From a virus, in IMG/VR virus record IMGVR_UViG_3300043775_001610, positions 46,253 through 110,252 of that record: a DNA stretch of 64,000 nucleotides; one strand, 5' to 3'. A program made the position numbers and the translations under genes. Below are positions 1 to 64,000 of this stretch, in pieces (within the stretch, counting starts at the first letter, position 1; the number at the start of each line of letters is the position of its first letter). The notes under the pieces are model-generated. The model did not search any database, was not told the DNA's origin, and saw only the letters and a program-made list of their open reading frames with translations.

Positions 1-1
1 C

Positions 2-226
2 AAGAAGGTTCAAGATGCGGAAGATGAAGCTGCTACTCTTGGAATTTTAGTTGAAGCATGCGGAGTTGCACTAGAAGTTCAGCTGCCAGATCTTGTTCAA
101 GATATCGATAAGCTTGAAGAAGCATTAGATGTTCCAACAATTAATCGCATCCTTGAAGTTTGCGGAGGAATTAAGATGGACGACCCAAACCTAATAGCGG
201 CAGCGGTACTGGCTGGTCAGAACTAG
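2..226 (+). CDS. Tail assembly chaperone (gpG-like), 5' truncated by the window edge
   Basis: Open frame 2 ending ...ILEVCGGIKMDDPNLIAAAVLAGQN-TAG. It lies upstream of the tape measure gene and contains the slippery heptamer CCCAAAC. Confidence 0.8.
   Translation, partial: KKVQDAEDEAATLGILVEACGVALEVQLPDLVQDIDKLEEALDVPTINRILEVCGGIKMDDPNLIAAAVLAGQN
184..190 (+). other. -1 programmed ribosomal frameshift site C CCA AAC
   Basis: In-frame X XXY YYZ heptamer. The -1 frame is open from 190 to the stop at 561. A possible stem AGCGGC(196-201)/GCCGCT(232-237) starts 5 nt downstream. Confidence 0.8.
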
Positions 227-561
227 ATTTAGCCGCTTTAGAAGGCCAAGTTTTTCTTTTAGGTCACTGGAAGAATTACGAAGAGCTAGAAGAAAATTTA
301 TCGATGCCAGAATTGGTTCAAACCATAACAGCGATAAATGAAAAAGAGCATAACCAAAGAAGATTCGCAGCATCTCTAAAAGGAATACAATTAGATGATG
401 ATGTAGAAGAAAAAGAAAAAGGTTCTACCTTTGAGGATATCCAAAGAAGAGCTCTTGGAATTAAAGCATCAGCAGATGATGTTGTTGGTTTACAAGGTCC
501 CTTCGCAGCGCAAGCTGGATTTGGAATTGGCGCAGGGTTAGGATACTCTAGGAGTAATTAG
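190..561 (+). CDS. Frameshift extension of the tail chaperone (gpT part of gpGT)
   Basis: Frame 1 reads PNSGSGTGWSELDLAALEGQVFLLGHWKNYEELEENLSMPEL... The ORF track reports only 304-561. Confidence 0.75.
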   Translation, partial: PNSGSGTGWSELDLAALEGQVFLLGHWKNYEELEENLSMPELVQTITAINEKEHNQRRFAASLKGIQLDDDVEEKEKGSTFEDIQRRALGIKASADDVVGLQGPFAAQAGFGIGAGLGYSRSN

Positions 562-3500
562 TGGCTGACGAACAAATCGTAACCAGTATAGTCGCCAAAG
601 CCGACTTGTCTAGCCTTGTGTCTGAAGTACACAGGGCTAGCGCTAGTCTACAACAATTACAAAGAGAGCTTCTTTCTTCAAACAGAGCAATAGCTGCTTC
701 AACAAAGTTAGCAAATAACTTATTTAGAGATACACTGACTGGTAGTGGACAATACTCCAGCCACTTTGTAAACCTTAATTCTGATGTAGATAAGTTTGGT
801 AAAAACTTAGACGCTGGTAGATTAAAACTTAAAAACTATTTTTCAACATTTAGAGAGCATGCTACAACACAAAAGGGCATGATCAGGGAGCTTGCCAAAG
901 AGCAGGTAATGCTTCAGAATGCAGTACTTCAACCATTGGGTAGAAATGCTCAAGGTTTAATGCAGTACAATGTTATGATTCCTAGAGGTTTAGATGCTGT
1001 AAGAAATAGCGCACAACTAGCTCGAATGGAAATGCAGATAATGAATCGTGCATTGTCTGAAGGAGCAGGATCTTTAATTAACTGGGGTAAGAATACTCAG
1101 TGGGCAGGTAGACAGCTAACAGTTGGATTAACCGTTCCACTTACAATGTTTGGAGCGGCAGCTGGTAAAGCATTTAGAGAAGCAGATGCTGAATTAGTAA
1201 GATTAACAAAGGTTTACGGAGGACTAGCATCAACATCTGCACAAGATCTCAAAGCAATTAGAGAAGAAGTTGTGCAAACAGCAAAGTCTTTATCCCAAAC
1301 AATGGGAGCCTCATTTAAAGATACAATTGCATTGGGTGCTGATATTGCAGCGACTGGAAAGATGGGCAACGATCTTTTAGAGTCAATTTCAGAAACTACT
1401 AGACTTTCTATTTTGGGTGAAGTTGACAGACAAGATGCTATGAAAGCAACTCTATCAATTCAAACAGCATTTAAACAGAATACAGAAGAGCTTACAGAAT
1501 CAATTAACTTTTTAAACGCAGTTGAAAACCAGACATCAACTACACTTGCGGATTTAGTAGAAGCAATTCCAAAAGCAGGTCCAGTAATTCAGCAACTAGG
1601 CGGAGATGTCAAAGACTTAGCTCTTTATTTGACAGCAATGCGAGAAGGTGGAATTAATGCATCAGAAGGTGCTAACGCATTAAAGTCTGGACTTGCATCT
1701 CTTATAAACCCAACAAAACAAACTGTCGGTATGATGTCAGACTTTGGCATAGATGTTATGGGTATGGTTGCAAAAAATACTGGAGACACAACAGGCTTAT
1801 TAACAGACTTACAAAAAGCTTTAGACAGCCTTGACCCGTTAAGCAAAGCAAGGGCAATGGAGCAAATGTTTGGAAAGTTTCAGTTTGCAAGAATGAGCGC
1901 CTTGCTTAATAACCTAGGCAAAGAAGGTAGCCAGACACTTCAGGTTATGGAATTGATGAAAGCAAGCACTTCAGATTTAGCAGGAATTGCTGAGCGAGAA
2001 TTAGGAATGATAACGGAATCCGCTTCTGGAAAATATAGAAGAGCTATGGAATCCCTAAAAGCATCTCTGGCAGATATTGGAGAAGATTTCCTACCAGTTG
2101 CAACAAAGCTTGTAAATGCAGCAGCAAAGATATTAGACTTCTTTAGTAATTTACCATCCCCAATTAAAAAAGCAGTTACTTTCTTAGCAGGATTTACCGC
2201 ATTAGTTGGACCACTTATTATGTTAACTGGTGTTCTTGCTAACTTCTTTGGATACATAACTAAGGGTATTGTTCAACTAAGAGCATTCTTTATGAAAGCT
2301 AATGGATGGAAGATGCTTACTCCAGAAATTATTGCCGCTCAAAAAGCAGCAGAAATGGTGGAGAACGCATTTTATTCAGATGCAGCAGCAGCTCAAGTTC
2401 TTCACAATGCATTACAAAAACTTGTTTTAGATTATCAAAATTTGCAAGCAGCTTCGATGAAAAATGCTGTTCCTGTAAACCCAGGAGTAAGTACAGTTGG
2501 CGGTGCACCAGTAATGGTTGCTGGAAGAAGAGTTGTTGACCCTAATGATCCTTATGTAGGAGATGTTAACACTAGAGCAATGTCTCACATTAACCCTAGA
2601 GATCCTAATAATCCTGCAACAATATTTGGTGGTGTTCCTGGCGCAGTTCCAGTTAACAGAGGAATATCAAGAACCCCTCAAGTATACATGCATGATAGAC
2701 TTCCAAATATTGAAGGACTAACAAGTATAAAAGGAATATCGACAGGAATTGTTCCAGGAGAAGCAGCTAAATTTCACGCATTGATGGCAACACTTGGTAT
2801 GCAAACCAAGCAAGAGGTTGCGGAATTAAAGAAAACAATTGCTATGGGTGGAACAGTAAGCAGAGAGCTACTAGACACATTTGATGACATATTGCCAATA
2901 ACTCAAAGATTTGCAGATAGTGCAGCAACACAAGCAGCAGTAATTGTGCAGCAAATGAGAAATGCAGAAATAACAGTTGAGCAGGCAAAGGCAAGAATCT
3001 TAGCACTCAATGCACAAATAGAGGCAGACATGGGTACAGCGGTAAGCATGTATGCTGCAGGCCGAGGAAGAACGCTAGATTTAACAAGAGCTCCGATGAT
3101 GGATCAACCAGTTGTTGATGCAAATGGTCAGTTTACACTAAGAGATCTTTATAAGAAAAAAGCAAATGCTTCTGTGATGGAAGAGTTTGGAAGACTTCGT
3201 GGAGTAAGAACATTCGGCGCACCATATAGTATTCAAACAACAAGAATGCCTAGATTTAATACTGGAGGAGACGTAGAGTCGTTTGGCCCAAATAAAACTA
3301 TGGTGTCTGGTCCATCTTCAATTAACTATGACGATAGGTTGGGAGAGGTCCCTCTCGGTGGATATGTTTTAAATCAGCAGGCTTCCATGGATCCAGCAAA
3401 TGCTGATTTGGTTGCTATGGCTCCATCTACTTATTTGAATAATGGTGGAAGCATTACCGCAGCTCTTACCCCACGGGAGGTTGTCTTTGGTCCACAAATT

Positions 3501-6500
3501 CAAAGAATGCCTGAGCTTTATGCAGCCGTAGATGCAGCAAATAGTGGATATAATTTCGGCGGGCAGATTATGGCTGGTATTACTGGATATGGAAAGAAAA
3601 CATCTAATACTCCAGGAAGCAAAATGGATGAAAGACTGTTTAAAAAACAGTACAAGGAATATTTAAGATTTATTAATAACCCACGATATGAAGATGACAT
3701 GAGAGTAAGAATGATCATGTTGGACGCAGCAGAACTATCTTATACAGCAAAGATGCCTATGGATCAAGCTATAAAGACAGCAACATCTAATTTTGATTCT
3801 GCTAAAATACAATCTGGTGGATCTGATGAGAAATTTGTAAAGATAAGAATTAAACAGGTACAAGATTTAGAAAAAAAGCATAAAGAGCTAAAAGTTAAAA
3901 ATGCTAGAACTGCCGACACAAGCAGTAGCAAGGCTCTTAACTATAATTTAAACAAGGTCAGAGATGCAATGCTGGCTGACAAAAGCTTTGCTGCCGTCCA
4001 TGATTTAATAAAAGATGTTTCCCCAACAACATTTAAAAATCGTAAAGGAATGCCAATCATCCAAGGATTGCATGATAGAGCACACTTTAGGCGTCGAGGT
4101 ACACTTGGTTATATGACCAGCGGATACATGGGTCTTGCTGCAGTTATGCCTTCAGGAATAAATAATATAATGAGCAGGCTTGAAACTCTAGGACTATCAA
4201 GAGATGTTTTAAATTTAAATGCAGCAGATGCAAGAGAAAATTTTGCATTAGCTTTAAAGAAAACAGGTATGGATAAGTTTGCAACAGTAGACGATCTTTA
4301 TGCAGCAGTTATGGACGACGGTAAGTTTAAGACCAAGGCGCAAATAGAGTCTGGTAATGTTGTAAGAGCAAATAGAAAGCAGAGAGATTCTTGGAGCATG
4401 TTCTTACGAGCTGCAGCAACAAGACAGAAATGGATTCCAGGAAGACCACCTAGACTTGTACCAGCTGGATACAACCTTGGCGGAATGATTCCAGGAGGGG
4501 CTATATCTAGAAATAGATTAAACTACGGCAACATCGCTCCGCTGCTTAGGTTATTAACACCAAGTCAACAGCTAAAGGTTTTAGGTCATGCCCGTGCAAT
4601 GTCTTTTACAGGACGTTCTCCATACCCAAATACATCATATAGCCACATAATATCGCCAAGCACAGGTCGTAGTTTCCCTGTACCTGGAGTTGGTGGAGTT
4701 TATGATGATGATCAAAAGAACAGAGTGTTTTTTAAAGCGGTTCCAAATGAAAAAAGTTTAGTTGCAGAAACTCATGGAACAGCGATAGGAAGAATACTAA
4801 AAGTAATTACTCCAGTTCAAACTAGAAAAACAATTCCTAACCCACTAGATCCAACTGGAAAATCAAAGTTCCTTGGTGCAGAATCACCTTATGATGAAGG
4901 ATTTATTAATCCTAATACATCTATACCTGGAAAATTTAGTCAAGATGAAGTTTTAGATCAGCTTATTACATCTCTTATTTTTGGAAATAAAGATTTATCA
5001 AGAGCAAATGTTCATGGAAGACGACTAGCCGATGTTGGAAATGGAGGAGTATTAGCTAAGGCATCTATGAATGATGACTATGCAAAAACAATGCCTTCTA
5101 TGGAAGAGATGGCAATGATCAATTTGCTGCAAGTTCGTGGAGGGGCTAGAAAAGATTTTGCTCATGACACCGCTCCTATTATTGCACAAATGACTCCAAA
5201 GCAGTATGGGGATGCCATAAGAGAAAAAATGAAAGCGGCTTATCCAGAACTAAAGAAATATATACTTGCTATTCCTAAAAAAGAAAGAAAGCCTTACTTA
5301 GCTATGCTTGAAAGGTTTGAAACTGGCATGGATGTCGATTGGGCCAAATATCATTCTATGCATGCTAATCCTAAATTTAATGCTGGAGGACCAGTTGGTG
5401 GAGGTCCAGTTCAAAGAAACAGATATGCTTATGGACGCAAAAAAGATGGATCAAGAAGACTAGGTAACCCAGCTGCAAGAGCAGCGCAAGAAAGAGCAAG
5501 AGCAGAGAGATCTGCAGCTTATAACCCAAGCAGCGGATCTTCATATACAGCGACTGGAAATCCTCAGATGCAGGTAGCACGTGTTCCGTTTGTTGGAGGA
5601 ACTGGAGTTCGTGGTAATGCTTACACTGGAGTTCCTACTGAATCTATGGCCAGAACAGTTGGTGTGATGAGACTTGCACAATTCCCTCATATGAATATGC
5701 CAACAATGCCAATGAATATTCCAGGAATAGGTAACACGTCAGCAATAACAGCAGCATTTGCATCAATGGGAAATTCAATTAAAAGAGATTCAATGCAATT
5801 AGCAAAAGCTATAAAATTTAATGCACAATATATCTCTATGTCAACTAAAGAAAGTGCAATGTCTATTGTTAATAGAACAAAGTCTGCAGCAAATACAGTA
5901 ATGACTTATACAAAAGCTATATCAAGTCAAGTTCTGGCTTCATCAAAAGCACAAGTTTCAAGACTTAAATCAGCTGGTTCAAGGTTTTATAATTCAATTG
6001 TAGCTGAGCAAAATGCTTACGCAGCAACAAGATATCCAGTTGGACAAGCCCCACCACAAGGATTTTTTGGCCCAGGCTATGTTGGTAAATATAAAGATTT
6101 AGGTGAGGGGCTACAGTCTAGAAAAGTAGGAAGCCTAGGTTTTAGAAGAACAGAGTATCTAGTTAATGGCGTAAGCATGACTGCAAAGCAGGCAAAAGCA
6201 GAGGGAGTTAGAATACCTCAAAGAGCCAATGGAATGAGCGTGGGTGCTCAAATGGGAATTGGTATGGCTGGATCAATGGGTGGCATGGCATTGATGCAAC
6301 AAGAAAAGGTAAAGGTTTTTGGAACAGAGATGTCTGGAATGACTGCTGGAATGGGATTAATGGCTGCTACATCAATAATTCCAATGCTCCCTTTGGCAAA
6401 AATGCTTGCTGGAATTAAAGCTGGTGCAGCTTCAGCTAAAGCTGCAATACAGGGATTCTCAATGACAATGAAAGGCCTAAGAGCAGGAATTGCTTTACTA

Positions 6501-9500
6501 GCCAGATTTGCAAAAGGCTTTGGCCCAATTGGAATAGCTATAACAATAGCAACAGCAGGATTTAAAATTTATAAGGCAATTCAAGATGACTGGCAAGATG
6601 CCAGAATGGGTCTTTCAATGACTGCAAAAGCTGCAGAACAGGCAGGAGTGAAATACTTTAACTTGCAAGAAACAATGCAAGGCTATCTAGATAAGCAAAA
6701 AGCTGTAGCAGTTGCAGCTAAAGCATCACAATTTAATTCAATAGGAATGCCTGGACTTCCTAAATCTGTAGAAGATGTAAAAAAGGCTAAAGAAGAAGGA
6801 AAGGCCTTAAAAGAAGTTATTGAGTCTATTAATAGATCAACTAGTACAGAAGAAACAAAGAGACTTCTATCAACTCAAAAGGCTCAATATATTGCAGGCG
6901 GAATGAGTGTTGAAGAAGCAAACAGAAAGCTATATGGGGCATTGCTTAATAGTAATAAGGCTATGCAGGCATATGACATTCTAGGAAACAGTGCATTTGG
7001 AAAAATTGTAGACAAAGCAACGGCTGCAGAGTATGCTGTTGGAAACTTGATAAACACATTAAACAAAGGCTCAGGAACAGCTGATTGGTATAAAGAGGTT
7101 GCTGTAGGATTTGAAGGATTGATAAATACTTTCCAGGCAGCAACATCAAGCTTAATTGGAACAAAAGATGCAATGGGAAATGTTATAGATGATTATAAGG
7201 CTTATGACATGGTCATGTCTAGTTCAGAAAAAATGTATCCAGGGTTTACTGCCCCAATTGGTGAAGAGGCATATGATAACCTTAGCAAGACAAACAAGCT
7301 GTTGGCTGGAATTGTAACTAAATCAGATAGCGTAAAAAGTATATTAGCAAAATGGAGTTTATTTACATCTGGAGTTAGTTATGATTTAAGTAAGATTGGT
7401 CCAGAGTTGGCAATTCAGTTAGCTGGATTTTCTGAAGCAGTTGGATCAGGAATTACTCAATTAACTAAGGCAGGTGGAGACGCTACTACTTTTGGAAAAG
7501 TTGGGTCTGCTTTAGAAAAATTGAAAAAGCAAGTAAATGCTGTTAGCGCCGCTTCTCAAAGGGCTGCAGCTGCAGCTCAAAGAAGCGCACAAGAAGAATT
7601 AAAGCTGCTTGATAAAAAACTTAAAGCTATTGATGATGAAAAAAATAAAAAACTAGAATCTTTAAGAGCAACTCAAGAGGCATCAAATTACGCATTAGAG
7701 TTACAGAAACTTCAGATTGAGTATGCTGATGCTGTTTCTCGTGGAGATATGGCAGCAGCAAATCGTGCCCAATTAGAAATAGACCAGCTTACTTTAAACA
7801 GACAGTCAGAACTTGCTCAAAAAGCAATTGAAGATGCAGCAAATAGGGCAAAAGCTCCTATAGAAAAATCTAAAAATGCTATACAAGATAAAGCTGACAG
7901 AGATAATAACGCTAATCAAAATGCTACAGATAATGCAGCACAAGCGGCAGAAGTTTCTGAAAAGCTAGTTGGCTTCCAGCAATCATATAATGAGTTAATT
8001 GAGCGTGGAATAAAGGCAAAGCTTATGCCAGACCCAGAAAGAATAAGAGAAGAAAAGAAAGTGCAGGAAGGTCTCCTTGCACTAGCCAAAGAACTTCAGA
8101 CAGCTGGAACTGGAAACACAGCACTTGCTAAAGCAGTTCGTGAAGGATTCCAAAAATTAAAACTATTTGATAAAGATGGAAATCCTGTAAGCCTTACAAC
8201 AAAAGCGCCAGCAACAACTGGATCTGGAATGCCAAAAATTGGTCCAGATGGAAAAGTTGTAACTCCATCTCCAATAATAAACCCAGATCTTCTTAAGCAA
8301 TTTAGTAAAGATATGTTGGCAGTATCTGATATTGCAGAAAAAATAACTGGTGGTAAAACTAACTTAGATAGACTTAGAGTAGATTTGCTTCAAGCTTTAG
8401 GAGTTAATCCAGACAAATTATCAAAGACTGGTGTTGCTGGAAAAACTACTGGAACAGGTTTGCCAGGAGATCCTAAAAAATATTTTGATTCATCTGGCAG
8501 AGAGATATCAGAAAAAGAATATAAGAGTCTACCAGTAGGAGCACCTAAAGGCGCAAATGGTGTATCTGGAGAAACTTATATAGTCCCTATAAAAGGTCTA
8601 AGCAATAGAGAGTTTACAGGATATCCCGATGTTAGCTTAAAATTTGCTAAAGCAAATGGTGGCAAACTTACTTTCCAGGATACAAACGGATACATTTACT
8701 ATTCAAATGGTAAAGTTACGAAGGATGGAAAAACAGTTGGCGCATGGCTTGCTGCTCTACCAGGTGGAAACGGAAGATTAAAGTCTTACCATGAAGGCGG
8801 AAAAGTATTTGGCGAAGGAACTGCAACATCAGATTCTATTCCAGCAATGCTTTCGGATGGAGAATATGTATTTAGTGCAAAGGCTGTAGACGCTGCTGGC
8901 GGACCAGATGTTGTTGACAACTGGCACAAAGCACTTAGAAGAGCAGATGGCGGACCAATTTATCCTTTAGGTAAAAAACCAAAGTCTGCATACAACTCTA
9001 AGAATCAACCTACTGGAAGTCCTTACGGAAGATACTGGGGAGAATTAGAAAGACTATATCAAAGCTCACCAATCGGTTTTGATAAAAATGGAAAGCCTAT
9101 ATTTAATAATGCTGGAAAAGATCCATGGGGCGGAGTAGAGATACCAGGACTTCCATTTAGTGGCAAGGTAGGACAATTCTCAGATTACTGGCATCAGCTA
9201 GCAGAGCAACCAAGAAAGTATAGCGGTCCTGGAATGGGTCTTGACAAGGATCCAATGCGTTACGCAGGCTCTGGAGCTTCTATGGGAGGCATTGGAAACG
9301 GTGCTTACGGAGTTGGTCCACTTATGTTCCACGCAGGTGGGGCAGTCGGTCATAAGCATGATGTAAATCCAATTACAAAGGCATTTAGGTTCTTTAAGAA
9401 TGCAATGAATAATGGAACAAATCCAGCATCATCAATGATTATGGATATTATAAATCAGGCAGGGTACTTAGGGCAAACTGGCCTAAGCAGCCTGACAAAG

Positions 9501-11105
9501 GGCATAGTTCCTAAGCCTACTAAAGTCCAAGATAAGGATTTCCAAGAGTTTACAGGAATACCTTCAATATATAGATCTGTCACTAATAAAACAGATGAGG
9601 GCCCAGTTGGACAAGTTGATCCTACTGCTGGAAAGATTGTAGATTACGCTGGGGCATTAACATTTTTAACTCCGTGGCGTTCATCTAGTCGTATGGCTGC
9701 AAATGCCGCAGCTTCTGCAGCACTACCAGCAGCTCCACCATTATCACCAATCGAAATGTTCAGAGGACAGTTTGATAGTTTTGATGTAAGTGGGTTACCA
9801 AAAGGCACTATGAGCACAGGACCAAGAGTAAAACCTTGGGAATATGAAACATACAAAAAAATACTTGCAAGACATTATTTAGCGAAAAAACCAGACCCAA
9901 GAACATTGACTCAACACGAAGTCGCAGTTCTTGCACACCAGAAGGTTCCTGGCTTTGAAGGGTTAAGGGTTCATGACGAATACACTGCAGAGTCAATTGC
10001 CGACAGCTTAAAGTTAAGAGCTACCTTTAATTACACTTCTCCATTGACGAAATCGGTATCCACAGTAGAAGAGCTTTTAAGCAAGTCTTTATTTCATGGT
10101 GGAAACCTACCAACGGTAGATGGAAAAATTGATTTAAAAAATAGAACTGGATTAAACAGCTGGTACGGCGGTCAGATGTTTGCCGCAGAAGATTACAAGC
10201 AGGCCTTAGCATACCTTATGAGATCTCCAGAGAATACAGTCTATTCTGTTACATCTGCATTAAAGAAAGAAGATGTAATAGACCTTAGACATAATGCAAA
10301 CACGCTAGCTTCACAGCAGCCTTATGTATTTGCAAAATTACTAAGAGACATAGAGTCTGGTAAAATTGCACTTCAAGACCATCAGTCAAAGGACTATGTT
10401 ATACAAATGTTGATAGGTCAAGAGGGTGGAAGATATCCACGTGCTGCAGGCTCTGGAGCACTTAGAGATAGAATTTTCCAAAGATACTTCCAAGACATTT
10501 CTCCATGGTTAGCAGAAAACGGAATAAAGGCAATTATTCATAGAAATGGAACAAGAGTTGCTATCCCAGAAATAGGAAAATCCGTAGCAGATAACCCAAC
10601 TAAGGTGCAAGATTTTAGCGAGCTAGGTACCGATGCAATAGCCTACACCACGGTAGAAAATTCAATTGCACAAATACAAAAGCATACTATAACTGGCCAA
10701 ATGGTTAAGGATCTTATTGAAAAAATGGGCAAGGGACAACTACCCTCCTCACTTGAGTCACAAATACTTGCAATGCTTAGAAATCCTACATTAGTACCTC
10801 ATAAAGCATTAGGTGGATTAATTAAATCAACAGGAATGAGACTACCTAAATTTGAGGCGGGAATCAATATGGTTCCACAAGACATGCTAGCGTTAATTCA
10901 TAAAAATGAAGCTGTGATCCCAGCCAATATGAATCCATTTAATCCAAATGCTAAATCTTCAGCAGTAGCATCAGGATCAGTATATAATATTAATGTAGAG
11001 CTAAATGGAACTACAGTAACAGCAAAAGACGTTGCAATGGAAATACATAGAGAAATGAGAATTAAAGAAATGGCATCTGGAGTAAATAGAAAGGTTGGTG
11101 GGTGA
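561..11105 (+). CDS. Tape measure protein (3514 aa) with inserted enzyme-like domains
   Basis: Follows the chaperones. TP901-type core (GRQLTVGLTVPL...AGPVIQQLGG), hydrophobic segments, and TMP C-terminal motifs GGKVFGEGTATSDSIPAMLSDGEYV and LIHKNEAVIPA. Confidence 0.92.
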   Translation: MADEQIVTSIVAKADLSSLVSEVHRASASLQQLQRELLSSNRAIAASTKLANNLFRDTLTGSGQYSSHFVNLNSDVDKFGKNLDAGRLKLKNYFSTFREHATTQKGMIRELAKEQVMLQNAVLQPLGRNAQGLMQYNVMIPRGLDAVRNSAQLARMEMQIMNRALSEGAGSLINWGKNTQWAGRQLTVGLTVPLTMFGAAAGKAFREADAELVRLTKVYGGLASTSAQDLKAIREEVVQTAKSLSQTMGASFKDTIALGADIAATGKMGNDLLESISETTRLSILGEVDRQDAMKATLSIQTAFKQNTEELTESINFLNAVENQTSTTLADLVEAIPKAGPVIQQLGGDVKDLALYLTAMREGGINASEGANALKSGLASLINPTKQTVGMMSDFGIDVMGMVAKNTGDTTGLLTDLQKALDSLDPLSKARAMEQMFGKFQFARMSALLNNLGKEGSQTLQVMELMKASTSDLAGIAERELGMITESASGKYRRAMESLKASLADIGEDFLPVATKLVNAAAKILDFFSNLPSPIKKAVTFLAGFTALVGPLIMLTGVLANFFGYITKGIVQLRAFFMKANGWKMLTPEIIAAQKAAEMVENAFYSDAAAAQVLHNALQKLVLDYQNLQAASMKNAVPVNPGVSTVGGAPVMVAGRRVVDPNDPYVGDVNTRAMSHINPRDPNNPATIFGGVPGAVPVNRGISRTPQVYMHDRLPNIEGLTSIKGISTGIVPGEAAKFHALMATLGMQTKQEVAELKKTIAMGGTVSRELLDTFDDILPITQRFADSAATQAAVIVQQMRNAEITVEQAKARILALNAQIEADMGTAVSMYAAGRGRTLDLTRAPMMDQPVVDANGQFTLRDLYKKKANASVMEEFGRLRGVRTFGAPYSIQTTRMPRFNTGGDVESFGPNKTMVSGPSSINYDDRLGEVPLGGYVLNQQASMDPANADLVAMAPSTYLNNGGSITAALTPREVVFGPQIQRMPELYAAVDAANSGYNFGGQIMAGITGYGKKTSNTPGSKMDERLFKKQYKEYLRFINNPRYEDDMRVRMIMLDAAELSYTAKMPMDQAIKTATSNFDSAKIQSGGSDEKFVKIRIKQVQDLEKKHKELKVKNARTADTSSSKALNYNLNKVRDAMLADKSFAAVHDLIKDVSPTTFKNRKGMPIIQGLHDRAHFRRRGTLGYMTSGYMGLAAVMPSGINNIMSRLETLGLSRDVLNLNAADARENFALALKKTGMDKFATVDDLYAAVMDDGKFKTKAQIESGNVVRANRKQRDSWSMFLRAAATRQKWIPGRPPRLVPAGYNLGGMIPGGAISRNRLNYGNIAPLLRLLTPSQQLKVLGHARAMSFTGRSPYPNTSYSHIISPSTGRSFPVPGVGGVYDDDQKNRVFFKAVPNEKSLVAETHGTAIGRILKVITPVQTRKTIPNPLDPTGKSKFLGAESPYDEGFINPNTSIPGKFSQDEVLDQLITSLIFGNKDLSRANVHGRRLADVGNGGVLAKASMNDDYAKTMPSMEEMAMINLLQVRGGARKDFAHDTAPIIAQMTPKQYGDAIREKMKAAYPELKKYILAIPKKERKPYLAMLERFETGMDVDWAKYHSMHANPKFNAGGPVGGGPVQRNRYAYGRKKDGSRRLGNPAARAAQERARAERSAAYNPSSGSSYTATGNPQMQVARVPFVGGTGVRGNAYTGVPTESMARTVGVMRLAQFPHMNMPTMPMNIPGIGNTSAITAAFASMGNSIKRDSMQLAKAIKFNAQYISMSTKESAMSIVNRTKSAANTVMTYTKAISSQVLASSKAQVSRLKSAGSRFYNSIVAEQNAYAATRYPVGQAPPQGFFGPGYVGKYKDLGEGLQSRKVGSLGFRRTEYLVNGVSMTAKQAKAEGVRIPQRANGMSVGAQMGIGMAGSMGGMALMQQEKVKVFGTEMSGMTAGMGLMAATSIIPMLPLAKMLAGIKAGAASAKAAIQGFSMTMKGLRAGIALLARFAKGFGPIGIAITIATAGFKIYKAIQDDWQDARMGLSMTAKAAEQAGVKYFNLQETMQGYLDKQKAVAVAAKASQFNSIGMPGLPKSVEDVKKAKEEGKALKEVIESINRSTSTEETKRLLSTQKAQYIAGGMSVEEANRKLYGALLNSNKAMQAYDILGNSAFGKIVDKATAAEYAVGNLINTLNKGSGTADWYKEVAVGFEGLINTFQAATSSLIGTKDAMGNVIDDYKAYDMVMSSSEKMYPGFTAPIGEEAYDNLSKTNKLLAGIVTKSDSVKSILAKWSLFTSGVSYDLSKIGPELAIQLAGFSEAVGSGITQLTKAGGDATTFGKVGSALEKLKKQVNAVSAASQRAAAAAQRSAQEELKLLDKKLKAIDDEKNKKLESLRATQEASNYALELQKLQIEYADAVSRGDMAAANRAQLEIDQLTLNRQSELAQKAIEDAANRAKAPIEKSKNAIQDKADRDNNANQNATDNAAQAAEVSEKLVGFQQSYNELIERGIKAKLMPDPERIREEKKVQEGLLALAKELQTAGTGNTALAKAVREGFQKLKLFDKDGNPVSLTTKAPATTGSGMPKIGPDGKVVTPSPIINPDLLKQFSKDMLAVSDIAEKITGGKTNLDRLRVDLLQALGVNPDKLSKTGVAGKTTGTGLPGDPKKYFDSSGREISEKEYKSLPVGAPKGANGVSGETYIVPIKGLSNREFTGYPDVSLKFAKANGGKLTFQDTNGYIYYSNGKVTKDGKTVGAWLAALPGGNGRLKSYHEGGKVFGEGTATSDSIPAMLSDGEYVFSAKAVDAAGGPDVVDNWHKALRRADGGPIYPLGKKPKSAYNSKNQPTGSPYGRYWGELERLYQSSPIGFDKNGKPIFNNAGKDPWGGVEIPGLPFSGKVGQFSDYWHQLAEQPRKYSGPGMGLDKDPMRYAGSGASMGGIGNGAYGVGPLMFHAGGAVGHKHDVNPITKAFRFFKNAMNNGTNPASSMIMDIINQAGYLGQTGLSSLTKGIVPKPTKVQDKDFQEFTGIPSIYRSVTNKTDEGPVGQVDPTAGKIVDYAGALTFLTPWRSSSRMAANAAASAALPAAPPLSPIEMFRGQFDSFDVSGLPKGTMSTGPRVKPWEYETYKKILARHYLAKKPDPRTLTQHEVAVLAHQKVPGFEGLRVHDEYTAESIADSLKLRATFNYTSPLTKSVSTVEELLSKSLFHGGNLPTVDGKIDLKNRTGLNSWYGGQMFAAEDYKQALAYLMRSPENTVYSVTSALKKEDVIDLRHNANTLASQQPYVFAKLLRDIESGKIALQDHQSKDYVIQMLIGQEGGRYPRAAGSGALRDRIFQRYFQDISPWLAENGIKAIIHRNGTRVAIPEIGKSVADNPTKVQDFSELGTDAIAYTTVENSIAQIQKHTITGQMVKDLIEKMGKGQLPSSLESQILAMLRNPTLVPHKALGGLIKSTGMRLPKFEAGINMVPQDMLALIHKNEAVIPANMNPFNPNAKSSAVASGSVYNINVELNGTTVTAKDVAMEIHREMRIKEMASGVNRKVGG

Positions 11106-11698
11106 TGAGTTTTCAAAATCTATCTAAAGGGTCAATATTATACATAGAAGCACCAGACCCATTTGCAATTGATTCAGCTACTAACACATTTGACTACAAA
11201 GGAGCAACAGTAACTGCTCCAGGAAACACATATGATGCTACAACTGCAACTAGAAACGGCCTTGCATATGCTAATAAAACAACTACGACAAAGTTTAGGA
11301 GAGTTACTGAGCACAATAGAGGCCCACTGACATTAGATAACACTAGAATTGAGCAGTCAGCCAGAATGTCAAATGGAACTATGAGAAAGTATTTTATTGC
11401 AGACAAGATAAGTGTTAGCGCTTCTTGGGACATGCTTCCTTCTTTTAGAAACGAAACAGTTGATGGTGGCTGGGGAGCGGAAGATATAAAGAATTTTTAT
11501 GAAAGCGCAGCTGGTAGAGGAGCATTTAAAATAAAGCTTAACCCAACCGTTTTTTCAACAGATCTTATAGAGCAATCAGACGGAGCTCTTGCAGATGACT
11601 ACACTTATACCGTAATGTTTACATCTGCTGATTTTACAGTTGCAAAAAGAGGACTTCAGACTTATTGGGATGTAAGTATAACTTTGGAGCAGGTATGA
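11102..11698 (+). CDS. Distal tail or tail-tip protein
   Basis: Directly after the TMP, about 200 aa, RMSNGTMRKY motif and C-terminal WDVSITLEQV. Confidence 0.6.
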   Translation: MMSFQNLSKGSILYIEAPDPFAIDSATNTFDYKGATVTAPGNTYDATTATRNGLAYANKTTTTKFRRVTEHNRGPLTLDNTRIEQSARMSNGTMRKYFIADKISVSASWDMLPSFRNETVDGGWGAEDIKNFYESAAGRGAFKIKLNPTVFSTDLIEQSDGALADDYTYTVMFTSADFTVAKRGLQTYWDVSITLEQV

Positions 11699-14600
11699 TA
11701 TCCGTAACAACCGCTACAAGCGATTTGCTTAAAAAGGGATATTCAGTTTCAACATCAGCTGGTGCTACAATTGAGTATAATTTAAACACAATGGTGGAAT
11801 ATATAACTGCAACATCTGATGCAATGGAAAACAACTATACAGTTGCTTTCCAAAAGTTGTTTCCAATAGACACAATATATAAACCATTCAGGCCTTTATC
11901 TGCAGGCATTAAATATTTAGTTCATACAACTGGATACACAGATACTCCAGTAGATTCTTTTGAAAATCCTAGAGATATACAAATGGGAACAAAACCAAGA
12001 CTCTACTATCCTGGCCCAGACATGGTATACAAATATTGGCTTGCCCCTAAGAATGAAGACATTAATATATCATTGCAATATTTTTCCGATGAGGCAAAAA
12101 CTACAGCCAAGCTAATACCTACAAATAAAATTATTGCTAGGTTTGAAATTAATCACGATACCCCAACTTCTTGGACCATAACTGGAGTAAAGGAAGATAA
12201 TACAGCTATACCTTTAGCAACTGGTCCTGGCTCTGCGATTAACATAATAACTGGTGAAGTAGCAATATATTATAATGGATCAACATGGTCAACTGACTCA
12301 TCAACAATAAATTATACTAGTTCTCAAAAATTAAAAAAGATATCTTTGTCTGCAGTAAATTCTAATAATGACAAGCTAATTGGTGTTATTGAGCTTAGCC
12401 CTAGGTGGGTACTTTCCCTTGATTCAGACGTTGTTTCATTTTTAGTTAATAAAGAAACTACGTCAGATGATACATCTGTTGTTCCAGTAGGAGTAATAAC
12501 AGCAAACTATTTAAACTTATCTATAATAAAACCACACTCTACATCTAAATCAATTATTGAGTATGATAGGTTTTCTACTACAATAGATGACACTAAAATT
12601 TACTTGTTTAAAAATGCTATTATCAGACCTTATGTAAATATAGGCGAAGGCTCTTCAAGTCAAAAGGTTTACCAAGGCCTATTTTATATAAACTCTTGGA
12701 GCCTTTCAGAATTTGGAGAAGCTTCAATAGATGCTACAGACTCAGCAAAAATATTACAAGATACTTTATGCCCACAATTGCTAGTTGAAGACTCACCAGT
12801 AACTTCAATTATTAAAAGAATACTAGACTCAGTTGGATTTTCTACTTATAAAATTAATTTAAAAAGAGGGCTTTTGAATAAAGTTGATGATAACTCAATA
12901 CCATCACTAGCATATTGGTGGTCAGATGGAGATAAAACAGTTTGGGACGTGCTGCAAGAATTATGCAGAGATATTCAAATGAACGCTGTAGTTGATGAGA
13001 ATAACATTTTAAACTTCTATAGTAGAGATTTTATGTATGATAAGAATAGATCTTCTGTTTGGACATTTACTAGTGAAGATATAAAATCTGGAACAAATTT
13101 ATTATACGCACCAAACATACAGTCTTTATCAACAAAAGAACTTTTTTCTGCAAATCAAGTTAGAGTAAGGTATGCAACAGCATTTACATCTACAAATAAT
13201 GAATCATCTTCACCATTATGGAAATCAGATACATCGTTTCTAGGAGCTGGGGCGCTTGCAAAACCAATAACACTTTCTAGTACAGACTTCGAGCTTAATC
13301 CAAATACGGTAATTGGCGCCAGAACAGATAGAATCATGGATCAGTTCAACGGATATGTTTTAATTAATGGAGAAATTATTGAATATGATGGAGTATATTA
13401 TCAATATGTGCCAAAGGGAGAAGATGAATTTGCACCTCCAGTTCTAATTAAAACTCAGTCAGATATATGGAAATATTCATCATTAGCAAAACCAGGATAT
13501 GAATTTTTTAAGCCAATAAATAAATACAATATTAAAACAAGAGGAGCATTGAAAACTTCTCCAGATACACATGATCCAGCGCCAGATTCATATATAAATG
13601 AAAAACCACCTGCCACGCAATATCCAAACAAGTTTAACATGTTGGGTATAACTTTGGCCACACCAGATACCGCTAAGTCTAAAAAAGAATCAGGAAATTA
13701 TTATATTCCATCTGCACAAGAAGGAAGAAAGATTAAAAAGGGATTTTTGTCAATTCCTAATTTAGATAAAGACAAAAAAAGTTTTAGTATTGCTGTTAAA
13801 GAATTTAACTCAATTGACACATCTAAAAACTATTTTGCATTTGGAACAAGAATGTTTTTTGAAAGCCAGCTTAACACTATAGAGCAAGTAGGAGGAATAG
13901 GATTTTGTTTAAACTCTACTGGAACTAATGGATACTTTTTACTAGTAAGAACAACAGCATTTGCAGGATTACAGAAAAACATAATGATTGTAAGAGTTAA
14001 TCAAAATGGAAAACTTACAGTTTTAAAAGATAGTCAGCAAATTTCTACAAAAACAATGGGAGCAGTAGATCCTGGAGTAGAGTACGGAATCGACGTGTTT
14101 GTTAAAAAAACTAGCCCACTTAAAAATGAAATAACAGTTTTTATTAATGGGTTTAAGATAACAGCAACCGATAGCGGATCAGATTCCCCAAGTACTTATA
14201 TACCTCCAATAGCAATTACTAAAAATGTAGGACTTCACTGTGGTCAAGGAACTGCTTATTTTGAGTATGTTTATGCAGATGACATTACTGAAGAGGTATA
14301 TGAAAAGAATAAAAGCCGTTCTGCTTATGAGCATAATGGTGTTTATTCAGACGATACCCTTTCAATGCTTTATGGAGATATCATTTATAATGATGGAGAT
14401 ACTAATTCGGATAATGCTGGACCAGTCTTTGAGTTTGGAACAACAGCTAGAGAAATTAAAAAAACAAAAATTTCATATGATGACAGGCCAGCAAAGCCTA
14501 TTATGTTTAGAACATCTTTAAATAAATATGTAACTCTTTTAGACCAAAAATTGCAGCCATTTGGAGCAGAAGGATATGTTCTAAATAATAGCTCTGTAAC

Positions 14601-14979
14601 AGTACCACTAGACGATAGCAACAACACAAGCTTTTACGTACTTGGAAATTCAATTACTAGGTCTGGTTTTATAGATTACGATACAGATCAGTCAGAAGAT
14701 TCTTCAAATAAAGAGCCAGTAATATTTCAATCAACCTGGATTCAATCAGAAGCAGACGCTAAAGCGCTAGCAGAATGGATAAAGGCAAGCGTATTGAACA
14801 AAGGAAGAGTTGTTGAGATGAGCGTGTTTGGCAATCCTTTAATATCTGCTGGAGATATGGTTAGCATAAGCTACCCAATATTGGGCATGACAGAATTAAA
14901 CAATAAATATATAGTCACAAAATGCACACTAGAATATAGGGAAGGATTAACTACCTCAATTTCGTGTAGAGCAATCTAA
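11695..14979 (+). CDS. Large tail or baseplate hub protein
   Basis: ATGA overlap start at 11695. TVWDVLQELC and a C-terminal FGNPLISAGD motif typical of hub proteins. Confidence 0.65.
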   Translation: MISVTTATSDLLKKGYSVSTSAGATIEYNLNTMVEYITATSDAMENNYTVAFQKLFPIDTIYKPFRPLSAGIKYLVHTTGYTDTPVDSFENPRDIQMGTKPRLYYPGPDMVYKYWLAPKNEDINISLQYFSDEAKTTAKLIPTNKIIARFEINHDTPTSWTITGVKEDNTAIPLATGPGSAINIITGEVAIYYNGSTWSTDSSTINYTSSQKLKKISLSAVNSNNDKLIGVIELSPRWVLSLDSDVVSFLVNKETTSDDTSVVPVGVITANYLNLSIIKPHSTSKSIIEYDRFSTTIDDTKIYLFKNAIIRPYVNIGEGSSSQKVYQGLFYINSWSLSEFGEASIDATDSAKILQDTLCPQLLVEDSPVTSIIKRILDSVGFSTYKINLKRGLLNKVDDNSIPSLAYWWSDGDKTVWDVLQELCRDIQMNAVVDENNILNFYSRDFMYDKNRSSVWTFTSEDIKSGTNLLYAPNIQSLSTKELFSANQVRVRYATAFTSTNNESSSPLWKSDTSFLGAGALAKPITLSSTDFELNPNTVIGARTDRIMDQFNGYVLINGEIIEYDGVYYQYVPKGEDEFAPPVLIKTQSDIWKYSSLAKPGYEFFKPINKYNIKTRGALKTSPDTHDPAPDSYINEKPPATQYPNKFNMLGITLATPDTAKSKKESGNYYIPSAQEGRKIKKGFLSIPNLDKDKKSFSIAVKEFNSIDTSKNYFAFGTRMFFESQLNTIEQVGGIGFCLNSTGTNGYFLLVRTTAFAGLQKNIMIVRVNQNGKLTVLKDSQQISTKTMGAVDPGVEYGIDVFVKKTSPLKNEITVFINGFKITATDSGSDSPSTYIPPIAITKNVGLHCGQGTAYFEYVYADDITEEVYEKNKSRSAYEHNGVYSDDTLSMLYGDIIYNDGDTNSDNAGPVFEFGTTAREIKKTKISYDDRPAKPIMFRTSLNKYVTLLDQKLQPFGAEGYVLNNSSVTVPLDDSNNTSFYVLGNSITRSGFIDYDTDQSEDSSNKEPVIFQSTWIQSEADAKALAEWIKASVLNKGRVVEMSVFGNPLISAGDMVSISYPILGMTELNNKYIVTKCTLEYREGLTTSISCRAI

Positions 14980-14987
14980 TAGCGTAA

Positions 14988-14996
14988 TGGTATAAT
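14988..14996 (+). promoter_or_regulatory. Extended -10 promoter, leaderless start at 15003
   Basis: TGGTATAAT with ATG 6 nt downstream. Confidence 0.6.
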
Positions 14997-15002
14997 AAAT
15001 AA

Positions 15003-15326
15003 ATGGGAATTCAATCAGGAAAGATATCCGTAATATATGACGATGATCCACGCCTAGCCGATGTTTGGAAGGGTAATATTGGAGACACTAAATCTGTTGG
15101 AGAGTCAGATGGCTTTGGCGGAGGCGGGGGCGGAGATGATGGCCCAGGAGGCCCAGAAAGACCACAACTCAGCGATATAATTTTTAAAGGGTTTCTTCCT
15201 TATAGCGACTCTTCTAATGTACAAAGAATAAAAGCAAAATTTAGAATTTACAATTCAAGCAAAGAAGAGATAGATGGGTTCGCTCTTGCACTAACTAAGC
15301 CAGACACACAGGGAGGAAGACCGTGA
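15003..15326 (+). CDS. Hypothetical tail-module protein
   Basis: ORF with a Gly-rich linker inside the tail module. Confidence 0.6.
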   Translation: MGIQSGKISVIYDDDPRLADVWKGNIGDTKSVGESDGFGGGGGGDDGPGGPERPQLSDIIFKGFLPYSDSSNVQRIKAKFRIYNSSKEEIDGFALALTKPDTQGGRP

Positions 15327-16183
15327 TAACAAAATTTGGAAAAAGATTTTTAACTAGCTATATTGCAGGAACCTCCTCTCTGGATTCAAAAGAGATGGCT
15401 TTGGGTATTGCAACAAATTCTGAGTATCCAATATCTGATACAAACTCAAGATTAGGGTTTGAATTCTATAGGGTTCCAATTAGGCAAGGCGGAATTAATA
15501 TTGATACAACAACATCTCCAACAACTTATACCGTAATTTTTTCTGCTACTCTTCCTACAAACATATCTGGAAAAATTAATGAGATTGGTATATATTCTGG
15601 ACAATCATATGCTAGACATCTTTATAGCAGCAAGTTTATTTCAAATTTCGAATTGCCTTATGAATGGACTCCAGAGCCAGCGCTAGATCAAGTTAACAGT
15701 AGAGTTTTAGATAGCTCTTTAACGTTTACTTCAAACTCTACATCCCCACAAGAGTATACTTATCCACTGTCAAATTTAGATATTTCTGGGTATAACCCAC
15801 TTGATACAATGTGCCTTTGCTATAAAGCAAATGATGCAAACCTGTCTTCTATAAAAGTTAGACTCTACAGTTCTGATTCAGACTATATACAGTTTACTTT
15901 TTCTGGTCATTCGGTAGGAGATAACATTAAGTCTGTATTTATGTCTAGCGGAGTAACAACAGGAACATTTAATCCAGAGAGCGTTAGTAAGGTTGGAGTA
16001 ATAATTACACCAACATCAGCTCAAACATCTGTATCTATGGATGGCCTTAGAATAAATGACGAGGACACCTTTGACCCAGAATACGGATTAATTGCCAGAT
16101 CGATACTTGACTCAACAATGATCAAGGTCCTTGGAAGAGAATCTAAGATAGAGTTTAAACTAGATCTGTCGTTTGGAGTCTAG
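15323..16183 (+). CDS. Tail or baseplate protein
   Basis: MITKFGKRF...LGFEFYRVP...INEIGIY resembles tail-collar or baseplate proteins. Confidence 0.6.
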   Translation: MITKFGKRFLTSYIAGTSSLDSKEMALGIATNSEYPISDTNSRLGFEFYRVPIRQGGINIDTTTSPTTYTVIFSATLPTNISGKINEIGIYSGQSYARHLYSSKFISNFELPYEWTPEPALDQVNSRVLDSSLTFTSNSTSPQEYTYPLSNLDISGYNPLDTMCLCYKANDANLSSIKVRLYSSDSDYIQFTFSGHSVGDNIKSVFMSSGVTTGTFNPESVSKVGVIITPTSAQTSVSMDGLRINDEDTFDPEYGLIARSILDSTMIKVLGRESKIEFKLDLSFGV

Positions 16184-16184
16184 T

Positions 16185-19100
16185 GTGACTGAACAGTATA
16201 AAGATTTAGGAAGAATTACCCAGAGTAAAGACGGAGACTACTGGGAGGTAGAGATATCCGATTTAGATTTTGATACTCAATACTCTCTAGAAGCAGCCTG
16301 GGTATTTTCAGATAAGACCAAAGGCACAAGCCCTTTTTCAGATCCATATAATTTTACAACACCTGAACAAGAAGGCCTTCTGGCCCCACAGTTTAGAGAA
16401 CAAGACTTAGATGCAATAAGCTCAATACTATACATCAACTGGAGCGGATTAAACTCTAGCCTTGTTCCGTATGATTCTTCAATATTTAAACAAGTTAATG
16501 TCTGGATTAAAGGCGGAGATTTTGGAGAACAGTATGTACGCTATGCATCATTTTTTACAAAGGCGGGAACGATACAGATCAATGCAACAAAAGTATCTAC
16601 ATACTGCGTAAAACTTCAGGCAGAAACTAAAGATGGAAAATTTTCACCATTTTCAAATGAATTTTGTGTGACCCTATTAGAGCAGCCAGATCCAGTTTAT
16701 GAAGTTAGACATGAATGGGTTAAAAGAGATTTGGTTTTATTTTGGAAATTCCCTGTAAATTTGCCTAAAAACAGCATGGCTGACTCGTTTGCAGTTCAAC
16801 TAATTGCGGATGGCAAAGACATTACTTTGTATACAAGTGTTGATAAAACTAAAATTCCTCCATTAGAGCATAAAATTGTATTTACCGAAGGACGACTGGC
16901 AGCTATATTTGGTCAAGTAACTGCATTTCAAACAGACTATGACGCATTTATTTTTGTAAGAGATAAAAATCTGCAAACAAGCACAGTAGTTGGATACAAT
17001 GTGACTGCATATGTAGATCCACTAACACCACCAGTTATTTCAGCAATAAAAGGTCCCATGTCCTATAGTGTTTCATTTACAAATAACTCTGAGTTTGATA
17101 GAATATATATAGAAGATAGCACAGACAACGGAGTTACTTGGGTAGATCAGGGCTCGTCTACTTCAAATCCAGTTTATGTTCAACCTACAAACTCTCTTAC
17201 ACGTCAAGTAAGAGCAAGATTTTCTAGAGTGCGTGGAGGGCTTACTGGGTATAGCAATATAGTTTCTGTCACTCCAGATAAAATTGATCCAACAGATGAA
17301 ACTCCGCCAGCAGTACCCACAGTCAACTTCGTATCTTCAACATCATCAACTATAACTGTTAATATTGTTAACTCAGATACAAGTACTAAAGCTCATAGAT
17401 TAAGATTTAGAGAGAGTGGCGCTACCCTTTACCAAACAGACATTGTTCCGTATACAGCAGCAACTACCCCATATACTTTTGGCGGGCTAAAGCCAAATAC
17501 AACCTACAATATATCAGCAGCATCATATGATAGCTTAAATAATTTGAGCGCATTTTCTTCAGATATAAATAGCGTAACGCAATCATTAGCGGCAAATCCT
17601 CCAAGTTCAGTTTCTTTAACTGCTGCAGCATCTGGAGTTCTAGGCTCATGGACAGCGCCATCAGTTCAGCCAGCAAGAGTTGACAGGTATAAGATAGAGC
17701 TGTGGCAAGATTTATCAACTGATGTTTTAATTACTACACAATTTGCCTTTAGCACAAATATATCATTTGGCGGTCTATCTGCAGGATCATATTACATTAA
17801 AGTTCAAACTCAAGATATGTATGGAACACTTAGTGATCCTGTTCAAAGCAGTAGCGTATCGGTATCTGGAGTTGAACCTACCGATGGTCAGGTACCTTCT
17901 AGCTCTCCTGCAGCCACAGTAAATCCTTTATACGGAGCACTTGAAGTTAAGTGGACAGCAATAACAAATTCAGATCCTGTAACATATGAAATTCATTTAT
18001 CCACAACAAATAATTTTACTCCTTCAGTATCAACATTAGCTCTACAGGTTACTGGAACGTTTGCAATAATAAAAACTCTTCCAGGAACATCAACTTCCTT
18101 AACATATGGAACAACTTACTATGTAAAAATATTAGCTAAAGATGCAGATGGTCCTGCAACATCTTATGGAACCCAGGGCTCAGGAATACCATCTGCAATT
18201 GATAATGGAGATATTGCTGCAAATGCAATTCGTGCAAACGTAATACGAGCTGGAGAAATAACAGCAGACCAAGTAAACTCCTCAGCCTTACTTGCAAATA
18301 AAGTTATTACTGTAGGTGCCAGGTCTGCAGTGGTTACAGGAGCCTCTGTATCTGCAGGAAATATAACATATACAACTTCTGATACTCATGGATTTGGAAA
18401 CGGGACACTGGTATCAGTAACTGGTATGTCCAACACAGCATTTAATATTACAAGTTTTGCGATACAATCCACAACAACTAATACATTTGTTGTTGTAGTT
18501 GGTGGATCTGGAGCTAGTGGGTCTTTATCAAATCAAACAGGAGTTGCAACTTCTACTGTAAATACTGCTATAAAAATAGATGCTTCGGGAACAGGTCTTT
18601 CTGCTAGCCCATTTAAGTTATATAGCGGAGCTGGTACATATGCAGATGCTGGAACAAATCCAGGAACTCCCTTTTATCTAGACACTACTGGAAAATTTTC
18701 TTTAAGAGATAGACTGTATTTTGACGGTGCGGGCTTAACGGTTAATGGAGTGATAAAAGCATCATCTGGTAATTTTGATGGGGCTATGACCGTAAACAAT
18801 GGAACCATGAAGATAGGAACTTCAGCTGGCGGAGCAACGGGAACCGATGGCTTATATATAAATGCAAACAACTATTGGTACAGCTCTGGAAATATTAAAA
18901 TAGGAAGTGCTTCTAATCATTTAATTTGGGAGGGTGCAACTCTAAAAGTAACAGGAGAAATAAATGCTGCTTCAGGAAGCATAACTGGCAACTTAACAAT
19001 GACTGGCGGCGGATCAGTAATTGCCAGAACTGTAGCTAACTCTAATAACAGAGTGAATCTAAATTATCTAGGACTTTATGCTTACGATGCAAGTGGAGCA

Positions 19101-20597
19101 GAAACAACACAAATAATTTCAAATGCTGAAGCTAACGCTCCTACTTTTAGAACAGATAGAGCTAGAATAGGAAATTGGACTGTAGCGCCAAATACAATAT
19201 CTTCAAGTAATATAACTCTAACATCTGGATCAAATGCTTCTTCTACATCTATTATTGCTACAAATGGTGGCTCTTATGTTGGAATAAGGCCAAGGGCTAC
19301 TGATGGCTCAGATATTGTTTTGTGGGCTGGTACAACCAATACTCCAGCAATAAATAGTTCTACAGTAGGCGGACAAGCTGGTTTCCAGGTAAATGCAGAT
19401 GGTCAACTGTATGCTACTGGAGCAATAATATCTGGAAAGATTACAGTGCAAGAGGGTTCATCACTTGGCGGACTATTAAATGATACATCTAAAATTTATT
19501 ATTCATCAAGTATTCCCACAGTTCCTGCTACAGGACATAAGAGTGGAGATGCTTGGGTTGATACTGGAAACAACTATATTCTAAAGATATGGAATACTAC
19601 ACTTAATCCACCAGCATGGACGATAGCACAAGATTCAGAATCAGCAAGAACAATAGCTAATTTAAAGAATAGAACATTTTATGCTACACAATTAACAACC
19701 CCAACTAGACCTAATCTATCAGGACAATCATTTGTCTCTGGAGATTTGTGGATAAACTCTTCTAATAAAAATAAGCCTTATAGGTATGACGGCTCATCCT
19801 GGGTAATAGTCGCAGACGCAGATGCTACAGACGCAATAGAGAAAGCTAATTCAGCATTAGCAAAAGTTACAAACTATGAAGATAGATTTGGTACTGGTGT
19901 AAATGCTGGTCTGCTTGAAGATTTAAAAGTAAATACTCAAGGAAGAGGAATATATTCTTCATTTGTAGAATCAGGCAATACTTATGCTAAAAGTTCATAT
20001 GATAGTACAGTAACTGGATTTTATATTGGATGGGACTCTGGAGCTGGAGTATTGTACCCATCATTAAATATAGGAAACAATAATGCTTTTGTTAAATGGA
20101 CCAGTAGAGGAACAGGAACTTTAGAAGTAAAAGGAACAATAAGAGCAACAGCGGGAGCGTTTGAAGGAAATGTAACAGCTGGTGCAGGAGCAATAACAAT
20201 TGGAGCTGGTGGAATTTCTACTGCAAGTGGTAAATTTAGTATTGATACAGCAGGCAATGCATATTTTGGTGGGTCGCTTACATCTGGAACTACATTCAGT
20301 CTTGGAAATGGAACATTGTCATATGGTGGTGGAACTAGTGATGTTGTATTAAATGGAGCAACATTAAGTTTTACAGGAGCATCTAATATAATATTTGGAG
20401 ATGATAATAACTATGGTGGAGATGCGACAGTTGTACTTAATCAAAATGCACAATTAACAAAAGGAAGAGCCTTTCATTATGGAGGAACGACTATACCTAC
20501 CGTAGCTAACCAGTCAAGACAAATTTATAATAGCAAATTGTCACGGTACGATACGGTACCCTTTGTTGCGGGAGATATATGGATGACGGTAGACTAA
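16185..20597 (+). CDS. Tail tip or fibre protein with fibronectin type III repeats
   Basis: FN3 signatures (GLKPNTTYNISAASYD, LTYGTTYYVKILA), GDxW repeats (GDAWVD, GDLWIN, GDIWMT). Likely GTG start at 16185. Confidence 0.75.
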   Translation: MTEQYKDLGRITQSKDGDYWEVEISDLDFDTQYSLEAAWVFSDKTKGTSPFSDPYNFTTPEQEGLLAPQFREQDLDAISSILYINWSGLNSSLVPYDSSIFKQVNVWIKGGDFGEQYVRYASFFTKAGTIQINATKVSTYCVKLQAETKDGKFSPFSNEFCVTLLEQPDPVYEVRHEWVKRDLVLFWKFPVNLPKNSMADSFAVQLIADGKDITLYTSVDKTKIPPLEHKIVFTEGRLAAIFGQVTAFQTDYDAFIFVRDKNLQTSTVVGYNVTAYVDPLTPPVISAIKGPMSYSVSFTNNSEFDRIYIEDSTDNGVTWVDQGSSTSNPVYVQPTNSLTRQVRARFSRVRGGLTGYSNIVSVTPDKIDPTDETPPAVPTVNFVSSTSSTITVNIVNSDTSTKAHRLRFRESGATLYQTDIVPYTAATTPYTFGGLKPNTTYNISAASYDSLNNLSAFSSDINSVTQSLAANPPSSVSLTAAASGVLGSWTAPSVQPARVDRYKIELWQDLSTDVLITTQFAFSTNISFGGLSAGSYYIKVQTQDMYGTLSDPVQSSSVSVSGVEPTDGQVPSSSPAATVNPLYGALEVKWTAITNSDPVTYEIHLSTTNNFTPSVSTLALQVTGTFAIIKTLPGTSTSLTYGTTYYVKILAKDADGPATSYGTQGSGIPSAIDNGDIAANAIRANVIRAGEITADQVNSSALLANKVITVGARSAVVTGASVSAGNITYTTSDTHGFGNGTLVSVTGMSNTAFNITSFAIQSTTTNTFVVVVGGSGASGSLSNQTGVATSTVNTAIKIDASGTGLSASPFKLYSGAGTYADAGTNPGTPFYLDTTGKFSLRDRLYFDGAGLTVNGVIKASSGNFDGAMTVNNGTMKIGTSAGGATGTDGLYINANNYWYSSGNIKIGSASNHLIWEGATLKVTGEINAASGSITGNLTMTGGGSVIARTVANSNNRVNLNYLGLYAYDASGAETTQIISNAEANAPTFRTDRARIGNWTVAPNTISSSNITLTSGSNASSTSIIATNGGSYVGIRPRATDGSDIVLWAGTTNTPAINSSTVGGQAGFQVNADGQLYATGAIISGKITVQEGSSLGGLLNDTSKIYYSSSIPTVPATGHKSGDAWVDTGNNYILKIWNTTLNPPAWTIAQDSESARTIANLKNRTFYATQLTTPTRPNLSGQSFVSGDLWINSSNKNKPYRYDGSSWVIVADADATDAIEKANSALAKVTNYEDRFGTGVNAGLLEDLKVNTQGRGIYSSFVESGNTYAKSSYDSTVTGFYIGWDSGAGVLYPSLNIGNNNAFVKWTSRGTGTLEVKGTIRATAGAFEGNVTAGAGAITIGAGGISTASGKFSIDTAGNAYFGGSLTSGTTFSLGNGTLSYGGGTSDVVLNGATLSFTGASNIIFGDDNNYGGDATVVLNQNAQLTKGRAFHYGGTTIPTVANQSRQIYNSKLSRYDTVPFVAGDIWMTVD

Positions 20598-20598
20598 T

Positions 20599-23500
20599 AT
20601 GGGAATATATAGAAAAACAACTCCATCATCTTATCCAAATACACCAGCATCAAATTTTACAGATTCTTCAAAACATTGGCGCAAGCATAAAAATATGTAT
20701 AGAAGGACTAGCGATAACGAAACAGCTAGTTTAACTACAGTTCCAGGAAGATATACGGATGACACGAGATCCTGGAGAAGAATTAGAGCCTTATACAGAT
20801 TTACTTCTTCTGGAACATGGCAAAAGATCTTTGGTAAATTTGCTGGACAGCCATATCCTGAGACCTCCGCTTCAATAAGGTATGATAGTTATACTGGTAC
20901 AGTAGTAGGCGACTTTGCAGAGATGGGGCCTGGATCTACATCTATTGCTCAAGGAAGTACTGCTACAACATTTTTGTGGGGAAGAGATGGTCAAGATTGG
21001 CAGAATATTGAGACCCTTGCTTCAAGAAGCAGAACTTTTGTGCAGGCTAGCACTCCTGTTGCGGAAACGGCACAACCTATTACAAATGACGAAGGAAACT
21101 TTGATGGAGACAAGCTAAGAAATAGTGAATCTGTAATTTTACAATATGACGGAAAGTATGTTTGGTACAGAGACAGAATTACATTATCAAATGGATCAAC
21201 TGGAACTTCATATAGCCAGCCAGTTAGAATTATTAAGCAGCAACCAGTTATTAACAATTTAGCATTTAAAACAAATAATGATGTTTCAGCAGGCGAAAGA
21301 AAAGATGTATCCTTTTCTATTGCAAATCAATGGTACAGATCTATTGACAAAACTAATTCTATGTTTAGATGGTATATATTAGATAGTCAATATGAAACTC
21401 CTACACAATCTAAATTGTGGAACTCAACATCTGTATCTTCTGTTATATTAACTGAAAATACTACTGTTCTTACAGGAGAAGATTTTTTTACAATACCAAC
21501 AACATTTGGTGGAGTATCTACAACTGGCAAATGGCTTCATGTTGAATTAAGATTAAAAAACTCATCATCAGATACTGATCTTGATTATGCATTAGCTCCA
21601 TACAATGATGTCACAGACTATGTAGTTGCACAAATTGGTGCAAGTATGCCTTCATTTACATATTCTTTAACTAATATAAGTTCTGTAACCACTCCATCTG
21701 CGCCTGTCCAGCAGAGGGTATCTACAACATCAAATACTGTGCTTGTTGAGATGGGTTCATCGTTTCCTTCTGATACAGAGTCTTATGAGCTTTGGAGTTA
21801 TGGAGCTGGATCATCAGCTGGAGGAACTTTAGCAAATCCATCTGTTCAAACGGTATCAACTTTAAATCAGTATAACTCTTCAGGAAACTTTGTTCCAACT
21901 GGAGGTTCATTTGATACGGTTACAGGCATATCTTCTACAGCATCAAATTCTCCAATAAGTACATTTACTAAAGCAATTGGAACATCTAGAGCACTTCGTT
22001 TTAACGTTAGCTCAACATCTGGAGCTCAGAGCTGGAAAATAAATTATACAATATCTGGAGCATCTAGCGGTAATGGTACATTTGCACTAAACACAAATTC
22101 TATGCCAGCATCAATTACAATATCTGGTGCTGCTAACCCTACCGTAACAATAACTGGTGTAACAGCATATTCTGATTTAAATCAGATGGGTACCACTAAA
22201 GCAGGAACCGTAGGATCTCAAGTCTCTTTATCAACTATAACAAAGCCTGTTGCCTTTTCTACCACAGCTACATCTAACTACACTTTTTATACAAACGTTC
22301 AAGTTACTGGGTCTAAAAGAAGAGTAACCCTTCCTTCAGTATTTAATTCAGGAACGACTATCTATGTTTCAACTAATGGGTATATTAACTGGGGAGGATC
22401 ATCACTTCCTGAAGCAGAACGAGGTATTTCTATATCCATACCAGCGCTTGACAATTCTGGAATAACAATAGCACCACTAAATGGAGATTTAAGGCAGGGT
22501 GCAGTTTCAGCTACTTCAAACACATCAACTGGAGGCCTATGGTATTTTTCAGACGCTTCTAATTTCTGGGTAACTTGGTGGGGAAATTACTACCAGGATG
22601 CAGCACAAGTTGCAAGGTATCAAGTTAAATTTTATTGGGGAAGCAACGTTGCTGATGTATATATTGTAAATAATAGTTTAACTACAATCACACCAAGTAC
22701 AACTGCAGTCCAAAATAATACAAGCCAATATCAGAGCTGGTCTGATACAACAGTACAAGATTCCGTCCTACTATCAACTGCAACTATGAATAGAGTTTCA
22801 ACTCAAGATGGAGCTGATGACAACAGAACAGTAATTGTGGCATCTCCTCCAGTTTTAACATGGACTGTTACATGGGATGCCGCTGGTGGAGAAGGTGGTA
22901 CGCAATTTACAACACAAAATAGAGGCCTTTCTCACACAGCTCCTTCTCCAGGTGACAGAGATGGTTTTAATTTTGTCAGCTATCGTTATCCAGCAAGCGG
23001 TGGAACAGATCCAGTATTTGTTGGATCAGGAGGAAGCTATACTCCAACATCAAGTGTTACATTTGGAGCCATATGGGCAACAAAAACATATTCGGTTTCT
23101 TACAATGCAAACCTAGGCACTGGTGCCCCATCACCTCAAACTAAAACTCACGGAGTTGCATTAACATTAAGCTCTACAACTCCAACTCGTTCAACAGTTG
23201 GAAACACTTCTTATGCTTTTAACGGATGGAACACTGCATCCGATGGAACTGGAACTAACTATTCTGCTGGAGGATCATATACTGCAAATGCTGCAGTTAT
23301 TTTATATGCTAAATGGACCGCTACTACTACAGAATCTGCCACAAAACTTGCAACACCAACAGGAGTATCTGCTTCTAGAACCTTTACAGACAAAATTCGT
23401 ATTAGTTGGAATGCTGTCTCAAATGCTTCTAGCTACGGGGTTTGGTACAGAGGTGGCGCCCCTTCATACAACAATGTTCCAGATTTTCCAACTACAACAG

Positions 23501-23934
23501 GGCTGTATCTTGACGACACTTCTGTCGGATCTGGCGTAGAGCGTGAATACGATGTTCAAGCTTATCCAGCTTCAGGAAGCACTCTTTATCTAAAAAGTGA
23601 TTGGGGAGGTCCTTCAAATCTTGGATTAAGGGCTACTGCTCCTGCCACACCAGCACCAGTCCTTTCCACTATAACTGGAGACAACAGTTTAATTCTTGGA
23701 GGAACTTTTTCTTGGTCTTTTACAAACTCTCCAACCTCGTACTCTGTTTTTTGCACAGGACCTACGGGAACTGTTTTTACTACAAGTAACCAATACACCT
23801 ACACTGGAACAACCTTTCGACCAGGATACGATGGAACTGGATGGCAAGGACCTGGAAGCTATACAATTTATGTATCTGCTAGAAATGCTGGCGGAGACTC
23901 CGCTGTTGCATCATATACTAGATCTATGAGCTGA
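20599..23934 (+). CDS. Tail fibre or adhesin with Listeria-Bacteroides (InlB B-type) repeats and FN3-like domains
   Basis: YSVSYNAN...YAFNGWNTASDGTGTNY...LYAKW; Ser/Thr-rich beta domains. Confidence 0.7.
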   Translation: MGIYRKTTPSSYPNTPASNFTDSSKHWRKHKNMYRRTSDNETASLTTVPGRYTDDTRSWRRIRALYRFTSSGTWQKIFGKFAGQPYPETSASIRYDSYTGTVVGDFAEMGPGSTSIAQGSTATTFLWGRDGQDWQNIETLASRSRTFVQASTPVAETAQPITNDEGNFDGDKLRNSESVILQYDGKYVWYRDRITLSNGSTGTSYSQPVRIIKQQPVINNLAFKTNNDVSAGERKDVSFSIANQWYRSIDKTNSMFRWYILDSQYETPTQSKLWNSTSVSSVILTENTTVLTGEDFFTIPTTFGGVSTTGKWLHVELRLKNSSSDTDLDYALAPYNDVTDYVVAQIGASMPSFTYSLTNISSVTTPSAPVQQRVSTTSNTVLVEMGSSFPSDTESYELWSYGAGSSAGGTLANPSVQTVSTLNQYNSSGNFVPTGGSFDTVTGISSTASNSPISTFTKAIGTSRALRFNVSSTSGAQSWKINYTISGASSGNGTFALNTNSMPASITISGAANPTVTITGVTAYSDLNQMGTTKAGTVGSQVSLSTITKPVAFSTTATSNYTFYTNVQVTGSKRRVTLPSVFNSGTTIYVSTNGYINWGGSSLPEAERGISISIPALDNSGITIAPLNGDLRQGAVSATSNTSTGGLWYFSDASNFWVTWWGNYYQDAAQVARYQVKFYWGSNVADVYIVNNSLTTITPSTTAVQNNTSQYQSWSDTTVQDSVLLSTATMNRVSTQDGADDNRTVIVASPPVLTWTVTWDAAGGEGGTQFTTQNRGLSHTAPSPGDRDGFNFVSYRYPASGGTDPVFVGSGGSYTPTSSVTFGAIWATKTYSVSYNANLGTGAPSPQTKTHGVALTLSSTTPTRSTVGNTSYAFNGWNTASDGTGTNYSAGGSYTANAAVILYAKWTATTTESATKLATPTGVSASRTFTDKIRISWNAVSNASSYGVWYRGGAPSYNNVPDFPTTTGLYLDDTSVGSGVEREYDVQAYPASGSTLYLKSDWGGPSNLGLRATAPATPAPVLSTITGDNSLILGGTFSWSFTNSPTSYSVFCTGPTGTVFTTSNQYTYTGTTFRPGYDGTGWQGPGSYTIYVSARNAGGDSAVASYTRSMS

Positions 23935-23941
23935 TTATATT

Positions 23942-24151
23942 ATGCTAAGTAATGAAGAAAAAATATACTTAATTGATTTAAAGATAGGTTTCTGGGATAA
24001 ACGCCTGGAGGAAAGTATTAGGGCTAAGCCAATCTTAAATAATTTTGGTAACCAAGGGAAAATAGAAGAAAATCTGATAGACATAGATAACTATGTTAGA
24101 ATTATAGAGGCGCTAAGCCAAGAAAAAAGTACCTTGACTAATCAAGGTTAA
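23942..24151 (+). CDS. Small hypothetical protein
   Basis: ORF after the fibre gene; N-terminus resembles the next ORF (LSNEEK vs LTNIEK). Confidence 0.6.
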   Translation: MLSNEEKIYLIDLKIGFWDKRLEESIRAKPILNNFGNQGKIEENLIDIDNYVRIIEALSQEKSTLTNQG

Positions 24152-24161
24152 ATGCTATAAT
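24134..24161 (+). promoter_or_regulatory. Sigma70-type promoter
   Basis: TTGACT-N16-TATAAT with TG extension, followed by SD AAGGAGG. Confidence 0.6.
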
Positions 24162-24178
24162 ATGAAAGGAGGAATAAA

Positions 24179-24403
24179 ATGACAACAACACTAACTAATA
24201 TAGAAAAAAAATCTATTATTGACCAGGCTATTAAGCAGCTAGACTACTCTATTTATGCTTCTGAAATAGAAGTTATTCAGATTTCGGCTGTAACGCCAAG
24301 AGACCAAGAGCAGTTTGATGCTTATACGGCAAGAATTGCAAATCTAAATGCCAAGAGATCAGCTCTTGTCGCAGAAGAATTACTATTAACAGAAGAGGAA
24401 TAA
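24179..24403 (+). CDS. Small coiled-coil protein
   Basis: Strong SD GAAAGGAGG. Confidence 0.7.
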   Translation: MTTTLTNIEKKSIIDQAIKQLDYSIYASEIEVIQISAVTPRDQEQFDAYTARIANLNAKRSALVAEELLLTEEE

Positions 24404-24406
24404 AAA

Positions 24407-24595
24407 GTGGTAGATAAAGCTGAATTAATTATTACTGCATTGCAACAAAGAATTGGTGAAATAGTTTCTAACTATGAAACTCAAATTGCTGTACTCCGTG
24501 CAGAATTAACACAGCTGTCTGAAGAAAAGGATAGCCATCAAAAAGCTGTTGATGAATATTCAAAATCACTAGAGACTAAAATAGAAGAGGTTTAA
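24407..24595 (+). CDS. Small coiled-coil protein
   Basis: SD GAGGA and a heptad pattern. Confidence 0.65.
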   Translation: MVDKAELIITALQQRIGEIVSNYETQIAVLRAELTQLSEEKDSHQKAVDEYSKSLETKIEEV

Positions 24596-24596
24596 A

Positions 24597-25022
24597 ATGA
24601 CAGAGGTATTTCAAGATGGTGAGCCAGTAGACGCTCAGAAGTTAAGAAAGATGCAAGCCGATATTTCTGCAGCCCTGATGAAAGCAGAAGATACCTATAG
24701 CCTTAGCAAAGCTACAGCAAATGATGTGTCTGTTTTAAATGTTACTCATACAAAAGCATACAGAGTTGTATTTGAAAATGGATTAAATAAAGACAGCGCT
24801 GGTAATACAGAGGACATTATCATGGATTGGAATGGATATACGGATGTATTCCTTACAGCCACACCAAGAGGAAATCTTTATAAGTATAATCTTCAATGGT
24901 CAATTACTGGAGGAATAGGTTCTTTTAAGCTTACCGTTAACAACAAAAGTGGTGCAGCAATTGGCGGAACTCCAACATTTGATATTATTGCTGCTGGTAC
25001 AAAACCAAGCAAAACAGCATAA
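24597..25022 (+). CDS. Hypothetical, possibly virion protein
   Basis: FQDGEPVDAQKL N-terminus; last gene of the tail block. Confidence 0.6.
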   Translation: MTEVFQDGEPVDAQKLRKMQADISAALMKAEDTYSLSKATANDVSVLNVTHTKAYRVVFENGLNKDSAGNTEDIIMDWNGYTDVFLTATPRGNLYKYNLQWSITGGIGSFKLTVNNKSGAAIGGTPTFDIIAAGTKPSKTA

Positions 25023-25028
25023 CTTCTA

Positions 25029-25067
25029 TTGACAATCTCAATAAATATGTTACAATTAATGTAACAT
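25029..25067 (+). promoter_or_regulatory. Promoter with an overlapping inverted repeat
   Basis: TTGACA-N16-TACAAT; palindrome ATGTTACA-N5-TGTAACAT at 25047-25067. Confidence 0.6.
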
Positions 25068-25068
25068 C

Positions 25069-25093
25069 AAAGTCACGTACCCGTGACTTTTTT
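25069..25093 (+). terminator. Intrinsic terminator-like hairpin
   Basis: AAAGTCACG-TACC-CGTGACTTT followed by more T. Confidence 0.6.
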
Positions 25094-25110
25094 ACATATT
25101 AAGGTAAATA

Positions 25111-25911
25111 ATGAGCAACGATTTAAAGTGGATGATTTCATCCGACCAGCAATTCCCATATCAGGATGATAAAATGATTTCACTTTGGTTTAAGGTAATG
25201 AAGTGGTTTAAGCCAGATGTTGTTGATTATCTTGGCGACACAGATGATCAAGCATGCTATAGCAAATATACAGAAGGCCGTTCAGCAGAATTTTTAAATC
25301 TTCATAAGACAGATAGCCGAGATTTAATTGTTCCAATGATGCGACATGAAGCAAAAGGCGCAAGAGATTTTTATACAAAGACTAGAGAGATGCTCCCAGA
25401 GGCACAGCTATTTTCTGCTCTTGGAAATCACGATGTTAGAATTTTTAATTATGTAGATGCAAAGCTTCCAGATTATATTAATGAGGTTACTCCAGAAGCT
25501 CTATGGGGATTAGATTCACTAGGGTATGAATATATTCATTATAATGAATTGCCTAAGCGCCGCTTTGGAGACATCCATGTTCATCATGGTCTCTCTATTG
25601 CATCAACAGGATCAGTCCGAAAAGATATGGAAGATCTTCAAATTTCTTTAATTAGAGGGCACTCTCATAGAATTGCTTCCCACTTAGTTACATATGAATT
25701 AAGAAATAATGGAGAGGGAGAAACTCTTCGTGGCTATGAACTTGGTCACATGTGCGATGAAAAGGGTCCAGGAATGAAGTACATGCAGCACCACGATTGG
25801 CAAAAAGGTTTTGCCATTGCACATATTGTAAATGATTATCCACATATTCAGATGATCCATGTGGCACCAGATTACTCATGTGTTGTTGATGGGAAACTAT
25901 TTACGCTATGA
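25111..25911 (+). CDS. Calcineurin-like metallophosphoesterase
   Basis: SDQQ, LGDTDD, GNHD, HHG and GHSH motifs. Confidence 0.85.
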   Translation: MSNDLKWMISSDQQFPYQDDKMISLWFKVMKWFKPDVVDYLGDTDDQACYSKYTEGRSAEFLNLHKTDSRDLIVPMMRHEAKGARDFYTKTREMLPEAQLFSALGNHDVRIFNYVDAKLPDYINEVTPEALWGLDSLGYEYIHYNELPKRRFGDIHVHHGLSIASTGSVRKDMEDLQISLIRGHSHRIASHLVTYELRNNGEGETLRGYELGHMCDEKGPGMKYMQHHDWQKGFAIAHIVNDYPHIQMIHVAPDYSCVVDGKLFTL

Positions 25912-26096
25912 TGAAATGCAATAAATGCCAGGGGAGAGTTTTTGTCGATAGAGTGTTTTCACAAAAATTACACGTAGAGCTTTTCTGCATGATGTGCGGT
26001 AAAAGATGGATGATTAATAAGGATACGAGTGCACTAGGTAAATGGATAGAAAAAAGAGAAAACAATCAGCTAAGAGCATTCGGTATTTCTTCTTAA
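25908..26096 (+). CDS. Zn-ribbon protein
   Basis: CNKC...CMMC. Confidence 0.7.
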   Translation: MMKCNKCQGRVFVDRVFSQKLHVELFCMMCGKRWMINKDTSALGKWIEKRENNQLRAFGISS

Positions 26097-26524
26097 ATAA
26101 CAAGATACATAAAGTATTAAGTCATTCAAGATCTAAAGACCAGATGGTTGCTTGGTGCTATCCAGATAAAAAGAGATTGCTATACTCTTATTCACAAGTT
26201 TTAAAAACTATGGAGAATGCATACTCAACTAGTCAGGTAGCTCAAATGCTTGGTAAGCATAAGGTTACTATAGAAGATTATATTTTGGACGGCAAGATAA
26301 GATATCCTCAGAAAGTATATCCAATAGGTAATCCAGATAGTACATGGTATAAGTTTATGTATAGTGAATCGGACATTATGGACATTCATGAGTTTATATT
26401 AGAATCAGGGTATTCTAATAATATGCCTTCAAAAAATGAGATGAAGGCTCTTCTCAAACACAACACTATATTGTATACTAAGACAACAGAAGGGAACTTT
26501 GTGCCAGTATGGAAAGCAGAGTAG
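26042..26524 (+). CDS. HTH (MerR or excisionase-like) DNA-binding protein
   Basis: YSTSQVAQMLGKHKVTIEDY. Confidence 0.7.
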   Translation: MDRKKRKQSAKSIRYFFLNNKIHKVLSHSRSKDQMVAWCYPDKKRLLYSYSQVLKTMENAYSTSQVAQMLGKHKVTIEDYILDGKIRYPQKVYPIGNPDSTWYKFMYSESDIMDIHEFILESGYSNNMPSKNEMKALLKHNTILYTKTTEGNFVPVWKAE

Positions 26525-26631
26525 CACCAGCAAGAGTTGTAGTATGTGAAATATGTAAAAAAGAATTAGTAGTGCGTTGGGGCATTTTTGCCCATGACAC
26601 TTTAAGCAGACATAGAAAGGCGGAGCACTAA
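26509..26631 (+). CDS. 40-aa C2H2-type Zn-finger microprotein
   Basis: MESRVAPARVVVCEICKKELVVRWGIFAHDTLSRHRKAEH; its stop overlaps the next ATG. Confidence 0.6.
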   Translation: MESRVAPARVVVCEICKKELVVRWGIFAHDTLSRHRKAEH

Positions 26632-26840
26632 TGGAAAAAGGAACTCAAGTTAGAGTAGATCTATCTTTTACACGCAACCTTGGAAACTTTGAAAGCATTA
26701 AGATTGGTATCGGAGTTGACGACTTTGTTAGAGAAGGCGAAACAGTAGATGCCGCAGCAGATCGAGTCTATAAGTTTGTAGAAGATAAGCTAATTCAAAA
26801 GACACAAGAAGTAGAAGAGGAATTGCGTGGCAGTAAATAA
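26631..26840 (+). CDS. Conserved phage hypothetical protein
   Basis: FTRNLGNFESIKIGIG motif. Confidence 0.7.
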   Translation: MEKGTQVRVDLSFTRNLGNFESIKIGIGVDDFVREGETVDAAADRVYKFVEDKLIQKTQEVEEELRGSK

Positions 26841-27141
26841 AGAACCCTACATCCTACTTTCTTTGTATTCTAATTTATATGAGGAGGCTTATAAGTCAAA
26901 GCCAACCATCAATAGGTACAAGGAGAAGTGGGCGATGCAAGATGTTATAGACAGCATAGGGTTTGACAGAGCTAAAGAAGTTTTAGAGTATTATTTTAAA
27001 ACTGGAAAGAATAGGCACCCGCTAAATTTCTTTTACAACAACTTTGATCGAATAGAGGATATGATGATTCAGATTAAAGAAGATAGAATTAACAGAAGCC
27101 GTCTGTTGCAAGAGACTAAAAGAATGGTTGAGGATAATTAG
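26827..27141 (+). CDS. Hypothetical protein upstream of the helicase
   Basis: Coupled ORF; position would suit a helicase loader or initiator. Confidence 0.6.
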   Translation: MAVNKEPYILLSLYSNLYEEAYKSKPTINRYKEKWAMQDVIDSIGFDRAKEVLEYYFKTGKNRHPLNFFYNNFDRIEDMMIQIKEDRINRSRLLQETKRMVEDN

Positions 27142-28376
27142 TGAATACAGAAGCAGAACTAATTTCAGCAGTTTGTAAAAACAAAGACATAAGCACCATT
27201 CTTGCAGATAATTCAGACGACCTATTTGTATCTCATAAAGATATCTGGGAAGGCCTCAAGTCATACTATTATAAGTTTAGGGCAGTTCCAGAGGCTGGAA
27301 TTTTGCAGGATAAGTTTAAAGACTTTGAGCCAGTTGAAACAAAAGGGGAGACTGGATACTATTTAGACAAACTAAAAAATGAATTTGTTGGCAACAAGCT
27401 AAAGACAATTCTTATGCAGGCTGGCTCATCTCTGAAAGAAGATGCACCATCTAGAGTGCTTGGAACAATGCAGTCTCAACTAGCAAACTTAAGTAGATAC
27501 ACTAATAATGTTAAAGACTTAGATATCACAGACCTTGACTCAGCTGAAAGACACTATGAGTCAGTTAAAACTAGATCTCTAGCAATGGGAGGAAGCCCAG
27601 GAATTTTAACTGGCTTTGAAGCTATAGATAAGGCCTACCCAACTGGTATGGCTCCAGGTCACCTCATTGTTGCAATTGGATGGCCAGGACGAGGAAAGAC
27701 ATGGTTCACATCTTATTTAGCATGCAAAGCTTGGGAGCAAGGGTTTAAGCCAATGATTGTTTCTCTTGAAATGGCTCCAGAAAATATGCGAGATCGAATT
27801 TACACAATGTTAGGATCTGGATTATTTAGAGCCAGCGATCTTTCTAAGGGTGATATTAACATTGATGATTTTAAAACTTGGGGAAAGAAAAAAACCGAAG
27901 GTAAGAATAGTTTTATCCTTGTCTCAAATGAAGGTGCTGGAGAAGTAACACCAGCAACTATTCAAGGAAAGATCGATCAACATAAACCAGATCTAGTTAT
28001 CCTTGACTACCATCAGCTGTTCAATGATAATAAGAGAAGTAATTCTGAAGTTGAAAGAAATAGAAATATCTCAAGAGACTTCAAACTCCTTGCCGTAACA
28101 AATGGAATTCCTATTATTGATATCACTGCTGCAACTGCAGATGATATCTCAGATCAAAAGGAACCCCCAATGATGAGTCAGGTTGCATGGTCAAAAGCCA
28201 TTGAGTATGATGCTGATATGGCTATTGCAATTCATAAGCATGCTAATACAGATCTTATTGAGGTTGTCTCTAGAAAGAATAGACATGGACATGACTTTAG
28301 GTTCTTCCTTGACTGGGATATAAATAGGGGAGTAATTACTCCAATCTATGAAGACCTTCCAGAGCTGAGCAAGTGA
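27141..28376 (+). CDS. dnaB: DnaB-like replicative helicase
   Basis: GWPGRGKT, SLEM, ILDYHQL, IEYDAD, KNRHG. Confidence 0.92.
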   Translation: MNTEAELISAVCKNKDISTILADNSDDLFVSHKDIWEGLKSYYYKFRAVPEAGILQDKFKDFEPVETKGETGYYLDKLKNEFVGNKLKTILMQAGSSLKEDAPSRVLGTMQSQLANLSRYTNNVKDLDITDLDSAERHYESVKTRSLAMGGSPGILTGFEAIDKAYPTGMAPGHLIVAIGWPGRGKTWFTSYLACKAWEQGFKPMIVSLEMAPENMRDRIYTMLGSGLFRASDLSKGDINIDDFKTWGKKKTEGKNSFILVSNEGAGEVTPATIQGKIDQHKPDLVILDYHQLFNDNKRSNSEVERNRNISRDFKLLAVTNGIPIIDITAATADDISDQKEPPMMSQVAWSKAIEYDADMAIAIHKHANTDLIEVVSRKNRHGHDFRFFLDWDINRGVITPIYEDLPELSK

Positions 28377-28663
28377 CCCATAAAAATATTAAAAGGTTTC
28401 AGATAAGAGTTGAGTTTTTAGATGATTCTGACATGATCAGAATTAAAAAACAATATGAAGATTTGCTTGTAAGCCAAATGAAAGATTCTGGATACGCCAG
28501 GGTACTTGACATAGACCCAGCTTTTTCGGTAGAATTTGACGGACAGACATGGAAGTTCTTAATGACTCTCCATGGAGTTTATGTAGGAAAGAAGAAGGCA
28601 TGGCAATTAGAGGGTATGACACAAGGAAAGTTGATACAACGGAATATTCCCATGCCCACATAA
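28373..28663 (+). CDS. Hypothetical protein
   Basis: Coupled ORF between helicase and primase. Confidence 0.6.
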   Translation: MTHKNIKRFQIRVEFLDDSDMIRIKKQYEDLLVSQMKDSGYARVLDIDPAFSVEFDGQTWKFLMTLHGVYVGKKKAWQLEGMTQGKLIQRNIPMPT

Positions 28664-29589
28664 GGTCAATAGTACAAGGCCTAGGAATAGATATGGTTGG
28701 AGAAACATCCAACGACTTTTTAGCATACTGCCCATTTCATTCAAATAGACACACATCAAGCTTTAGTATAAGTAAAACAAAGGGTGCCTACATTTGTTTT
28801 AACCCTTCTTGCGGTGAGGCTGGAACCTTAAGCGATCTAGTAAAAAAGATTTTAAACAAAAATGAATTTCAGTCTTTAAGATATATTGAATCAAAGCAGT
28901 CTGAGTCGCTAGAAAATTTTGATGAATCATTAAAGGATATCTTAGAAGATAAGCCAGACTTTATTGAATTTCCAGCAGACAAATTGATTAACTTGCATAA
29001 TGGATTAATTAACAGCAACAAAGCTCAGGAATATTTAAAGTCTCGTGGTATTGATTTAGATTCAATTAAACATTTTTCATTAGGATATTCAGAAAATATG
29101 GACATGATAACTGTTCCAGTTCATAGTCCAGACGGAATAGCCGTAGGTGTTGTTGGAAGATCTATTTCTGATAAGAGGTTTAAGAATAGCAAAGACCTTC
29201 CAAGAAGTAAGACTATGTTTAATATACACCGTGCTAAAAAAATTGGAGATAGGGTTATTGTTGTAGAGTCCAGTTTTGATGCAATTCGTGTTCACCAAGC
29301 TGGATTTCCAAATGTTGTTGCTACGCTTGGTGGTCATATATCTGGACAAAACCTTAGTCTATTGAATAGATATTTTAATACAGTTATTATTATGACAGAT
29401 GCAGACAAGGCGGGGAGAGATTTAGGCTCAACAATTGCATATAAACTAAGTAACAAAAACATCTTGTGGGCATCGCATTCTTATGGTAGAATATATCCAG
29501 AGGGTGTAAAAGATGCAGGTGATATGTCTGATGAAGATATTAAAGCCTGTATAACAAATGCCATATCTAATTTCGAATACAGAACTTAA
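28600..29589 (+). CDS. dnaG: DNA primase (Zn finger plus TOPRIM)
   Basis: CPFH...CFNPSC; VESSFD; DADKAG; KDAGD. Likely start at 28600. Confidence 0.9.
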   Translation: MAIRGYDTRKVDTTEYSHAHIRSIVQGLGIDMVGETSNDFLAYCPFHSNRHTSSFSISKTKGAYICFNPSCGEAGTLSDLVKKILNKNEFQSLRYIESKQSESLENFDESLKDILEDKPDFIEFPADKLINLHNGLINSNKAQEYLKSRGIDLDSIKHFSLGYSENMDMITVPVHSPDGIAVGVVGRSISDKRFKNSKDLPRSKTMFNIHRAKKIGDRVIVVESSFDAIRVHQAGFPNVVATLGGHISGQNLSLLNRYFNTVIIMTDADKAGRDLGSTIAYKLSNKNILWASHSYGRIYPEGVKDAGDMSDEDIKACITNAISNFEYRT

Positions 29590-29641
29590 AAAATACGTGG
29601 TTACAAACGGATATATACCGTTACATACATAAGGAGAAAAA

Positions 29642-30316
29642 ATGGGAATAGTAAAAGGTTTGTCAGGAATGACAAAAGCAATGGACAAGGTTACATACAC
29701 TAGTTCAGAAGATAGCAAGGCAAAATGGTTAAAGATTGAAGATGGAGAAGCTGTCAAGATTCGCTTCTTACAAGAGCTTGATCCAGATTCACCACACTAT
29801 AATGAAAAAATGGGTTGCGGATTTTTTGCAATTGAGCACACGAACCCTAAAGATTACCGCCGTAAGGCATTAGATACAATGGAAGATGAAGGCCGTGACT
29901 GGGCTCAAGAGCAGCACCGCAAGGATCCAAAGGCTGGATGGGGTGCAAGAAAGCGTCTCTACATTAATGTTCTAGTCGATGACGGAAAGACTGAGCCATA
30001 TGTAGCAATTCTTTCTCAGGGAGTAAGTGGTAAAACAATTACACCAACACTGATTGAGTATGCAAATGAAATGGGAAGTATAACAAACCTAATGTGGCGT
30101 GTAAAGCGCAGTGGTCTTAAGACAGACACAAGCTATACTATTATCCCTTTGGCTAAAGATGAAAAGCCATTTGACTTTTCTGCTGTTGAGCTTTTTGATT
30201 TAGAAAAGACAGCAGTGCGTAGTGTTCCATACGCAGAGCAGGAAGCATTTTATACTGGTGAGTCAGCTCCAGAAGAGCGAGATTCATCTTCAACAAGTAG
30301 CAGCGTCGACTGGTAA
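29642..30316 (+). CDS. Phage single-stranded DNA-binding protein (gp32-like)
   Basis: KIRFL...RSGLKTDTSY, acidic and Ser-rich tail, strong SD, between primase and polymerase. Confidence 0.65.
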   Translation: MGIVKGLSGMTKAMDKVTYTSSEDSKAKWLKIEDGEAVKIRFLQELDPDSPHYNEKMGCGFFAIEHTNPKDYRRKALDTMEDEGRDWAQEQHRKDPKAGWGARKRLYINVLVDDGKTEPYVAILSQGVSGKTITPTLIEYANEMGSITNLMWRVKRSGLKTDTSYTIIPLAKDEKPFDFSAVELFDLEKTAVRSVPYAEQEAFYTGESAPEERDSSSTSSSVDW

Positions 30317-30341
30317 CAGAGAGTATAGGCGGAGAATTAAG

Positions 30342-33300
30342 TTGAACTTCACACATTTGCATGTGCATTCTTTCTATTCATTAATGGATGGGCTTAATTC
30401 TCCTGCCGAACTTGTAAAGGCTGCTAAAGAGGCTGGTCAAACTTTCTTGGCAATTACTGATCATGGAACATTATCTTCTCACCGTGAAATGCAAATAGCA
30501 TGCAAAGAGCAAGGAATCAAGCCGATACTTGGCGTTGAAGCATATATTTCACCGACAGATAGATTTGATAGATCTTCAAAAACTGATAAATCTATTCAGG
30601 CTTACAATCATATTATTCTTTTAGCTAAAAATAAAAAGGGTCTAGAGAATATAAACACACTCCAAGAGCTTGCTTGGACAGAAGGCTTTTATCACAAGCC
30701 AAGAATTGACAGAGAGGTTTTAAACGATTATGCAGAAGGTATTATTGTATTGTCTGGATGTCTTAACGGTCTTATTTCTAAGGCTATTGAAAAAGGCGAG
30801 TTCTCTGAAGCTAAAATGGTTCTCAAAGATTTTCAGAAAACTTTTGGTAAAGACTTTTATGTTGAGGTTCAATCTCACAACCCCGAAGAAATAAACTCAA
30901 AGCTGCTTGAATTTGCAGATGAGTTGGGAATCAAGGCGGTGGCAACAGGTGATGCCCACTTCGCTAAAGAAGAAGATAGAGTTTTAGAAGAAGCAATGCT
31001 TATTCTATCAACATCTCCTAAATCAGATAAAGATGCTGACTTTGATATATCTAGACAAATGCCAAACATGATAGACAGATTTAATTATCTCTATCCAGAC
31101 CGTAGAATATCGTTTCAAGACTATAATCTATTTATTCAAAGCAGGTCTGAAATTGAGGCGGACTTTAATAAAGTAGGCATTACTCGTACAGATATATATG
31201 ATAATACAATGGAAATTGCTAATAAGATTGGTGAGTATGACTTCCATGAGGGCCTAGATCTGCTGCCTATCCCAAAGACCAATGCTGATAAGAAACTGTC
31301 TGATATGGCCTTAGAAGGCCTTAAAAGACTATCTCTTGACAAAGATCAGGTCTACTTAGATAGAATTGCAGAAGAGTTATCTATAATTAAAGATAAGGCA
31401 TTTGCCTCATATTTCCTAGTTGTAGCAGATATGATTACATGGGCTAAATCAAATAATATTATGGTTGGTCCAGGTCGTGGTTCTGCAGCAGGCTCATTAG
31501 TTTGCTATGCTCTTGGAATTACGGATGTAGATCCAATTAAATATGATTTACTTTTCTTTAGATTTATTAACCCTGAGCGTAATGACTTCCCAGACATTGA
31601 TACAGATTTTGAAGACCGCCGACGTAAAGAAGTAAAAGATTATTTAAAGAAGAAGTTTAAACACGTTGCATCTATTTCCACATTTACTTATTTTAAAGAT
31701 AAGGGTGTTATTAGAGATGCTGCTAGAGTGTTTATGGTTCCTCTTTCAGATGTTAATCGTGCAATGAAATCTATCGATACGTTTGAAGATTTTATGGATT
31801 CACCAAACACAAAAGAGTTCAGAGCAAAGTACCCAGAGGTGACTTGGCTTGCGGAAAGGCTTCGTGGAAAGATTCGAAGTGTTGGAGTGCATGCTGCAGG
31901 TGTTGTCGTAGCAAAAGATGATTTAAGAAAGTATGCACCAATAGAGTCTAGAGCCGATGCAAATGATGAGGTATCTGGAAGAATTCCAGTCGTGGCATAC
32001 GATATGGATACGGTTGCAGATATAGGTCTTATTAAGCTAGATGCCCTAGGTCTTAAGACTTTATCTGTGATCTCAGATACATTAAAATCAGTTAAGGATA
32101 GACACGGTAAAGAAATTGATCTTTACTCCATACCACTTGACGATCAAAAAGTTTACAAGATGTTTAATGATGGATATACAAAGGGTGTTTTCCAAGCAGA
32201 AGCAACACCATACACAAACCTTCTAATCAAAATGCAGGTAGATAAGTTTGAAGATCTTGCAGCATCCAATGCTCTGGTTAGACCAGGTGCAATGAATACT
32301 GTCGGTGCTTCATATATTAAGCGTAAGCATGGAAATGAAGCAGTTAACTATATCCACCCAATTATGAAACCATTTACAGAAAACACATATGGGGTTATTA
32401 TTTATCAAGAGCAGGTTATGCAAGCATGCGTACACCTTGGAGGAATGACTTGGTCAGAAGCTGATAAGGTTAGAAAGGTTATTGGTAAAAAGCAAGATGC
32501 AAAGGAACTCAGTCCGTTCAAAGATAAGTTTATTCAAGGCGCTAAAAAGCATATCAGCTCCGATGAAGCAGAAAGTCTCTGGAAAACATTCGAAGCTCAC
32601 GCTGGATACTCATTCAATCGTAGTCACGCTGTCGCTTATTCTATGCTTTCTTATTATACCGCTTGGCTTAAGTGCTATTATCCTTTGGAATTTTTATTCT
32701 CGATCCTTAAGAATGAAGGAGACAAGGACGCCAGAACAGGTTATTTGATTGAGGCTAAAAGGCTTGGTATTAAAGTTAAGCTGCCACATGTAAATGAATC
32801 AGATGTAAACTTTTCACTACAAAAAGATTCAATTAGATTTGGTTTAGCTGAAGTTAAATTTATTTCAGACAGCATTGCAAATAAAATTATTGAAAAGAGA
32901 CCGTATGAAAACTATAAAGATTTTGTTGACAAAGCATCCAAAAAGGGTAGCGGCATTAACTCTAGGGCCGTTAATTCTCTCAATGCTATTGGGGGTGCTG
33001 CTTTTGATGATAATCCTAGAAGCGGTAAAGAAGGAGAGTCTTATTACGAATTTTTAGGAATACCTTCGTTTAATCTTTCTAACTTAGAGCCAAGGGTCAA
33101 GGCACAAGCTAGACCTATTGATGAGTTTGAAGAGCTAGGATCGTTTGTTATGTTTGGTATGGCTAAAAGCATAAAGCGTGGGAATGGTTGGTCACGAATA
33201 GAACTTGTTGATGAAAGTGGATCAGTTGGGCTGTTCGATATTGAGCAGACAAAAATAGAAACAAACAAAATGTATTTTGTTTTAGTTGGAGACAATAGAA

Positions 33301-33611
33301 TATCTAGATATATAGATGTAGATTCTATTACCAAAGATTCAGATGATCCATTTGTAAAGTATTTATATGCAAAGTCTTACCCTATTGACGAAAATCAAAG
33401 GTTTGTGATAAGCTATACTCCATATAAAACAAAAGCTGGAAAAACCATGGCTCACCTTGTAATGTCAGATAAAGATAAGAATCTAAATAGAGCAATTGTA
33501 TTTTCAAGCATGTATCCGATTTCTTTGGCAAAAATGCGAGAGGGAATGATATGCGAGCCAGTTCTAAAAACTTTAGAAGATGGAACACTTATGGTTAAGG
33601 AAGTAAAATGA
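30342..33611 (+). CDS. dnaE: DNA polymerase III alpha subunit
   Basis: PHP motifs HLHVHS and TDHG; GRGSAAGS; FPDIDTDF; HAAGVV; YSFNRSH. TTG start after SD GGAG. Confidence 0.95.
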   Translation: MNFTHLHVHSFYSLMDGLNSPAELVKAAKEAGQTFLAITDHGTLSSHREMQIACKEQGIKPILGVEAYISPTDRFDRSSKTDKSIQAYNHIILLAKNKKGLENINTLQELAWTEGFYHKPRIDREVLNDYAEGIIVLSGCLNGLISKAIEKGEFSEAKMVLKDFQKTFGKDFYVEVQSHNPEEINSKLLEFADELGIKAVATGDAHFAKEEDRVLEEAMLILSTSPKSDKDADFDISRQMPNMIDRFNYLYPDRRISFQDYNLFIQSRSEIEADFNKVGITRTDIYDNTMEIANKIGEYDFHEGLDLLPIPKTNADKKLSDMALEGLKRLSLDKDQVYLDRIAEELSIIKDKAFASYFLVVADMITWAKSNNIMVGPGRGSAAGSLVCYALGITDVDPIKYDLLFFRFINPERNDFPDIDTDFEDRRRKEVKDYLKKKFKHVASISTFTYFKDKGVIRDAARVFMVPLSDVNRAMKSIDTFEDFMDSPNTKEFRAKYPEVTWLAERLRGKIRSVGVHAAGVVVAKDDLRKYAPIESRADANDEVSGRIPVVAYDMDTVADIGLIKLDALGLKTLSVISDTLKSVKDRHGKEIDLYSIPLDDQKVYKMFNDGYTKGVFQAEATPYTNLLIKMQVDKFEDLAASNALVRPGAMNTVGASYIKRKHGNEAVNYIHPIMKPFTENTYGVIIYQEQVMQACVHLGGMTWSEADKVRKVIGKKQDAKELSPFKDKFIQGAKKHISSDEAESLWKTFEAHAGYSFNRSHAVAYSMLSYYTAWLKCYYPLEFLFSILKNEGDKDARTGYLIEAKRLGIKVKLPHVNESDVNFSLQKDSIRFGLAEVKFISDSIANKIIEKRPYENYKDFVDKASKKGSGINSRAVNSLNAIGGAAFDDNPRSGKEGESYYEFLGIPSFNLSNLEPRVKAQARPIDEFEELGSFVMFGMAKSIKRGNGWSRIELVDESGSVGLFDIEQTKIETNKMYFVLVGDNRISRYIDVDSITKDSDDPFVKYLYAKSYPIDENQRFVISYTPYKTKAGKTMAHLVMSDKDKNLNRAIVFSSMYPISLAKMREGMICEPVLKTLEDGTLMVKEVK

Positions 33612-33832
33612 CATATAATGCAGAAGATGTATTTAAGACAATGAATGCCTCTAGAGTTTTAGTGGCTATATTAAGCAAGATGGGTTCTGTTGAAATATCA
33701 ACTGAAGATTTTATAAAAAGTACTAATGACGATATGCAGCTTTCAGTTACATACAATGATGAGTCACTATCTTTTGAGTTTAAGCTAGAGCCACTAGGAT
33801 TTAAATCTGATTATGAATTGGCTAACGATTAA
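33608..33832 (+). CDS. Hypothetical protein
   Basis: Coupled ORF. Confidence 0.6.
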   Translation: MTYNAEDVFKTMNASRVLVAILSKMGSVEISTEDFIKSTNDDMQLSVTYNDESLSFEFKLEPLGFKSDYELAND

Positions 33833-33836
33833 TTAA

Positions 33837-34841
33837 ATGGACATTAACCTAGATGATATTCTGGCAAAGCTGGACCCTAAAACTAGAGCAAGGGTTCAGT
33901 CTGCAGTCGATATTCAAATCGAAAAGCAGCCAACGCCAAGCATAGGTTTAAACTTTGCCTTGAATGGCGGATTTGCTTATGGACGACAGATATTGGTTTG
34001 GGGAAATAAGTCAGCAGGAAAATCTTCATTTTGCTTGCAAATGATAGCACTTGCACAAAAAGAAGGTAAGACTTGTGCTTGGATTGATGCTGAGCATTCT
34101 TATGATCCAGAGTGGGCAGAAAAACTAGGAGTTAATTCAAAAGAACTAATTTATTCTCCAGCTAAAACTGTTAATGACATGGTAGATGTTGCAACAAAGC
34201 TTATGGAAGCAGGAGTTGATTTAATAGTAGTTGATTCTATTTCAGCATTACTACCAGCAATCTACTTTGAAAAAGATGGAAATGAAATGAAGGATTTGCA
34301 AGACACTAAGCAAATCGGCGCAGAAGCAAAGGATATGACTCACGCAGTCAAGATGTTAAATTATGCAAACAAAAACACACTACTTGTTCTCATCTCGCAA
34401 CAGCGAAATCAATTTGGATCTATGCATGCTAGTCACATCCCAACAGGTGGCATGGCAGTCAAGTTCTTTTCTTCCACGGTCATCAAGCTCTGGTCTTCAG
34501 AAGCTGAGGCTAATGCTATTAAAGCTGGCATTAAGGTTGGCGACAAAATTATTGAACAAAGAGTTGGGCGACCAGTTAATTGGATTGTTGATTACAACAA
34601 AGTCGGCCCCCCAAATTTATCAGGACAGTACGACTTTTACTACCAAGGGCAAGCTCTTGGTATAGATTATGTTGGAGAAACATTAGATGTTGCAGAAATG
34701 TGCGGCATTATTGAAAAGGGTGGAGCATGGTATACAGTAAATGGAGAACGTTTTCAAGGACGTGCAAAGGCTGTAGCATATTTAAAGGAAAATCCAGATG
34801 TTGTAGACAGCTTAATAGGAGAAATAAATGCCAAACATTAA
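33837..34841 (+). CDS. recA: RecA-like recombinase
   Basis: GNKSAGKS, WIDAEHS, VVDSI, GGMAVKF, KGGAWY. Confidence 0.93.
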   Translation: MDINLDDILAKLDPKTRARVQSAVDIQIEKQPTPSIGLNFALNGGFAYGRQILVWGNKSAGKSSFCLQMIALAQKEGKTCAWIDAEHSYDPEWAEKLGVNSKELIYSPAKTVNDMVDVATKLMEAGVDLIVVDSISALLPAIYFEKDGNEMKDLQDTKQIGAEAKDMTHAVKMLNYANKNTLLVLISQQRNQFGSMHASHIPTGGMAVKFFSSTVIKLWSSEAEANAIKAGIKVGDKIIEQRVGRPVNWIVDYNKVGPPNLSGQYDFYYQGQALGIDYVGETLDVAEMCGIIEKGGAWYTVNGERFQGRAKAVAYLKENPDVVDSLIGEINAKH

Positions 34842-35019
34842 TGAGTTTTTTGGTTCAAAGAATGAAGAGCCTGTAGATAGCAGAGTTGAAAAGATAGAGC
34901 AGCAAAGACCATGCAGTAAATGTGAATTGTATGCTCCATATTATAATTTTAATCAGGCTACTTTAGAGATGTACTGGAAATGCCCATCTGGTCATGAGAC
35001 AAAGCACAAGCTTAACTGA
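34828..35019 (+). CDS. Small Zn-binding protein
   Basis: CSKC...CPSGH. Confidence 0.6.
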   Translation: MPNINEFFGSKNEEPVDSRVEKIEQQRPCSKCELYAPYYNFNQATLEMYWKCPSGHETKHKLN

Positions 35020-35327
35020 TGTCAGAAAGAGCAGAAGTAAAAAGAGATGGCGCCAAGGCACAGAAGAATAGTGGCCGTGGGGAATATCAAAAAGGTGATG
35101 CTAAGTGGAAAAATTTTGTAGTAGACTACAAAGAATCCAAAGCTTCATTTAATTTAAATAAAGATGTATGGGCTAAAATCTGTACAGATACTTTTAAGGT
35201 TAGCAGGGACATGCATCCAGCCCTTAAAATTATTATTGGTGGGGATTCCAAGGTCCGTCTTGGAATCATAGAGTGGTCAGTACTAGAAGAACTGATCACA
35301 TTTTGGGAGGAAAATAAAAATGGCTAA
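35019..35327 (+). CDS. PD-(D/E)xK-type nuclease or resolvase-like protein
   Basis: NSGRG...KGDA...VDYKE. Confidence 0.6.
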   Translation: MSERAEVKRDGAKAQKNSGRGEYQKGDAKWKNFVVDYKESKASFNLNKDVWAKICTDTFKVSRDMHPALKIIIGGDSKVRLGIIEWSVLEELITFWEENKNG

Positions 35328-35712
35328 TCCGATTATTACAATCGTTGGAAGAGTTGGCAGTGAACCAGAATCTGTTGGATCAAACGGTCTTAGATTCAGA
35401 GTTGCAACCAATGATCGTGTCAAGAATGATACTACTGGTGAGTGGGAAGACAAAAACACTTCATGGTGGACTGTCAAGGCTTGGCGTACCCTTGCAGATC
35501 AATCAAAGTCTGTGATTAAAAAGGGCATGGAAGTTATTATCGTTGGAAAGATTTATGAAGAAAACTGGACAGATAAGGATGGCGTTAAGAGAAGCTCATA
35601 TGAAATTAACGCAGACTCAATCTCAGTAACAGCATACACGTTGTCTAAGGACAAGTCTCCAAGTAATAACGACTTCCCTTCATACAAGACATATGCTGAG
35701 GTTCCATTCTAA
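35320..35712 (+). CDS. ssb: Bacterial-type SSB
   Basis: ITIVGRVG...FRVATN...KG.EVIIVG; C-terminal EVPF. Confidence 0.88.
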   Translation: MANPIITIVGRVGSEPESVGSNGLRFRVATNDRVKNDTTGEWEDKNTSWWTVKAWRTLADQSKSVIKKGMEVIIVGKIYEENWTDKDGVKRSSYEINADSISVTAYTLSKDKSPSNNDFPSYKTYAEVPF

Positions 35713-35816
35713 TGCTATACTTTGTTTATGGAACCCTGTTTGGTTTTGTTGTTGGATATGGAGTCGGTCTATTAATGGATAAGTGGGATAAAAAGATTAA
35801 AAATGACAGAGGATAA
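35712..35816 (+). CDS. 34-aa single-TM microprotein
   Basis: MLYFVYGTLFGFVVGYGVGLLMDKWDKKIKNDRG fills the gap and is coupled to both neighbours. Confidence 0.55.
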   Translation: MLYFVYGTLFGFVVGYGVGLLMDKWDKKIKNDRG

Positions 35817-36141
35817 GAATACATTAGAGTTAATTAATTCTATAACAGAGTTTAATGATCTACATGAGTATATGAACGATGCTCAGTTAGACAGAGCACT
35901 AGCTGTTATAGTAAAACTTTTATTAAATCCAGATGTACCTGCTGCAAAAGCTCCTCAACTTATTATTGAGCTTCAAGCTATGTCAACTAAGTTTGCTATG
36001 ATGGCATCTTACTATTCAACAATAGCAAAAGATAAAGCGGGGACAATGAACAATAATAAGAAAAATATATATTATTCAGCAAAGGAGTCCATAGACAAAC
36101 TTGTAGATGCACTTAAGTATGTCGTTAGGTATAATTTGTAA
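35803..36141 (+). CDS. Hypothetical protein
   Basis: Helical ORF in the recombination block. Confidence 0.65.
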   Translation: MTEDKNTLELINSITEFNDLHEYMNDAQLDRALAVIVKLLLNPDVPAAKAPQLIIELQAMSTKFAMMASYYSTIAKDKAGTMNNNKKNIYYSAKESIDKLVDALKYVVRYNL

Positions 36142-36929
36142 TGGGTAGAAACATAGTTAAAAATTTAAAGTTTAAAAAGCATACTGGCAAGTTCTTTGAC
36201 CCAGAGCTTTTTGCATCAATGCTTGATGAGTCATATAAAAATACTAAAAGAGCAGATGGTGAAATGACAAAGAAGTCTTTCAGCCCAAGCTCTTTGGGTT
36301 ACGGTCATGGAACATGCCCAAGGTATTGGTATATGGCTTTTTCTGGCGCAGTCTTTATTGACAATAATGATGCTGTTGCAGTCGCTAACATGGCTCAGGG
36401 AACCCAAGCCCACGAGAGACTTCAGAACTTAATTAAAACTATGCCTCAGTGGGTTGCCGAAGAAGAAGAAATTATAAATGAGTATCCTCCAATTCGTGGC
36501 TTTATTGATCTTATCATGGAGTATGATGGCGAAACTGTTATTGGTGAAATAAAAACAGCAAAGCAAGAGGTGTGGGATACAAGGCAGGCAGAGATGAGCC
36601 CATCCCCAAACCATCTGCTGCAGCTCTTAACATATATGAAGCTTAAGGATGCTAAAGAAGGATTCTTCCTGTATGAGAATAAAAATACTCAAGAGATCTT
36701 AATTATTCCAGTATCAATGAATGATAGGAATAAAAAGATTATAGAAGACACTTTCTTGTGGATGAGAGAGGTCTGGGATAACTTTAAGGAAGGCGACCTT
36801 CCTATGAAGCCAGAAGGTGCAACAAAAACTAAGATGCCTTGTACATACTGCCCAATTAAAAAAGAGTGTTATTCAAAAGACACACCAGTTGGAACGGTAC
36901 AGATAGAAAGATTTAAGGTCCTCCTGTAA
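36141..36929 (+). CDS. Cas4-like PD-(D/E)xK exonuclease
   Basis: CPRY...GFID...EIKT...QLLTY...CTYCPIKKEC. Confidence 0.85.
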   Translation: MGRNIVKNLKFKKHTGKFFDPELFASMLDESYKNTKRADGEMTKKSFSPSSLGYGHGTCPRYWYMAFSGAVFIDNNDAVAVANMAQGTQAHERLQNLIKTMPQWVAEEEEIINEYPPIRGFIDLIMEYDGETVIGEIKTAKQEVWDTRQAEMSPSPNHLLQLLTYMKLKDAKEGFFLYENKNTQEILIIPVSMNDRNKKIIEDTFLWMREVWDNFKEGDLPMKPEGATKTKMPCTYCPIKKECYSKDTPVGTVQIERFKVLL

Positions 36930-37222
36930 TGATATGCGCTAATTCAGATTGCATAAATGGAAAAGAGTTTACCCCAAAAACACATAATCAAAAATATTGT
37001 TCAGATGATTGCTGCAGAATTGCAACAAATAAAAAGATTATGGAGAAATACTATGAAAAAAAAGCAATTAGATCTGGACAAAAAAGACTATGCAAGTCAT
37101 GCAGCTCAAGTTTGAGCAGATATAATACTTTAGACATATGCTCTAGATGTGAAAAAAATAACTCTAAGTCTGATAGAAGCAAGATATTAAGGATGATACG
37201 TGACTCTGGCGAAATTATCTAG
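36929..37222 (+). CDS. Cys-rich Zn-finger protein
   Basis: Multiple CxxC motifs; QKYCSDDC. Confidence 0.7.
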   Translation: MICANSDCINGKEFTPKTHNQKYCSDDCCRIATNKKIMEKYYEKKAIRSGQKRLCKSCSSSLSRYNTLDICSRCEKNNSKSDRSKILRMIRDSGEII

Positions 37223-37766
37223 GACAAAAGCAAGCAGAGTCCTTGGGATAGATGCATCAACATCATCTGTTGCCTTTTGTTTAATCGAAGGTAGCACACC
37301 AATTAAATGGGGTAAGATTAATTTAGTTGGAAATGATATATACGAAAAAATTTATAATGCTAAAAGTAGAGTTGCGATGATGCTAGATGAGCTAAAAAGC
37401 GATTACATTGCCGTAGAAGGAGCTATACTTGTCAGATCACCAGATGCTGTGATAAAATTATCATATGTTTATGGTGTTGTCATTGCTGAGCTTATGTCTA
37501 CGGGTGCTTCAGTTATCACTATATCTCCTAGCTCTTGGCAAGCGTATATTGGAAACAAAAACCCTACCAAAGAAGAGAAGGCAGCAATACGTTTAGCCAA
37601 TCCAGGATACGCAGACTCATGGTACAAAAACCAGTTAAGGAATATGCGTAAGCAAAGAACGGCAGATTACTTTAATAAAAAACATGGTTTATCTATAGAA
37701 GATTTTGATGTAGCTGATGCATTCGGCATCGCTTATTATGCTAGAGAGGTTCTCACAAATAAATGA
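37200..37766 (+). CDS. ruvC: RuvC-like Holliday junction resolvase
   Basis: VLGIDAS, IAVEG, DVADAFGIA. Confidence 0.85.
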   Translation: MTLAKLSRTKASRVLGIDASTSSVAFCLIEGSTPIKWGKINLVGNDIYEKIYNAKSRVAMMLDELKSDYIAVEGAILVRSPDAVIKLSYVYGVVIAELMSTGASVITISPSSWQAYIGNKNPTKEEKAAIRLANPGYADSWYKNQLRNMRKQRTADYFNKKHGLSIEDFDVADAFGIAYYAREVLTNK

Positions 37767-38353
37767 CACAAGTATGGAACGATAGAAGTGCACAGGAAGA
37801 GTTTGTTTTAGAACTTCTAGATAATAAAAAAGAAGGATACTATGTTGAGCTAGGAGCATTTCATTCAAAAAATGGAAGCAACACTAATAGACTAGAGAAT
37901 GAGTTCGGTTGGAAAGGTGTCTCCTTTGAAATTAAAGAAGACCTAAGAAAAGAATTTAATGAAAATAGATCTAACCCATGTATGGGTGATGCTCTGGATT
38001 TTAATTACATATCTTACTTTGAAGAAAATTCATTCCCTAAACAAATAGATTACCTTCAGGTAGATATTGATTCTGGGTACCAGCTAAATGGAAGGCCAGA
38101 CGGCAACGCATACACAAGTTTGCACGGACTACTAGCAGTACCGCTAAATTCTTATAGATTTACAGTAATTACATTTGAGCATGATGCAAATATGTATTGG
38201 CGCAACGCTGCAATGAGAGATGTTCAGAGAGAAATATTAGACTCACTTGGGTATTCAATTGTTGTTAGAACGGAATCAGAAGACTGGTGGGTTGACCCAA
38301 CAGTTATTGATTTAGAATCATACAGAAAGCATTTTAGATGGGATCATCTGTGA
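37763..38353 (+). CDS. FkbM-like SAM-dependent methyltransferase
   Basis: YVELGA...SNT...LE...WKG; IDYLQVDID; ITFEHD. Confidence 0.75.
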   Translation: MTQVWNDRSAQEEFVLELLDNKKEGYYVELGAFHSKNGSNTNRLENEFGWKGVSFEIKEDLRKEFNENRSNPCMGDALDFNYISYFEENSFPKQIDYLQVDIDSGYQLNGRPDGNAYTSLHGLLAVPLNSYRFTVITFEHDANMYWRNAAMRDVQREILDSLGYSIVVRTESEDWWVDPTVIDLESYRKHFRWDHL

Positions 38354-38490
38354 AAATGTATAAAAATAAAGATTGGCTACATAGAAGATACGTTGTTCAA
38401 AGAAAAAGTATGGAAGAAATTGCACAAGAATGTGGCGTAACAGTTATGACCATATACAGAGCATTAAAAGAAAAGGGCTTAATTAAATGA
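38350..38490 (+). CDS. 46-aa HTH microprotein
   Basis: KSMEEIAQECGVTVMTIYRALK; below the ORF-track cutoff. Confidence 0.7.
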   Translation: MKMYKNKDWLHRRYVVQRKSMEEIAQECGVTVMTIYRALKEKGLIK

Positions 38491-38828
38491 CACCTACACC
38501 AGTTTTCGAAGATTCAAAAGTATTTAAATACGATGACCTTTATTTGCTTACAGTAGGGACAGAAGCTGGTAAAGAAATTCTATCAACATGCCTTGATATT
38601 GCTCATATGCTTATAAAGAAAAATATTTCATATGGAAATTCAGCCCTAGATCCAGTTCGTATATTTTCCAAGGCGGGCCCAAGAGAGCAGCTATACGTCA
38701 GAATTGATGATAAGTTAAATAGATTAATTAAGGGAGAAGAATATCCAGGTGATAATGATATTGATGACCTTATTGGATATTTGATATTACTCAAGGTTGC
38801 TAAGGAATTTGCTATTTCAGTCGACTAG
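38487..38828 (+). CDS. DUF1599-like (nucleotide-modification-associated) protein
   Basis: KKNISYGNS...RIDDKLNRL...DLIGYLIL. Confidence 0.7.
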   Translation: MTPTPVFEDSKVFKYDDLYLLTVGTEAGKEILSTCLDIAHMLIKKNISYGNSALDPVRIFSKAGPREQLYVRIDDKLNRLIKGEEYPGDNDIDDLIGYLILLKVAKEFAISVD

Positions 38829-38845
38829 AAGTATAATGTATTTAT

Positions 38846-39382
38846 ATGGAAATTGAACTAGCTGATCATTTTGATCGTATGAATAAAGTAGTTGAAGAAC
38901 TACTTAGGGGCAACAGCCCTACACAGATTGCTACCCTGACTGGTCTTAAGAGGGCAGAAGTCATTGAGCTAATAGATGAGTGGAAAAGTGTTGTCCACAA
39001 CGATACATCAGCCCGTGAACGTGCTAAGGAGGCTATCTCTGGAGCTGACCAACACTATGCGATGCTGATAAAAGAAGCATGGAAAACAGTTGAAGACGCT
39101 GATCAAGCAGGTCAGCTTAGTGTTAAATCTGGTGCACTTAAGCTAATCGCTGACATTGAGGGCAAAAGAATTGGAATGTTACAAGAAGTCGGTTTGCTTG
39201 ACAACGCAGAGATGGCAGGACAGATAGCGGAGGCGGAAAGAAAACAAGAAGTTCTAGTTAAGATTCTAAAAGAAGTTACTGCAACATGTCCTAAGTGTAA
39301 GATGGAAGTAGCTAAACGTTTATCACAAATTACTGGAATTGTTGAGCCTATAGAGATTATTGAGGAAGTCAGTGGAATTTAA
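38846..39382 (+). CDS. Terminase small subunit (putative)
   Basis: N-terminal HTH, helical body, directly upstream of TerL. Confidence 0.65.
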   Translation: MEIELADHFDRMNKVVEELLRGNSPTQIATLTGLKRAEVIELIDEWKSVVHNDTSARERAKEAISGADQHYAMLIKEAWKTVEDADQAGQLSVKSGALKLIADIEGKRIGMLQEVGLLDNAEMAGQIAEAERKQEVLVKILKEVTATCPKCKMEVAKRLSQITGIVEPIEIIEEVSGI

Positions 39383-41162
39383 TTTTGATGACCTCATTGA
39401 TATACTTGATGGAGAAGAGTTTGAAGAAAGACCTGTCGATCTAAGAACATTTGTAACAGACAAGAATTATTTAGGTCTTCCTGAGTTGTCAGAAAATCAG
39501 TATACTTTAATTGAAAAATCTTCTCAGATTTATAAAGAGTCAACTCTAATTAAACTTTTTGGTGAAAAAGAAGGTTCTTTAAGATATAAACAGACATGCA
39601 ATGAAGTTGTTGCTCAACTAGGTAAGGGCAGCGGTAAAGACTATTGTTCAACCATATCTGTTGCTTATATAGTTTATCTGCTTCTATGTTTAAAAGACCC
39701 AGCGTCATACTACGGAAAGCCACCTGGCGACTCAATTGATATTATCAACATCGCCATAAACGCTCAACAAGCAAACAATGTTTTTTTCAAGGGGTTTAAA
39801 AACAGAGTAACACATTCTCCATGGTTTGTAGGGAAATACTTTGAAAAAGCTTCTGAGATAAAATTTGATAAGAATGTTACTGTTTACTCTGGACACTCAG
39901 AAAGAGAAGCTTTTGAAGGTTACAACGTTTTAGTTGCAGTACTCGATGAAATCTCTGGCTTTGCCCTAGACAGTACTAGTGGGCACGACCAGGCAAAAAC
40001 TGCAAGTGGTATTTACGATATGTATAGGGCATCTGTAGACTCTCGTTTTCCAGATTACGGAAAAGTAATTCTTCTTTCGTTTCCACGTTTTAAGAATGAC
40101 TATATTCAGCAAAGATATGACGAAATTATTTCAGAAAAAGAAGTTATATCAAGATCACATAGATTTAAACTAGATCCAGACCTTCCAGAAAATACAGTAG
40201 GTAATGAGTTTGATATATTTTGGGATGAAGATCAAATTATTTCTTACAAGTATCCAAGAGTCTACGCAATACGTAGGCCCACCTGGGAAGTTAATCCAAC
40301 AAGAAGTATAGAAGATTTTAAAATTGCATTCTACAGAGACGTAACAGATGCTCTTGGAAGATTTGCATGTATGCCACCAGAAGCAATTGATGCTTTCTTT
40401 AAGTCTCGTGAGAAGATTGAGATGGCATTTAAAGATCTATCTATAGCAGTTGATGGTTTTGGAAGATTTGAAGATTGGTTCTTGCCAGAAGAAGATAAAG
40501 ATTACTATATACACGTTGACTTAGCTCAAAAACATGACCATTGTGCTGTATCTATGGCCCACATTGAAAAGTTTGTTAGTGTAAAAGTTACTGATACTTA
40601 CTCTCAGCCAGCACCAATTGTTAAGGTTGATGCTGTTATGTACTGGACACCTACTTCAGACAAGTCAGTGGATTTTGCTGAAGTAAGAGATTATATTCTG
40701 TCTCTTAGATCTAGGGGATTTAACATTAAGATATGCACATTTGACAGATGGAACTCTCACGACATGATGCAACAGCTCAAGCAGTATGGAATAAATACTC
40801 AAACTTTATCTGTTGCAAAAAAACATTACGATGACATGGCTATGGTAGTTTTAGAAGAAAGATTAAATGGACCTCATATACCATTGCTTGTGGATGAATT
40901 ATTAGAGTTAAGAATTATGCGTGATAAAGTTGACCACCCAAGAAAAGGGTCTAAAGACTTAGCTGATGCTGTTTGTGGTTCAATATATAATGCGATTAGT
41001 TTAACAAGAGAAGCTTTTGGAGACATTGAGGTTCATGACTATGCTTCTGTAAAAAAACAATATAGAGAAAGTTTAACACAAGAAAGCCCAAATTTAATTA
41101 AGGCACCCTCAGCAATGCCTAGGGATCTTTCTGAAGCACTAAGTGGAATGGAAATAGTATGA
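39372..41162 (+). CDS. terL: Terminase large subunit
   Basis: LGKGSGKD, VLDEISGF, nuclease HVDLA...D...DHP..GSKDLADA. Confidence 0.92.
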   Translation: MEFNFDDLIDILDGEEFEERPVDLRTFVTDKNYLGLPELSENQYTLIEKSSQIYKESTLIKLFGEKEGSLRYKQTCNEVVAQLGKGSGKDYCSTISVAYIVYLLLCLKDPASYYGKPPGDSIDIINIAINAQQANNVFFKGFKNRVTHSPWFVGKYFEKASEIKFDKNVTVYSGHSEREAFEGYNVLVAVLDEISGFALDSTSGHDQAKTASGIYDMYRASVDSRFPDYGKVILLSFPRFKNDYIQQRYDEIISEKEVISRSHRFKLDPDLPENTVGNEFDIFWDEDQIISYKYPRVYAIRRPTWEVNPTRSIEDFKIAFYRDVTDALGRFACMPPEAIDAFFKSREKIEMAFKDLSIAVDGFGRFEDWFLPEEDKDYYIHVDLAQKHDHCAVSMAHIEKFVSVKVTDTYSQPAPIVKVDAVMYWTPTSDKSVDFAEVRDYILSLRSRGFNIKICTFDRWNSHDMMQQLKQYGINTQTLSVAKKHYDDMAMVVLEERLNGPHIPLLVDELLELRIMRDKVDHPRKGSKDLADAVCGSIYNAISLTREAFGDIEVHDYASVKKQYRESLTQESPNLIKAPSAMPRDLSEALSGMEIV

Positions 41163-41395
41163 GTATATATCAAGAAAAAGCTAAAGAGTGCAAGTGCTGC
41201 AGCAAGCATGTGCCTCTACCTACAAGGCTTAAGGAGTATTCTGGAATACTAGTCTGCCCAACAACATTCGACAATATACATGAGTATAGAAGAGTTTGGT
41301 CGGAAATTGGGAAAAGACCTCCAGGCAGCATAAGAAAACATTTTTCAGAGTATGTTCAGGACATAGTTGAAAAGTCTATTGACAAAACTGATTAA
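41159..41395 (+). CDS. Hypothetical Cys-containing protein
   Basis: CKCC...CPTT. Confidence 0.6.
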   Translation: MSIYQEKAKECKCCSKHVPLPTRLKEYSGILVCPTTFDNIHEYRRVWSEIGKRPPGSIRKHFSEYVQDIVEKSIDKTD

Positions 41396-41416
41396 TAAAT
41401 ACTATAATTCAACTAA

Positions 41417-41490
41417 GCAACAATAGCTTAGTTGGTTAAAGCCCCGAACTCATAATTCGGTAATCGTAGGTTCAAGTCCTACTTGTTGCA
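41417..41490 (+). tRNA. tRNA with CAT anticodon (elongator Met or Ile2)
   Basis: Acceptor GCAACAA/TTGTTGC; anticodon arm CCGAA-CTCATAA-TTCGG; GGTTCAAGT. G1-C72 is paired, so not initiator-like. Confidence 0.9.
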
Positions 41491-41503
41491 CAGAAAGGTA
41501 GCA

Positions 41504-41842
41504 ATGTCAAAACCGTTTGATGAAGAAGATGAAGAAGAGCTGATGATTAAGATCCAGCACTATCTAGATATTGGTGCAATAAAGATTGCTGGCTTTTCAA
41601 AAGATGGTGAAGCAATATTTGAGCTTAACGAAGACGTAACTCCACTTTTAGCACCAGATTTATGGGAAGCTCATGAGCATTATGTAGAGTCAGAACTAAT
41701 AGATCTATTAAATACCGACCTTATGCAGGTAGAGTATGACGAAGATCTTCGGGTAACATATAATTTTACAGAAGAGGGATACAATATAGCAAAACAAAAG
41801 GGAATAATTCCTTTAAATACTATTGAAGATTTTGATTTTTAA
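41504..41842 (+). CDS. Acidic hypothetical protein
   Basis: SD GAAAGGT then MSKPF; the track start at 41483 lies inside the tRNA. Confidence 0.65.
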   Translation: MSKPFDEEDEEELMIKIQHYLDIGAIKIAGFSKDGEAIFELNEDVTPLLAPDLWEAHEHYVESELIDLLNTDLMQVEYDEDLRVTYNFTEEGYNIAKQKGIIPLNTIEDFDF

Positions 41843-41859
41843 TAGTATAATTTAATTTT

Positions 41860-41931
41860 ACCTCTGTAGCTCAGAGGAAGAGCAACAGACTTCTAATCTG
41901 TTGGCCGCTGGTTCGAATCCAGCCAGGGGTG
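41860..41931 (+). tRNA. tRNA-Arg(TCT)
   Basis: ACAGA-CTTCTAA-TCTGT; GGTTCGAATCC. Confidence 0.92.
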
Positions 41932-41968
41932 CGATATGAAATATCATCACTTATAAACAAGGAGAAAA

Positions 41969-42505
41969 ATGAAAACAGTAGGAGATAAGTTAGGAAATTT
42001 TGCAGTTACTGGTGTTAAGCCAGGAGCTTTGTCATATGAAGATTCCTCTTTTGAGGTAATTACACAGGATTCGTTCCCAGGTAAATGGAAGGTTATTGCA
42101 TTTTATCCAAAAGATTTTACATTTGTATGCCCAACAGAGATTGTTGCTTACGATGCTTTAGTTAATGACTTTAACGATAGAGATGCTGTCTTGATGACTG
42201 GATCAGTGGACAATGAGTTCTGTAAAATTGCTTGGAGAAATGCCCACGAGGACCTAAAGAAGACTAATTCATGGTCATTTGCAGATACAGCACACCATTT
42301 GGCTAATGATCTTGGGGTTCAACACTCTTCTGGTGTAACTTACCGTGCCACATTTATTGTTGATCCAGACAATATTATTCAGCATGTTACAGTAAACAAC
42401 CTAGATGTAGGTAGAAACCCAGATGAAACTCTTCGTGTTCTAGATGCTTTGCAAACAGGAGAGCTGTGTGCATGTAATCGATCACTAGGTGGAGAAACTT
42501 TGTAA
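41969..42505 (+). CDS. ahpC: Peroxiredoxin AhpC
   Basis: FYPKDFTFVCPTEI; C-terminal ELCACN, the actinobacterial form. Confidence 0.95.
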   Translation: MKTVGDKLGNFAVTGVKPGALSYEDSSFEVITQDSFPGKWKVIAFYPKDFTFVCPTEIVAYDALVNDFNDRDAVLMTGSVDNEFCKIAWRNAHEDLKKTNSWSFADTAHHLANDLGVQHSSGVTYRATFIVDPDNIIQHVTVNNLDVGRNPDETLRVLDALQTGELCACNRSLGGETL

Positions 42506-43017
42506 TGTTGTGGGTTGACCAGCTAAAAGATTCCTTGCCAGAGTATGCTAAAGACATTAAGTTAAACCTAGATGCTGTAATCAACAGGTCAACTATTGAT
42601 CCAGAGCATGCAACATACCTTTCTATTGCTGCAGCATTTGCTACAGGAAACTCTAAGCTACTTACTTTTATTGTCGCTAGCGCCACAGATGAAGTTGAAA
42701 AAAATGCAGCTTTAACGGCAGGAGCCATAATGGCTCAAAACAATGTATGGTATCCATTCATTGAAATGGCAGACGATCAAAATCTAAAAGGCTTGCCAGC
42801 ACAGCTAAGAATGAATTCAATTGCTTCTCATGGTGGAACAACAAAAGGAAAGTTTGAAGCTTACTCTCTAGCATCATCAATTATTGGCAAATGTCATTTT
42901 TGTGTTAAAGCACATTATGAAACATTGAAAGAAGAAGGATACACAGTTGAGCAGTTGCGTGATATCGGAAGAATTGCAGCAACAATTAATGCGTTAGCAA
43001 AGATCCTTTCGGCTTAA
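42505..43017 (+). CDS. ahpD: Alkylhydroperoxidase AhpD
   Basis: LPEYAKDIKLNL, MAQNNVWY, CHFCVKAH; coupled to ahpC. Confidence 0.92.
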   Translation: MLWVDQLKDSLPEYAKDIKLNLDAVINRSTIDPEHATYLSIAAAFATGNSKLLTFIVASATDEVEKNAALTAGAIMAQNNVWYPFIEMADDQNLKGLPAQLRMNSIASHGGTTKGKFEAYSLASSIIGKCHFCVKAHYETLKEEGYTVEQLRDIGRIAATINALAKILSA

Positions 43018-43020
43018 TGC

Positions 43021-43048
43021 AAGTCCTTGGTATGACTTAAAACTACCA
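43021..43048 (+). ncRNA. Compact H-type pseudoknot motif, copy 1
   Basis: AAGTC-CT-TGGTA-T-GACTT-AAAAC-TACCA. Confidence 0.55.
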
Positions 43049-43052
43049 GCTT

Positions 43053-43125
43053 TGCCCTATAGCTCAGTTGGTAGAGCGTCGAACTGTTAATTCGAATGTC
43101 CCTGGATCGAGGCCAGGTGGGGCAG
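43053..43125 (+). tRNA. tRNA-Asn(GTT)
   Basis: TCGAA-CTGTTAA-TTCGA; atypical T-loop ATCGAGG. Confidence 0.88.
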
Positions 43126-43126
43126 C

Positions 43127-43199
43127 GCTCCTATAGCTCAGCTGGTAGAGCAGCAGACTTTTAATCTGCGGGTCGATGGTTCGATACCATCTGGGGGCA
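43127..43199 (+). tRNA. tRNA-Lys(TTT)
   Basis: GCAGA-CTTTTAA-TCTGC; GGTTCGAT. Confidence 0.92.
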
Positions 43200-43222
43200 C
43201 AATAAAATGATTGGATAATGAT

Positions 43223-43891
43223 ATGAAAAAAGCAATTGTTACAGGTGTAAGTGGCGGTGTAGGAAACCTGCTTGCTCATACGCTATGCAATAATGGTTAT
43301 TTTGTTATAGGAACATCAAGAAATCCAGAAGCAATAAAGAATCTAAACCATGAAAATATCAAGGTAGAACGACTGGACCTTTTAGATGAGGAAAGTATAA
43401 ATAGTTTTTATAATAGGTATAAGGATGAAGCAATAGATCTAATTGTAAATAATGCATCATGCGCTGGAATTGATGGTGCTAAACATTTGTCTTCAGAAAC
43501 TCCTAAAAACTTTTTGCATTCATATATGGTTAATGTTGCTGGCCCAATGTATTTGTCAAAACTTTTTATACCCAACCTAAAAAAATCTGATAACGCTACA
43601 ATCATATTTATATCCTCATTTGCAAAAAAACATTTCTATGCTGGTGGAGGAAACTATGCCACCTCAAAGCTGTCAATATCTGGACTTGCAAAACTATTTA
43701 GGCTGGAGCTATCTCATTTTAAGGTAAAGGTTACAGAAATATGTCCAGCAGCAATTAATACCCATCAACATAATGATGGGGCGTTGGAAGCAGAAGATAT
43801 AGTAGATGCTATATTGTGGATCAGCAAATTACCTCAGAGATGCAATATAGACCTTATTGAGATATCACCTTCTATTGTTTCGCAGGGCTAG
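43223..43891 (+). CDS. Short-chain dehydrogenase/reductase
   Basis: TGVSGGVG, VNNA, YATSK. Confidence 0.88.
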   Translation: MKKAIVTGVSGGVGNLLAHTLCNNGYFVIGTSRNPEAIKNLNHENIKVERLDLLDEESINSFYNRYKDEAIDLIVNNASCAGIDGAKHLSSETPKNFLHSYMVNVAGPMYLSKLFIPNLKKSDNATIIFISSFAKKHFYAGGGNYATSKLSISGLAKLFRLELSHFKVKVTEICPAAINTHQHNDGALEAEDIVDAILWISKLPQRCNIDLIEISPSIVSQG

Positions 43892-43959
43892 ATGTGATAT
43901 AATTATAAAGGCTGCCAAATGGGGCCTAAATTAAATTATTCGCTTGAAAGGGGAATAAA

Positions 43960-44376
43960 ATGGTAACTACAACACTGGATCTTTTTAGAGATCCATTTTT
44001 TATTGGCTTTAATCGTGAGTTGGAAAGAATGGCACATGTTCATCAAATAGCAACACGCCAAACATATCCACCGTATGATGTATTAAAGCTAGATGAGGAT
44101 ACCTTCCAGGTATCAATTGCAGTAGCTGGTTTCACAAAAGAAGATATAGATGTATCAGTAGAAAATGGTACACTTATCGTTAAGGGTGAAATCACAGAGG
44201 TGACCGACGGCGAGTACCTGCACAAGGGTATTGCTGCACGTAAATTCACACGAACATTTGCTTTGGGTGAGTATATGGAAGTCATTGGGGCAAGTATTGA
44301 AGATGGAATGCTTCATGTAAATGTAGAAAGAATCATTCCAGAAGAAAAAAAGCCTAAAAAAATTAAAATTAAATAA
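43960..44376 (+). CDS. Small heat-shock protein (Hsp20, IbpA-like)
   Basis: YPPYD, AVAGF, YLHKGIAARKFTRTF, PEEKKP. Confidence 0.93.
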   Translation: MVTTTLDLFRDPFFIGFNRELERMAHVHQIATRQTYPPYDVLKLDEDTFQVSIAVAGFTKEDIDVSVENGTLIVKGEITEVTDGEYLHKGIAARKFTRTFALGEYMEVIGASIEDGMLHVNVERIIPEEKKPKKIKIK

Positions 44377-44382
44377 ATCAAT

Positions 44383-44408
44383 GACCTGAGCATGTCTTTA
44401 AACTGCTC
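44383..44408 (+). ncRNA. Compact H-type pseudoknot motif, copy 2
   Basis: GAC-CT-GAGCA-T-GTC-TTTAAAC-TGCTC. Confidence 0.55.
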
Positions 44409-44423
44409 CTTAAATTAGGAGGA

Positions 44424-44834
44424 ATGATGTTCGAGTACTATGTAAAAAAAGTCAGCAAGGTCGTAGATGGAGACACTATAGATGTCGATATCGATCTAGG
44501 CTTTGATATTTCATTTAGCTCTAGAGTTAGATTGGCTGGCATAGATACTCCAGAAAGTCGTACTACTGATAAAATGGAAAAAGCTTTAGGGCTAGAAGCA
44601 AAAGCATATTTAAAGAATGCAATTGACTCAGCTAAAACTGTTGTTATTAAAACAGAAAAAATGGACTCATCAGAAAAATATGGTCGCATTTTGGGTTGGG
44701 TTTTCTTGGACGGATCAGATAAATCTATTAATGAAAAAATGATTGAAGATGGTCATGCATGGGGCTATATGGGAGAAACAAAGATTAAAGACTTTGATGC
44801 ATTAGCAAAAGCAAGGAAGAAAAGCGGGAAGTAA
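44424..44834 (+). CDS. Thermonuclease (SNase-like)
   Basis: VVDGDTI, RVRLAGIDTPE, KYGRILG. Confidence 0.9.
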   Translation: MMFEYYVKKVSKVVDGDTIDVDIDLGFDISFSSRVRLAGIDTPESRTTDKMEKALGLEAKAYLKNAIDSAKTVVIKTEKMDSSEKYGRILGWVFLDGSDKSINEKMIEDGHAWGYMGETKIKDFDALAKARKKSGK

Positions 44835-45022
44835 TGCCAGTATATGAATATAAGTGCTCATATGATGAAGCACATGCATTAATGTCAGTAAATAGATCAA
44901 TTGCAGATAGTGATCCAGGTTATACATGTGTTGAATGTGATTCAAGTATGATAAGACATTTTACCCCATTTGGTATACAATTTAAAGGTAATGGCTTTTA
45001 TAAAACAGATAATCCTAAATAG
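44834..45022 (+). CDS. FmdB-family Zn-ribbon protein
   Basis: MPVYEYKC...CVEC...FKGNGFYKTD. Confidence 0.85.
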   Translation: MPVYEYKCSYDEAHALMSVNRSIADSDPGYTCVECDSSMIRHFTPFGIQFKGNGFYKTDNPK

Positions 45023-45073
45023 CTAAAGTGGTATAATTGCTAGGTAGACATATTGTTTACTTAGGGGCCCTAC

Positions 45074-47275
45074 TTGACAAGGAATAAGTTATTTAGAATA
45101 ACAGCAGCCACAATGCTTGCATTTGGTTGGCTCTTTATGTCACCCGCTTATTCTGATGATCCACTAAGCTTAGCAGCTCAAGAAATTGAAGAGCTAAACA
45201 ATAGCGTTGACGACCTTGGTTACAAGGATGAATTTATATCCTTAATCCAAGAAGCAAAAGACAAATATGATCTTGCCGTATCTGCAGAAGAAGCCAAGAC
45301 ACAAACCTATGACCTATATGACGACTCCCTTGACGCAAAAGCCACGGCACTTGAAGAAAAAGACTTAGCCCAATCAGCAGTAGACGGACAAACAGTAACA
45401 GTAGACACTGCTTTAGACAATAAGAATGATGCCTACGATGCCCTTGGAGTAGCAAACATCAATCTGTCAAACGCTCAGCAAGCATTAGACAGTGCTGGTT
45501 CTGCTGGTCTGGCATATGATGTTTATAGTTTAATTAGGGTTGATGGCCTTGCAGCCACAGATGAATTCTTATGTAGTGGAACACTAAATGGAAACTATAT
45601 GACTCGCCCAGTTTGTGGTAATAGATATGAAAACTTTATAGTTAAATTTACTGGACAGATAACTGTACCATCATGGTTTACACAAACTTATTTTGCTGGT
45701 TATACAGATGATGGTTTTAGAATGTATATTGATGGAGCATTAGTTGTTAATAATTGGATAGAGCAAGGAACAACTTGGAGTGCTTATTCTCCTGTATATG
45801 ATGTAACTGTAGACAAAACATTTGATGTAGAGATATGGTGGTACAACGGTGGAGGTCCTGGATCCTATCATCTTGGATGGGCTATCCCTGGAGGATGGAC
45901 TGGTGCAGGTTGTGACTATGCTGGCAACCCAAGAGTATGGGGACAAGACTTTAGTTGCAATCTTAATACATTTTCTCATGGATCTGGAGCAACCCAAGAA
46001 CAAACAAACGCCTACAACAACGCACTTGCTGCAAAGAACTCAGCACAAGATGTATATAATGACAAACTAAATGTTTATAATCAAGCAGTTTCAACATTAA
46101 ATAATTATAATCAAATATTAGTTAATAAAACAAACGAATATAACAACGCAGTTTTAAATGTTGCCACTGCATTGCAAAATAAAAATAATGCTGAAGATGC
46201 ATACGAGCAGTCAATAAATAATCTTAATAGTGCGATTGATAACGCATGGCGTTACTATGAAGAACAATTACAAAGAGAGATTCAGTCTGCTATTGCTCAG
46301 GCAGCAGCTAACGCTGCAGCCAATCAGCCTACTCCAGAACCAACTCCAGAACCAACTCCAGAACCTACCCCAGAACCAAGTACTGAACCTACAGATGAAC
46401 CTACAGATGATCCATCTCCAAAGCCTACAGAGGAACCTACAAATGAGCCAACAGAGGAGCCAAGCCCTGAGCCTACAGAAGAGCCTACTGAGGAACCAAA
46501 GCCCACTCCTACGCCAAAGCCCACTCCTACACCAAAGCCATCTACTGAGCCTACAGCAGAGCCTACAGAGGAACCAACTCCTGAACCTACAGTAGAACCT
46601 ACACCAGACCCAGAACCAACTACAGAACCAACTACAGAGCCTACTGAGGAACCCACAGAAGAGCCTACGCCTGAACCCTCACCAGAACCAGGACCAGATC
46701 CTGAGCCTGAAGAAAACCCATGGACTGAGCCAGATGTAGAAGTTAAAGATCAGGTTTTAGCAGAACTTATTCCTGAAAAGGGTACAGGAACAGCAGAAGA
46801 TTTATCTGGAGTTATTGCTAACCTTACAAGCAAGGATAACAAGTTAGTTACTCTTTCCCCTGAACAAGTAACAGCAGTTAGCCAAACACTTAGAGCCTTG
46901 ACTCAAGAAGCAAAGGCTGAGGTTGCAGAAGACCTTGGGATTAAGCCTTCAGAGGTTGCACAAATTGCTGAGCAGATGAAGTCTAACCCAGCACTGGCAG
47001 AAGCATTCGTTGAGTTTACAGATAGACAGGCGGAGGCAGGAGAAACTCCAATGCCATTTACATTAGCAGATGCAGTAACAGAAGTACAAACAGAAGCATT
47101 CTTAGCAGACCCACTTGGAACGGTATTTGCGGTGGACCCAGTAGAACTACTATCTAATTTTTCTGAATTAGGTATGGATATGACAGATGATCAAAGAGAA
47201 AAAGCGCAGGAAGTAATTGTCCCAGTGGTCATTGCATCACAAATTGCAGGGGCAATGATAAGGAGGAACAAATGA
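45074..47275 (+). CDS. Secreted or membrane-anchored protein with a PA14 domain and Pro/Glu/Thr linker
   Basis: Signal peptide; TDDGFRMYIDG...WWYNGGG (PA14); PEPT repeats; hydrophobic C-terminus. Confidence 0.8.
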   Translation: MTRNKLFRITAATMLAFGWLFMSPAYSDDPLSLAAQEIEELNNSVDDLGYKDEFISLIQEAKDKYDLAVSAEEAKTQTYDLYDDSLDAKATALEEKDLAQSAVDGQTVTVDTALDNKNDAYDALGVANINLSNAQQALDSAGSAGLAYDVYSLIRVDGLAATDEFLCSGTLNGNYMTRPVCGNRYENFIVKFTGQITVPSWFTQTYFAGYTDDGFRMYIDGALVVNNWIEQGTTWSAYSPVYDVTVDKTFDVEIWWYNGGGPGSYHLGWAIPGGWTGAGCDYAGNPRVWGQDFSCNLNTFSHGSGATQEQTNAYNNALAAKNSAQDVYNDKLNVYNQAVSTLNNYNQILVNKTNEYNNAVLNVATALQNKNNAEDAYEQSINNLNSAIDNAWRYYEEQLQREIQSAIAQAAANAAANQPTPEPTPEPTPEPTPEPSTEPTDEPTDDPSPKPTEEPTNEPTEEPSPEPTEEPTEEPKPTPTPKPTPTPKPSTEPTAEPTEEPTPEPTVEPTPDPEPTTEPTTEPTEEPTEEPTPEPSPEPGPDPEPEENPWTEPDVEVKDQVLAELIPEKGTGTAEDLSGVIANLTSKDNKLVTLSPEQVTAVSQTLRALTQEAKAEVAEDLGIKPSEVAQIAEQMKSNPALAEAFVEFTDRQAEAGETPMPFTLADAVTEVQTEAFLADPLGTVFAVDPVELLSNFSELGMDMTDDQREKAQEVIVPVVIASQIAGAMIRRNK
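46326..46715 (+). repeat. Coding low-complexity PEPT/EEPT repeat
   Basis: Roughly 12-nt units such as CCAACTCCAGAA and CCTACAGAGGAA. Confidence 0.9.
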
Positions 47276-47502
47276 AGATAATCAAAAATATGCTTAATCT
47301 TACAGGCAAGGCAATTAAGGGCTTGGCTAAATGGTTCAAAGACGCGGGAATGGAGCTAATTGCCCAGGCATTCACCCTCCTAGGCTTCTTTATAGCATGG
47401 CTAACTTTGACGGGCTCAGCTAGAGATATTGTTGGAATTGCAGTATTAATAACTACTGTAATTTGGCTAATAACTATACCACTTAGAAAAGACGATAAAT
47501 AG
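47272..47502 (+). CDS. Two-TM membrane protein (holin-like)
   Basis: Two hydrophobic helices; near the endolysin. Confidence 0.55.
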   Translation: MKIIKNMLNLTGKAIKGLAKWFKDAGMELIAQAFTLLGFFIAWLTLTGSARDIVGIAVLITTVIWLITIPLRKDDK

Positions 47503-47516
47503 TGTATAATTGTACT

Positions 47517-47738
47517 ATGAGGAAAATATTTTCTATTGCTTTAGCAGGCTTACTAATGATATCATTAAGTGCATGTTCACCAGAATCTTTAAATAGATAC
47601 CGATATCCATGCCAAGATCCTAAAAATTGGGAAATTGCAGAATGTAATCCTCCAGAATGCGAAGCTACGCAGACTTGCACAAAAGATGTAATAAAAATTA
47701 CACCTAACACACCAGAACAGGAAATAACAAATGGCTAA
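47517..47738 (+). CDS. Cys-rich lipoprotein
   Basis: Leaderless ATG 6 nt after TATAAT; lipobox SLSAC; RYPCQDP.NW...C.PP.C....C. Confidence 0.7.
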   Translation: MRKIFSIALAGLLMISLSACSPESLNRYRYPCQDPKNWEIAECNPPECEATQTCTKDVIKITPNTPEQEITNG

Positions 47739-48141
47739 ACAAAAACTAACGCCCGCAGATTTAGATGCTCGATTAAAGTTTATTCTAGGAATAACTCTTG
47801 GAAGTATTCTTTTTATGACAGCTCTTGGAATTATCTATGGGCTGTTGTTTGTAACACAACCTATTGGAGCTCAGTCAGAAAATGACAAAATGTTCTTCAA
47901 TGTTCTAGGTAGCATTGCAACATTTATTACAGGAACACTTGCAGGAATTCTAATTGGTAACTCAGGCGCTAAAGATATTATGGCAGCACAGATACAAAAT
48001 AAAGAAGTAGATGCAAAAAATACACAGGCAGATAAAAAATTAGAAGCAGAAATTGATGCAACTGCAGCTCGTTTGGCAGCAAAGCCAGATGGAGCAATGC
48101 CAGAAGAGCAACCAGTTGATCTAGATTGGGATAAAGACTAA
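47731..48141 (+). CDS. Two-TM membrane protein (holin-like)
   Basis: Two TM helices; coupled to the endolysin. Confidence 0.6.
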   Translation: MAKQKLTPADLDARLKFILGITLGSILFMTALGIIYGLLFVTQPIGAQSENDKMFFNVLGSIATFITGTLAGILIGNSGAKDIMAAQIQNKEVDAKNTQADKKLEAEIDATAARLAAKPDGAMPEEQPVDLDWDKD

Positions 48142-48770
48142 TGGCAGAACAAGGTACAGCAGCTCGTCTAATAGAAGTTGCTACAGCAGAGCTAGGAACT
48201 ATTGAAGGTCCTAAAGACAACGAAACTAAATACGGTGCTTTTATGAAAGCAAACTTCCAACCATGGTGCGGAAGTTTCGTAAACTGGTGCGGGTCAGAAT
48301 CTGGCGTAAAGATTCCTAATACTGTTTACACACCAGGAGGTGCAGCAGCATTTAAAAAAGCTGGTGCTTGGATTGATGTAGATGTTGCAGATCCAGAGCC
48401 AGGAGATATAGCGTATTTTGATTTCCCTTCAGATGGCGTCGATAGAATTTCTCACGTAGGTATTGTTGTTAAAGACAATGAGGATGGAACTGTTTGGTGT
48501 ATAGAAGGAAACACATCTTCAAAAAAGTCTGGAAGCCAAAGAAATGGCGGAGAAGTTTGCAAACAACTTCGTGCTTACAAGAAAAATAAAGCTGGTGTTC
48601 TTATTTCAATCGTAGGATTTGGAAGACCAAAGTTTGGGGCTTCAGCAACTACAGCAAAAAAGGCGGCGGCATCAAAAGATACTGCACAAAAGATACCAGC
48701 AAAGGTAGACCCTAAAGTTAAAGCAGCAATTGATTTATTAACTAAAAACGGATATACTGTATCTAAATAA
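48141..48770 (+). CDS. CHAP-domain endolysin
   Basis: PWCGSFV, PGDIAYF, SHVGIV, IEGNT, VGFGRP. Confidence 0.9.
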   Translation: MAEQGTAARLIEVATAELGTIEGPKDNETKYGAFMKANFQPWCGSFVNWCGSESGVKIPNTVYTPGGAAAFKKAGAWIDVDVADPEPGDIAYFDFPSDGVDRISHVGIVVKDNEDGTVWCIEGNTSSKKSGSQRNGGEVCKQLRAYKKNKAGVLISIVGFGRPKFGASATTAKKAAASKDTAQKIPAKVDPKVKAAIDLLTKNGYTVSK

Positions 48771-48926
48771 ATGAATAAGTATTTAATAAAGCTAGAAATT
48801 TCAGCAGAAGTAGAAGCTTTTGATGAAAACGATGCTAAAGAATATATCTCTGATATATTTGGTACAGATGATGAAGTAAAATCTGTAAAAATCTCTTCAA
48901 TAAGAGTAAAAGGGGAAAAAAAATGA
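48771..48926 (+). CDS. 51-aa hypothetical protein
   Basis: MNKYLIKLEISAEVEAFDENDAKEY...; fills the gap. Confidence 0.6.
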   Translation: MNKYLIKLEISAEVEAFDENDAKEYISDIFGTDDEVKSVKISSIRVKGEKK

Positions 48927-49810
48927 AATCACTATATGATCTAGAATTAAATGCAGCAGACGGTACACCAGACTTTTTGAAAAAGTATAAGGGTAAGGTT
49001 ACAATGTTTGTAAACACTACAGTAGGTTGTGGAAATGCAAACCAAATGGAGGTCTTAGAGTGGCTTCAGCAGAAATACAAGGACAGAGGCTTTGAGATTG
49101 TAGCTCTTCCAACAAATGATTACTGCGGTCCAGGAGTTACAAAGGGAGCATGGTCACAAGGATTAGTTGAAGGAATGGATTCACAAAACTATGGTTGCGA
49201 TGTATACGGGACTACATTTGGATTCTCTGAAAAAGTAAACTCAATTCCAAACAGAGAGATAGTCGGAGATCTAAATGGGATAGACCAGCCATTTGGAGAG
49301 CCAAGCGAAGTTTTTAATGTAATTTCAGATCACGCAAATAATTTATGGGGTAAGGCCCTAGAGCTAGGAATACAATTCCCATTTGACCAGTATTACTCAT
49401 GGTGGCTATGCCAAGGATTTTATGCTGGAGCAATCCAAGCTGCAAATTTTGAAAAGTACTTAGTGGACAAAGATGGTTTTGTAGTTAAGCACTATTCTCC
49501 TTCAGTTCTAAATCTTGATGTAGAGAAAACACTGAAAGACAATTTGATTAAAGATTTAGGATTAGACTACGGAGATTTTGGTGCAGATCTGTCTAGAATA
49601 CAGCATGGGTCTAATGTTTCTATAGGAGATGGAGGCAGGGTCGAGCTTGCTGCAGACCATGTATTAATGGTTTCTCATAGACAGCAAATTGCACCAGGTC
49701 CAGGACACGGAAGATCATACAAGTTATTTGAAGAAGAATGGTCAGTAGTATGTTCACACATTGAAGAGTTGCTTGATGGTGAATTATCAATGATTAACCC
49801 AAATAAATAA
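48923..49810 (+). CDS. Glutathione-peroxidase-like protein with a C-terminal extension
   Basis: YKGKVTMFVNTTVGCG...Q; FEIVALPTND; NFEKYLVDKDG. Confidence 0.8.
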   Translation: MKSLYDLELNAADGTPDFLKKYKGKVTMFVNTTVGCGNANQMEVLEWLQQKYKDRGFEIVALPTNDYCGPGVTKGAWSQGLVEGMDSQNYGCDVYGTTFGFSEKVNSIPNREIVGDLNGIDQPFGEPSEVFNVISDHANNLWGKALELGIQFPFDQYYSWWLCQGFYAGAIQAANFEKYLVDKDGFVVKHYSPSVLNLDVEKTLKDNLIKDLGLDYGDFGADLSRIQHGSNVSIGDGGRVELAADHVLMVSHRQQIAPGPGHGRSYKLFEEEWSVVCSHIEELLDGELSMINPNK

Positions 49811-49819
49811 TAAAAACAG

Positions 49820-49849
49820 TTGACAACGGCTGTTCTATTCCTGTATAAT
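49820..49849 (+). promoter_or_regulatory. Sigma70-type promoter
   Basis: TTGACA-N18-TATAAT, with a second TATAAT at 49860. Confidence 0.6.
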
Positions 49850-49882
49850 AATTTATAGGTATAATTAAGACGAGTTGGATAA

Positions 49883-50116
49883 ATGCTACACTTATATGAA
49901 AATGGAGTAGAGATTCTAAGGAAAAGAGTTCCTAAGAACAAGTTTGATTTATACTGGAACAATTATAGTTTAGTTGTTTGGGAAAAAAATAATAGCGGAT
50001 ATTTTGACACCAAAGGCATCTATAAAAATAATTCCTGGGGAATCGCAAATGAGTTTCCAGTTAATCCCAAAGGGGCATGGACTCTTCCGCTAAAATATGT
50101 CAAGTATTTTAAATAA
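49883..50116 (+). CDS. Hypothetical Trp-rich protein
   Basis: ORF upstream of whiB. Confidence 0.6.
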   Translation: MLHLYENGVEILRKRVPKNKFDLYWNNYSLVVWEKNNSGYFDTKGIYKNNSWGIANEFPVNPKGAWTLPLKYVKYFK

Positions 50117-50408
50117 ATTAGATTCAGATGAGCAGTCAGTAAGATGGTGGCATTTAGCTGCATGCAGTGGAATGAACACAAATCTATTCTTTGATCAATA
50201 TGAGTCAGATATTAATATGGCTAAGGCTATAGACCAGTGCTGTTTGTCATGCCCAGTTAGATCCATTTGTTATGAGTCTGGATTAAAAAACAGCGAGTAC
50301 GGTGTTTGGGGTGGTGTTTTTCTTTCATCTGGTTTAGTTGATAAAATGAAAAATGCTCACAAAACAAAAGAAATTTGGAAACAGCTAAAGGCGAACAAAA
50401 ATGTCTAA
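50097..50408 (+). CDS. whiB: WhiB-family Fe-S transcription factor
   Basis: W...AAC...FF...CLSCPVRSIC...EYGVWGG. Confidence 0.92.
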   Translation: MSSILNKLDSDEQSVRWWHLAACSGMNTNLFFDQYESDINMAKAIDQCCLSCPVRSICYESGLKNSEYGVWGGVFLSSGLVDKMKNAHKTKEIWKQLKANKNV

Positions 50409-50706
50409 CGTTTATGATAACCATCATTTTAAATATGGAATGAATCAGTGGACTGGTGAACCAAACAAACCAGTTTTTTATAATGAAGATATGAAGAAAA
50501 AGCTAAGAGAATTAAATAAACCTATGTTCTTGTTAATGGATGTTGTTAAGTATCCAGAGTTCCTTGCTTTAAGATTATATGAGGATAATTTTATACAGTT
50601 TGATGGAATTGAAAAAGAAAAGGTTATAGATTATGTGTCTAGAGCTAAAAAACTACTTGAGTCATATGGTGTTCGAGTAGAACTAGAAGGAAAGCCAATG
50701 TCATGA
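50401..50706 (+). CDS. Hypothetical protein
   Basis: Coupled ORF. Confidence 0.65.
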   Translation: MSNVYDNHHFKYGMNQWTGEPNKPVFYNEDMKKKLRELNKPMFLLMDVVKYPEFLALRLYEDNFIQFDGIEKEKVIDYVSRAKKLLESYGVRVELEGKPMS

Positions 50707-51167
50707 GCGAATTAAAACCAGAACACACTTCTGTAGTTGACAACTTTCTTAGAGAAAACTCAAGTGGTAGCACACACTATATGCTAACTATTGCAAGAGA
50801 CGGAGAAAGTCCAGCCAGATCTATCTATCACTACAATAGCCCAATAGATGTTACTGAGGCGTATAATAAGTACACTGATTGGGGATTTGCAAAGGATTAC
50901 CTAACAGTAACAATGTACGGACCAGGTGGGCAGCTAGCGCAAAAAGTTAATCGCAGATCTTCAGGCGGAAGCCAGGGAGACTGCACTTTTGTAAGAGAAG
51001 ATTATATAAAGGCAGAAAAGATAATTCTAAAATATAAGAATGAGATGGCAGAAGAAAGCTATACAAGCCTAGTAAAAGACTTTGCTGGGCTTTTTTCAAG
51101 AGACAACATTAGATTTAATGTTAGTCGTTTTTTTAAAGAAACAGAATGCGAAGAGGTTTTTGAATGA
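50703..51167 (+). CDS. Hypothetical protein
   Basis: Coupled ORF; C-terminal FSRDNIRFNVSRF. Confidence 0.65.
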   Translation: MSELKPEHTSVVDNFLRENSSGSTHYMLTIARDGESPARSIYHYNSPIDVTEAYNKYTDWGFAKDYLTVTMYGPGGQLAQKVNRRSSGGSQGDCTFVREDYIKAEKIILKYKNEMAEESYTSLVKDFAGLFSRDNIRFNVSRFFKETECEEVFE

Positions 51168-51403
51168 GTGAAAAGATATTTTGTTATTCATGTAACAAAA
51201 CAAAGAATAAGCTAAACTTAAAGAAGTCATCATTGCTTACAATCAACTTATTTCTTTGCCAAACATGCATAGACAATAAGTTTGAGCCAAGGTGGGTAAT
51301 CCTTATTGCTGGAAGACAAAATGGGCACGAATTAGTTAAAGATTTTATACAAAAAAAGAGATATATTGGCGCAGAAATTACAGCATCTGAGCTATTAATT
51401 TAG
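51164..51403 (+). CDS. Zn-finger protein
   Basis: CYSC...CQTC. Confidence 0.65.
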   Translation: MSEKIFCYSCNKTKNKLNLKKSSLLTINLFLCQTCIDNKFEPRWVILIAGRQNGHELVKDFIQKKRYIGAEITASELLI

Positions 51404-51431
51404 ATTAATTATAAGGTATAATTACCTTATA

Positions 51432-51746
51432 ATGGAAACAACTTACATAACGATTGTAGTATCAATATTAGCTGCAATGCTTAGTGGATTTGCCACTGCG
51501 TTGGTTAATGGTTTTAGGGACGCTAAAAAAGAAAGAAATAGGCGGGATGAGCGTGAAAAAGACCATCTTAAATTAGATATAAAAGATCTTAAGATAGAGT
51601 TGTATCAGCTTGAAAAAGAATTAAATGAATGGAAAGGCAAATATTATAAAGCCATCCAAGACTTAATTGAAATGAAGTCTGAATTAGAGAGTGTATTATC
51701 TCAATTAAATCACATAGAATATCATGAAATGCTGGACACAGAATAA
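51432..51746 (+). CDS. TM plus coiled-coil protein
   Basis: N-terminal TM helix, then heptads. Confidence 0.65.
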   Translation: METTYITIVVSILAAMLSGFATALVNGFRDAKKERNRRDEREKDHLKLDIKDLKIELYQLEKELNEWKGKYYKAIQDLIEMKSELESVLSQLNHIEYHEMLDTE

Positions 51747-51767
51747 TTAAAATAGTACAATAGATTT

Positions 51768-52325
51768 ATGACCTGTATTGTTGCTATTGCCCAGAATGGT
51801 GTTGTCTATATGGCTTCCGACCATGCTGCATCAGACGATAAAAGTGGATGGATCCTTTCTAGGAAAGAGCCTAAGTGTTTTAAGGTTGGTCAATACGGCG
51901 TAGCATTTACAGATTCTTTTCGCATGGGCCAAATTCTTCAATACATGTGGACTCCACCAAAATATACTCCAACTAAAACAAACTCTGGATTAGATAAGTT
52001 TATGAGAACTAAATTTATTGATTCAGTAAAAGCTGCATTCAAAGAGCATGGGTACGGAAGTATTGGATCATCTTCAGAAGAAGACACTGGTGGAATTTTC
52101 ATAGTAGGTGTTGAAGGTAGAATCTTTACTATAGATGAAGACTTTCATGTAGGGGAAAATATTGTAAACTATATGGCAGAAGGAAGCGGAGGACAGATAG
52201 CTTTGGGAGCATTGCATGCTACTAAAAATCAAAAAAATCCTAGGCTTAGATTAAAGGCAGCACTAGAAGCAGCAACTGAGTTTAATATGAGCGTAGCTGC
52301 CCCCTATACATACATTCAAGTTTAG
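51768..52325 (+). CDS. Ntn-hydrolase (HslV or proteasome-beta-like) protease
   Basis: MTCIVA (Thr nucleophile after Met removal), ASD, GSGGQIALGAL. Confidence 0.8.
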   Translation: MTCIVAIAQNGVVYMASDHAASDDKSGWILSRKEPKCFKVGQYGVAFTDSFRMGQILQYMWTPPKYTPTKTNSGLDKFMRTKFIDSVKAAFKEHGYGSIGSSSEEDTGGIFIVGVEGRIFTIDEDFHVGENIVNYMAEGSGGQIALGALHATKNQKNPRLRLKAALEAATEFNMSVAAPYTYIQV

Positions 52326-52339
52326 TGTATAATTAGTTA

Positions 52340-52546
52340 ATGGATATAAACGACTTAAGACCAGACTACTCAAGATCAATGGACATTAGAGGTGTGCCAA
52401 CACATGTATGTCCATGTGGTTGTGAGATATGGAACCTCAAAGTCATTTTTGATAGTTGTGAAATTGCAACTTATTTTTTAGATATGGAGTGTGCTAATTG
52501 TGGCACACTAGCAACGGCGCCAACGCCACTGGATAGAGAAGAATAA
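52340..52546 (+). CDS. Zn-ribbon protein
   Basis: CPCGC...CANCG. Confidence 0.7.
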   Translation: MDINDLRPDYSRSMDIRGVPTHVCPCGCEIWNLKVIFDSCEIATYFLDMECANCGTLATAPTPLDREE

Positions 52547-52548
52547 AT

Positions 52549-52728
52549 ATGAGATCACAAAGAAGAATTGATATGCTAGAGCTTGAACTATATAAGCTTA
52601 GAATTGAATTAGATATAATGCATGAGATTATGAGCAACGTAATTAATACTCAGGTACAAGCGGCGGAAGCAAGAAACATGGATTCTGGTAAATGGTATCC
52701 ACGCAAGAACCCAACACAAAATTCATAA
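52549..52728 (+). CDS. 59-aa hypothetical protein
   Basis: MRSQRRIDMLELELYKLRIELD...; below the cutoff. Confidence 0.55.
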   Translation: MRSQRRIDMLELELYKLRIELDIMHEIMSNVINTQVQAAEARNMDSGKWYPRKNPTQNS

Positions 52729-52732
52729 TCTA

Positions 52733-52761
52733 TTGACAACCATCGCTGAATTTAGTAGAAT
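52733..52761 (+). promoter_or_regulatory. Sigma70-type promoter, leaderless start at 52769
   Basis: TTGACA-N17-TAGAAT. Confidence 0.7.
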
Positions 52762-52768
52762 TAGCTTT

Positions 52769-53731
52769 ATGAAAAAACTAATAACTATGGCAATTATTGC
52801 CAGCACACTCGCTATCACCACAATGCCTGCACAGGCAAATCTAAAGCCAAAAACAGTTGTCCCAACATTGGCTATTTTAGACACAGCGCTAGACACATCA
52901 ATCCCATCAATTAAGTCAAGACTAGTTGCTGAGGTATGCATTTTAGATTGGCCATCATGTCCAAATAAAACTAAATTTATGGAGGGCGCAGGAGCATCAG
53001 TTCTTCCAATTAGTATGTTATCAACAAATAATTTTAACCATGGAACACAAATGGCTTCTGCAGCAATTGCATCTAACCCAAATATTAATATTGTATTTAT
53101 TAGAATTGTTGGTAACACAACAAAAGGCGGACAGCAAACTTATGGTCTAAACACTCTTGTAAATGCTTTAACATGGGTTAATAACAACAAAGCTAAGTAC
53201 AATATTGTAGCGGTTGCATCATCTCATGCTACAAATGCTCCAGTTGTTAAGCGCAGCGCAACATCTAATTACTGTTTGCCAACAGCAGTTGACACAGTAG
53301 TTTCTAATTTAAATAACTCTGGCGTACCAGTATTTTTCCCTTCTGGAAATAGTGCTGGAAATCCAAGCATGAAGGGCAAGATCGAGTGGCCAGCATGTAT
53401 TAGCCAATCAATTGCAGTTGGTGGAGTTGAAACTCTAAATCTAGATAAGCCTCAAGTTTCTTTAACAAGCAACTATGATGTAAAACTTGTAGATCTATGG
53501 GGTGAAATCCAGCAGCCAACTATTTATCCTGGAAATGTTAGCGGATATTCTTATGGAACATCTGTTTCTGTTCAGGTAATTGCTGCAAAATATGTGCACT
53601 TAAAGGTTGCAAAGCCTACATTGACATCAACAGAGCTAATTTCATTAATGAAGACGGCTTCTGATCCAGTAGAAAACTCTTATGGACAAAATGTTTATCT
53701 GTTTAAGTTGAGTAAAATAATCAATGGATAG
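52769..53731 (+). CDS. Secreted subtilisin-like (S8) serine protease
   Basis: Signal peptide; AILDT, HGTQMA, SGN, GTS. Confidence 0.85.
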   Translation: MKKLITMAIIASTLAITTMPAQANLKPKTVVPTLAILDTALDTSIPSIKSRLVAEVCILDWPSCPNKTKFMEGAGASVLPISMLSTNNFNHGTQMASAAIASNPNINIVFIRIVGNTTKGGQQTYGLNTLVNALTWVNNNKAKYNIVAVASSHATNAPVVKRSATSNYCLPTAVDTVVSNLNNSGVPVFFPSGNSAGNPSMKGKIEWPACISQSIAVGGVETLNLDKPQVSLTSNYDVKLVDLWGEIQQPTIYPGNVSGYSYGTSVSVQVIAAKYVHLKVAKPTLTSTELISLMKTASDPVENSYGQNVYLFKLSKIING

Positions 53732-53933
53732 TAAGTTAACTATCCTTGAAGAAATAATCAAGGACATTGGTGAGGAGTTGTACCAGAAATGGTACAACGC
53801 CCTTGCCATTGAAGATAGAACAGAAGAAGCATCAAAAGCAATGTCTGCAAATGCTGGTGAGACAGCATTATGGGTTATTCAAACATTTATGAATAAGTTT
53901 AATAATGCAGCGGATGAGCTAAAAGGAGAGTAA
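53724..53933 (+). CDS. Hypothetical protein
   Basis: Coupled ORF. Confidence 0.6.
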   Translation: MDSKLTILEEIIKDIGEELYQKWYNALAIEDRTEEASKAMSANAGETALWVIQTFMNKFNNAADELKGE

Positions 53934-53934
53934 G

Positions 53935-54237
53935 TTGATAGTTACAGATGAAAGCTTTGATAGAGTATTAGATTCTCACAATCTAGTCCTTATTGATTTT
54001 TGGGCTCCATGGTGCGGACCATGCTTAAAGGTGTCTCCAATACTAGATGAGATATCAAATGAGCGTGGATTGTGGGTTGGAAAACTAAATGTTGATGAAA
54101 ATCCTATAAAATCAGCAGAATACTCTGTAACTTCTATCCCTTATATGGTACTATTTAAGTCGGGGAAGCCAGTAAAAACTATTACTGGTGCAAAACCTAA
54201 GCATATTATGCTAGAAGAGCTTTCAGAATGGATCTAG
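53935..54237 (+). CDS. trxA: Thioredoxin
   Basis: DFWAPWCGPC. Confidence 0.95.
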   Translation: MIVTDESFDRVLDSHNLVLIDFWAPWCGPCLKVSPILDEISNERGLWVGKLNVDENPIKSAEYSVTSIPYMVLFKSGKPVKTITGAKPKHIMLEELSEWI

Positions 54238-54422
54238 AGAATATAGATTCAAATCATTTAGAGTTTGAGATATGGCTCAAAAATGGTTACGATAGAGGCT
54301 GGGTCTCAGATGTATTTTGCGATACACACGATGGTCCGCCTTTAACAGATGAAGAAATGCAAGAATGGGAAGAAGGAGGAGATCCCTGCTCTTTCCATGT
54401 AAAAGTAAATGCACTACACTAA
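54228..54422 (+). CDS. Hypothetical protein
   Basis: FCDTHDG...EEGGDPC motif. Confidence 0.65.
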   Translation: MDLENIDSNHLEFEIWLKNGYDRGWVSDVFCDTHDGPPLTDEEMQEWEEGGDPCSFHVKVNALH

Positions 54423-54471
54423 ATTTCTGCGATCAATATAGATCGTAGAGGAAATAAGGAGAATAAATTAA

Positions 54472-55908
54472 ATGAACTCATTTAAGAAAATCGCTCTAGC
54501 CATGGTTGCAGCCATGACTTTGGGCACAATGGTAGCAACACCTGCAAGTGCTAACACCATGTCAGTTGTAGCATCCACATGGAATGCCGCAAAAACAGGT
54601 GGCGCAGGATATGACACGCCAGCAACTGCTGGAACAGCGCTAACGACTGCAATCGTACGTCCAGTACCTGCAGACAACACTGTTGACAATACAGACGTTG
54701 TTCAGATCGTAGCAACAGTAGTAGCAGGAACATCAGTTACTGCAACTTCAACAAATGCAACAATTGTATCTGCACTACACTCAACTGCTGCACCAGTAGG
54801 AGCAACATCAGGATCATCATCTTTGACAGTTGCAACTGGTACAGGAACAACAGCAACATTCTATGTCTACACAAAGACAACAGCAATTGGAACAGTTGTA
54901 GTTACAAATGGTCCAGTAACGGTAACATACTATGTACAGGGTACTGCTGGTCTAATCAATAATCTATCAGTTTCTGCACCTACAACAGGTGCTGCTGGTA
55001 CAAAGCAAGACATCGTTGTAACTGCAACAGATGCATTTGGCAACAAGGTATCTGGTAAGTCAATTACAGCAACTGTATTTGCTTCAACAGCAGTTATGGA
55101 TACAGCAACAGTAACAACTGGTGCTACACTAACAGATTTTGGAACAGCAACCTTTAAGGCTACTCTTCCAACAACAGGAACACGCTCACTAATTACATTT
55201 GCTCCAACAACATCAACAGATGCAGTTGCAGCAGCAGTAGTTGGTTTGACTGCTCCGACACTTGCTCCATTCGCAGAGATTTCAGTTCGTGATCTAGTAT
55301 CAGAACTTGCTGCTGAAAAAGCAGCACTCGTTGCAGAAAGAGCAGCACACGCTTCAACAAAGGCTCAGCTTGAAGCAGAAGTTAAGGCTAAGTCAGCTCT
55401 AGCAGAAAGCCTAGCAAAGGCTAATGCTGAGCTACTAAAGGCTACCGCAGAAGCAACTGATGCAAAGAAGGCAGAAGCAAGCGCTCTAAAGGCACTCGCA
55501 GATGCAGGCGTTGCTGCAGATAAGATTATTGCACAGTTCAAGTTGGACTTGGAAGCAGCGAATGCTTCACTTGCAACACTTACTGCAGAACTTGCAGAAC
55601 TAAAGGCTTCACATGCCAAGGCACTTGCTGATCTAAAGGCTACATCAGATAAGGCACTTGCAGATGCAAAGGCTGCTTCAGATAAGGCAGTTGCAGATGC
55701 TGTAGCAACAGAGAAGGTAGCGGGTGCAAAGTCACTTGCAGATGCAAAGACTGCATCAGATGCTGCTCTACTCGCTAAGGATGCACAGATTGCTAAGTTG
55801 ACTGCAGATAATGCTGCAGCGATTAAGTCTATGAAGGCTGCATTTAACAAGTTGGCCACTCAGTGGAACAAGAAGAATCCAAAAGCTAAGGTTACCTTGC
55901 TTAAGTAA
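54472..55908 (+). CDS. Secreted Thr/Ala-rich surface protein with a C-terminal coiled coil
   Basis: Signal peptide MNSFKKIALAMVAA...; Ig-like Thr-rich domains; Ala/Lys coiled coil; strong SD and its own terminator. Confidence 0.75.
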   Translation: MNSFKKIALAMVAAMTLGTMVATPASANTMSVVASTWNAAKTGGAGYDTPATAGTALTTAIVRPVPADNTVDNTDVVQIVATVVAGTSVTATSTNATIVSALHSTAAPVGATSGSSSLTVATGTGTTATFYVYTKTTAIGTVVVTNGPVTVTYYVQGTAGLINNLSVSAPTTGAAGTKQDIVVTATDAFGNKVSGKSITATVFASTAVMDTATVTTGATLTDFGTATFKATLPTTGTRSLITFAPTTSTDAVAAAVVGLTAPTLAPFAEISVRDLVSELAAEKAALVAERAAHASTKAQLEAEVKAKSALAESLAKANAELLKATAEATDAKKAEASALKALADAGVAADKIIAQFKLDLEAANASLATLTAELAELKASHAKALADLKATSDKALADAKAASDKAVADAVATEKVAGAKSLADAKTASDAALLAKDAQIAKLTADNAAAIKSMKAAFNKLATQWNKKNPKAKVTLLK

Positions 55909-55915
55909 TTAGTTT

Positions 55916-55946
55916 AATATGGGGCAGGGTAACCTGCCCCATATTT
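55916..55946 (+). terminator. Hairpin terminator
   Basis: AATATGGGGCAGG-GTAA-CCTGCCCCATATT. Confidence 0.75.
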
Positions 55947-55969
55947 ACTATTATGATAAAATTAATACT

Positions 55970-56122
55970 ATGGAATGGGATCACTTTCACGTTATTCAAA
56001 AAAAAGTTTTAAATGAATTAATTAAAGAGATGGAAAGTTTAGAAATACCACCAGACTGGAGACCAAGAGAGGTTTTGAGTTTAGTAATTAGAAAATTAAA
56101 AGAAAAAGAGGAATCATGTTAA
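55970..56122 (+). CDS. Hypothetical protein (leaderless)
   Basis: TGATAAAAT then ATG 7 nt later; MEWDHFHV. Confidence 0.6.
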   Translation: MEWDHFHVIQKKVLNELIKEMESLEIPPDWRPREVLSLVIRKLKEKEESC

Positions 56123-56328
56123 CTAGATTAAAGTTTAAAATTTTTGGTTGGCTACGTGTCACACCAAAAGAAGCTATGTTTGAAAAAGTTATTACGGATG
56201 CAATTCTAGCATCAATTCAGGCACCAGCCAAGAAGACAGCCAAGAAGGCACCAGCTAAGAAGACAGCCAAGAAGGCACCAGCTAAGAAGGCGGCTAAGAA
56301 GGCACCAGCTAAGAAGGCAGCTAAGTAA
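56116..56328 (+). CDS. Histone-like Lys/Ala-rich protein
   Basis: C-terminal APAKKTAKK repeats, as in actinobacterial HU or Hlp tails. Confidence 0.7.
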   Translation: MLTRLKFKIFGWLRVTPKEAMFEKVITDAILASIQAPAKKTAKKAPAKKTAKKAPAKKAAKKAPAKKAAK

Positions 56329-56546
56329 TGGATTCTAAAAGAAAGTCATTGCTAAAGACTATCAGCTGGCCATTTGTACACTTCACTTTTGTTTCTGGAA
56401 TAATTTACTTTACTCTTAAATATTTTACTGGAGAAGCAGAGTGGGAATATGTTGGTCTTTACGGTCTATCGTATCTAGCGCTAGAGATGTCATTTTTCTT
56501 TATTCATGAAAGACTGTGGGCAAAGTTTGGCAAGAAAGTTAAGTAA
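56328..56546 (+). CDS. DUF2061-like membrane protein
   Basis: KSLLKTISW...FFIHERLW. Confidence 0.75.
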   Translation: MDSKRKSLLKTISWPFVHFTFVSGIIYFTLKYFTGEAEWEYVGLYGLSYLALEMSFFFIHERLWAKFGKKVK

Positions 56547-56686
56547 TGGGTAAGCACCTAGATAAAATGCAGAGAGCATTAGCACAAAGACAAGCAGGAA
56601 CATATGCTAGCGGACAAAAAAAGCCAGGGTCTATGAATATAAAGAAGACTGGATATAGAGGACAGAAGGCTAAAGGCTCTAAGTAA
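56546..56686 (+). CDS. 46-aa basic microprotein
   Basis: MGKHLDKMQRALAQRQ...KKPGSMN; TAATG-coupled on both sides. Confidence 0.6.
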   Translation: MGKHLDKMQRALAQRQAGTYASGQKKPGSMNIKKTGYRGQKAKGSK

Positions 56687-56808
56687 TGTTTAGTGGATTT
56701 TGCGAAATAAAGGGTTGTGGGAAAAAAGCAACTAGGATTTCAGGCAGTCAGTCAGGCCCAATTATTGATATATGTGATGATTGCTGGCATGAGCAATACA
56801 AGTCCTAA
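56686..56808 (+). CDS. 40-aa Zn-finger microprotein
   Basis: CEIKGC...CDDC. Confidence 0.6.
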   Translation: MFSGFCEIKGCGKKATRISGSQSGPIIDICDDCWHEQYKS

Positions 56809-56883
56809 TCAACTAAATGCTATAATAGAGGTATAAGCGGAATACTAGTCCCGCTTAAATAAATAACCTATAGGAGTAATAAC

Positions 56884-57036
56884 ATGTCAGACGGAAAAGA
56901 CTTAAACGGATTTACATCACCAAAGGTAGATGATTCAACAGTATGGGGCAACAACGAGCAGTACGCAGCTGATCCAAAGGCAGCATTCCCATCAACAGAC
57001 GTTTCAAACCAGGCGCAGGCTCAAGGTCCAAAGTAA
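56884..57036 (+). CDS. 50-aa peptide
   Basis: Promoter TGCTATAAT (56818-56826), SD AGGAG; MSDGKDLNGF...QAQGPK. Confidence 0.65.
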   Translation: MSDGKDLNGFTSPKVDDSTVWGNNEQYAADPKAAFPSTDVSNQAQAQGPK

Positions 57037-57037
57037 T

Positions 57038-57187
57038 ATGTGCATTGAATGTGGATGCGAAAGCGTAGGAAGTGAAACTGGTATAGCTTCAGTTTCAATT
57101 CAAGATGTTACTTCTCAAGGAACCTCTGGGGTTACCTTGAGCATGGTTTCAACACCAGAGCAGACTGAAAGGTTTATAAACGAATAA
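57038..57187 (+). CDS. 49-aa peptide with N-terminal MCIECGC
   Basis: Start 1 nt after the upstream stop; the ORF-track start at 56930 is unlikely. Confidence 0.65.
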   Translation: MCIECGCESVGSETGIASVSIQDVTSQGTSGVTLSMVSTPEQTERFINE

Positions 57188-57297
57188 TGTGCAAAGATTG
57201 CAATTGTGGTAACTCAGAAGACATTAAGTATGAATCTTCTGTTGAGCCATCTATGAATACAAATGTTGTAACAATATCACAAATTAAGGGTGCATAG
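57187..57297 (+). CDS. 36-aa peptide with N-terminal MCKDCNCG
   Basis: TAATG coupling. Confidence 0.6.
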   Translation: MCKDCNCGNSEDIKYESSVEPSMNTNVVTISQIKGA

Positions 57298-57473
57298 TGT
57301 CAGAAAACGTTGTAAACTCTAACGATACGCCAAAAAGAAATCCTTCTCAGGGTAAATTCAAATCAGGTATAAAAGAAAAAAGACCACCAATGAAGGTTGA
57401 CGTTAACAAGCATGGAATAAGAAGAGAAACACCAGCAGTAGCACCTAAAAAATTTGGTAGAAAGAAGGTTTAA
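57297..57473 (+). CDS. 58-aa basic peptide
   Basis: TAGTG coupling; Lys/Arg/Pro-rich. Confidence 0.55.
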   Translation: MSENVVNSNDTPKRNPSQGKFKSGIKEKRPPMKVDVNKHGIRRETPAVAPKKFGRKKV

Positions 57474-57475
57474 TA

Positions 57476-58366
57476 ATGGAAGCATTATCACAGAACACCA
57501 GTCAGCTCGGAGGAAAACTACTTGGCGGAGGAGGAACTGGGATTTGGCAGTATGAAAACTTTCTTTCTAAAGAAGAGTGCGAAGAACTAATTAAATTCTT
57601 TAACGCAAATGAAGAGGAGTGGAGATTTATTTGTTTTTATGGATCTTACGGTATGCATGTTGTTTCTCCATTTACTAAGGAGCATGGTACTTCAATAACT
57701 GAAGAATATATGGCTAACCTAAGAGAAAGAATGATTCAGTACTGTTCTGATGCTGCTGGAAGACCTATGAAGATTAATAGTATGCATGCACAGAAGTGGG
57801 AGATTGGTGCTTATGCAAACGATCACTCAGACAACACAGACCTTGATGGCGAAGATATGGGCTGGGCTGATAACAAACAATACTCTGGGATATATCTAAA
57901 TAGTCAACCAGACTATGAAGGTGGAGTTTTGAAGTTTAGAGATCACAACCTAGATGTTGTTCCGCCTACGGGATCTTTTGTATCATTCCCTGGAGGCGTA
58001 GAAAATATTCATAGCGTTACTGAGATTACTGCTGGAACAAGATACACGATAGTAATATTCTGGGATTATGCAGATGCATGGTACTCTGAAGCACAATTGC
58101 AAGAATGGGAAAGATTAATTTTTAAGGAAAGAATTCATCAATATCAATTGAAGCAGCAATGGAAAGACAAGGTAGCACACCCTTTGCTAGAAAATCCATA
58201 TGCTGGATTAGACAACCCAGAAGAATTACCAGAAGGACTAATGGAAAGCTTGACTTCTGCAGACATTAAGTGTAATGCTAGAAGAAATCAAGAGGCAGCA
58301 ATTAAAGCTGGTAAGGTTCCAGCTGGAGTAGTTGTTGACCAGATAATTACAGAGGAAGATGTTTGA
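57476..58366 (+). CDS. 2OG-Fe(II) oxygenase (P4H-like)
   Basis: NFLSKEEC, HSD, YLN..DYEGG.L.F, H.V..ITAGTRYT. Confidence 0.9.
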   Translation: MEALSQNTSQLGGKLLGGGGTGIWQYENFLSKEECEELIKFFNANEEEWRFICFYGSYGMHVVSPFTKEHGTSITEEYMANLRERMIQYCSDAAGRPMKINSMHAQKWEIGAYANDHSDNTDLDGEDMGWADNKQYSGIYLNSQPDYEGGVLKFRDHNLDVVPPTGSFVSFPGGVENIHSVTEITAGTRYTIVIFWDYADAWYSEAQLQEWERLIFKERIHQYQLKQQWKDKVAHPLLENPYAGLDNPEELPEGLMESLTSADIKCNARRNQEAAIKAGKVPAGVVVDQIITEEDV

Positions 58367-58661
58367 TCTAGAATCAGCCGTAAAGCATCACGGCACATTT
58401 ATTTTTGGATCACCAGAAAGCTCAATTGGAATAAATAAAGACGGTGATTCATACGACTACTCTTTTAATACTGAGACTGGAAGAGTTTCTTACGATAAAG
58501 ATATTGATAATACTTACTTAGTTTATCTAAATAACACCTATACAGAAAAAATTGAAAAAAGAAGATTGACTTTAGAGCAGCTTACAAAGTGGTTCTACGA
58601 TCTATCAGATGAATATTTTAATGAAAATGTAAAGAATATAGCTCTGGAGGAAAATATATAA
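58359..58661 (+). CDS. Hypothetical protein
   Basis: Coupled ORF between the two oxygenases. Confidence 0.6.
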   Translation: MFDLESAVKHHGTFIFGSPESSIGINKDGDSYDYSFNTETGRVSYDKDIDNTYLVYLNNTYTEKIEKRRLTLEQLTKWFYDLSDEYFNENVKNIALEENI

Positions 58662-59431
58662 TGGAATTAAATGAGATAGACGATAGCGATCTGTACTCAG
58701 AAAGAGGATCTAATTTTCCAAAATATTTTTTGAAAAACAAGGAAATTCTAGAAAATAGAAAAGTCATAATAGATAAAGATTTGTGGTACATTCCAGACTT
58801 TCTTACAAAAGAGGAGCTTGAATACTTAAAGCCATTTTGTGATGATAAAACTGGCTGGTACCTAACATCAAGATCTAGCTCTATTAGAAATAAATTTATT
58901 GGTGTTAACTATAGAATACACCCAGAAGGAACAGTCTGCCCAACACGTGGAATAGATTTAAGTAACAGCGCAATATTTCCAGATGAAACAGATTCAAGAT
59001 ACCATCCAGAGTTGTGGTACAAGCCTGAAGGAGTATTCGATAGAATGAAAGTGGTTCTTCCAAATAGACTAAATGAGGATATCACTCTACAATCATTCTG
59101 GCCTCTGGATGACTCAGATCATAGTGGTGCATACCAATGGCACTGGGAAAAAAGTATGGCAGCAGAGCTAGGAGACACAGAGTTCAATGACTTTGGAATG
59201 ACAGCGGCATGGTCAATATATTTAAATGAAGATTTTGAGGACGGTAATTTAGAGTTTTCATATAAGCCATATGTCATTAAGCCTAAAGCTGGAATGTTAA
59301 TATCAATTCCAATGACAAAAGAATTTACTCATCGTGTAACTCCAGTAAAAAATGGAGAAAGACATACCCTTTATGGAACATGCTTTCAAGATTTAAACGA
59401 TAGAGAAATTTCTAATGGAGAAACCTGCTAA
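58661..59431 (+). CDS. 2OG-Fe(II) oxygenase (HxE variant)
   Basis: DFLTKEE, HWE, YLNEDFEDG, HRVTPVKNGERHT. Confidence 0.85.
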   Translation: MELNEIDDSDLYSERGSNFPKYFLKNKEILENRKVIIDKDLWYIPDFLTKEELEYLKPFCDDKTGWYLTSRSSSIRNKFIGVNYRIHPEGTVCPTRGIDLSNSAIFPDETDSRYHPELWYKPEGVFDRMKVVLPNRLNEDITLQSFWPLDDSDHSGAYQWHWEKSMAAELGDTEFNDFGMTAAWSIYLNEDFEDGNLEFSYKPYVIKPKAGMLISIPMTKEFTHRVTPVKNGERHTLYGTCFQDLNDREISNGETC

Positions 59432-59434
59432 CTA

Positions 59435-59463
59435 TTGACTAGCTATCTTGGTTATAGTATAAT
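59435..59463 (+). promoter_or_regulatory. Sigma70-type promoter, leaderless start at 59471
   Basis: TTGACT-N17-TATAAT. Confidence 0.7.
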
Positions 59464-59470
59464 ATAATAT

Positions 59471-59632
59471 ATGAAAACACTTATTATTATTTTTATTTTA
59501 TCTTTAGCTGTCTGCGGATATCTGGGATATAAACTTTATCAAGAAATTTCTGTAATTATGGAAGCAAAAAAAATACAAGATAAATCGGCACAGGATCGGT
59601 TTTGGGCAAGTCAACAGTCGTTCGAGGAGTAA
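59471..59632 (+). CDS. 53-aa TM microprotein
   Basis: MKTLIIIFILSLAVCGYLGYK... Confidence 0.6.
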   Translation: MKTLIIIFILSLAVCGYLGYKLYQEISVIMEAKKIQDKSAQDRFWASQQSFEE

Positions 59633-59635
59633 AAA

Positions 59636-59932
59636 ATGATTAAGCCATTTGGCAACTTATTGTTAGTTAAAGAAAATAAGGTAGAAGACAGAACCACATC
59701 GTCTGGTATAGTTTTAATGGCTTCGCTTAGCGATTCTCCTCTCAGGGTTGGAAAGATACTTGATCTTGGAAATGGTGAACATAACTATAAGGGTGAGCTT
59801 ATACCAATTAATGGATTGGCCATTGGAGATAGTGTGTATTACAATCAAAACAGTGGCACAGATATTGAAGATGAAGACGGGGAAAAGTATTTGCTTTTGA
59901 ATACAAAGAGCGTACTAGCAATTAAGAGGTAA
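59636..59932 (+). CDS. groES: GroES-like co-chaperonin
   Basis: IKPFGN.LLVK...TTSSGIVL...G.G...GD.V; no groEL in the window. Confidence 0.88.
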   Translation: MIKPFGNLLLVKENKVEDRTTSSGIVLMASLSDSPLRVGKILDLGNGEHNYKGELIPINGLAIGDSVYYNQNSGTDIEDEDGEKYLLLNTKSVLAIKR

Positions 59933-59934
59933 AT

Positions 59935-60120
59935 TTGAGAAACAAATTTAACTTTAAGGTTTTATCTAACTCAGTTGTTCTTCAGGTTAAAACCAAATCA
60001 CCAGAGAAGTGGCTTCTTGTAGACAGAGAAACTGGACAGGTTTATCAGGGTAGCGAAAATGGACATTGGGATAGATTAGATCCAGTTATAAAATATACTG
60101 ATGATTCTACTATATTGTAA
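59935..60120 (+). CDS. Hypothetical protein
   Basis: TKSPEKWLLVDRETGQVY motif. Confidence 0.65.
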   Translation: MRNKFNFKVLSNSVVLQVKTKSPEKWLLVDRETGQVYQGSENGHWDRLDPVIKYTDDSTIL

Positions 60121-60129
60121 CTAATTTAG

Positions 60130-60189
60130 CGAAAAAAGTGCGGCGGAAAATAGAAGGCTATTGACAGTACCTGTCGTATATTATATAAT
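60130..60189 (+). promoter_or_regulatory. Repeated promoter element, copy A
   Basis: CGAAAAAAGTG..GGCGGAAAATAGA; TTGACA-N17-TATAAT; hairpin GACAG-TAC-CTGTC. Confidence 0.75.
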
Positions 60190-60197
60190 AAACTATA

Positions 60198-60329
60198 ATG
60201 ATAAAAAAACTTGTATGTAAAATTAAAGGCCATTTTCTTGTAAATGCAGGAACATGCCCATATACTGGATCAACATATCAATATTGTGAAAGATGTGAGA
60301 CAATGATTCCAATTCAGGTGGCAGTGTGA
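60198..60329 (+). CDS. 43-aa Cys/His microprotein (DUF1660-like)
   Basis: CKIKGH...CERC. Confidence 0.6.
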   Translation: MIKKLVCKIKGHFLVNAGTCPYTGSTYQYCERCETMIPIQVAV

Positions 60330-60448
60330 AAGAGCCAAGAATAATGAAGATGGACTGGCGTTCATTAGGATACTGGCCTGTGTACAAAGATGGAAAGCTT
60401 ACTTGGGAAAGGGATCCAGATGAAGCAGAAGATAACCTTTTACTCTAA
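60326..60448 (+). CDS. 40-aa microprotein
   Basis: GTGA overlap; MDWRSLGYWPVYKDGK. Confidence 0.5.
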   Translation: MKEPRIMKMDWRSLGYWPVYKDGKLTWERDPDEAEDNLLL

Positions 60449-61166
60449 AAGAAAGCAAAACATAGGAAACGAGCATATTCCAGAGCCATCCAAAAGTGCT
60501 ATTCCAGAATGGTTTTCTTCGGCGGACAAGCATAGAAAAATGCCTAACGGTCTTTATGAACTTAACCTTGTTACTAAAGATGGTAAACAAGAATTTGAAA
60601 GAGTCTTATCTTGGAAGTCTTGTCCAGCGCTTTTAGATGCAGTAATATCTGGCTATGTATTAAAAACTCCAGTTGATATAAAAATAAATAAGGTCAACGG
60701 TAATCCACATATTTCTAATATTGAAGAGTGTGGCTATTTTTGCAGCATGCGAGGTTATCAAGAAGGATTGCCTACTCCACATGGATATGAAGACCTACAA
60801 CTTCAATGGATTACAAACTGGGTTCCAAAAGTCCCTGCAGGCTACACAACTATGTGGACTCACCCTTTAAATAGATTTGATTTACCTTTTGTTTCTATAT
60901 CAGGTTTTGTAGATACAGAATCTTATAATCAAAGGGGAAAGCTTCCGTTTTTTATAAAAAAAGATTTTGAAGGAACAATACCAGCAGGAACTCCATTTAT
61001 ACAGATATTTCCAATTAAAAATGAAAACTGGCAGATGGATTTAAAGTTATATACGGAAGAAGAAATAGAAGAAAATGATCAAGTAGATTACAAAATAACA
61101 CATCTACAAGATTCTAGTAAATCTAATTACAAAAAAAGTTTTTGGGTAAAAAAACAATATGAATAG
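60420..61166 (+). CDS. DUF6065-like protein
   Basis: IPEWF...KSCPALLDA...GY; HPLNRFDLPF..ISGFVD; IPAGTPFIQIFP. Confidence 0.6.
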   Translation: MKQKITFYSKRKQNIGNEHIPEPSKSAIPEWFSSADKHRKMPNGLYELNLVTKDGKQEFERVLSWKSCPALLDAVISGYVLKTPVDIKINKVNGNPHISNIEECGYFCSMRGYQEGLPTPHGYEDLQLQWITNWVPKVPAGYTTMWTHPLNRFDLPFVSISGFVDTESYNQRGKLPFFIKKDFEGTIPAGTPFIQIFPIKNENWQMDLKLYTEEEIEENDQVDYKITHLQDSSKSNYKKSFWVKKQYE

Positions 61167-61174
61167 GAGCAAAA

Positions 61175-61438
61175 ATGATTGAATGGTTGGCAAGACGTAT
61201 ATTTAGTTGGACAAGCCTTAGAGAATACATCTTTGATGAAGTTCATCTATATGATCATTTAGATACAATTGTTAATGACCCAGAAGGAATGAAGATAGCA
61301 TCCTCAAGCTGGATGGAAGGCGATATGTGGTATGGTTGGACATATGATAGTAACGCAAAGCGTTACTACTTTGACGATATTGGTAATAAATCCCTTATCG
61401 GTTTATGGGAAGATCAATTCCTAAGCAAGGCAGACTAA
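61175..61438 (+). CDS. Hypothetical protein
   Basis: SD AGGAG. Confidence 0.65.
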   Translation: MIEWLARRIFSWTSLREYIFDEVHLYDHLDTIVNDPEGMKIASSSWMEGDMWYGWTYDSNAKRYYFDDIGNKSLIGLWEDQFLSKAD

Positions 61439-61441
61439 CAT

Positions 61442-61512
61442 TTCAGGTTCCTATAATGGTCGTAGAGCGGTTTCCGAAACCGATAATGAAGGTCCGATTC
61501 CTTCACCTGGAG
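61442..61512 (+). tRNA. Atypical tRNA with CCG anticodon (nominally Arg)
   Basis: Acceptor TTCAGGT/ACCTGGA, D-stem CTAT/GTAG, anticodon loop TTCCGAA, T-arm GAAGG-TCCGATT-CCTTC. Confidence 0.75.
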
Positions 61513-61516
61513 CTTA

Positions 61517-61708
61517 GTGTCTAAACATTGGGAAGATAAGTCTCAGTGGATAACAAATTGCCCTATTTGTTATTGTGCAGTAACTCATCAATTAAGAGAC
61601 TATCATATTCAATATCATGAAGATTTGATCGCAATTAGTGAGGTCGGCGAAAATAGAGAGATCCCAGTCAACTACGTTGACACAACTGATGGTATAATAG
61701 ATACCTAA
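61517..61708 (+). CDS. C2H2-like microprotein
   Basis: CPIC...HIQYH; its 3' part runs through repeat copy B. Confidence 0.55.
   Translation: MSKHWEDKSQWITNCPICYCAVTHQLRDYHIQYHEDLIAISEVGENREIPVNYVDTTDGIIDT
61630..61698 (+). promoter_or_regulatory. Repeated promoter element, copy B
   Basis: CGCAATTAGTG..CGGCGAAAATAGAG; hairpin GTCAAC-TAC-GTTGAC; TGGTATAAT. Confidence 0.65.
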
Positions 61709-61727
61709 CGATAAGGGTATATTAAAT

Positions 61728-61973
61728 ATGGAACAGTGGGTAAATAGCTACGCCTCATACGTGCTTGTTTTAAGCGGTGCTGCAGCTATGTTTGTAATTG
61801 GCAGGAAGAAAAGATTTGGTTGGCTCTGGTTCATATTTAATGAATTTATGTGGACTGCATATGCTTTGATAACAAAGCAGTACGGTTTTATTCTTGGCGC
61901 TATCCTTTATGGGATAGTAGGTGTTAAATCTTATTTACACTGGTCTAAAAAGGGAATAAACAAGATACATTAA
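61728..61973 (+). CDS. Three-TM PnuC or SemiSWEET-like membrane protein
   Basis: GRKKRFGW...W..YA....YG pattern. Confidence 0.6.
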   Translation: MEQWVNSYASYVLVLSGAAAMFVIGRKKRFGWLWFIFNEFMWTAYALITKQYGFILGAILYGIVGVKSYLHWSKKGINKIH

Positions 61974-61985
61974 TAGGGGGAACCA

Positions 61986-62234
61986 ATGGCATACTCTAGA
62001 TTTACAGACAGCGACATTTATATATACGCTCATGTAGGCGGATGGATAGAATGTGCTGCATGTTGGTTAAATGAACGTTCAGATGAATACTCTTTATTAT
62101 CAATGTCAGAAGAGATCCATGATGATGGACATTTAATTGCTCATGTACGGGAGCATATTAAAGCAGGGCACGATGTACCAATAGGGCTATTAGCCGAGAT
62201 CCTAGATGATCCAGAAAGATATGGTAAAATATGA
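61986..62234 (+). CDS. Hypothetical protein
   Basis: MAYSRF..SDIYIY...ECAAC...H..EH..AGH. Confidence 0.65.
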   Translation: MAYSRFTDSDIYIYAHVGGWIECAACWLNERSDEYSLLSMSEEIHDDGHLIAHVREHIKAGHDVPIGLLAEILDDPERYGKI

Positions 62235-62236
62235 GT

Positions 62237-62458
62237 ATGGATAATATTGAATTAACAGATGAAGAGATCTCAAAAGGGTATCAATCAGAGAACCCAGATG
62301 AAGATAAGTGGGACAACATTGAGAAGGCTTGCTGGAGCGGATACAAGCAGGTGGGTATGAAGGACAAGGGCGGAAGAAGAGTCCCTAACTGCGTACCTGT
62401 AAAGAAGTCCCTATTTGGCACAGAAGGCCCTCAGAAGCTCATACCAAGGAATAAGTAA
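62237..62458 (+). CDS. Protein with a CWxGY...VPNCV motif
   Basis: ACWSGYKQVGMKDKGGRRVPNCVP; leaderless after TGGTAAAAT. Confidence 0.65.
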   Translation: MDNIELTDEEISKGYQSENPDEDKWDNIEKACWSGYKQVGMKDKGGRRVPNCVPVKKSLFGTEGPQKLIPRNK

Positions 62459-62459
62459 T

Positions 62460-62627
62460 ATGGGTATATTAGATAACCTTGAAGCCTACTTAGAATCGGC
62501 GGAAGAGGCAGAAAAGTGCCATTACTGCCAAGCTATAGCTACATATAATGACCTAGCAGAAGTAGATAGAACCTATCAAATAGTAGGTGTATGTGCATGT
62601 CATGCATATAAAGGATTAGTTTCATAA
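62460..62627 (+). CDS. Zn-finger microprotein
   Basis: MGILDNLE...CHYC...CACH. Confidence 0.6.
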   Translation: MGILDNLEAYLESAEEAEKCHYCQAIATYNDLAEVDRTYQIVGVCACHAYKGLVS

Positions 62628-62634
62628 TATAGAT

Positions 62635-62694
62635 CGAAAAAGTGAAGTCGAAAAGTAGAGACCTCTTGTCAGTACCTGACATAAATGTTATAAT
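62635..62694 (+). promoter_or_regulatory. Repeated promoter element, copy C
   Basis: CGAAAAAGTG..GTCGAAAAGTAGAG; TTGTCA-N17-TATAAT; hairpin TGTCAG-TAC-CTGACA. Confidence 0.75.
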
Positions 62695-62700
62695 AAATAC

Positions 62701-62910
62701 ATGCTGCAGAACTTAGAAATACCTGATCCCTTTGCTACTTTTGTGGCACATAAATATGCCAACTTTAAGGGAGCTAAATATGACTTCTTTAGCGGTGAAT
62801 GGGATATGGCATGCGGTGCATGCCAAGAGCCATTGAGCGCTCCAACTAAAAAGATATTGACTAAGATCAGACTATATCACACTAGAAATGAATGCATGGG
62901 TGGATACTAA
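62701..62910 (+). CDS. Hypothetical protein (leaderless)
   Basis: CGAC...HTRNEC. Confidence 0.65.
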   Translation: MLQNLEIPDPFATFVAHKYANFKGAKYDFFSGEWDMACGACQEPLSAPTKKILTKIRLYHTRNECMGGY

Positions 62911-63257
62911 TTAAGAACCTAAACCAGGTATTTAAGCCATATAAAGCTCAATTTGATAGATGTCCCCTACACATCAAGATCATAGCCGTTTTGTGCGTTA
63001 TGTACCTATCTGTCCCAATTGACCCATTTGATATACTATTTCCCTGGATGGCATTTAGTGATGATCTATTCATAGCAGGCATCCTACTCAAGATATTGCA
63101 CAAACACGGCGGGCTACCAGAAGAGGATAAGACTTCCCCTATAGACCTACTAAGAGATATATTCAAGAGAGTAGATAAGAAACAAGAGCCTACCTCCTTA
63201 GCAGCACATTTATTTATAGATAATGTATGCAAGAATTGTGGATTGAAAGAGGTGTAA
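62892..63257 (+). CDS. DUF1232 (YkvA)-like membrane protein
   Basis: YLSVPIDPFD..FPW...DD. Confidence 0.6.
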   Translation: MHGWILIKNLNQVFKPYKAQFDRCPLHIKIIAVLCVMYLSVPIDPFDILFPWMAFSDDLFIAGILLKILHKHGGLPEEDKTSPIDLLRDIFKRVDKKQEPTSLAAHLFIDNVCKNCGLKEV

Positions 63258-63260
63258 TAA

Positions 63261-63416
63261 ATGATAGATAAGATTATAGGTAGAAATCCTAATTGTTATA
63301 CAGGAGGAGATTGCTGGAATTATGACTATTCAGATAGATGGTTGTTACTATTCGGTATTGCAATATCAATAGTATTCATAGCCCTAAAAATACGCTCAAT
63401 AAGAGGTGGCAAATAG
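63261..63416 (+). CDS. 51-aa TM microprotein
   Basis: MIDKIIGRNPNCYTGGDCW...LLLFGIAISIVFIAL. Confidence 0.55.
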   Translation: MIDKIIGRNPNCYTGGDCWNYDYSDRWLLLFGIAISIVFIALKIRSIRGGK

Positions 63417-63418
63417 AT

Positions 63419-63583
63419 ATGGCAAAAAAACGGAAGTTCAATTGGGATCAACAGGTTAAATATGCCCAAGAAGCATTAGATAAGAATAAAGCCCTAATAG
63501 AGTCTACATCTAGAGGAACTAATGCAAATAAGGCTTCATCTTGGTCTAGAAGACCATCTAAGAACAAGAGCCCATTGCAATAA
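63419..63583 (+). CDS. 54-aa basic protein
   Basis: SD GAGGTG; MAKKRKFNWD. Confidence 0.6.
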   Translation: MAKKRKFNWDQQVKYAQEALDKNKALIESTSRGTNANKASSWSRRPSKNKSPLQ

Positions 63584-63652
63584 ATTAGCTCCTACCCATT
63601 ATATCCCCCTCCCTTTAATCTCCCTTGTATGAGCCTCCTAGAGGCTTATTTA

Positions 63653-63678
63653 GTGGAGTATTGTGGAGTAAAGTGGAG
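63653..63678 (+). promoter_or_regulatory. Triple GTGGAG direct repeat with a 10-bp period (MraZ-box-like)
   Basis: GTGGAG-TATT-GTGGAG-TAAA-GTGGAG. Confidence 0.6.
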
Positions 63679-64000
63679 AATCATACTATCAATTTAGATC
63701 CAAATACTATCATTATATATAGTTAAACATATGTGTGTAATGGAACGTTACCATTTGATGGGTCATAATGTCAATAGGGCCCATATAAAGCATATTGGCC
63801 AATATATGTCAATAGATATTCCAGGAAATTTTTTTATTTGTTCGTAAAGAGCAATTTTGGCCCATATTTATGCCAAAAAATTATGTCTAATTCTGTATAA
63901 TTTGTCTCATATAATGAGATATTTTATACAGATATTGACAGATTTTATTCGATTTGCTACAAATTCCAGCGTATTTTTATATGCGTCGTAAAGAAGAAAT

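Follow-up and report, generated by a model that had tools for sequence, protein, structure and literature searches.

An exchange slot and recurring [FY]xxGG motifs in the tape measure protein of an uncultured phage lineage

The tape measure protein (TMP) encoded in the window, the 64,000-nucleotide stretch of viral DNA analysed here (IMG/VR record IMGVR_UViG_3300043775_001610, positions 46,253 to 110,252), is best explained, with a probability that we put at roughly 55%, as a modular, cargo-carrying protein whose modules are exchanged at joints formed by a short motif. The main place of swapping is a slot at aa ~2800–3467. An earlier sequence-only reading had noticed about ten short GG motifs along the TMP and taken them for module junctions or cleavage sites; strict and looser copies were all located where it had placed them, and the motifs are where indels and module swaps fall in homologues, as a junction role predicts.

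By its profile matches, the 3514-aa product is a TP901-type TMP: PF10145 (PhageMin_Tail) covers aa 239–438 (E = 1e-25, 91.1 bits against a cut-off of 33.2), TIGR01760 covers aa 192–551 (102.4 bits against a cut-off of 28.8), and 13 PHROG TMP families match, all of them confined to aa 15–860. Over this conventional core, which includes a hydrophobic segment at ~aa 541–570, the majority residue is present in ~90% of 83 homologues. The position of the gene fits a tail gene block: a small chaperone-like ORF (85 aa, 304–561) precedes the TMP and, where distal-tail or minor tail genes are expected, it is followed by ORFs 11102–11698, 11665–14979 (a minor tail protein matching phrog_10359 at E = 2e-84) and 15323–16183 (a tail protein). 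The phage is uncultured, has a GC content of 38% and belongs to a lineage with contigs of up to ~117 kb. Its TMP has more than 190 homologues, of 2000–4576 aa, and the nearest cultured relatives are TMPs of Streptomyces phages, at an identity of only 33%. Megablast of the TMP gene against 50,697 phage records gave no match, a ~60-aa anchor motif was the sole match in cultured phages when aa 860–3514 were searched by tblastn, and Pfam, NCBIfam and PDB sequence searches with the whole TMP found nothing outside the core. The parts of the TMP are listed in Table 1.

Table 1. Layout of the TMP gene in the window
Feature	Position (nt)	Strand	Basis or remark
TMP gene (P0001)	561..11105	+	single ORF, 3514 aa
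Conventional TMP core, aa 15–860	603..3140	+	PHROG TMP profiles
Three-motif cluster FNTGG (3255), LNNGG (3435), YNFGG (3549)	3255..3563	+	highly conserved
Block A, aa 1002–1303, helical domain	3564..4469	+	AF2 model
YNLGG junction with 20-aa repeat YNLGGMIPGGAISRNRLNYG, left bracket of block B	4470..4529	+	motif scan, conservation
Block B, aa 1360–1605, predicted atypical protein-kinase-like fold	4638..5375	+	Foldseek, VIA
FNAGG junction with second copy of the 20-aa repeat, right bracket of block B	5376..5435	+	motif scan, conservation
Central region, aa 1626–2742	5436..8786	+	read from sequence and conservation profile
Anchor module YHEGG-KVFGEGTATSDSIPAMLSDGEYV...RADGG, aa 2743–2798	8787..8954	+	tblastn, PHROG
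Slot module S1, aa 2799–2922	8955..9326	+	module family 1
FHAGG junction (FHAGGAVGHKH subtype)	9327..9341	+	motif scan; HSP ends q2917–2936
Slot module S2a, aa 2928–3071	9342..9773	+	occurs also without S2b
Slot module S2b, aa 3151–3414, predicted ART-PolyVal-like fold	10011..10802	+	AF2, VIA, BFVD, Atlas
Closing junction KALGG...FEAGINMVPQDMLALIHKNEAVIPA (second GG...E-x-V motif)	10803..10925	+	homology boundaries
Conserved C-terminal 47 aa	10962..11102	+	common to minimal and long forms

The pattern [FY][NH]xGG occurs six times in the TMP (aa 899, 997, 1304, 1606, 2743 and 2923; nt 3255, 3549, 4470, 5376, 8787 and 9327) against 0.10 copies expected, and none of 2000 shuffles reached six; the looser [FY]xxGG occurs seven times against 1.8 expected from shuffles. 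Degenerate copies are LNNGG (3435), RADGG (8940), KALGG (10803) and FEAG (10851), and the FNTGG and LNNGG copies carry degenerate forms of the GG...G[EG][YV]V anchor pattern. When 83 full-length homologues were aligned, the N and the GG of the copies at aa 899, 959, 997, 1304 and 1606 were kept in at least 90%. The consensus in ~120 metagenomic homologues is [FY]-[AH]-x-G-G-[LP]-V; in a logo drawn from 271 non-redundant GG sites, F (5.2-fold) and Y (2.9-fold) are enriched at −3, A (3.2-fold) and H (6-fold) at −2 and V (5.6-fold) at +2, with L or P at +1. The motif often adjoins a GG...SDSIPAxLSxGE[FY]V or ...NEAVIPA element, and a His-rich subtype, GG-x-V-G-H-x-H, recurs in slots. Motif regions, the YNLGG junction among them, have pLDDT <40 in AF2 models; the predicted disorder may partly stem from thin alignments (10–14 sequences). 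As the strict pattern also matches within the CHAP domain of relatives (YTAGG, WTPGG), some matches are not joints. The idea that the motifs are DNA-level recombination repeats was rejected: only 36 of 72 nt (50%) agree between the two flanks of the kinase block, and any two motif sites have fewer than 20 identities in 30 nt. No account of a TMP glycine or cleavage motif, or of 'SDSIPA', turned up in the searchable literature.

Comparison of homologues showed presence/absence variation at the motifs, in the form of minimal and long TMPs. In the 56 minimal forms, aa 2800, just past RADGG, is joined almost directly to the last 47 aa, leaving three empty tandem motifs after the anchor; the 61 long forms carry 300–1750 aa between the same two points. 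Tail length after the anchor is bimodal, at 111–138 aa in the minimal forms (127–128 aa in 54 of them) versus 438–1871 aa in the long ones. The insertion hot spot lies just past RADGG: minimal forms break at q2790–2800 and are without the closing piece, and every long form regains homology at q3416–3428. Cutting the long forms at [FYW]xxGG yielded ~26 multi-member module families of tight lengths, which recur in varied orders and neighbourhoods. Module 16, present in the TMP described here, is preceded by module 1, by module 26 or by a pair of module 1 copies, and is 59% identical in homologue P0118, whose core is only 27–50% identical; elsewhere among the homologues, cores that are 75–80% identical have unrelated slots. 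The commonest slot module, S1, occurs 30 times at varied positions, with a length of 124–187 aa, and stands twice in tandem in P0019 and P0118. S2a alone is common to P0003, P0004, P0021, P0024, P0036, P0149 and P0151–P0157. Slot cargo in relatives includes CHAP and LysM, although most relatives lack CHAP. Since the recognisable cargo acts mostly on the cell wall, envelope penetration fits at least as well as host take-over.

Breaks also occur upstream of the slot. Homologue P0117 has an extra ~190-aa module exactly at the FNAGG site, between motif copies FNGGG and YMVGG; P0118 loses homology at q990, directly before YNFGG; six homologues have HSP boundaries at q1279–1305, around YNLGG; and several regain homology at YHEGG (q2738–2746). 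Homology-break junctions within 8 aa are enriched 3.0-fold at [FYW]xxGG and 2.1-fold at any GG, compared with 0.8–1.2-fold for six control patterns, 1.3-fold for PG and 2.2-fold for NG, the last because NG overlaps xNGG copies of the motif. This swap-junction analysis with control patterns is stricter than a simple tally of every HSP end close to a motif, which gave ~2-fold. Right ends of homology blocks peak 0–9 aa past GG. Only 17% of junction clusters have a strict motif nearby, and 39% have a GG of any kind; the ends of HSPs carry noise, and alignments tend to stop at a conserved motif in any case.

The sequence-only reading had also described the blocks between motifs as swappable, unlike the helical TMP core and, in two cases, bearing enzyme signatures. 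Fold predictions did give two enzyme-like folds, a kinase fold for block B and an ADP-ribosyltransferase (ART) fold for S2b, and swapping holds for the slot. The AF2 model of block A is helical (pLDDT 50–86), and the 1137-aa stretch at aa 1606–2742 is largely TMP-like: its central region consists of a low-complexity stretch, Gly/Met-rich hydrophobic segments (aa ~1890–2005), a long TMP-like coiled coil (aa ~2010–2600) and a variable linker (aa ~2614–2742). Found in 119 of 121 homologues, the kinase block and block A belong to the fixed core and are not swappable cargo. Six homologues have diverged sequence in place of the C-terminal part of block A (aa ~1107–1295), with homology resuming at YNLGG. 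An SLT-like assignment of block A was dropped, the Atlas lead (0.79) being too weak.

On its predicted structure, a model of moderate quality (pLDDT 54–95), block B is a bilobal atypical kinase fold of the group that includes HipA/CtkA, PI3/4-kinases, CotH and Fam20, and a putative kinase. Foldseek matched it to CtkA (probability 1.0, E = 2e-3), PI4KII, SidJ and VPS34. The best VIA match was CotH (Z 10.4, 213 aa aligned), and further matches at Z 8–9.4 were HipT, MavQ, CtkA and PI4KII (these four at Z 9.1–9.4), Fam20 and HipA; all 50 VIA entries among the matches listed are kinase-fold proteins. In 14 sequences with identity down to 42%, G1376, V1377, G1379, Y1381, K1392, E1403, D1478, N1483 and D1491 are invariant, and their order fits a Gly-rich loop, a beta3 Lys, a helix-C Glu, a catalytic D-x4-N and a metal-binding Asp, these roles being given by order and inspection and not by superposition. 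A profile of aa 985–1640 found nothing among PDB sequences and, with no Pfam, NCBIfam or PDB profile match, block B would be a kinase fold outside any named family. A search for free-standing relatives found none, the five matches being pieces of 1250–1598 aa or one short fragment.

The S2b model (pLDDT 69, pTM 0.67) is consistent with an ART-PolyVal-like ADP-ribosyltransferase fold, at weak scores. When 48,161 chains were searched with VIA, widely and without bias, ART or NAD+-toxin folds made up 24 of the 26 best (Z 3.5–4.9); the top VIA match was an ejection protein of cyanophage A4 (Z 5.9), and S2b also matched ART-PolyVal proteins in BFVD (probability 1.0, TM 0.47) and an ART-PolyVal cluster in Atlas (0.87). 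Whole-protein hmmscan gave S2b no match to Pfam PF18760 at E ≤ 0.1. The module is rare, with only 13 homologues among 1.8 billion representatives and no clear free-standing relative among these. In an alignment of 10 sequences from which proteins sharing S2a alone were left out, H3179 (in FHGG), F3207, Y3228, D3241 and R3243 are invariant. Tested for the H-Y-E pattern, S2b has conserved candidates for the His (strand 1) and the aromatic residue (strand 3); the candidates for the catalytic Glu, at IPEIG and VENS, vary, which leaves no invariant Glu to assign.

The motif extends beyond this lineage. Together with its SDSIPAxLSxGE[FY]V partner, it is found in the TMPs of Gordonia phage Hollow and of mycobacteriophage Douge and in a podophage protein that belongs to a portal-capsid module; gp72 of Pelagibacter podophage HTVC115P has the GG and SDSIPAMLSDGEFV motifs. 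In the Hollow TMP, an SLT domain sits between FRNGG and YDSGG, after the anchor motif. In tblastn and PHROG searches the anchor module matches TMPs from many groups of phages; its composite motif is present in at least 17 PHROG families, 12 of which are TMP families, and PDB sequence matches link it to the Douge and 8rk3 TMPs. As the Douge model covers only residues 1658–1699 and the motif copies are at 963 and 1411, solved TMP structures give no view of the motif.

How might such a protein work? We envision the TMP of an uncultured siphophage lineage as a TP901-type core and a coiled-coil ruler to which a chain of extra modules would have been added, linked by the short linear motif [FY]-[AHN]-x-G-G-[LPV]-V. 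At these joints modules have probably been inserted, lost, duplicated and shuffled over evolution; two motif-bracketed modules, helical block A and the kinase-fold domain, would have become fixed, and the slot that runs from aa ~2800 to the final 47 aa would have stayed exchangeable. Here it holds a 125-aa module that is common and one of ~490 aa that is rare and has the ART-PolyVal-like domain at its end; in relatives it holds CHAP, LysM, uncharacterised modules or nothing. By analogy with the Douge TMP, whose residues 1658–1699 are resolved in the DTP-BHP lumen, and with the location of TMP C-termini in the hub lumen (PMC13033339), the C-terminal 47 aa presumably form a plug within the lumen of the distal tail or baseplate hub. 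If this end exits first, slot cargo would arrive at the host envelope, and possibly in the cytoplasm, before any other phage protein. Selection on the protein may have kept the motifs as flexible, disordered joints, which would tolerate insertions and allow bulky modules to pass through the tail lumen as an extended string; cleavage at the joints would be possible and is not required. Cleavage at the motifs and delivery of effectors before phage gene expression, both proposed in the sequence-only reading, would be hypothetical, as would delivery into the cytoplasm. We know of no phage of this kind in which entry of TMP domains into the cytoplasm is established. Counted against a carrier role is the need to house three copies of 250–500-aa domains in a tail lumen ~4 nm wide.

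Several alternatives can be weighed against the modular carrier. The TMP could be a processed polyprotein, in which a phage or host peptidase, or self-cleavage, acts at [FY]xxGG during tail maturation or after ejection and frees the kinase, ART, CHAP and other modules. C-terminal processing of the TMP is known in lambda and T5, the motifs lie at module borders in predicted disordered linkers, cysteine peptidases often take Gly-Gly at P2-P1, and in some relatives a CHAP (papain-like) module is part of the same protein. Head-packaged polyvalent proteins are, in addition, thought to be separated by built-in peptidases (PMC5512222). However, Pfam, NCBIfam and PDB sequence searches found no peptidase domain in the TMP, most relatives have no CHAP, the minimal forms retain tandem motifs with no cargo to free, and the occurrence of the motif in a podophage protein and in the TMPs of very different phages would require a shared protease; we consider processing an unlikely account of the motifs. 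We are similarly doubtful that the GG motifs, with their GE[FY]V partners, serve as short docking strands for some other component of the virion, be it the tail-tube lumen, the distal tail or hub, the tail assembly chaperone or the other two TMP chains, and hold the trimer in register, with modules lying between them merely because insertions are tolerated there. Such a role would suit a motif conserved at the protein and not the DNA level, its tandem copies directly before the hub-binding C-terminus of cargo-less TMPs and the spread of the composite anchor motif across PHROG families and the Douge and 8rk3 TMPs. Yet the two Douge copies are not resolved as bound in the cryo-EM structure, the podophage protein has no tail tube or chaperone partner, and the motif regions are unstructured in AF2, albeit in monomer models only.

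It is also conceivable, if improbable in our estimation, that the joint and SDSIPAxLSxGE[FY]V form a general signal of ejected phage proteins, TMPs and podophage internal proteins alike, that marks sites of cargo insertion and of cutting or unzipping on ejection. The TMPs of this lineage would then be 'polyvalent proteins' carried in the tail, which bring a kinase and exchangeable effectors, an ADP-ribosyltransferase for one, into the host before phage gene expression. Far less credible is the view that nothing is special about this protein, an ordinary long TMP whose Gly-rich composition makes GG motifs and whose blocks are ruler helix. Gly does account for 324 of 3514 residues, the protein is also Ala-rich, and block A and aa 2010–2600 are helical, but composition did not reproduce the motif count in the shuffles, the motifs are conserved, two blocks have predicted kinase and ART folds, and the slot varies in presence and in the order of its modules.

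TMPs are usually seen as rulers and channel formers, sometimes with a cell-wall hydrolase. The family described here suggests that a TMP can be a modular carrier, with an exchange slot adjoining the end that would exit the tail first and module joints marked by a short motif common to the TMPs of distant phages and a podophage portal-capsid module protein. Domains of a host-manipulation type, the nearly universal kinase fold and the rare ART-PolyVal-like module, are here predicted on a tail protein. Were delivery confirmed, pre-made effectors would have a second route alongside that of the head-packaged polyvalent proteins, and there would be a natural template for loading cargo into phage tails. 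The motif also gives a concrete, testable way into the question of how a 4-nm tail lumen can store bulky domains and expel them.

Among known systems, hydrolase-bearing TMPs likewise carry enzymatic domains inside the TMP, distally, as in mycobacteriophage TM4, whose TMP has an Rpf-like motif (PMC1796659), and in the many siphophages, such as Hollow, with SLT, M23 or CHAP domains. The embedded domains act at infection, and CHAP and LysM are found in relatives of the present TMP too. Unlike these proteins, it has a defined exchange slot served by many module families, a fixed kinase-fold domain and a module, the ART-PolyVal-like one, that is not a cell-wall enzyme; for hydrolase-bearing TMPs, the searchable literature holds no description of a junction motif. 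Tal of lactococcal phages Tuc2009 and TP901-1 is cleaved at a Gly-rich site, and in this tail-tip protein the Gly-rich linker adjoins the lytic domain, a likeness to the TMP; Tal is another protein with another motif, and cleavage at the TMP joints would be hypothetical.

Polyvalent proteins (Iyer et al., 2017; PMC5512222) likewise unite several effector-type domains of unrelated kinds in a single polypeptide, which travels in the virion and is thought to enter together with the DNA, and the ART-PolyVal fold is common to both; a kinase and an ART fold are predicted in this one TMP, to which relatives add CHAP and LysM. Polyvalent proteins are head-packaged, often MuF-linked and equipped with Zn-peptidase (MPTase) domains for processing, and TMPs are not mentioned among them (PMC5512222). 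Here, in contrast, the carrier is a tail protein, in which Pfam hmmscan (E ≤ 0.1) and NCBIfam searches found no PF18760, MuF, MPTase or other peptidase domain. The podophage ejection proteins (T7 gp14-16; the cyanophage A4 pre-ejectosome, PDB 9k3a, PMC12002296) are likewise large virion proteins that are ejected and have lytic transglycosylase or peptidase domains built in, and it is a domain of an A4 ejection protein that is the top solved-structure match of the ART-like module, but they are stored in the capsid and not the tail, and overall sequences are unrelated. In polymorphic toxins (Rhs, CdiA; PMC3482391), a short pre-toxin motif, PxxxxDPxGL or VENN, borders variable C-terminal modules exchanged by recombination. 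The likeness is one of analogy only, as these toxins are bacterial, secreted, accompanied by immunity genes and limited to one terminal toxin each, whereas the phage structural protein has several internal modules followed by a conserved C-terminal plug. The TMP described here is a variant of known enzyme-bearing TMPs and polyvalent proteins.

Our analysis establishes for the tape measure protein (TMP) a modular build, a junction motif, an exchange slot (aa ~2800-3467), the folds of two domains and a conserved last 47 aa. Judging from matches to PF10145 (aa 239-438), TIGR01760 (aa 192-551) and 13 PHROG tape-measure families, for which aa 15-860 are the sole part matched, together with the minor tail genes downstream, the ORF product is a TMP. 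The DNA is that of a phage (36-41% GC) with no near relative at the DNA level among cultured phages; TMPs of ~131-kb Streptomyces phages (e.g., Wofford) are 33% identical to its N-terminal 860 aa. A search of 5.8 billion proteins yielded >190 relatives (2000-4576 aa in length), metagenomic with few exceptions and on contigs up to ~117 kb. Hydrophobic stretches of the TMP resemble membrane-inserting segments proposed for other TMPs. Elsewhere in the window, the two large ORFs after the tail genes, which matched no PHROG family at E <= 1e-5, probably encode tail fiber or baseplate proteins of a hitherto undescribed type, and the ORF with terminase similarity sits well downstream of the tail genes, past the DNA polymerase gene, an unusual location for a terminase.

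Coordinates of the TMP gene, its features and other ORFs in the window
Feature	Position (nt)	Strand	Description
TMP gene	561-11105	+	single ORF, 3514 aa
Hydrophobic stretch	2181-2270		TMP aa ~541-570; rich in Gly/Met/Ala
Block A	3564-4469		helical 300-aa domain, fixed in family
Hydrophobic stretches	6228-6575		TMP aa ~1890-2005; Gly/Met/Ala-rich; between kinase block and coiled-coil ruler
His-rich junction	9327-9359		in the slot
ORF	16173-20597		1474 aa; directly after tail genes
ORF	20599-23934		1111 aa; directly after tail genes
ORF	30222-33611		1129 aa; full-length match to DNA polymerase family phrog_405 (E 0)
ORF	39360-41162		600 aa; weak partial terminase large subunit matches (E ~1e-14), C-terminal third

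The strict motif, [FY][NH]xGG, occurs at aa 899, 997, 1304, 1606, 2743 and 2923; all six sites agree with the nucleotide positions reported in an earlier sequence-only reading, and the looser copies LNNGG, RADGG, KALGG and FEAG also lie where that reading placed them. An alignment of 83 full-length relatives places the motifs at aa 899, 959, 997, 1304 and 1606 among its most highly conserved positions; aa 1-1000 as a whole are ~90% conserved. The gene's motif sites are not DNA repeats of each other; the constraint on the motif acts at the protein level. At 271 non-redundant GG sites in slots, F and Y are enriched at position -3 (5.2x and 2.9x), A and H at -2 (3.2x and 6x), L/P at +1 and V at +2 after the GG (the latter 5.6x), and His at +4 and +6. 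A His-rich subtype, [FY]H[ADEK]GG-x-V-(G)H-x-H (e.g., FHAGGAVGHKH and YHDGGFVHPHPH), recurs in the slots of the window TMP and the metagenomic homologues P0024, P0082, P0056 and P0015, sometimes in tandem with Gly-rich runs; its sequence looks like a metal-binding pattern.

The full anchor pattern, [FY]AxGG followed by GG-x-V-x-GPGTxTSDSIPAxLSxGE[FY]V, matches TMPs of Arthrobacter, Gordonia, Rhodococcus and Tsukamurella phages and at least 17 PHROG families, 12 of them TMP families. Among sequences of solved structures it occurs in the TMP of mycobacteriophage Douge, in two copies, and in that of PDB entry 8rk3. The anchor also matches the 335-aa acidic gp72 of Pelagibacter podophage HTVC115P (L001:5254-6261), encoded between the portal and capsid genes, which carries the element GPGTGTSDSIPAMLSDGEFV as in TMPs and several [FY]AxGG/AxGG copies (YAYGG, KAEGG, MAKGG). 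The best PHROG matches of gp72 are TMP families, via the shared motif alone.

Blocks A (aa 1002-1303) and B (aa 1304-1605), which lie between GG motifs, had been proposed as swappable cargo. Since both are present throughout the family (column conservation 55-80%), and a profile of the two (alignment A1) run on 121 proteins found the kinase part of block B in 119, they are instead fixed family parts. Of the two exceptions, one is a fragment, and in P0118 homology stops at q990, immediately ahead of YNFGG. In an AF2 model of aa 985-1640 (14 sequences, mean pLDDT 55.6), block A is helical, and aa ~1379-1604 build two lobes, the first rich in beta structure and the second helical. The enzyme signature noticed in block B was borne out as a predicted kinase fold: the best Foldseek matches are all kinases in fold (CtkA, prob 1.0; PI4KIIalpha, SidJ, VPS34 and MEK1), and a VIA search gave CotH kinase at Z 10.4 over 213 aligned aa, with HipT, MavQ, CtkA, PI4KII, HipA and Fam20 at Z 8-9.4. 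Invariant residues follow kinase order (PGVGGVY, K1392, E1403, D1478-x4-N1483, D1491). The block matched no named kinase family in sequence, and a search for free-standing homologues found none. Block A has no recognizable catalytic motif, its sole lead being that Atlas likens it weakly (0.79) to a viral SLT cluster.

Exchange is found in the slot. Tail length beyond the SDSIPAMLSxGEYV anchor has a bimodal distribution: 111-138 aa in 56 proteins (127-128 aa in 54 of these) and 438-1871 aa in 61. Minimal forms pass from the anchor through three empty tandem motifs (..MASGGIVSYNVPKMSSGGRVRFSEGGLASS..) to the C-terminal ~47 aa. In long forms, divergence begins directly after a post-anchor [RF]AxGG (RADGG, aa 2794-2798, in the window TMP), and homology returns at KxxGG...PKFEAGINMVPxxMLAxxHKNEAVIPA (q3416-3428). 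When the 61 long tails were cut at [FYW]xxGG and the pieces clustered at >=75% mutual coverage, 26 multi-member module families of tight length emerged (e.g., 49-55, 124-187, 256-358, 316-358 and 396-423 aa), in varied order, with differing neighborhoods and some tandem copies. The window slot runs from the anchor through module 1 (125 aa) and module 16 (~490 aa) to the C terminus; module 16 is limited to four of the listed proteins and has three different preceding neighbors. TMP cores 75-80% identical to that of the window bear unrelated slots, whereas P0118 shares module 16 at 59% identity on a core just 27-50% identical, a pattern that indicates exchange, not divergence. Relatives carry CHAP (P0024, P0018) and LysM (P0010, P0018, P0084) in their slots, along with many modules without recognized identity. 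P0018 aa 3339-3402 (module family 10) weakly resemble GNAT acetyltransferases (PF13673, E 0.009, short of the cut-off) and may be another non-lytic cargo type.

The enzyme signature noticed in the slot was borne out at the level of fold. With an AF2 model of aa 3100-3420 (10 sequences, pLDDT 69, pTM 0.67), an unbiased search of 48,161 chains ranked first a domain of a cyanophage A4 ejection protein (9k3a_B, Z 5.9); 24 of the next 25 chains were ART or NAD+-toxin folds (Z 3.5-4.9), including diphtheria-toxin homologues, PARP1, exotoxin A, ParT, tankyrase, cholix, RhsP2, MbcT, NatT and RES. BFVD returned ART-PolyVal proteins and polyvalent-protein domains (prob 0.99-1.0), and Atlas an ART-PolyVal cluster (0.87). 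H3179 (FHGG), F3207, Y3228, D3241 and R3243 are invariant, and a catalytic Glu could not be assigned. Matches to the module are very scarce: 13 in 1.8 billion representatives, each of them TMP-like or a fragment.

Do exchanges map to the motifs, as had been predicted for indels in homologues? We defined swap junctions as HSP ends (>=45 aa, >=35% identity) beyond which both proteins run on but lack collinear homology, each junction being supported by at least two partners. [FYW]xxGG lay within 8 aa of 16.8% of 850-880 junction clusters versus 5.7% of random positions (3.0x), and any GG of 38.8% versus 18.3% (2.1x), figures to be read knowing that conserved motifs by themselves tend to end alignments and that fewer than half of the clusters are near GG. 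Controls (AA, SS, KK, LL, GS, GK, [FYW]xxG[^G], [FYW]xx[AS][AS]) gave 0.7-1.2x, PG 1.3x and NG 2.2x, the last owing to its overlap with xNGG copies. The right ends of homology blocks concentrate 0-9 aa past a GG, and their left ends 1-5 aa ahead of one. Within the core, P0117 carries an additional ~190-aa module exactly at the FNAGG site (flanks FNGGG and YMVGG-LISRAKTAYG), and in six relatives diverged sequence replaces aa ~1107-1295, ending at YNLGG. Together with the junction enrichment, these cases answer the prediction positively.

How might the motifs work? That they and the blocks are nothing special is very improbable; 2000 composition-preserving shuffles gave a mean of 0.10 strict copies, and none reached six. 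The motif regions 985-1028, 1290-1378 and 1606-1640 are unstructured in the AF2 model (pLDDT <40). We favor uncleaved joints (probability about 0.55), which would be flexible and tolerate insertions, with the domains strung out in the lumen. Cleavage sites are an unlikely alternative reading of the same junctions, and elements that dock to another part are doubtful to a similar degree. TMP order in the Douge structure is confined to residues 1658-1699, in the distal-tail/hub lumen (PMC13033339), so the motifs have not yet been seen structurally. If, by analogy with Douge, the C-terminal 47 aa serve as a hub plug, the slot would lie at the leading end of the TMP, and its cargo would leave the tail first.

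Enzyme-bearing TMPs are already known, as in TM4 (PMC1796659) and the SLT, M23 and CHAP types. The TMP of Gordonia phage Hollow (FREGG-anchor, WRSGG, FRNGG, SLT domain, YDSGG) has the same layout as the window TMP, its cargo being a known cell-wall enzyme. Head-packaged polyvalent proteins with ART-PolyVal domains have also been described, in a paper that does not mention TMPs (PMC5512222). New relative to these systems are the junction motif, a defined slot whose module families have been shuffled, and the occurrence in a TMP of two domain types, one with a kinase fold and shared across the family, the other ART-PolyVal-like.
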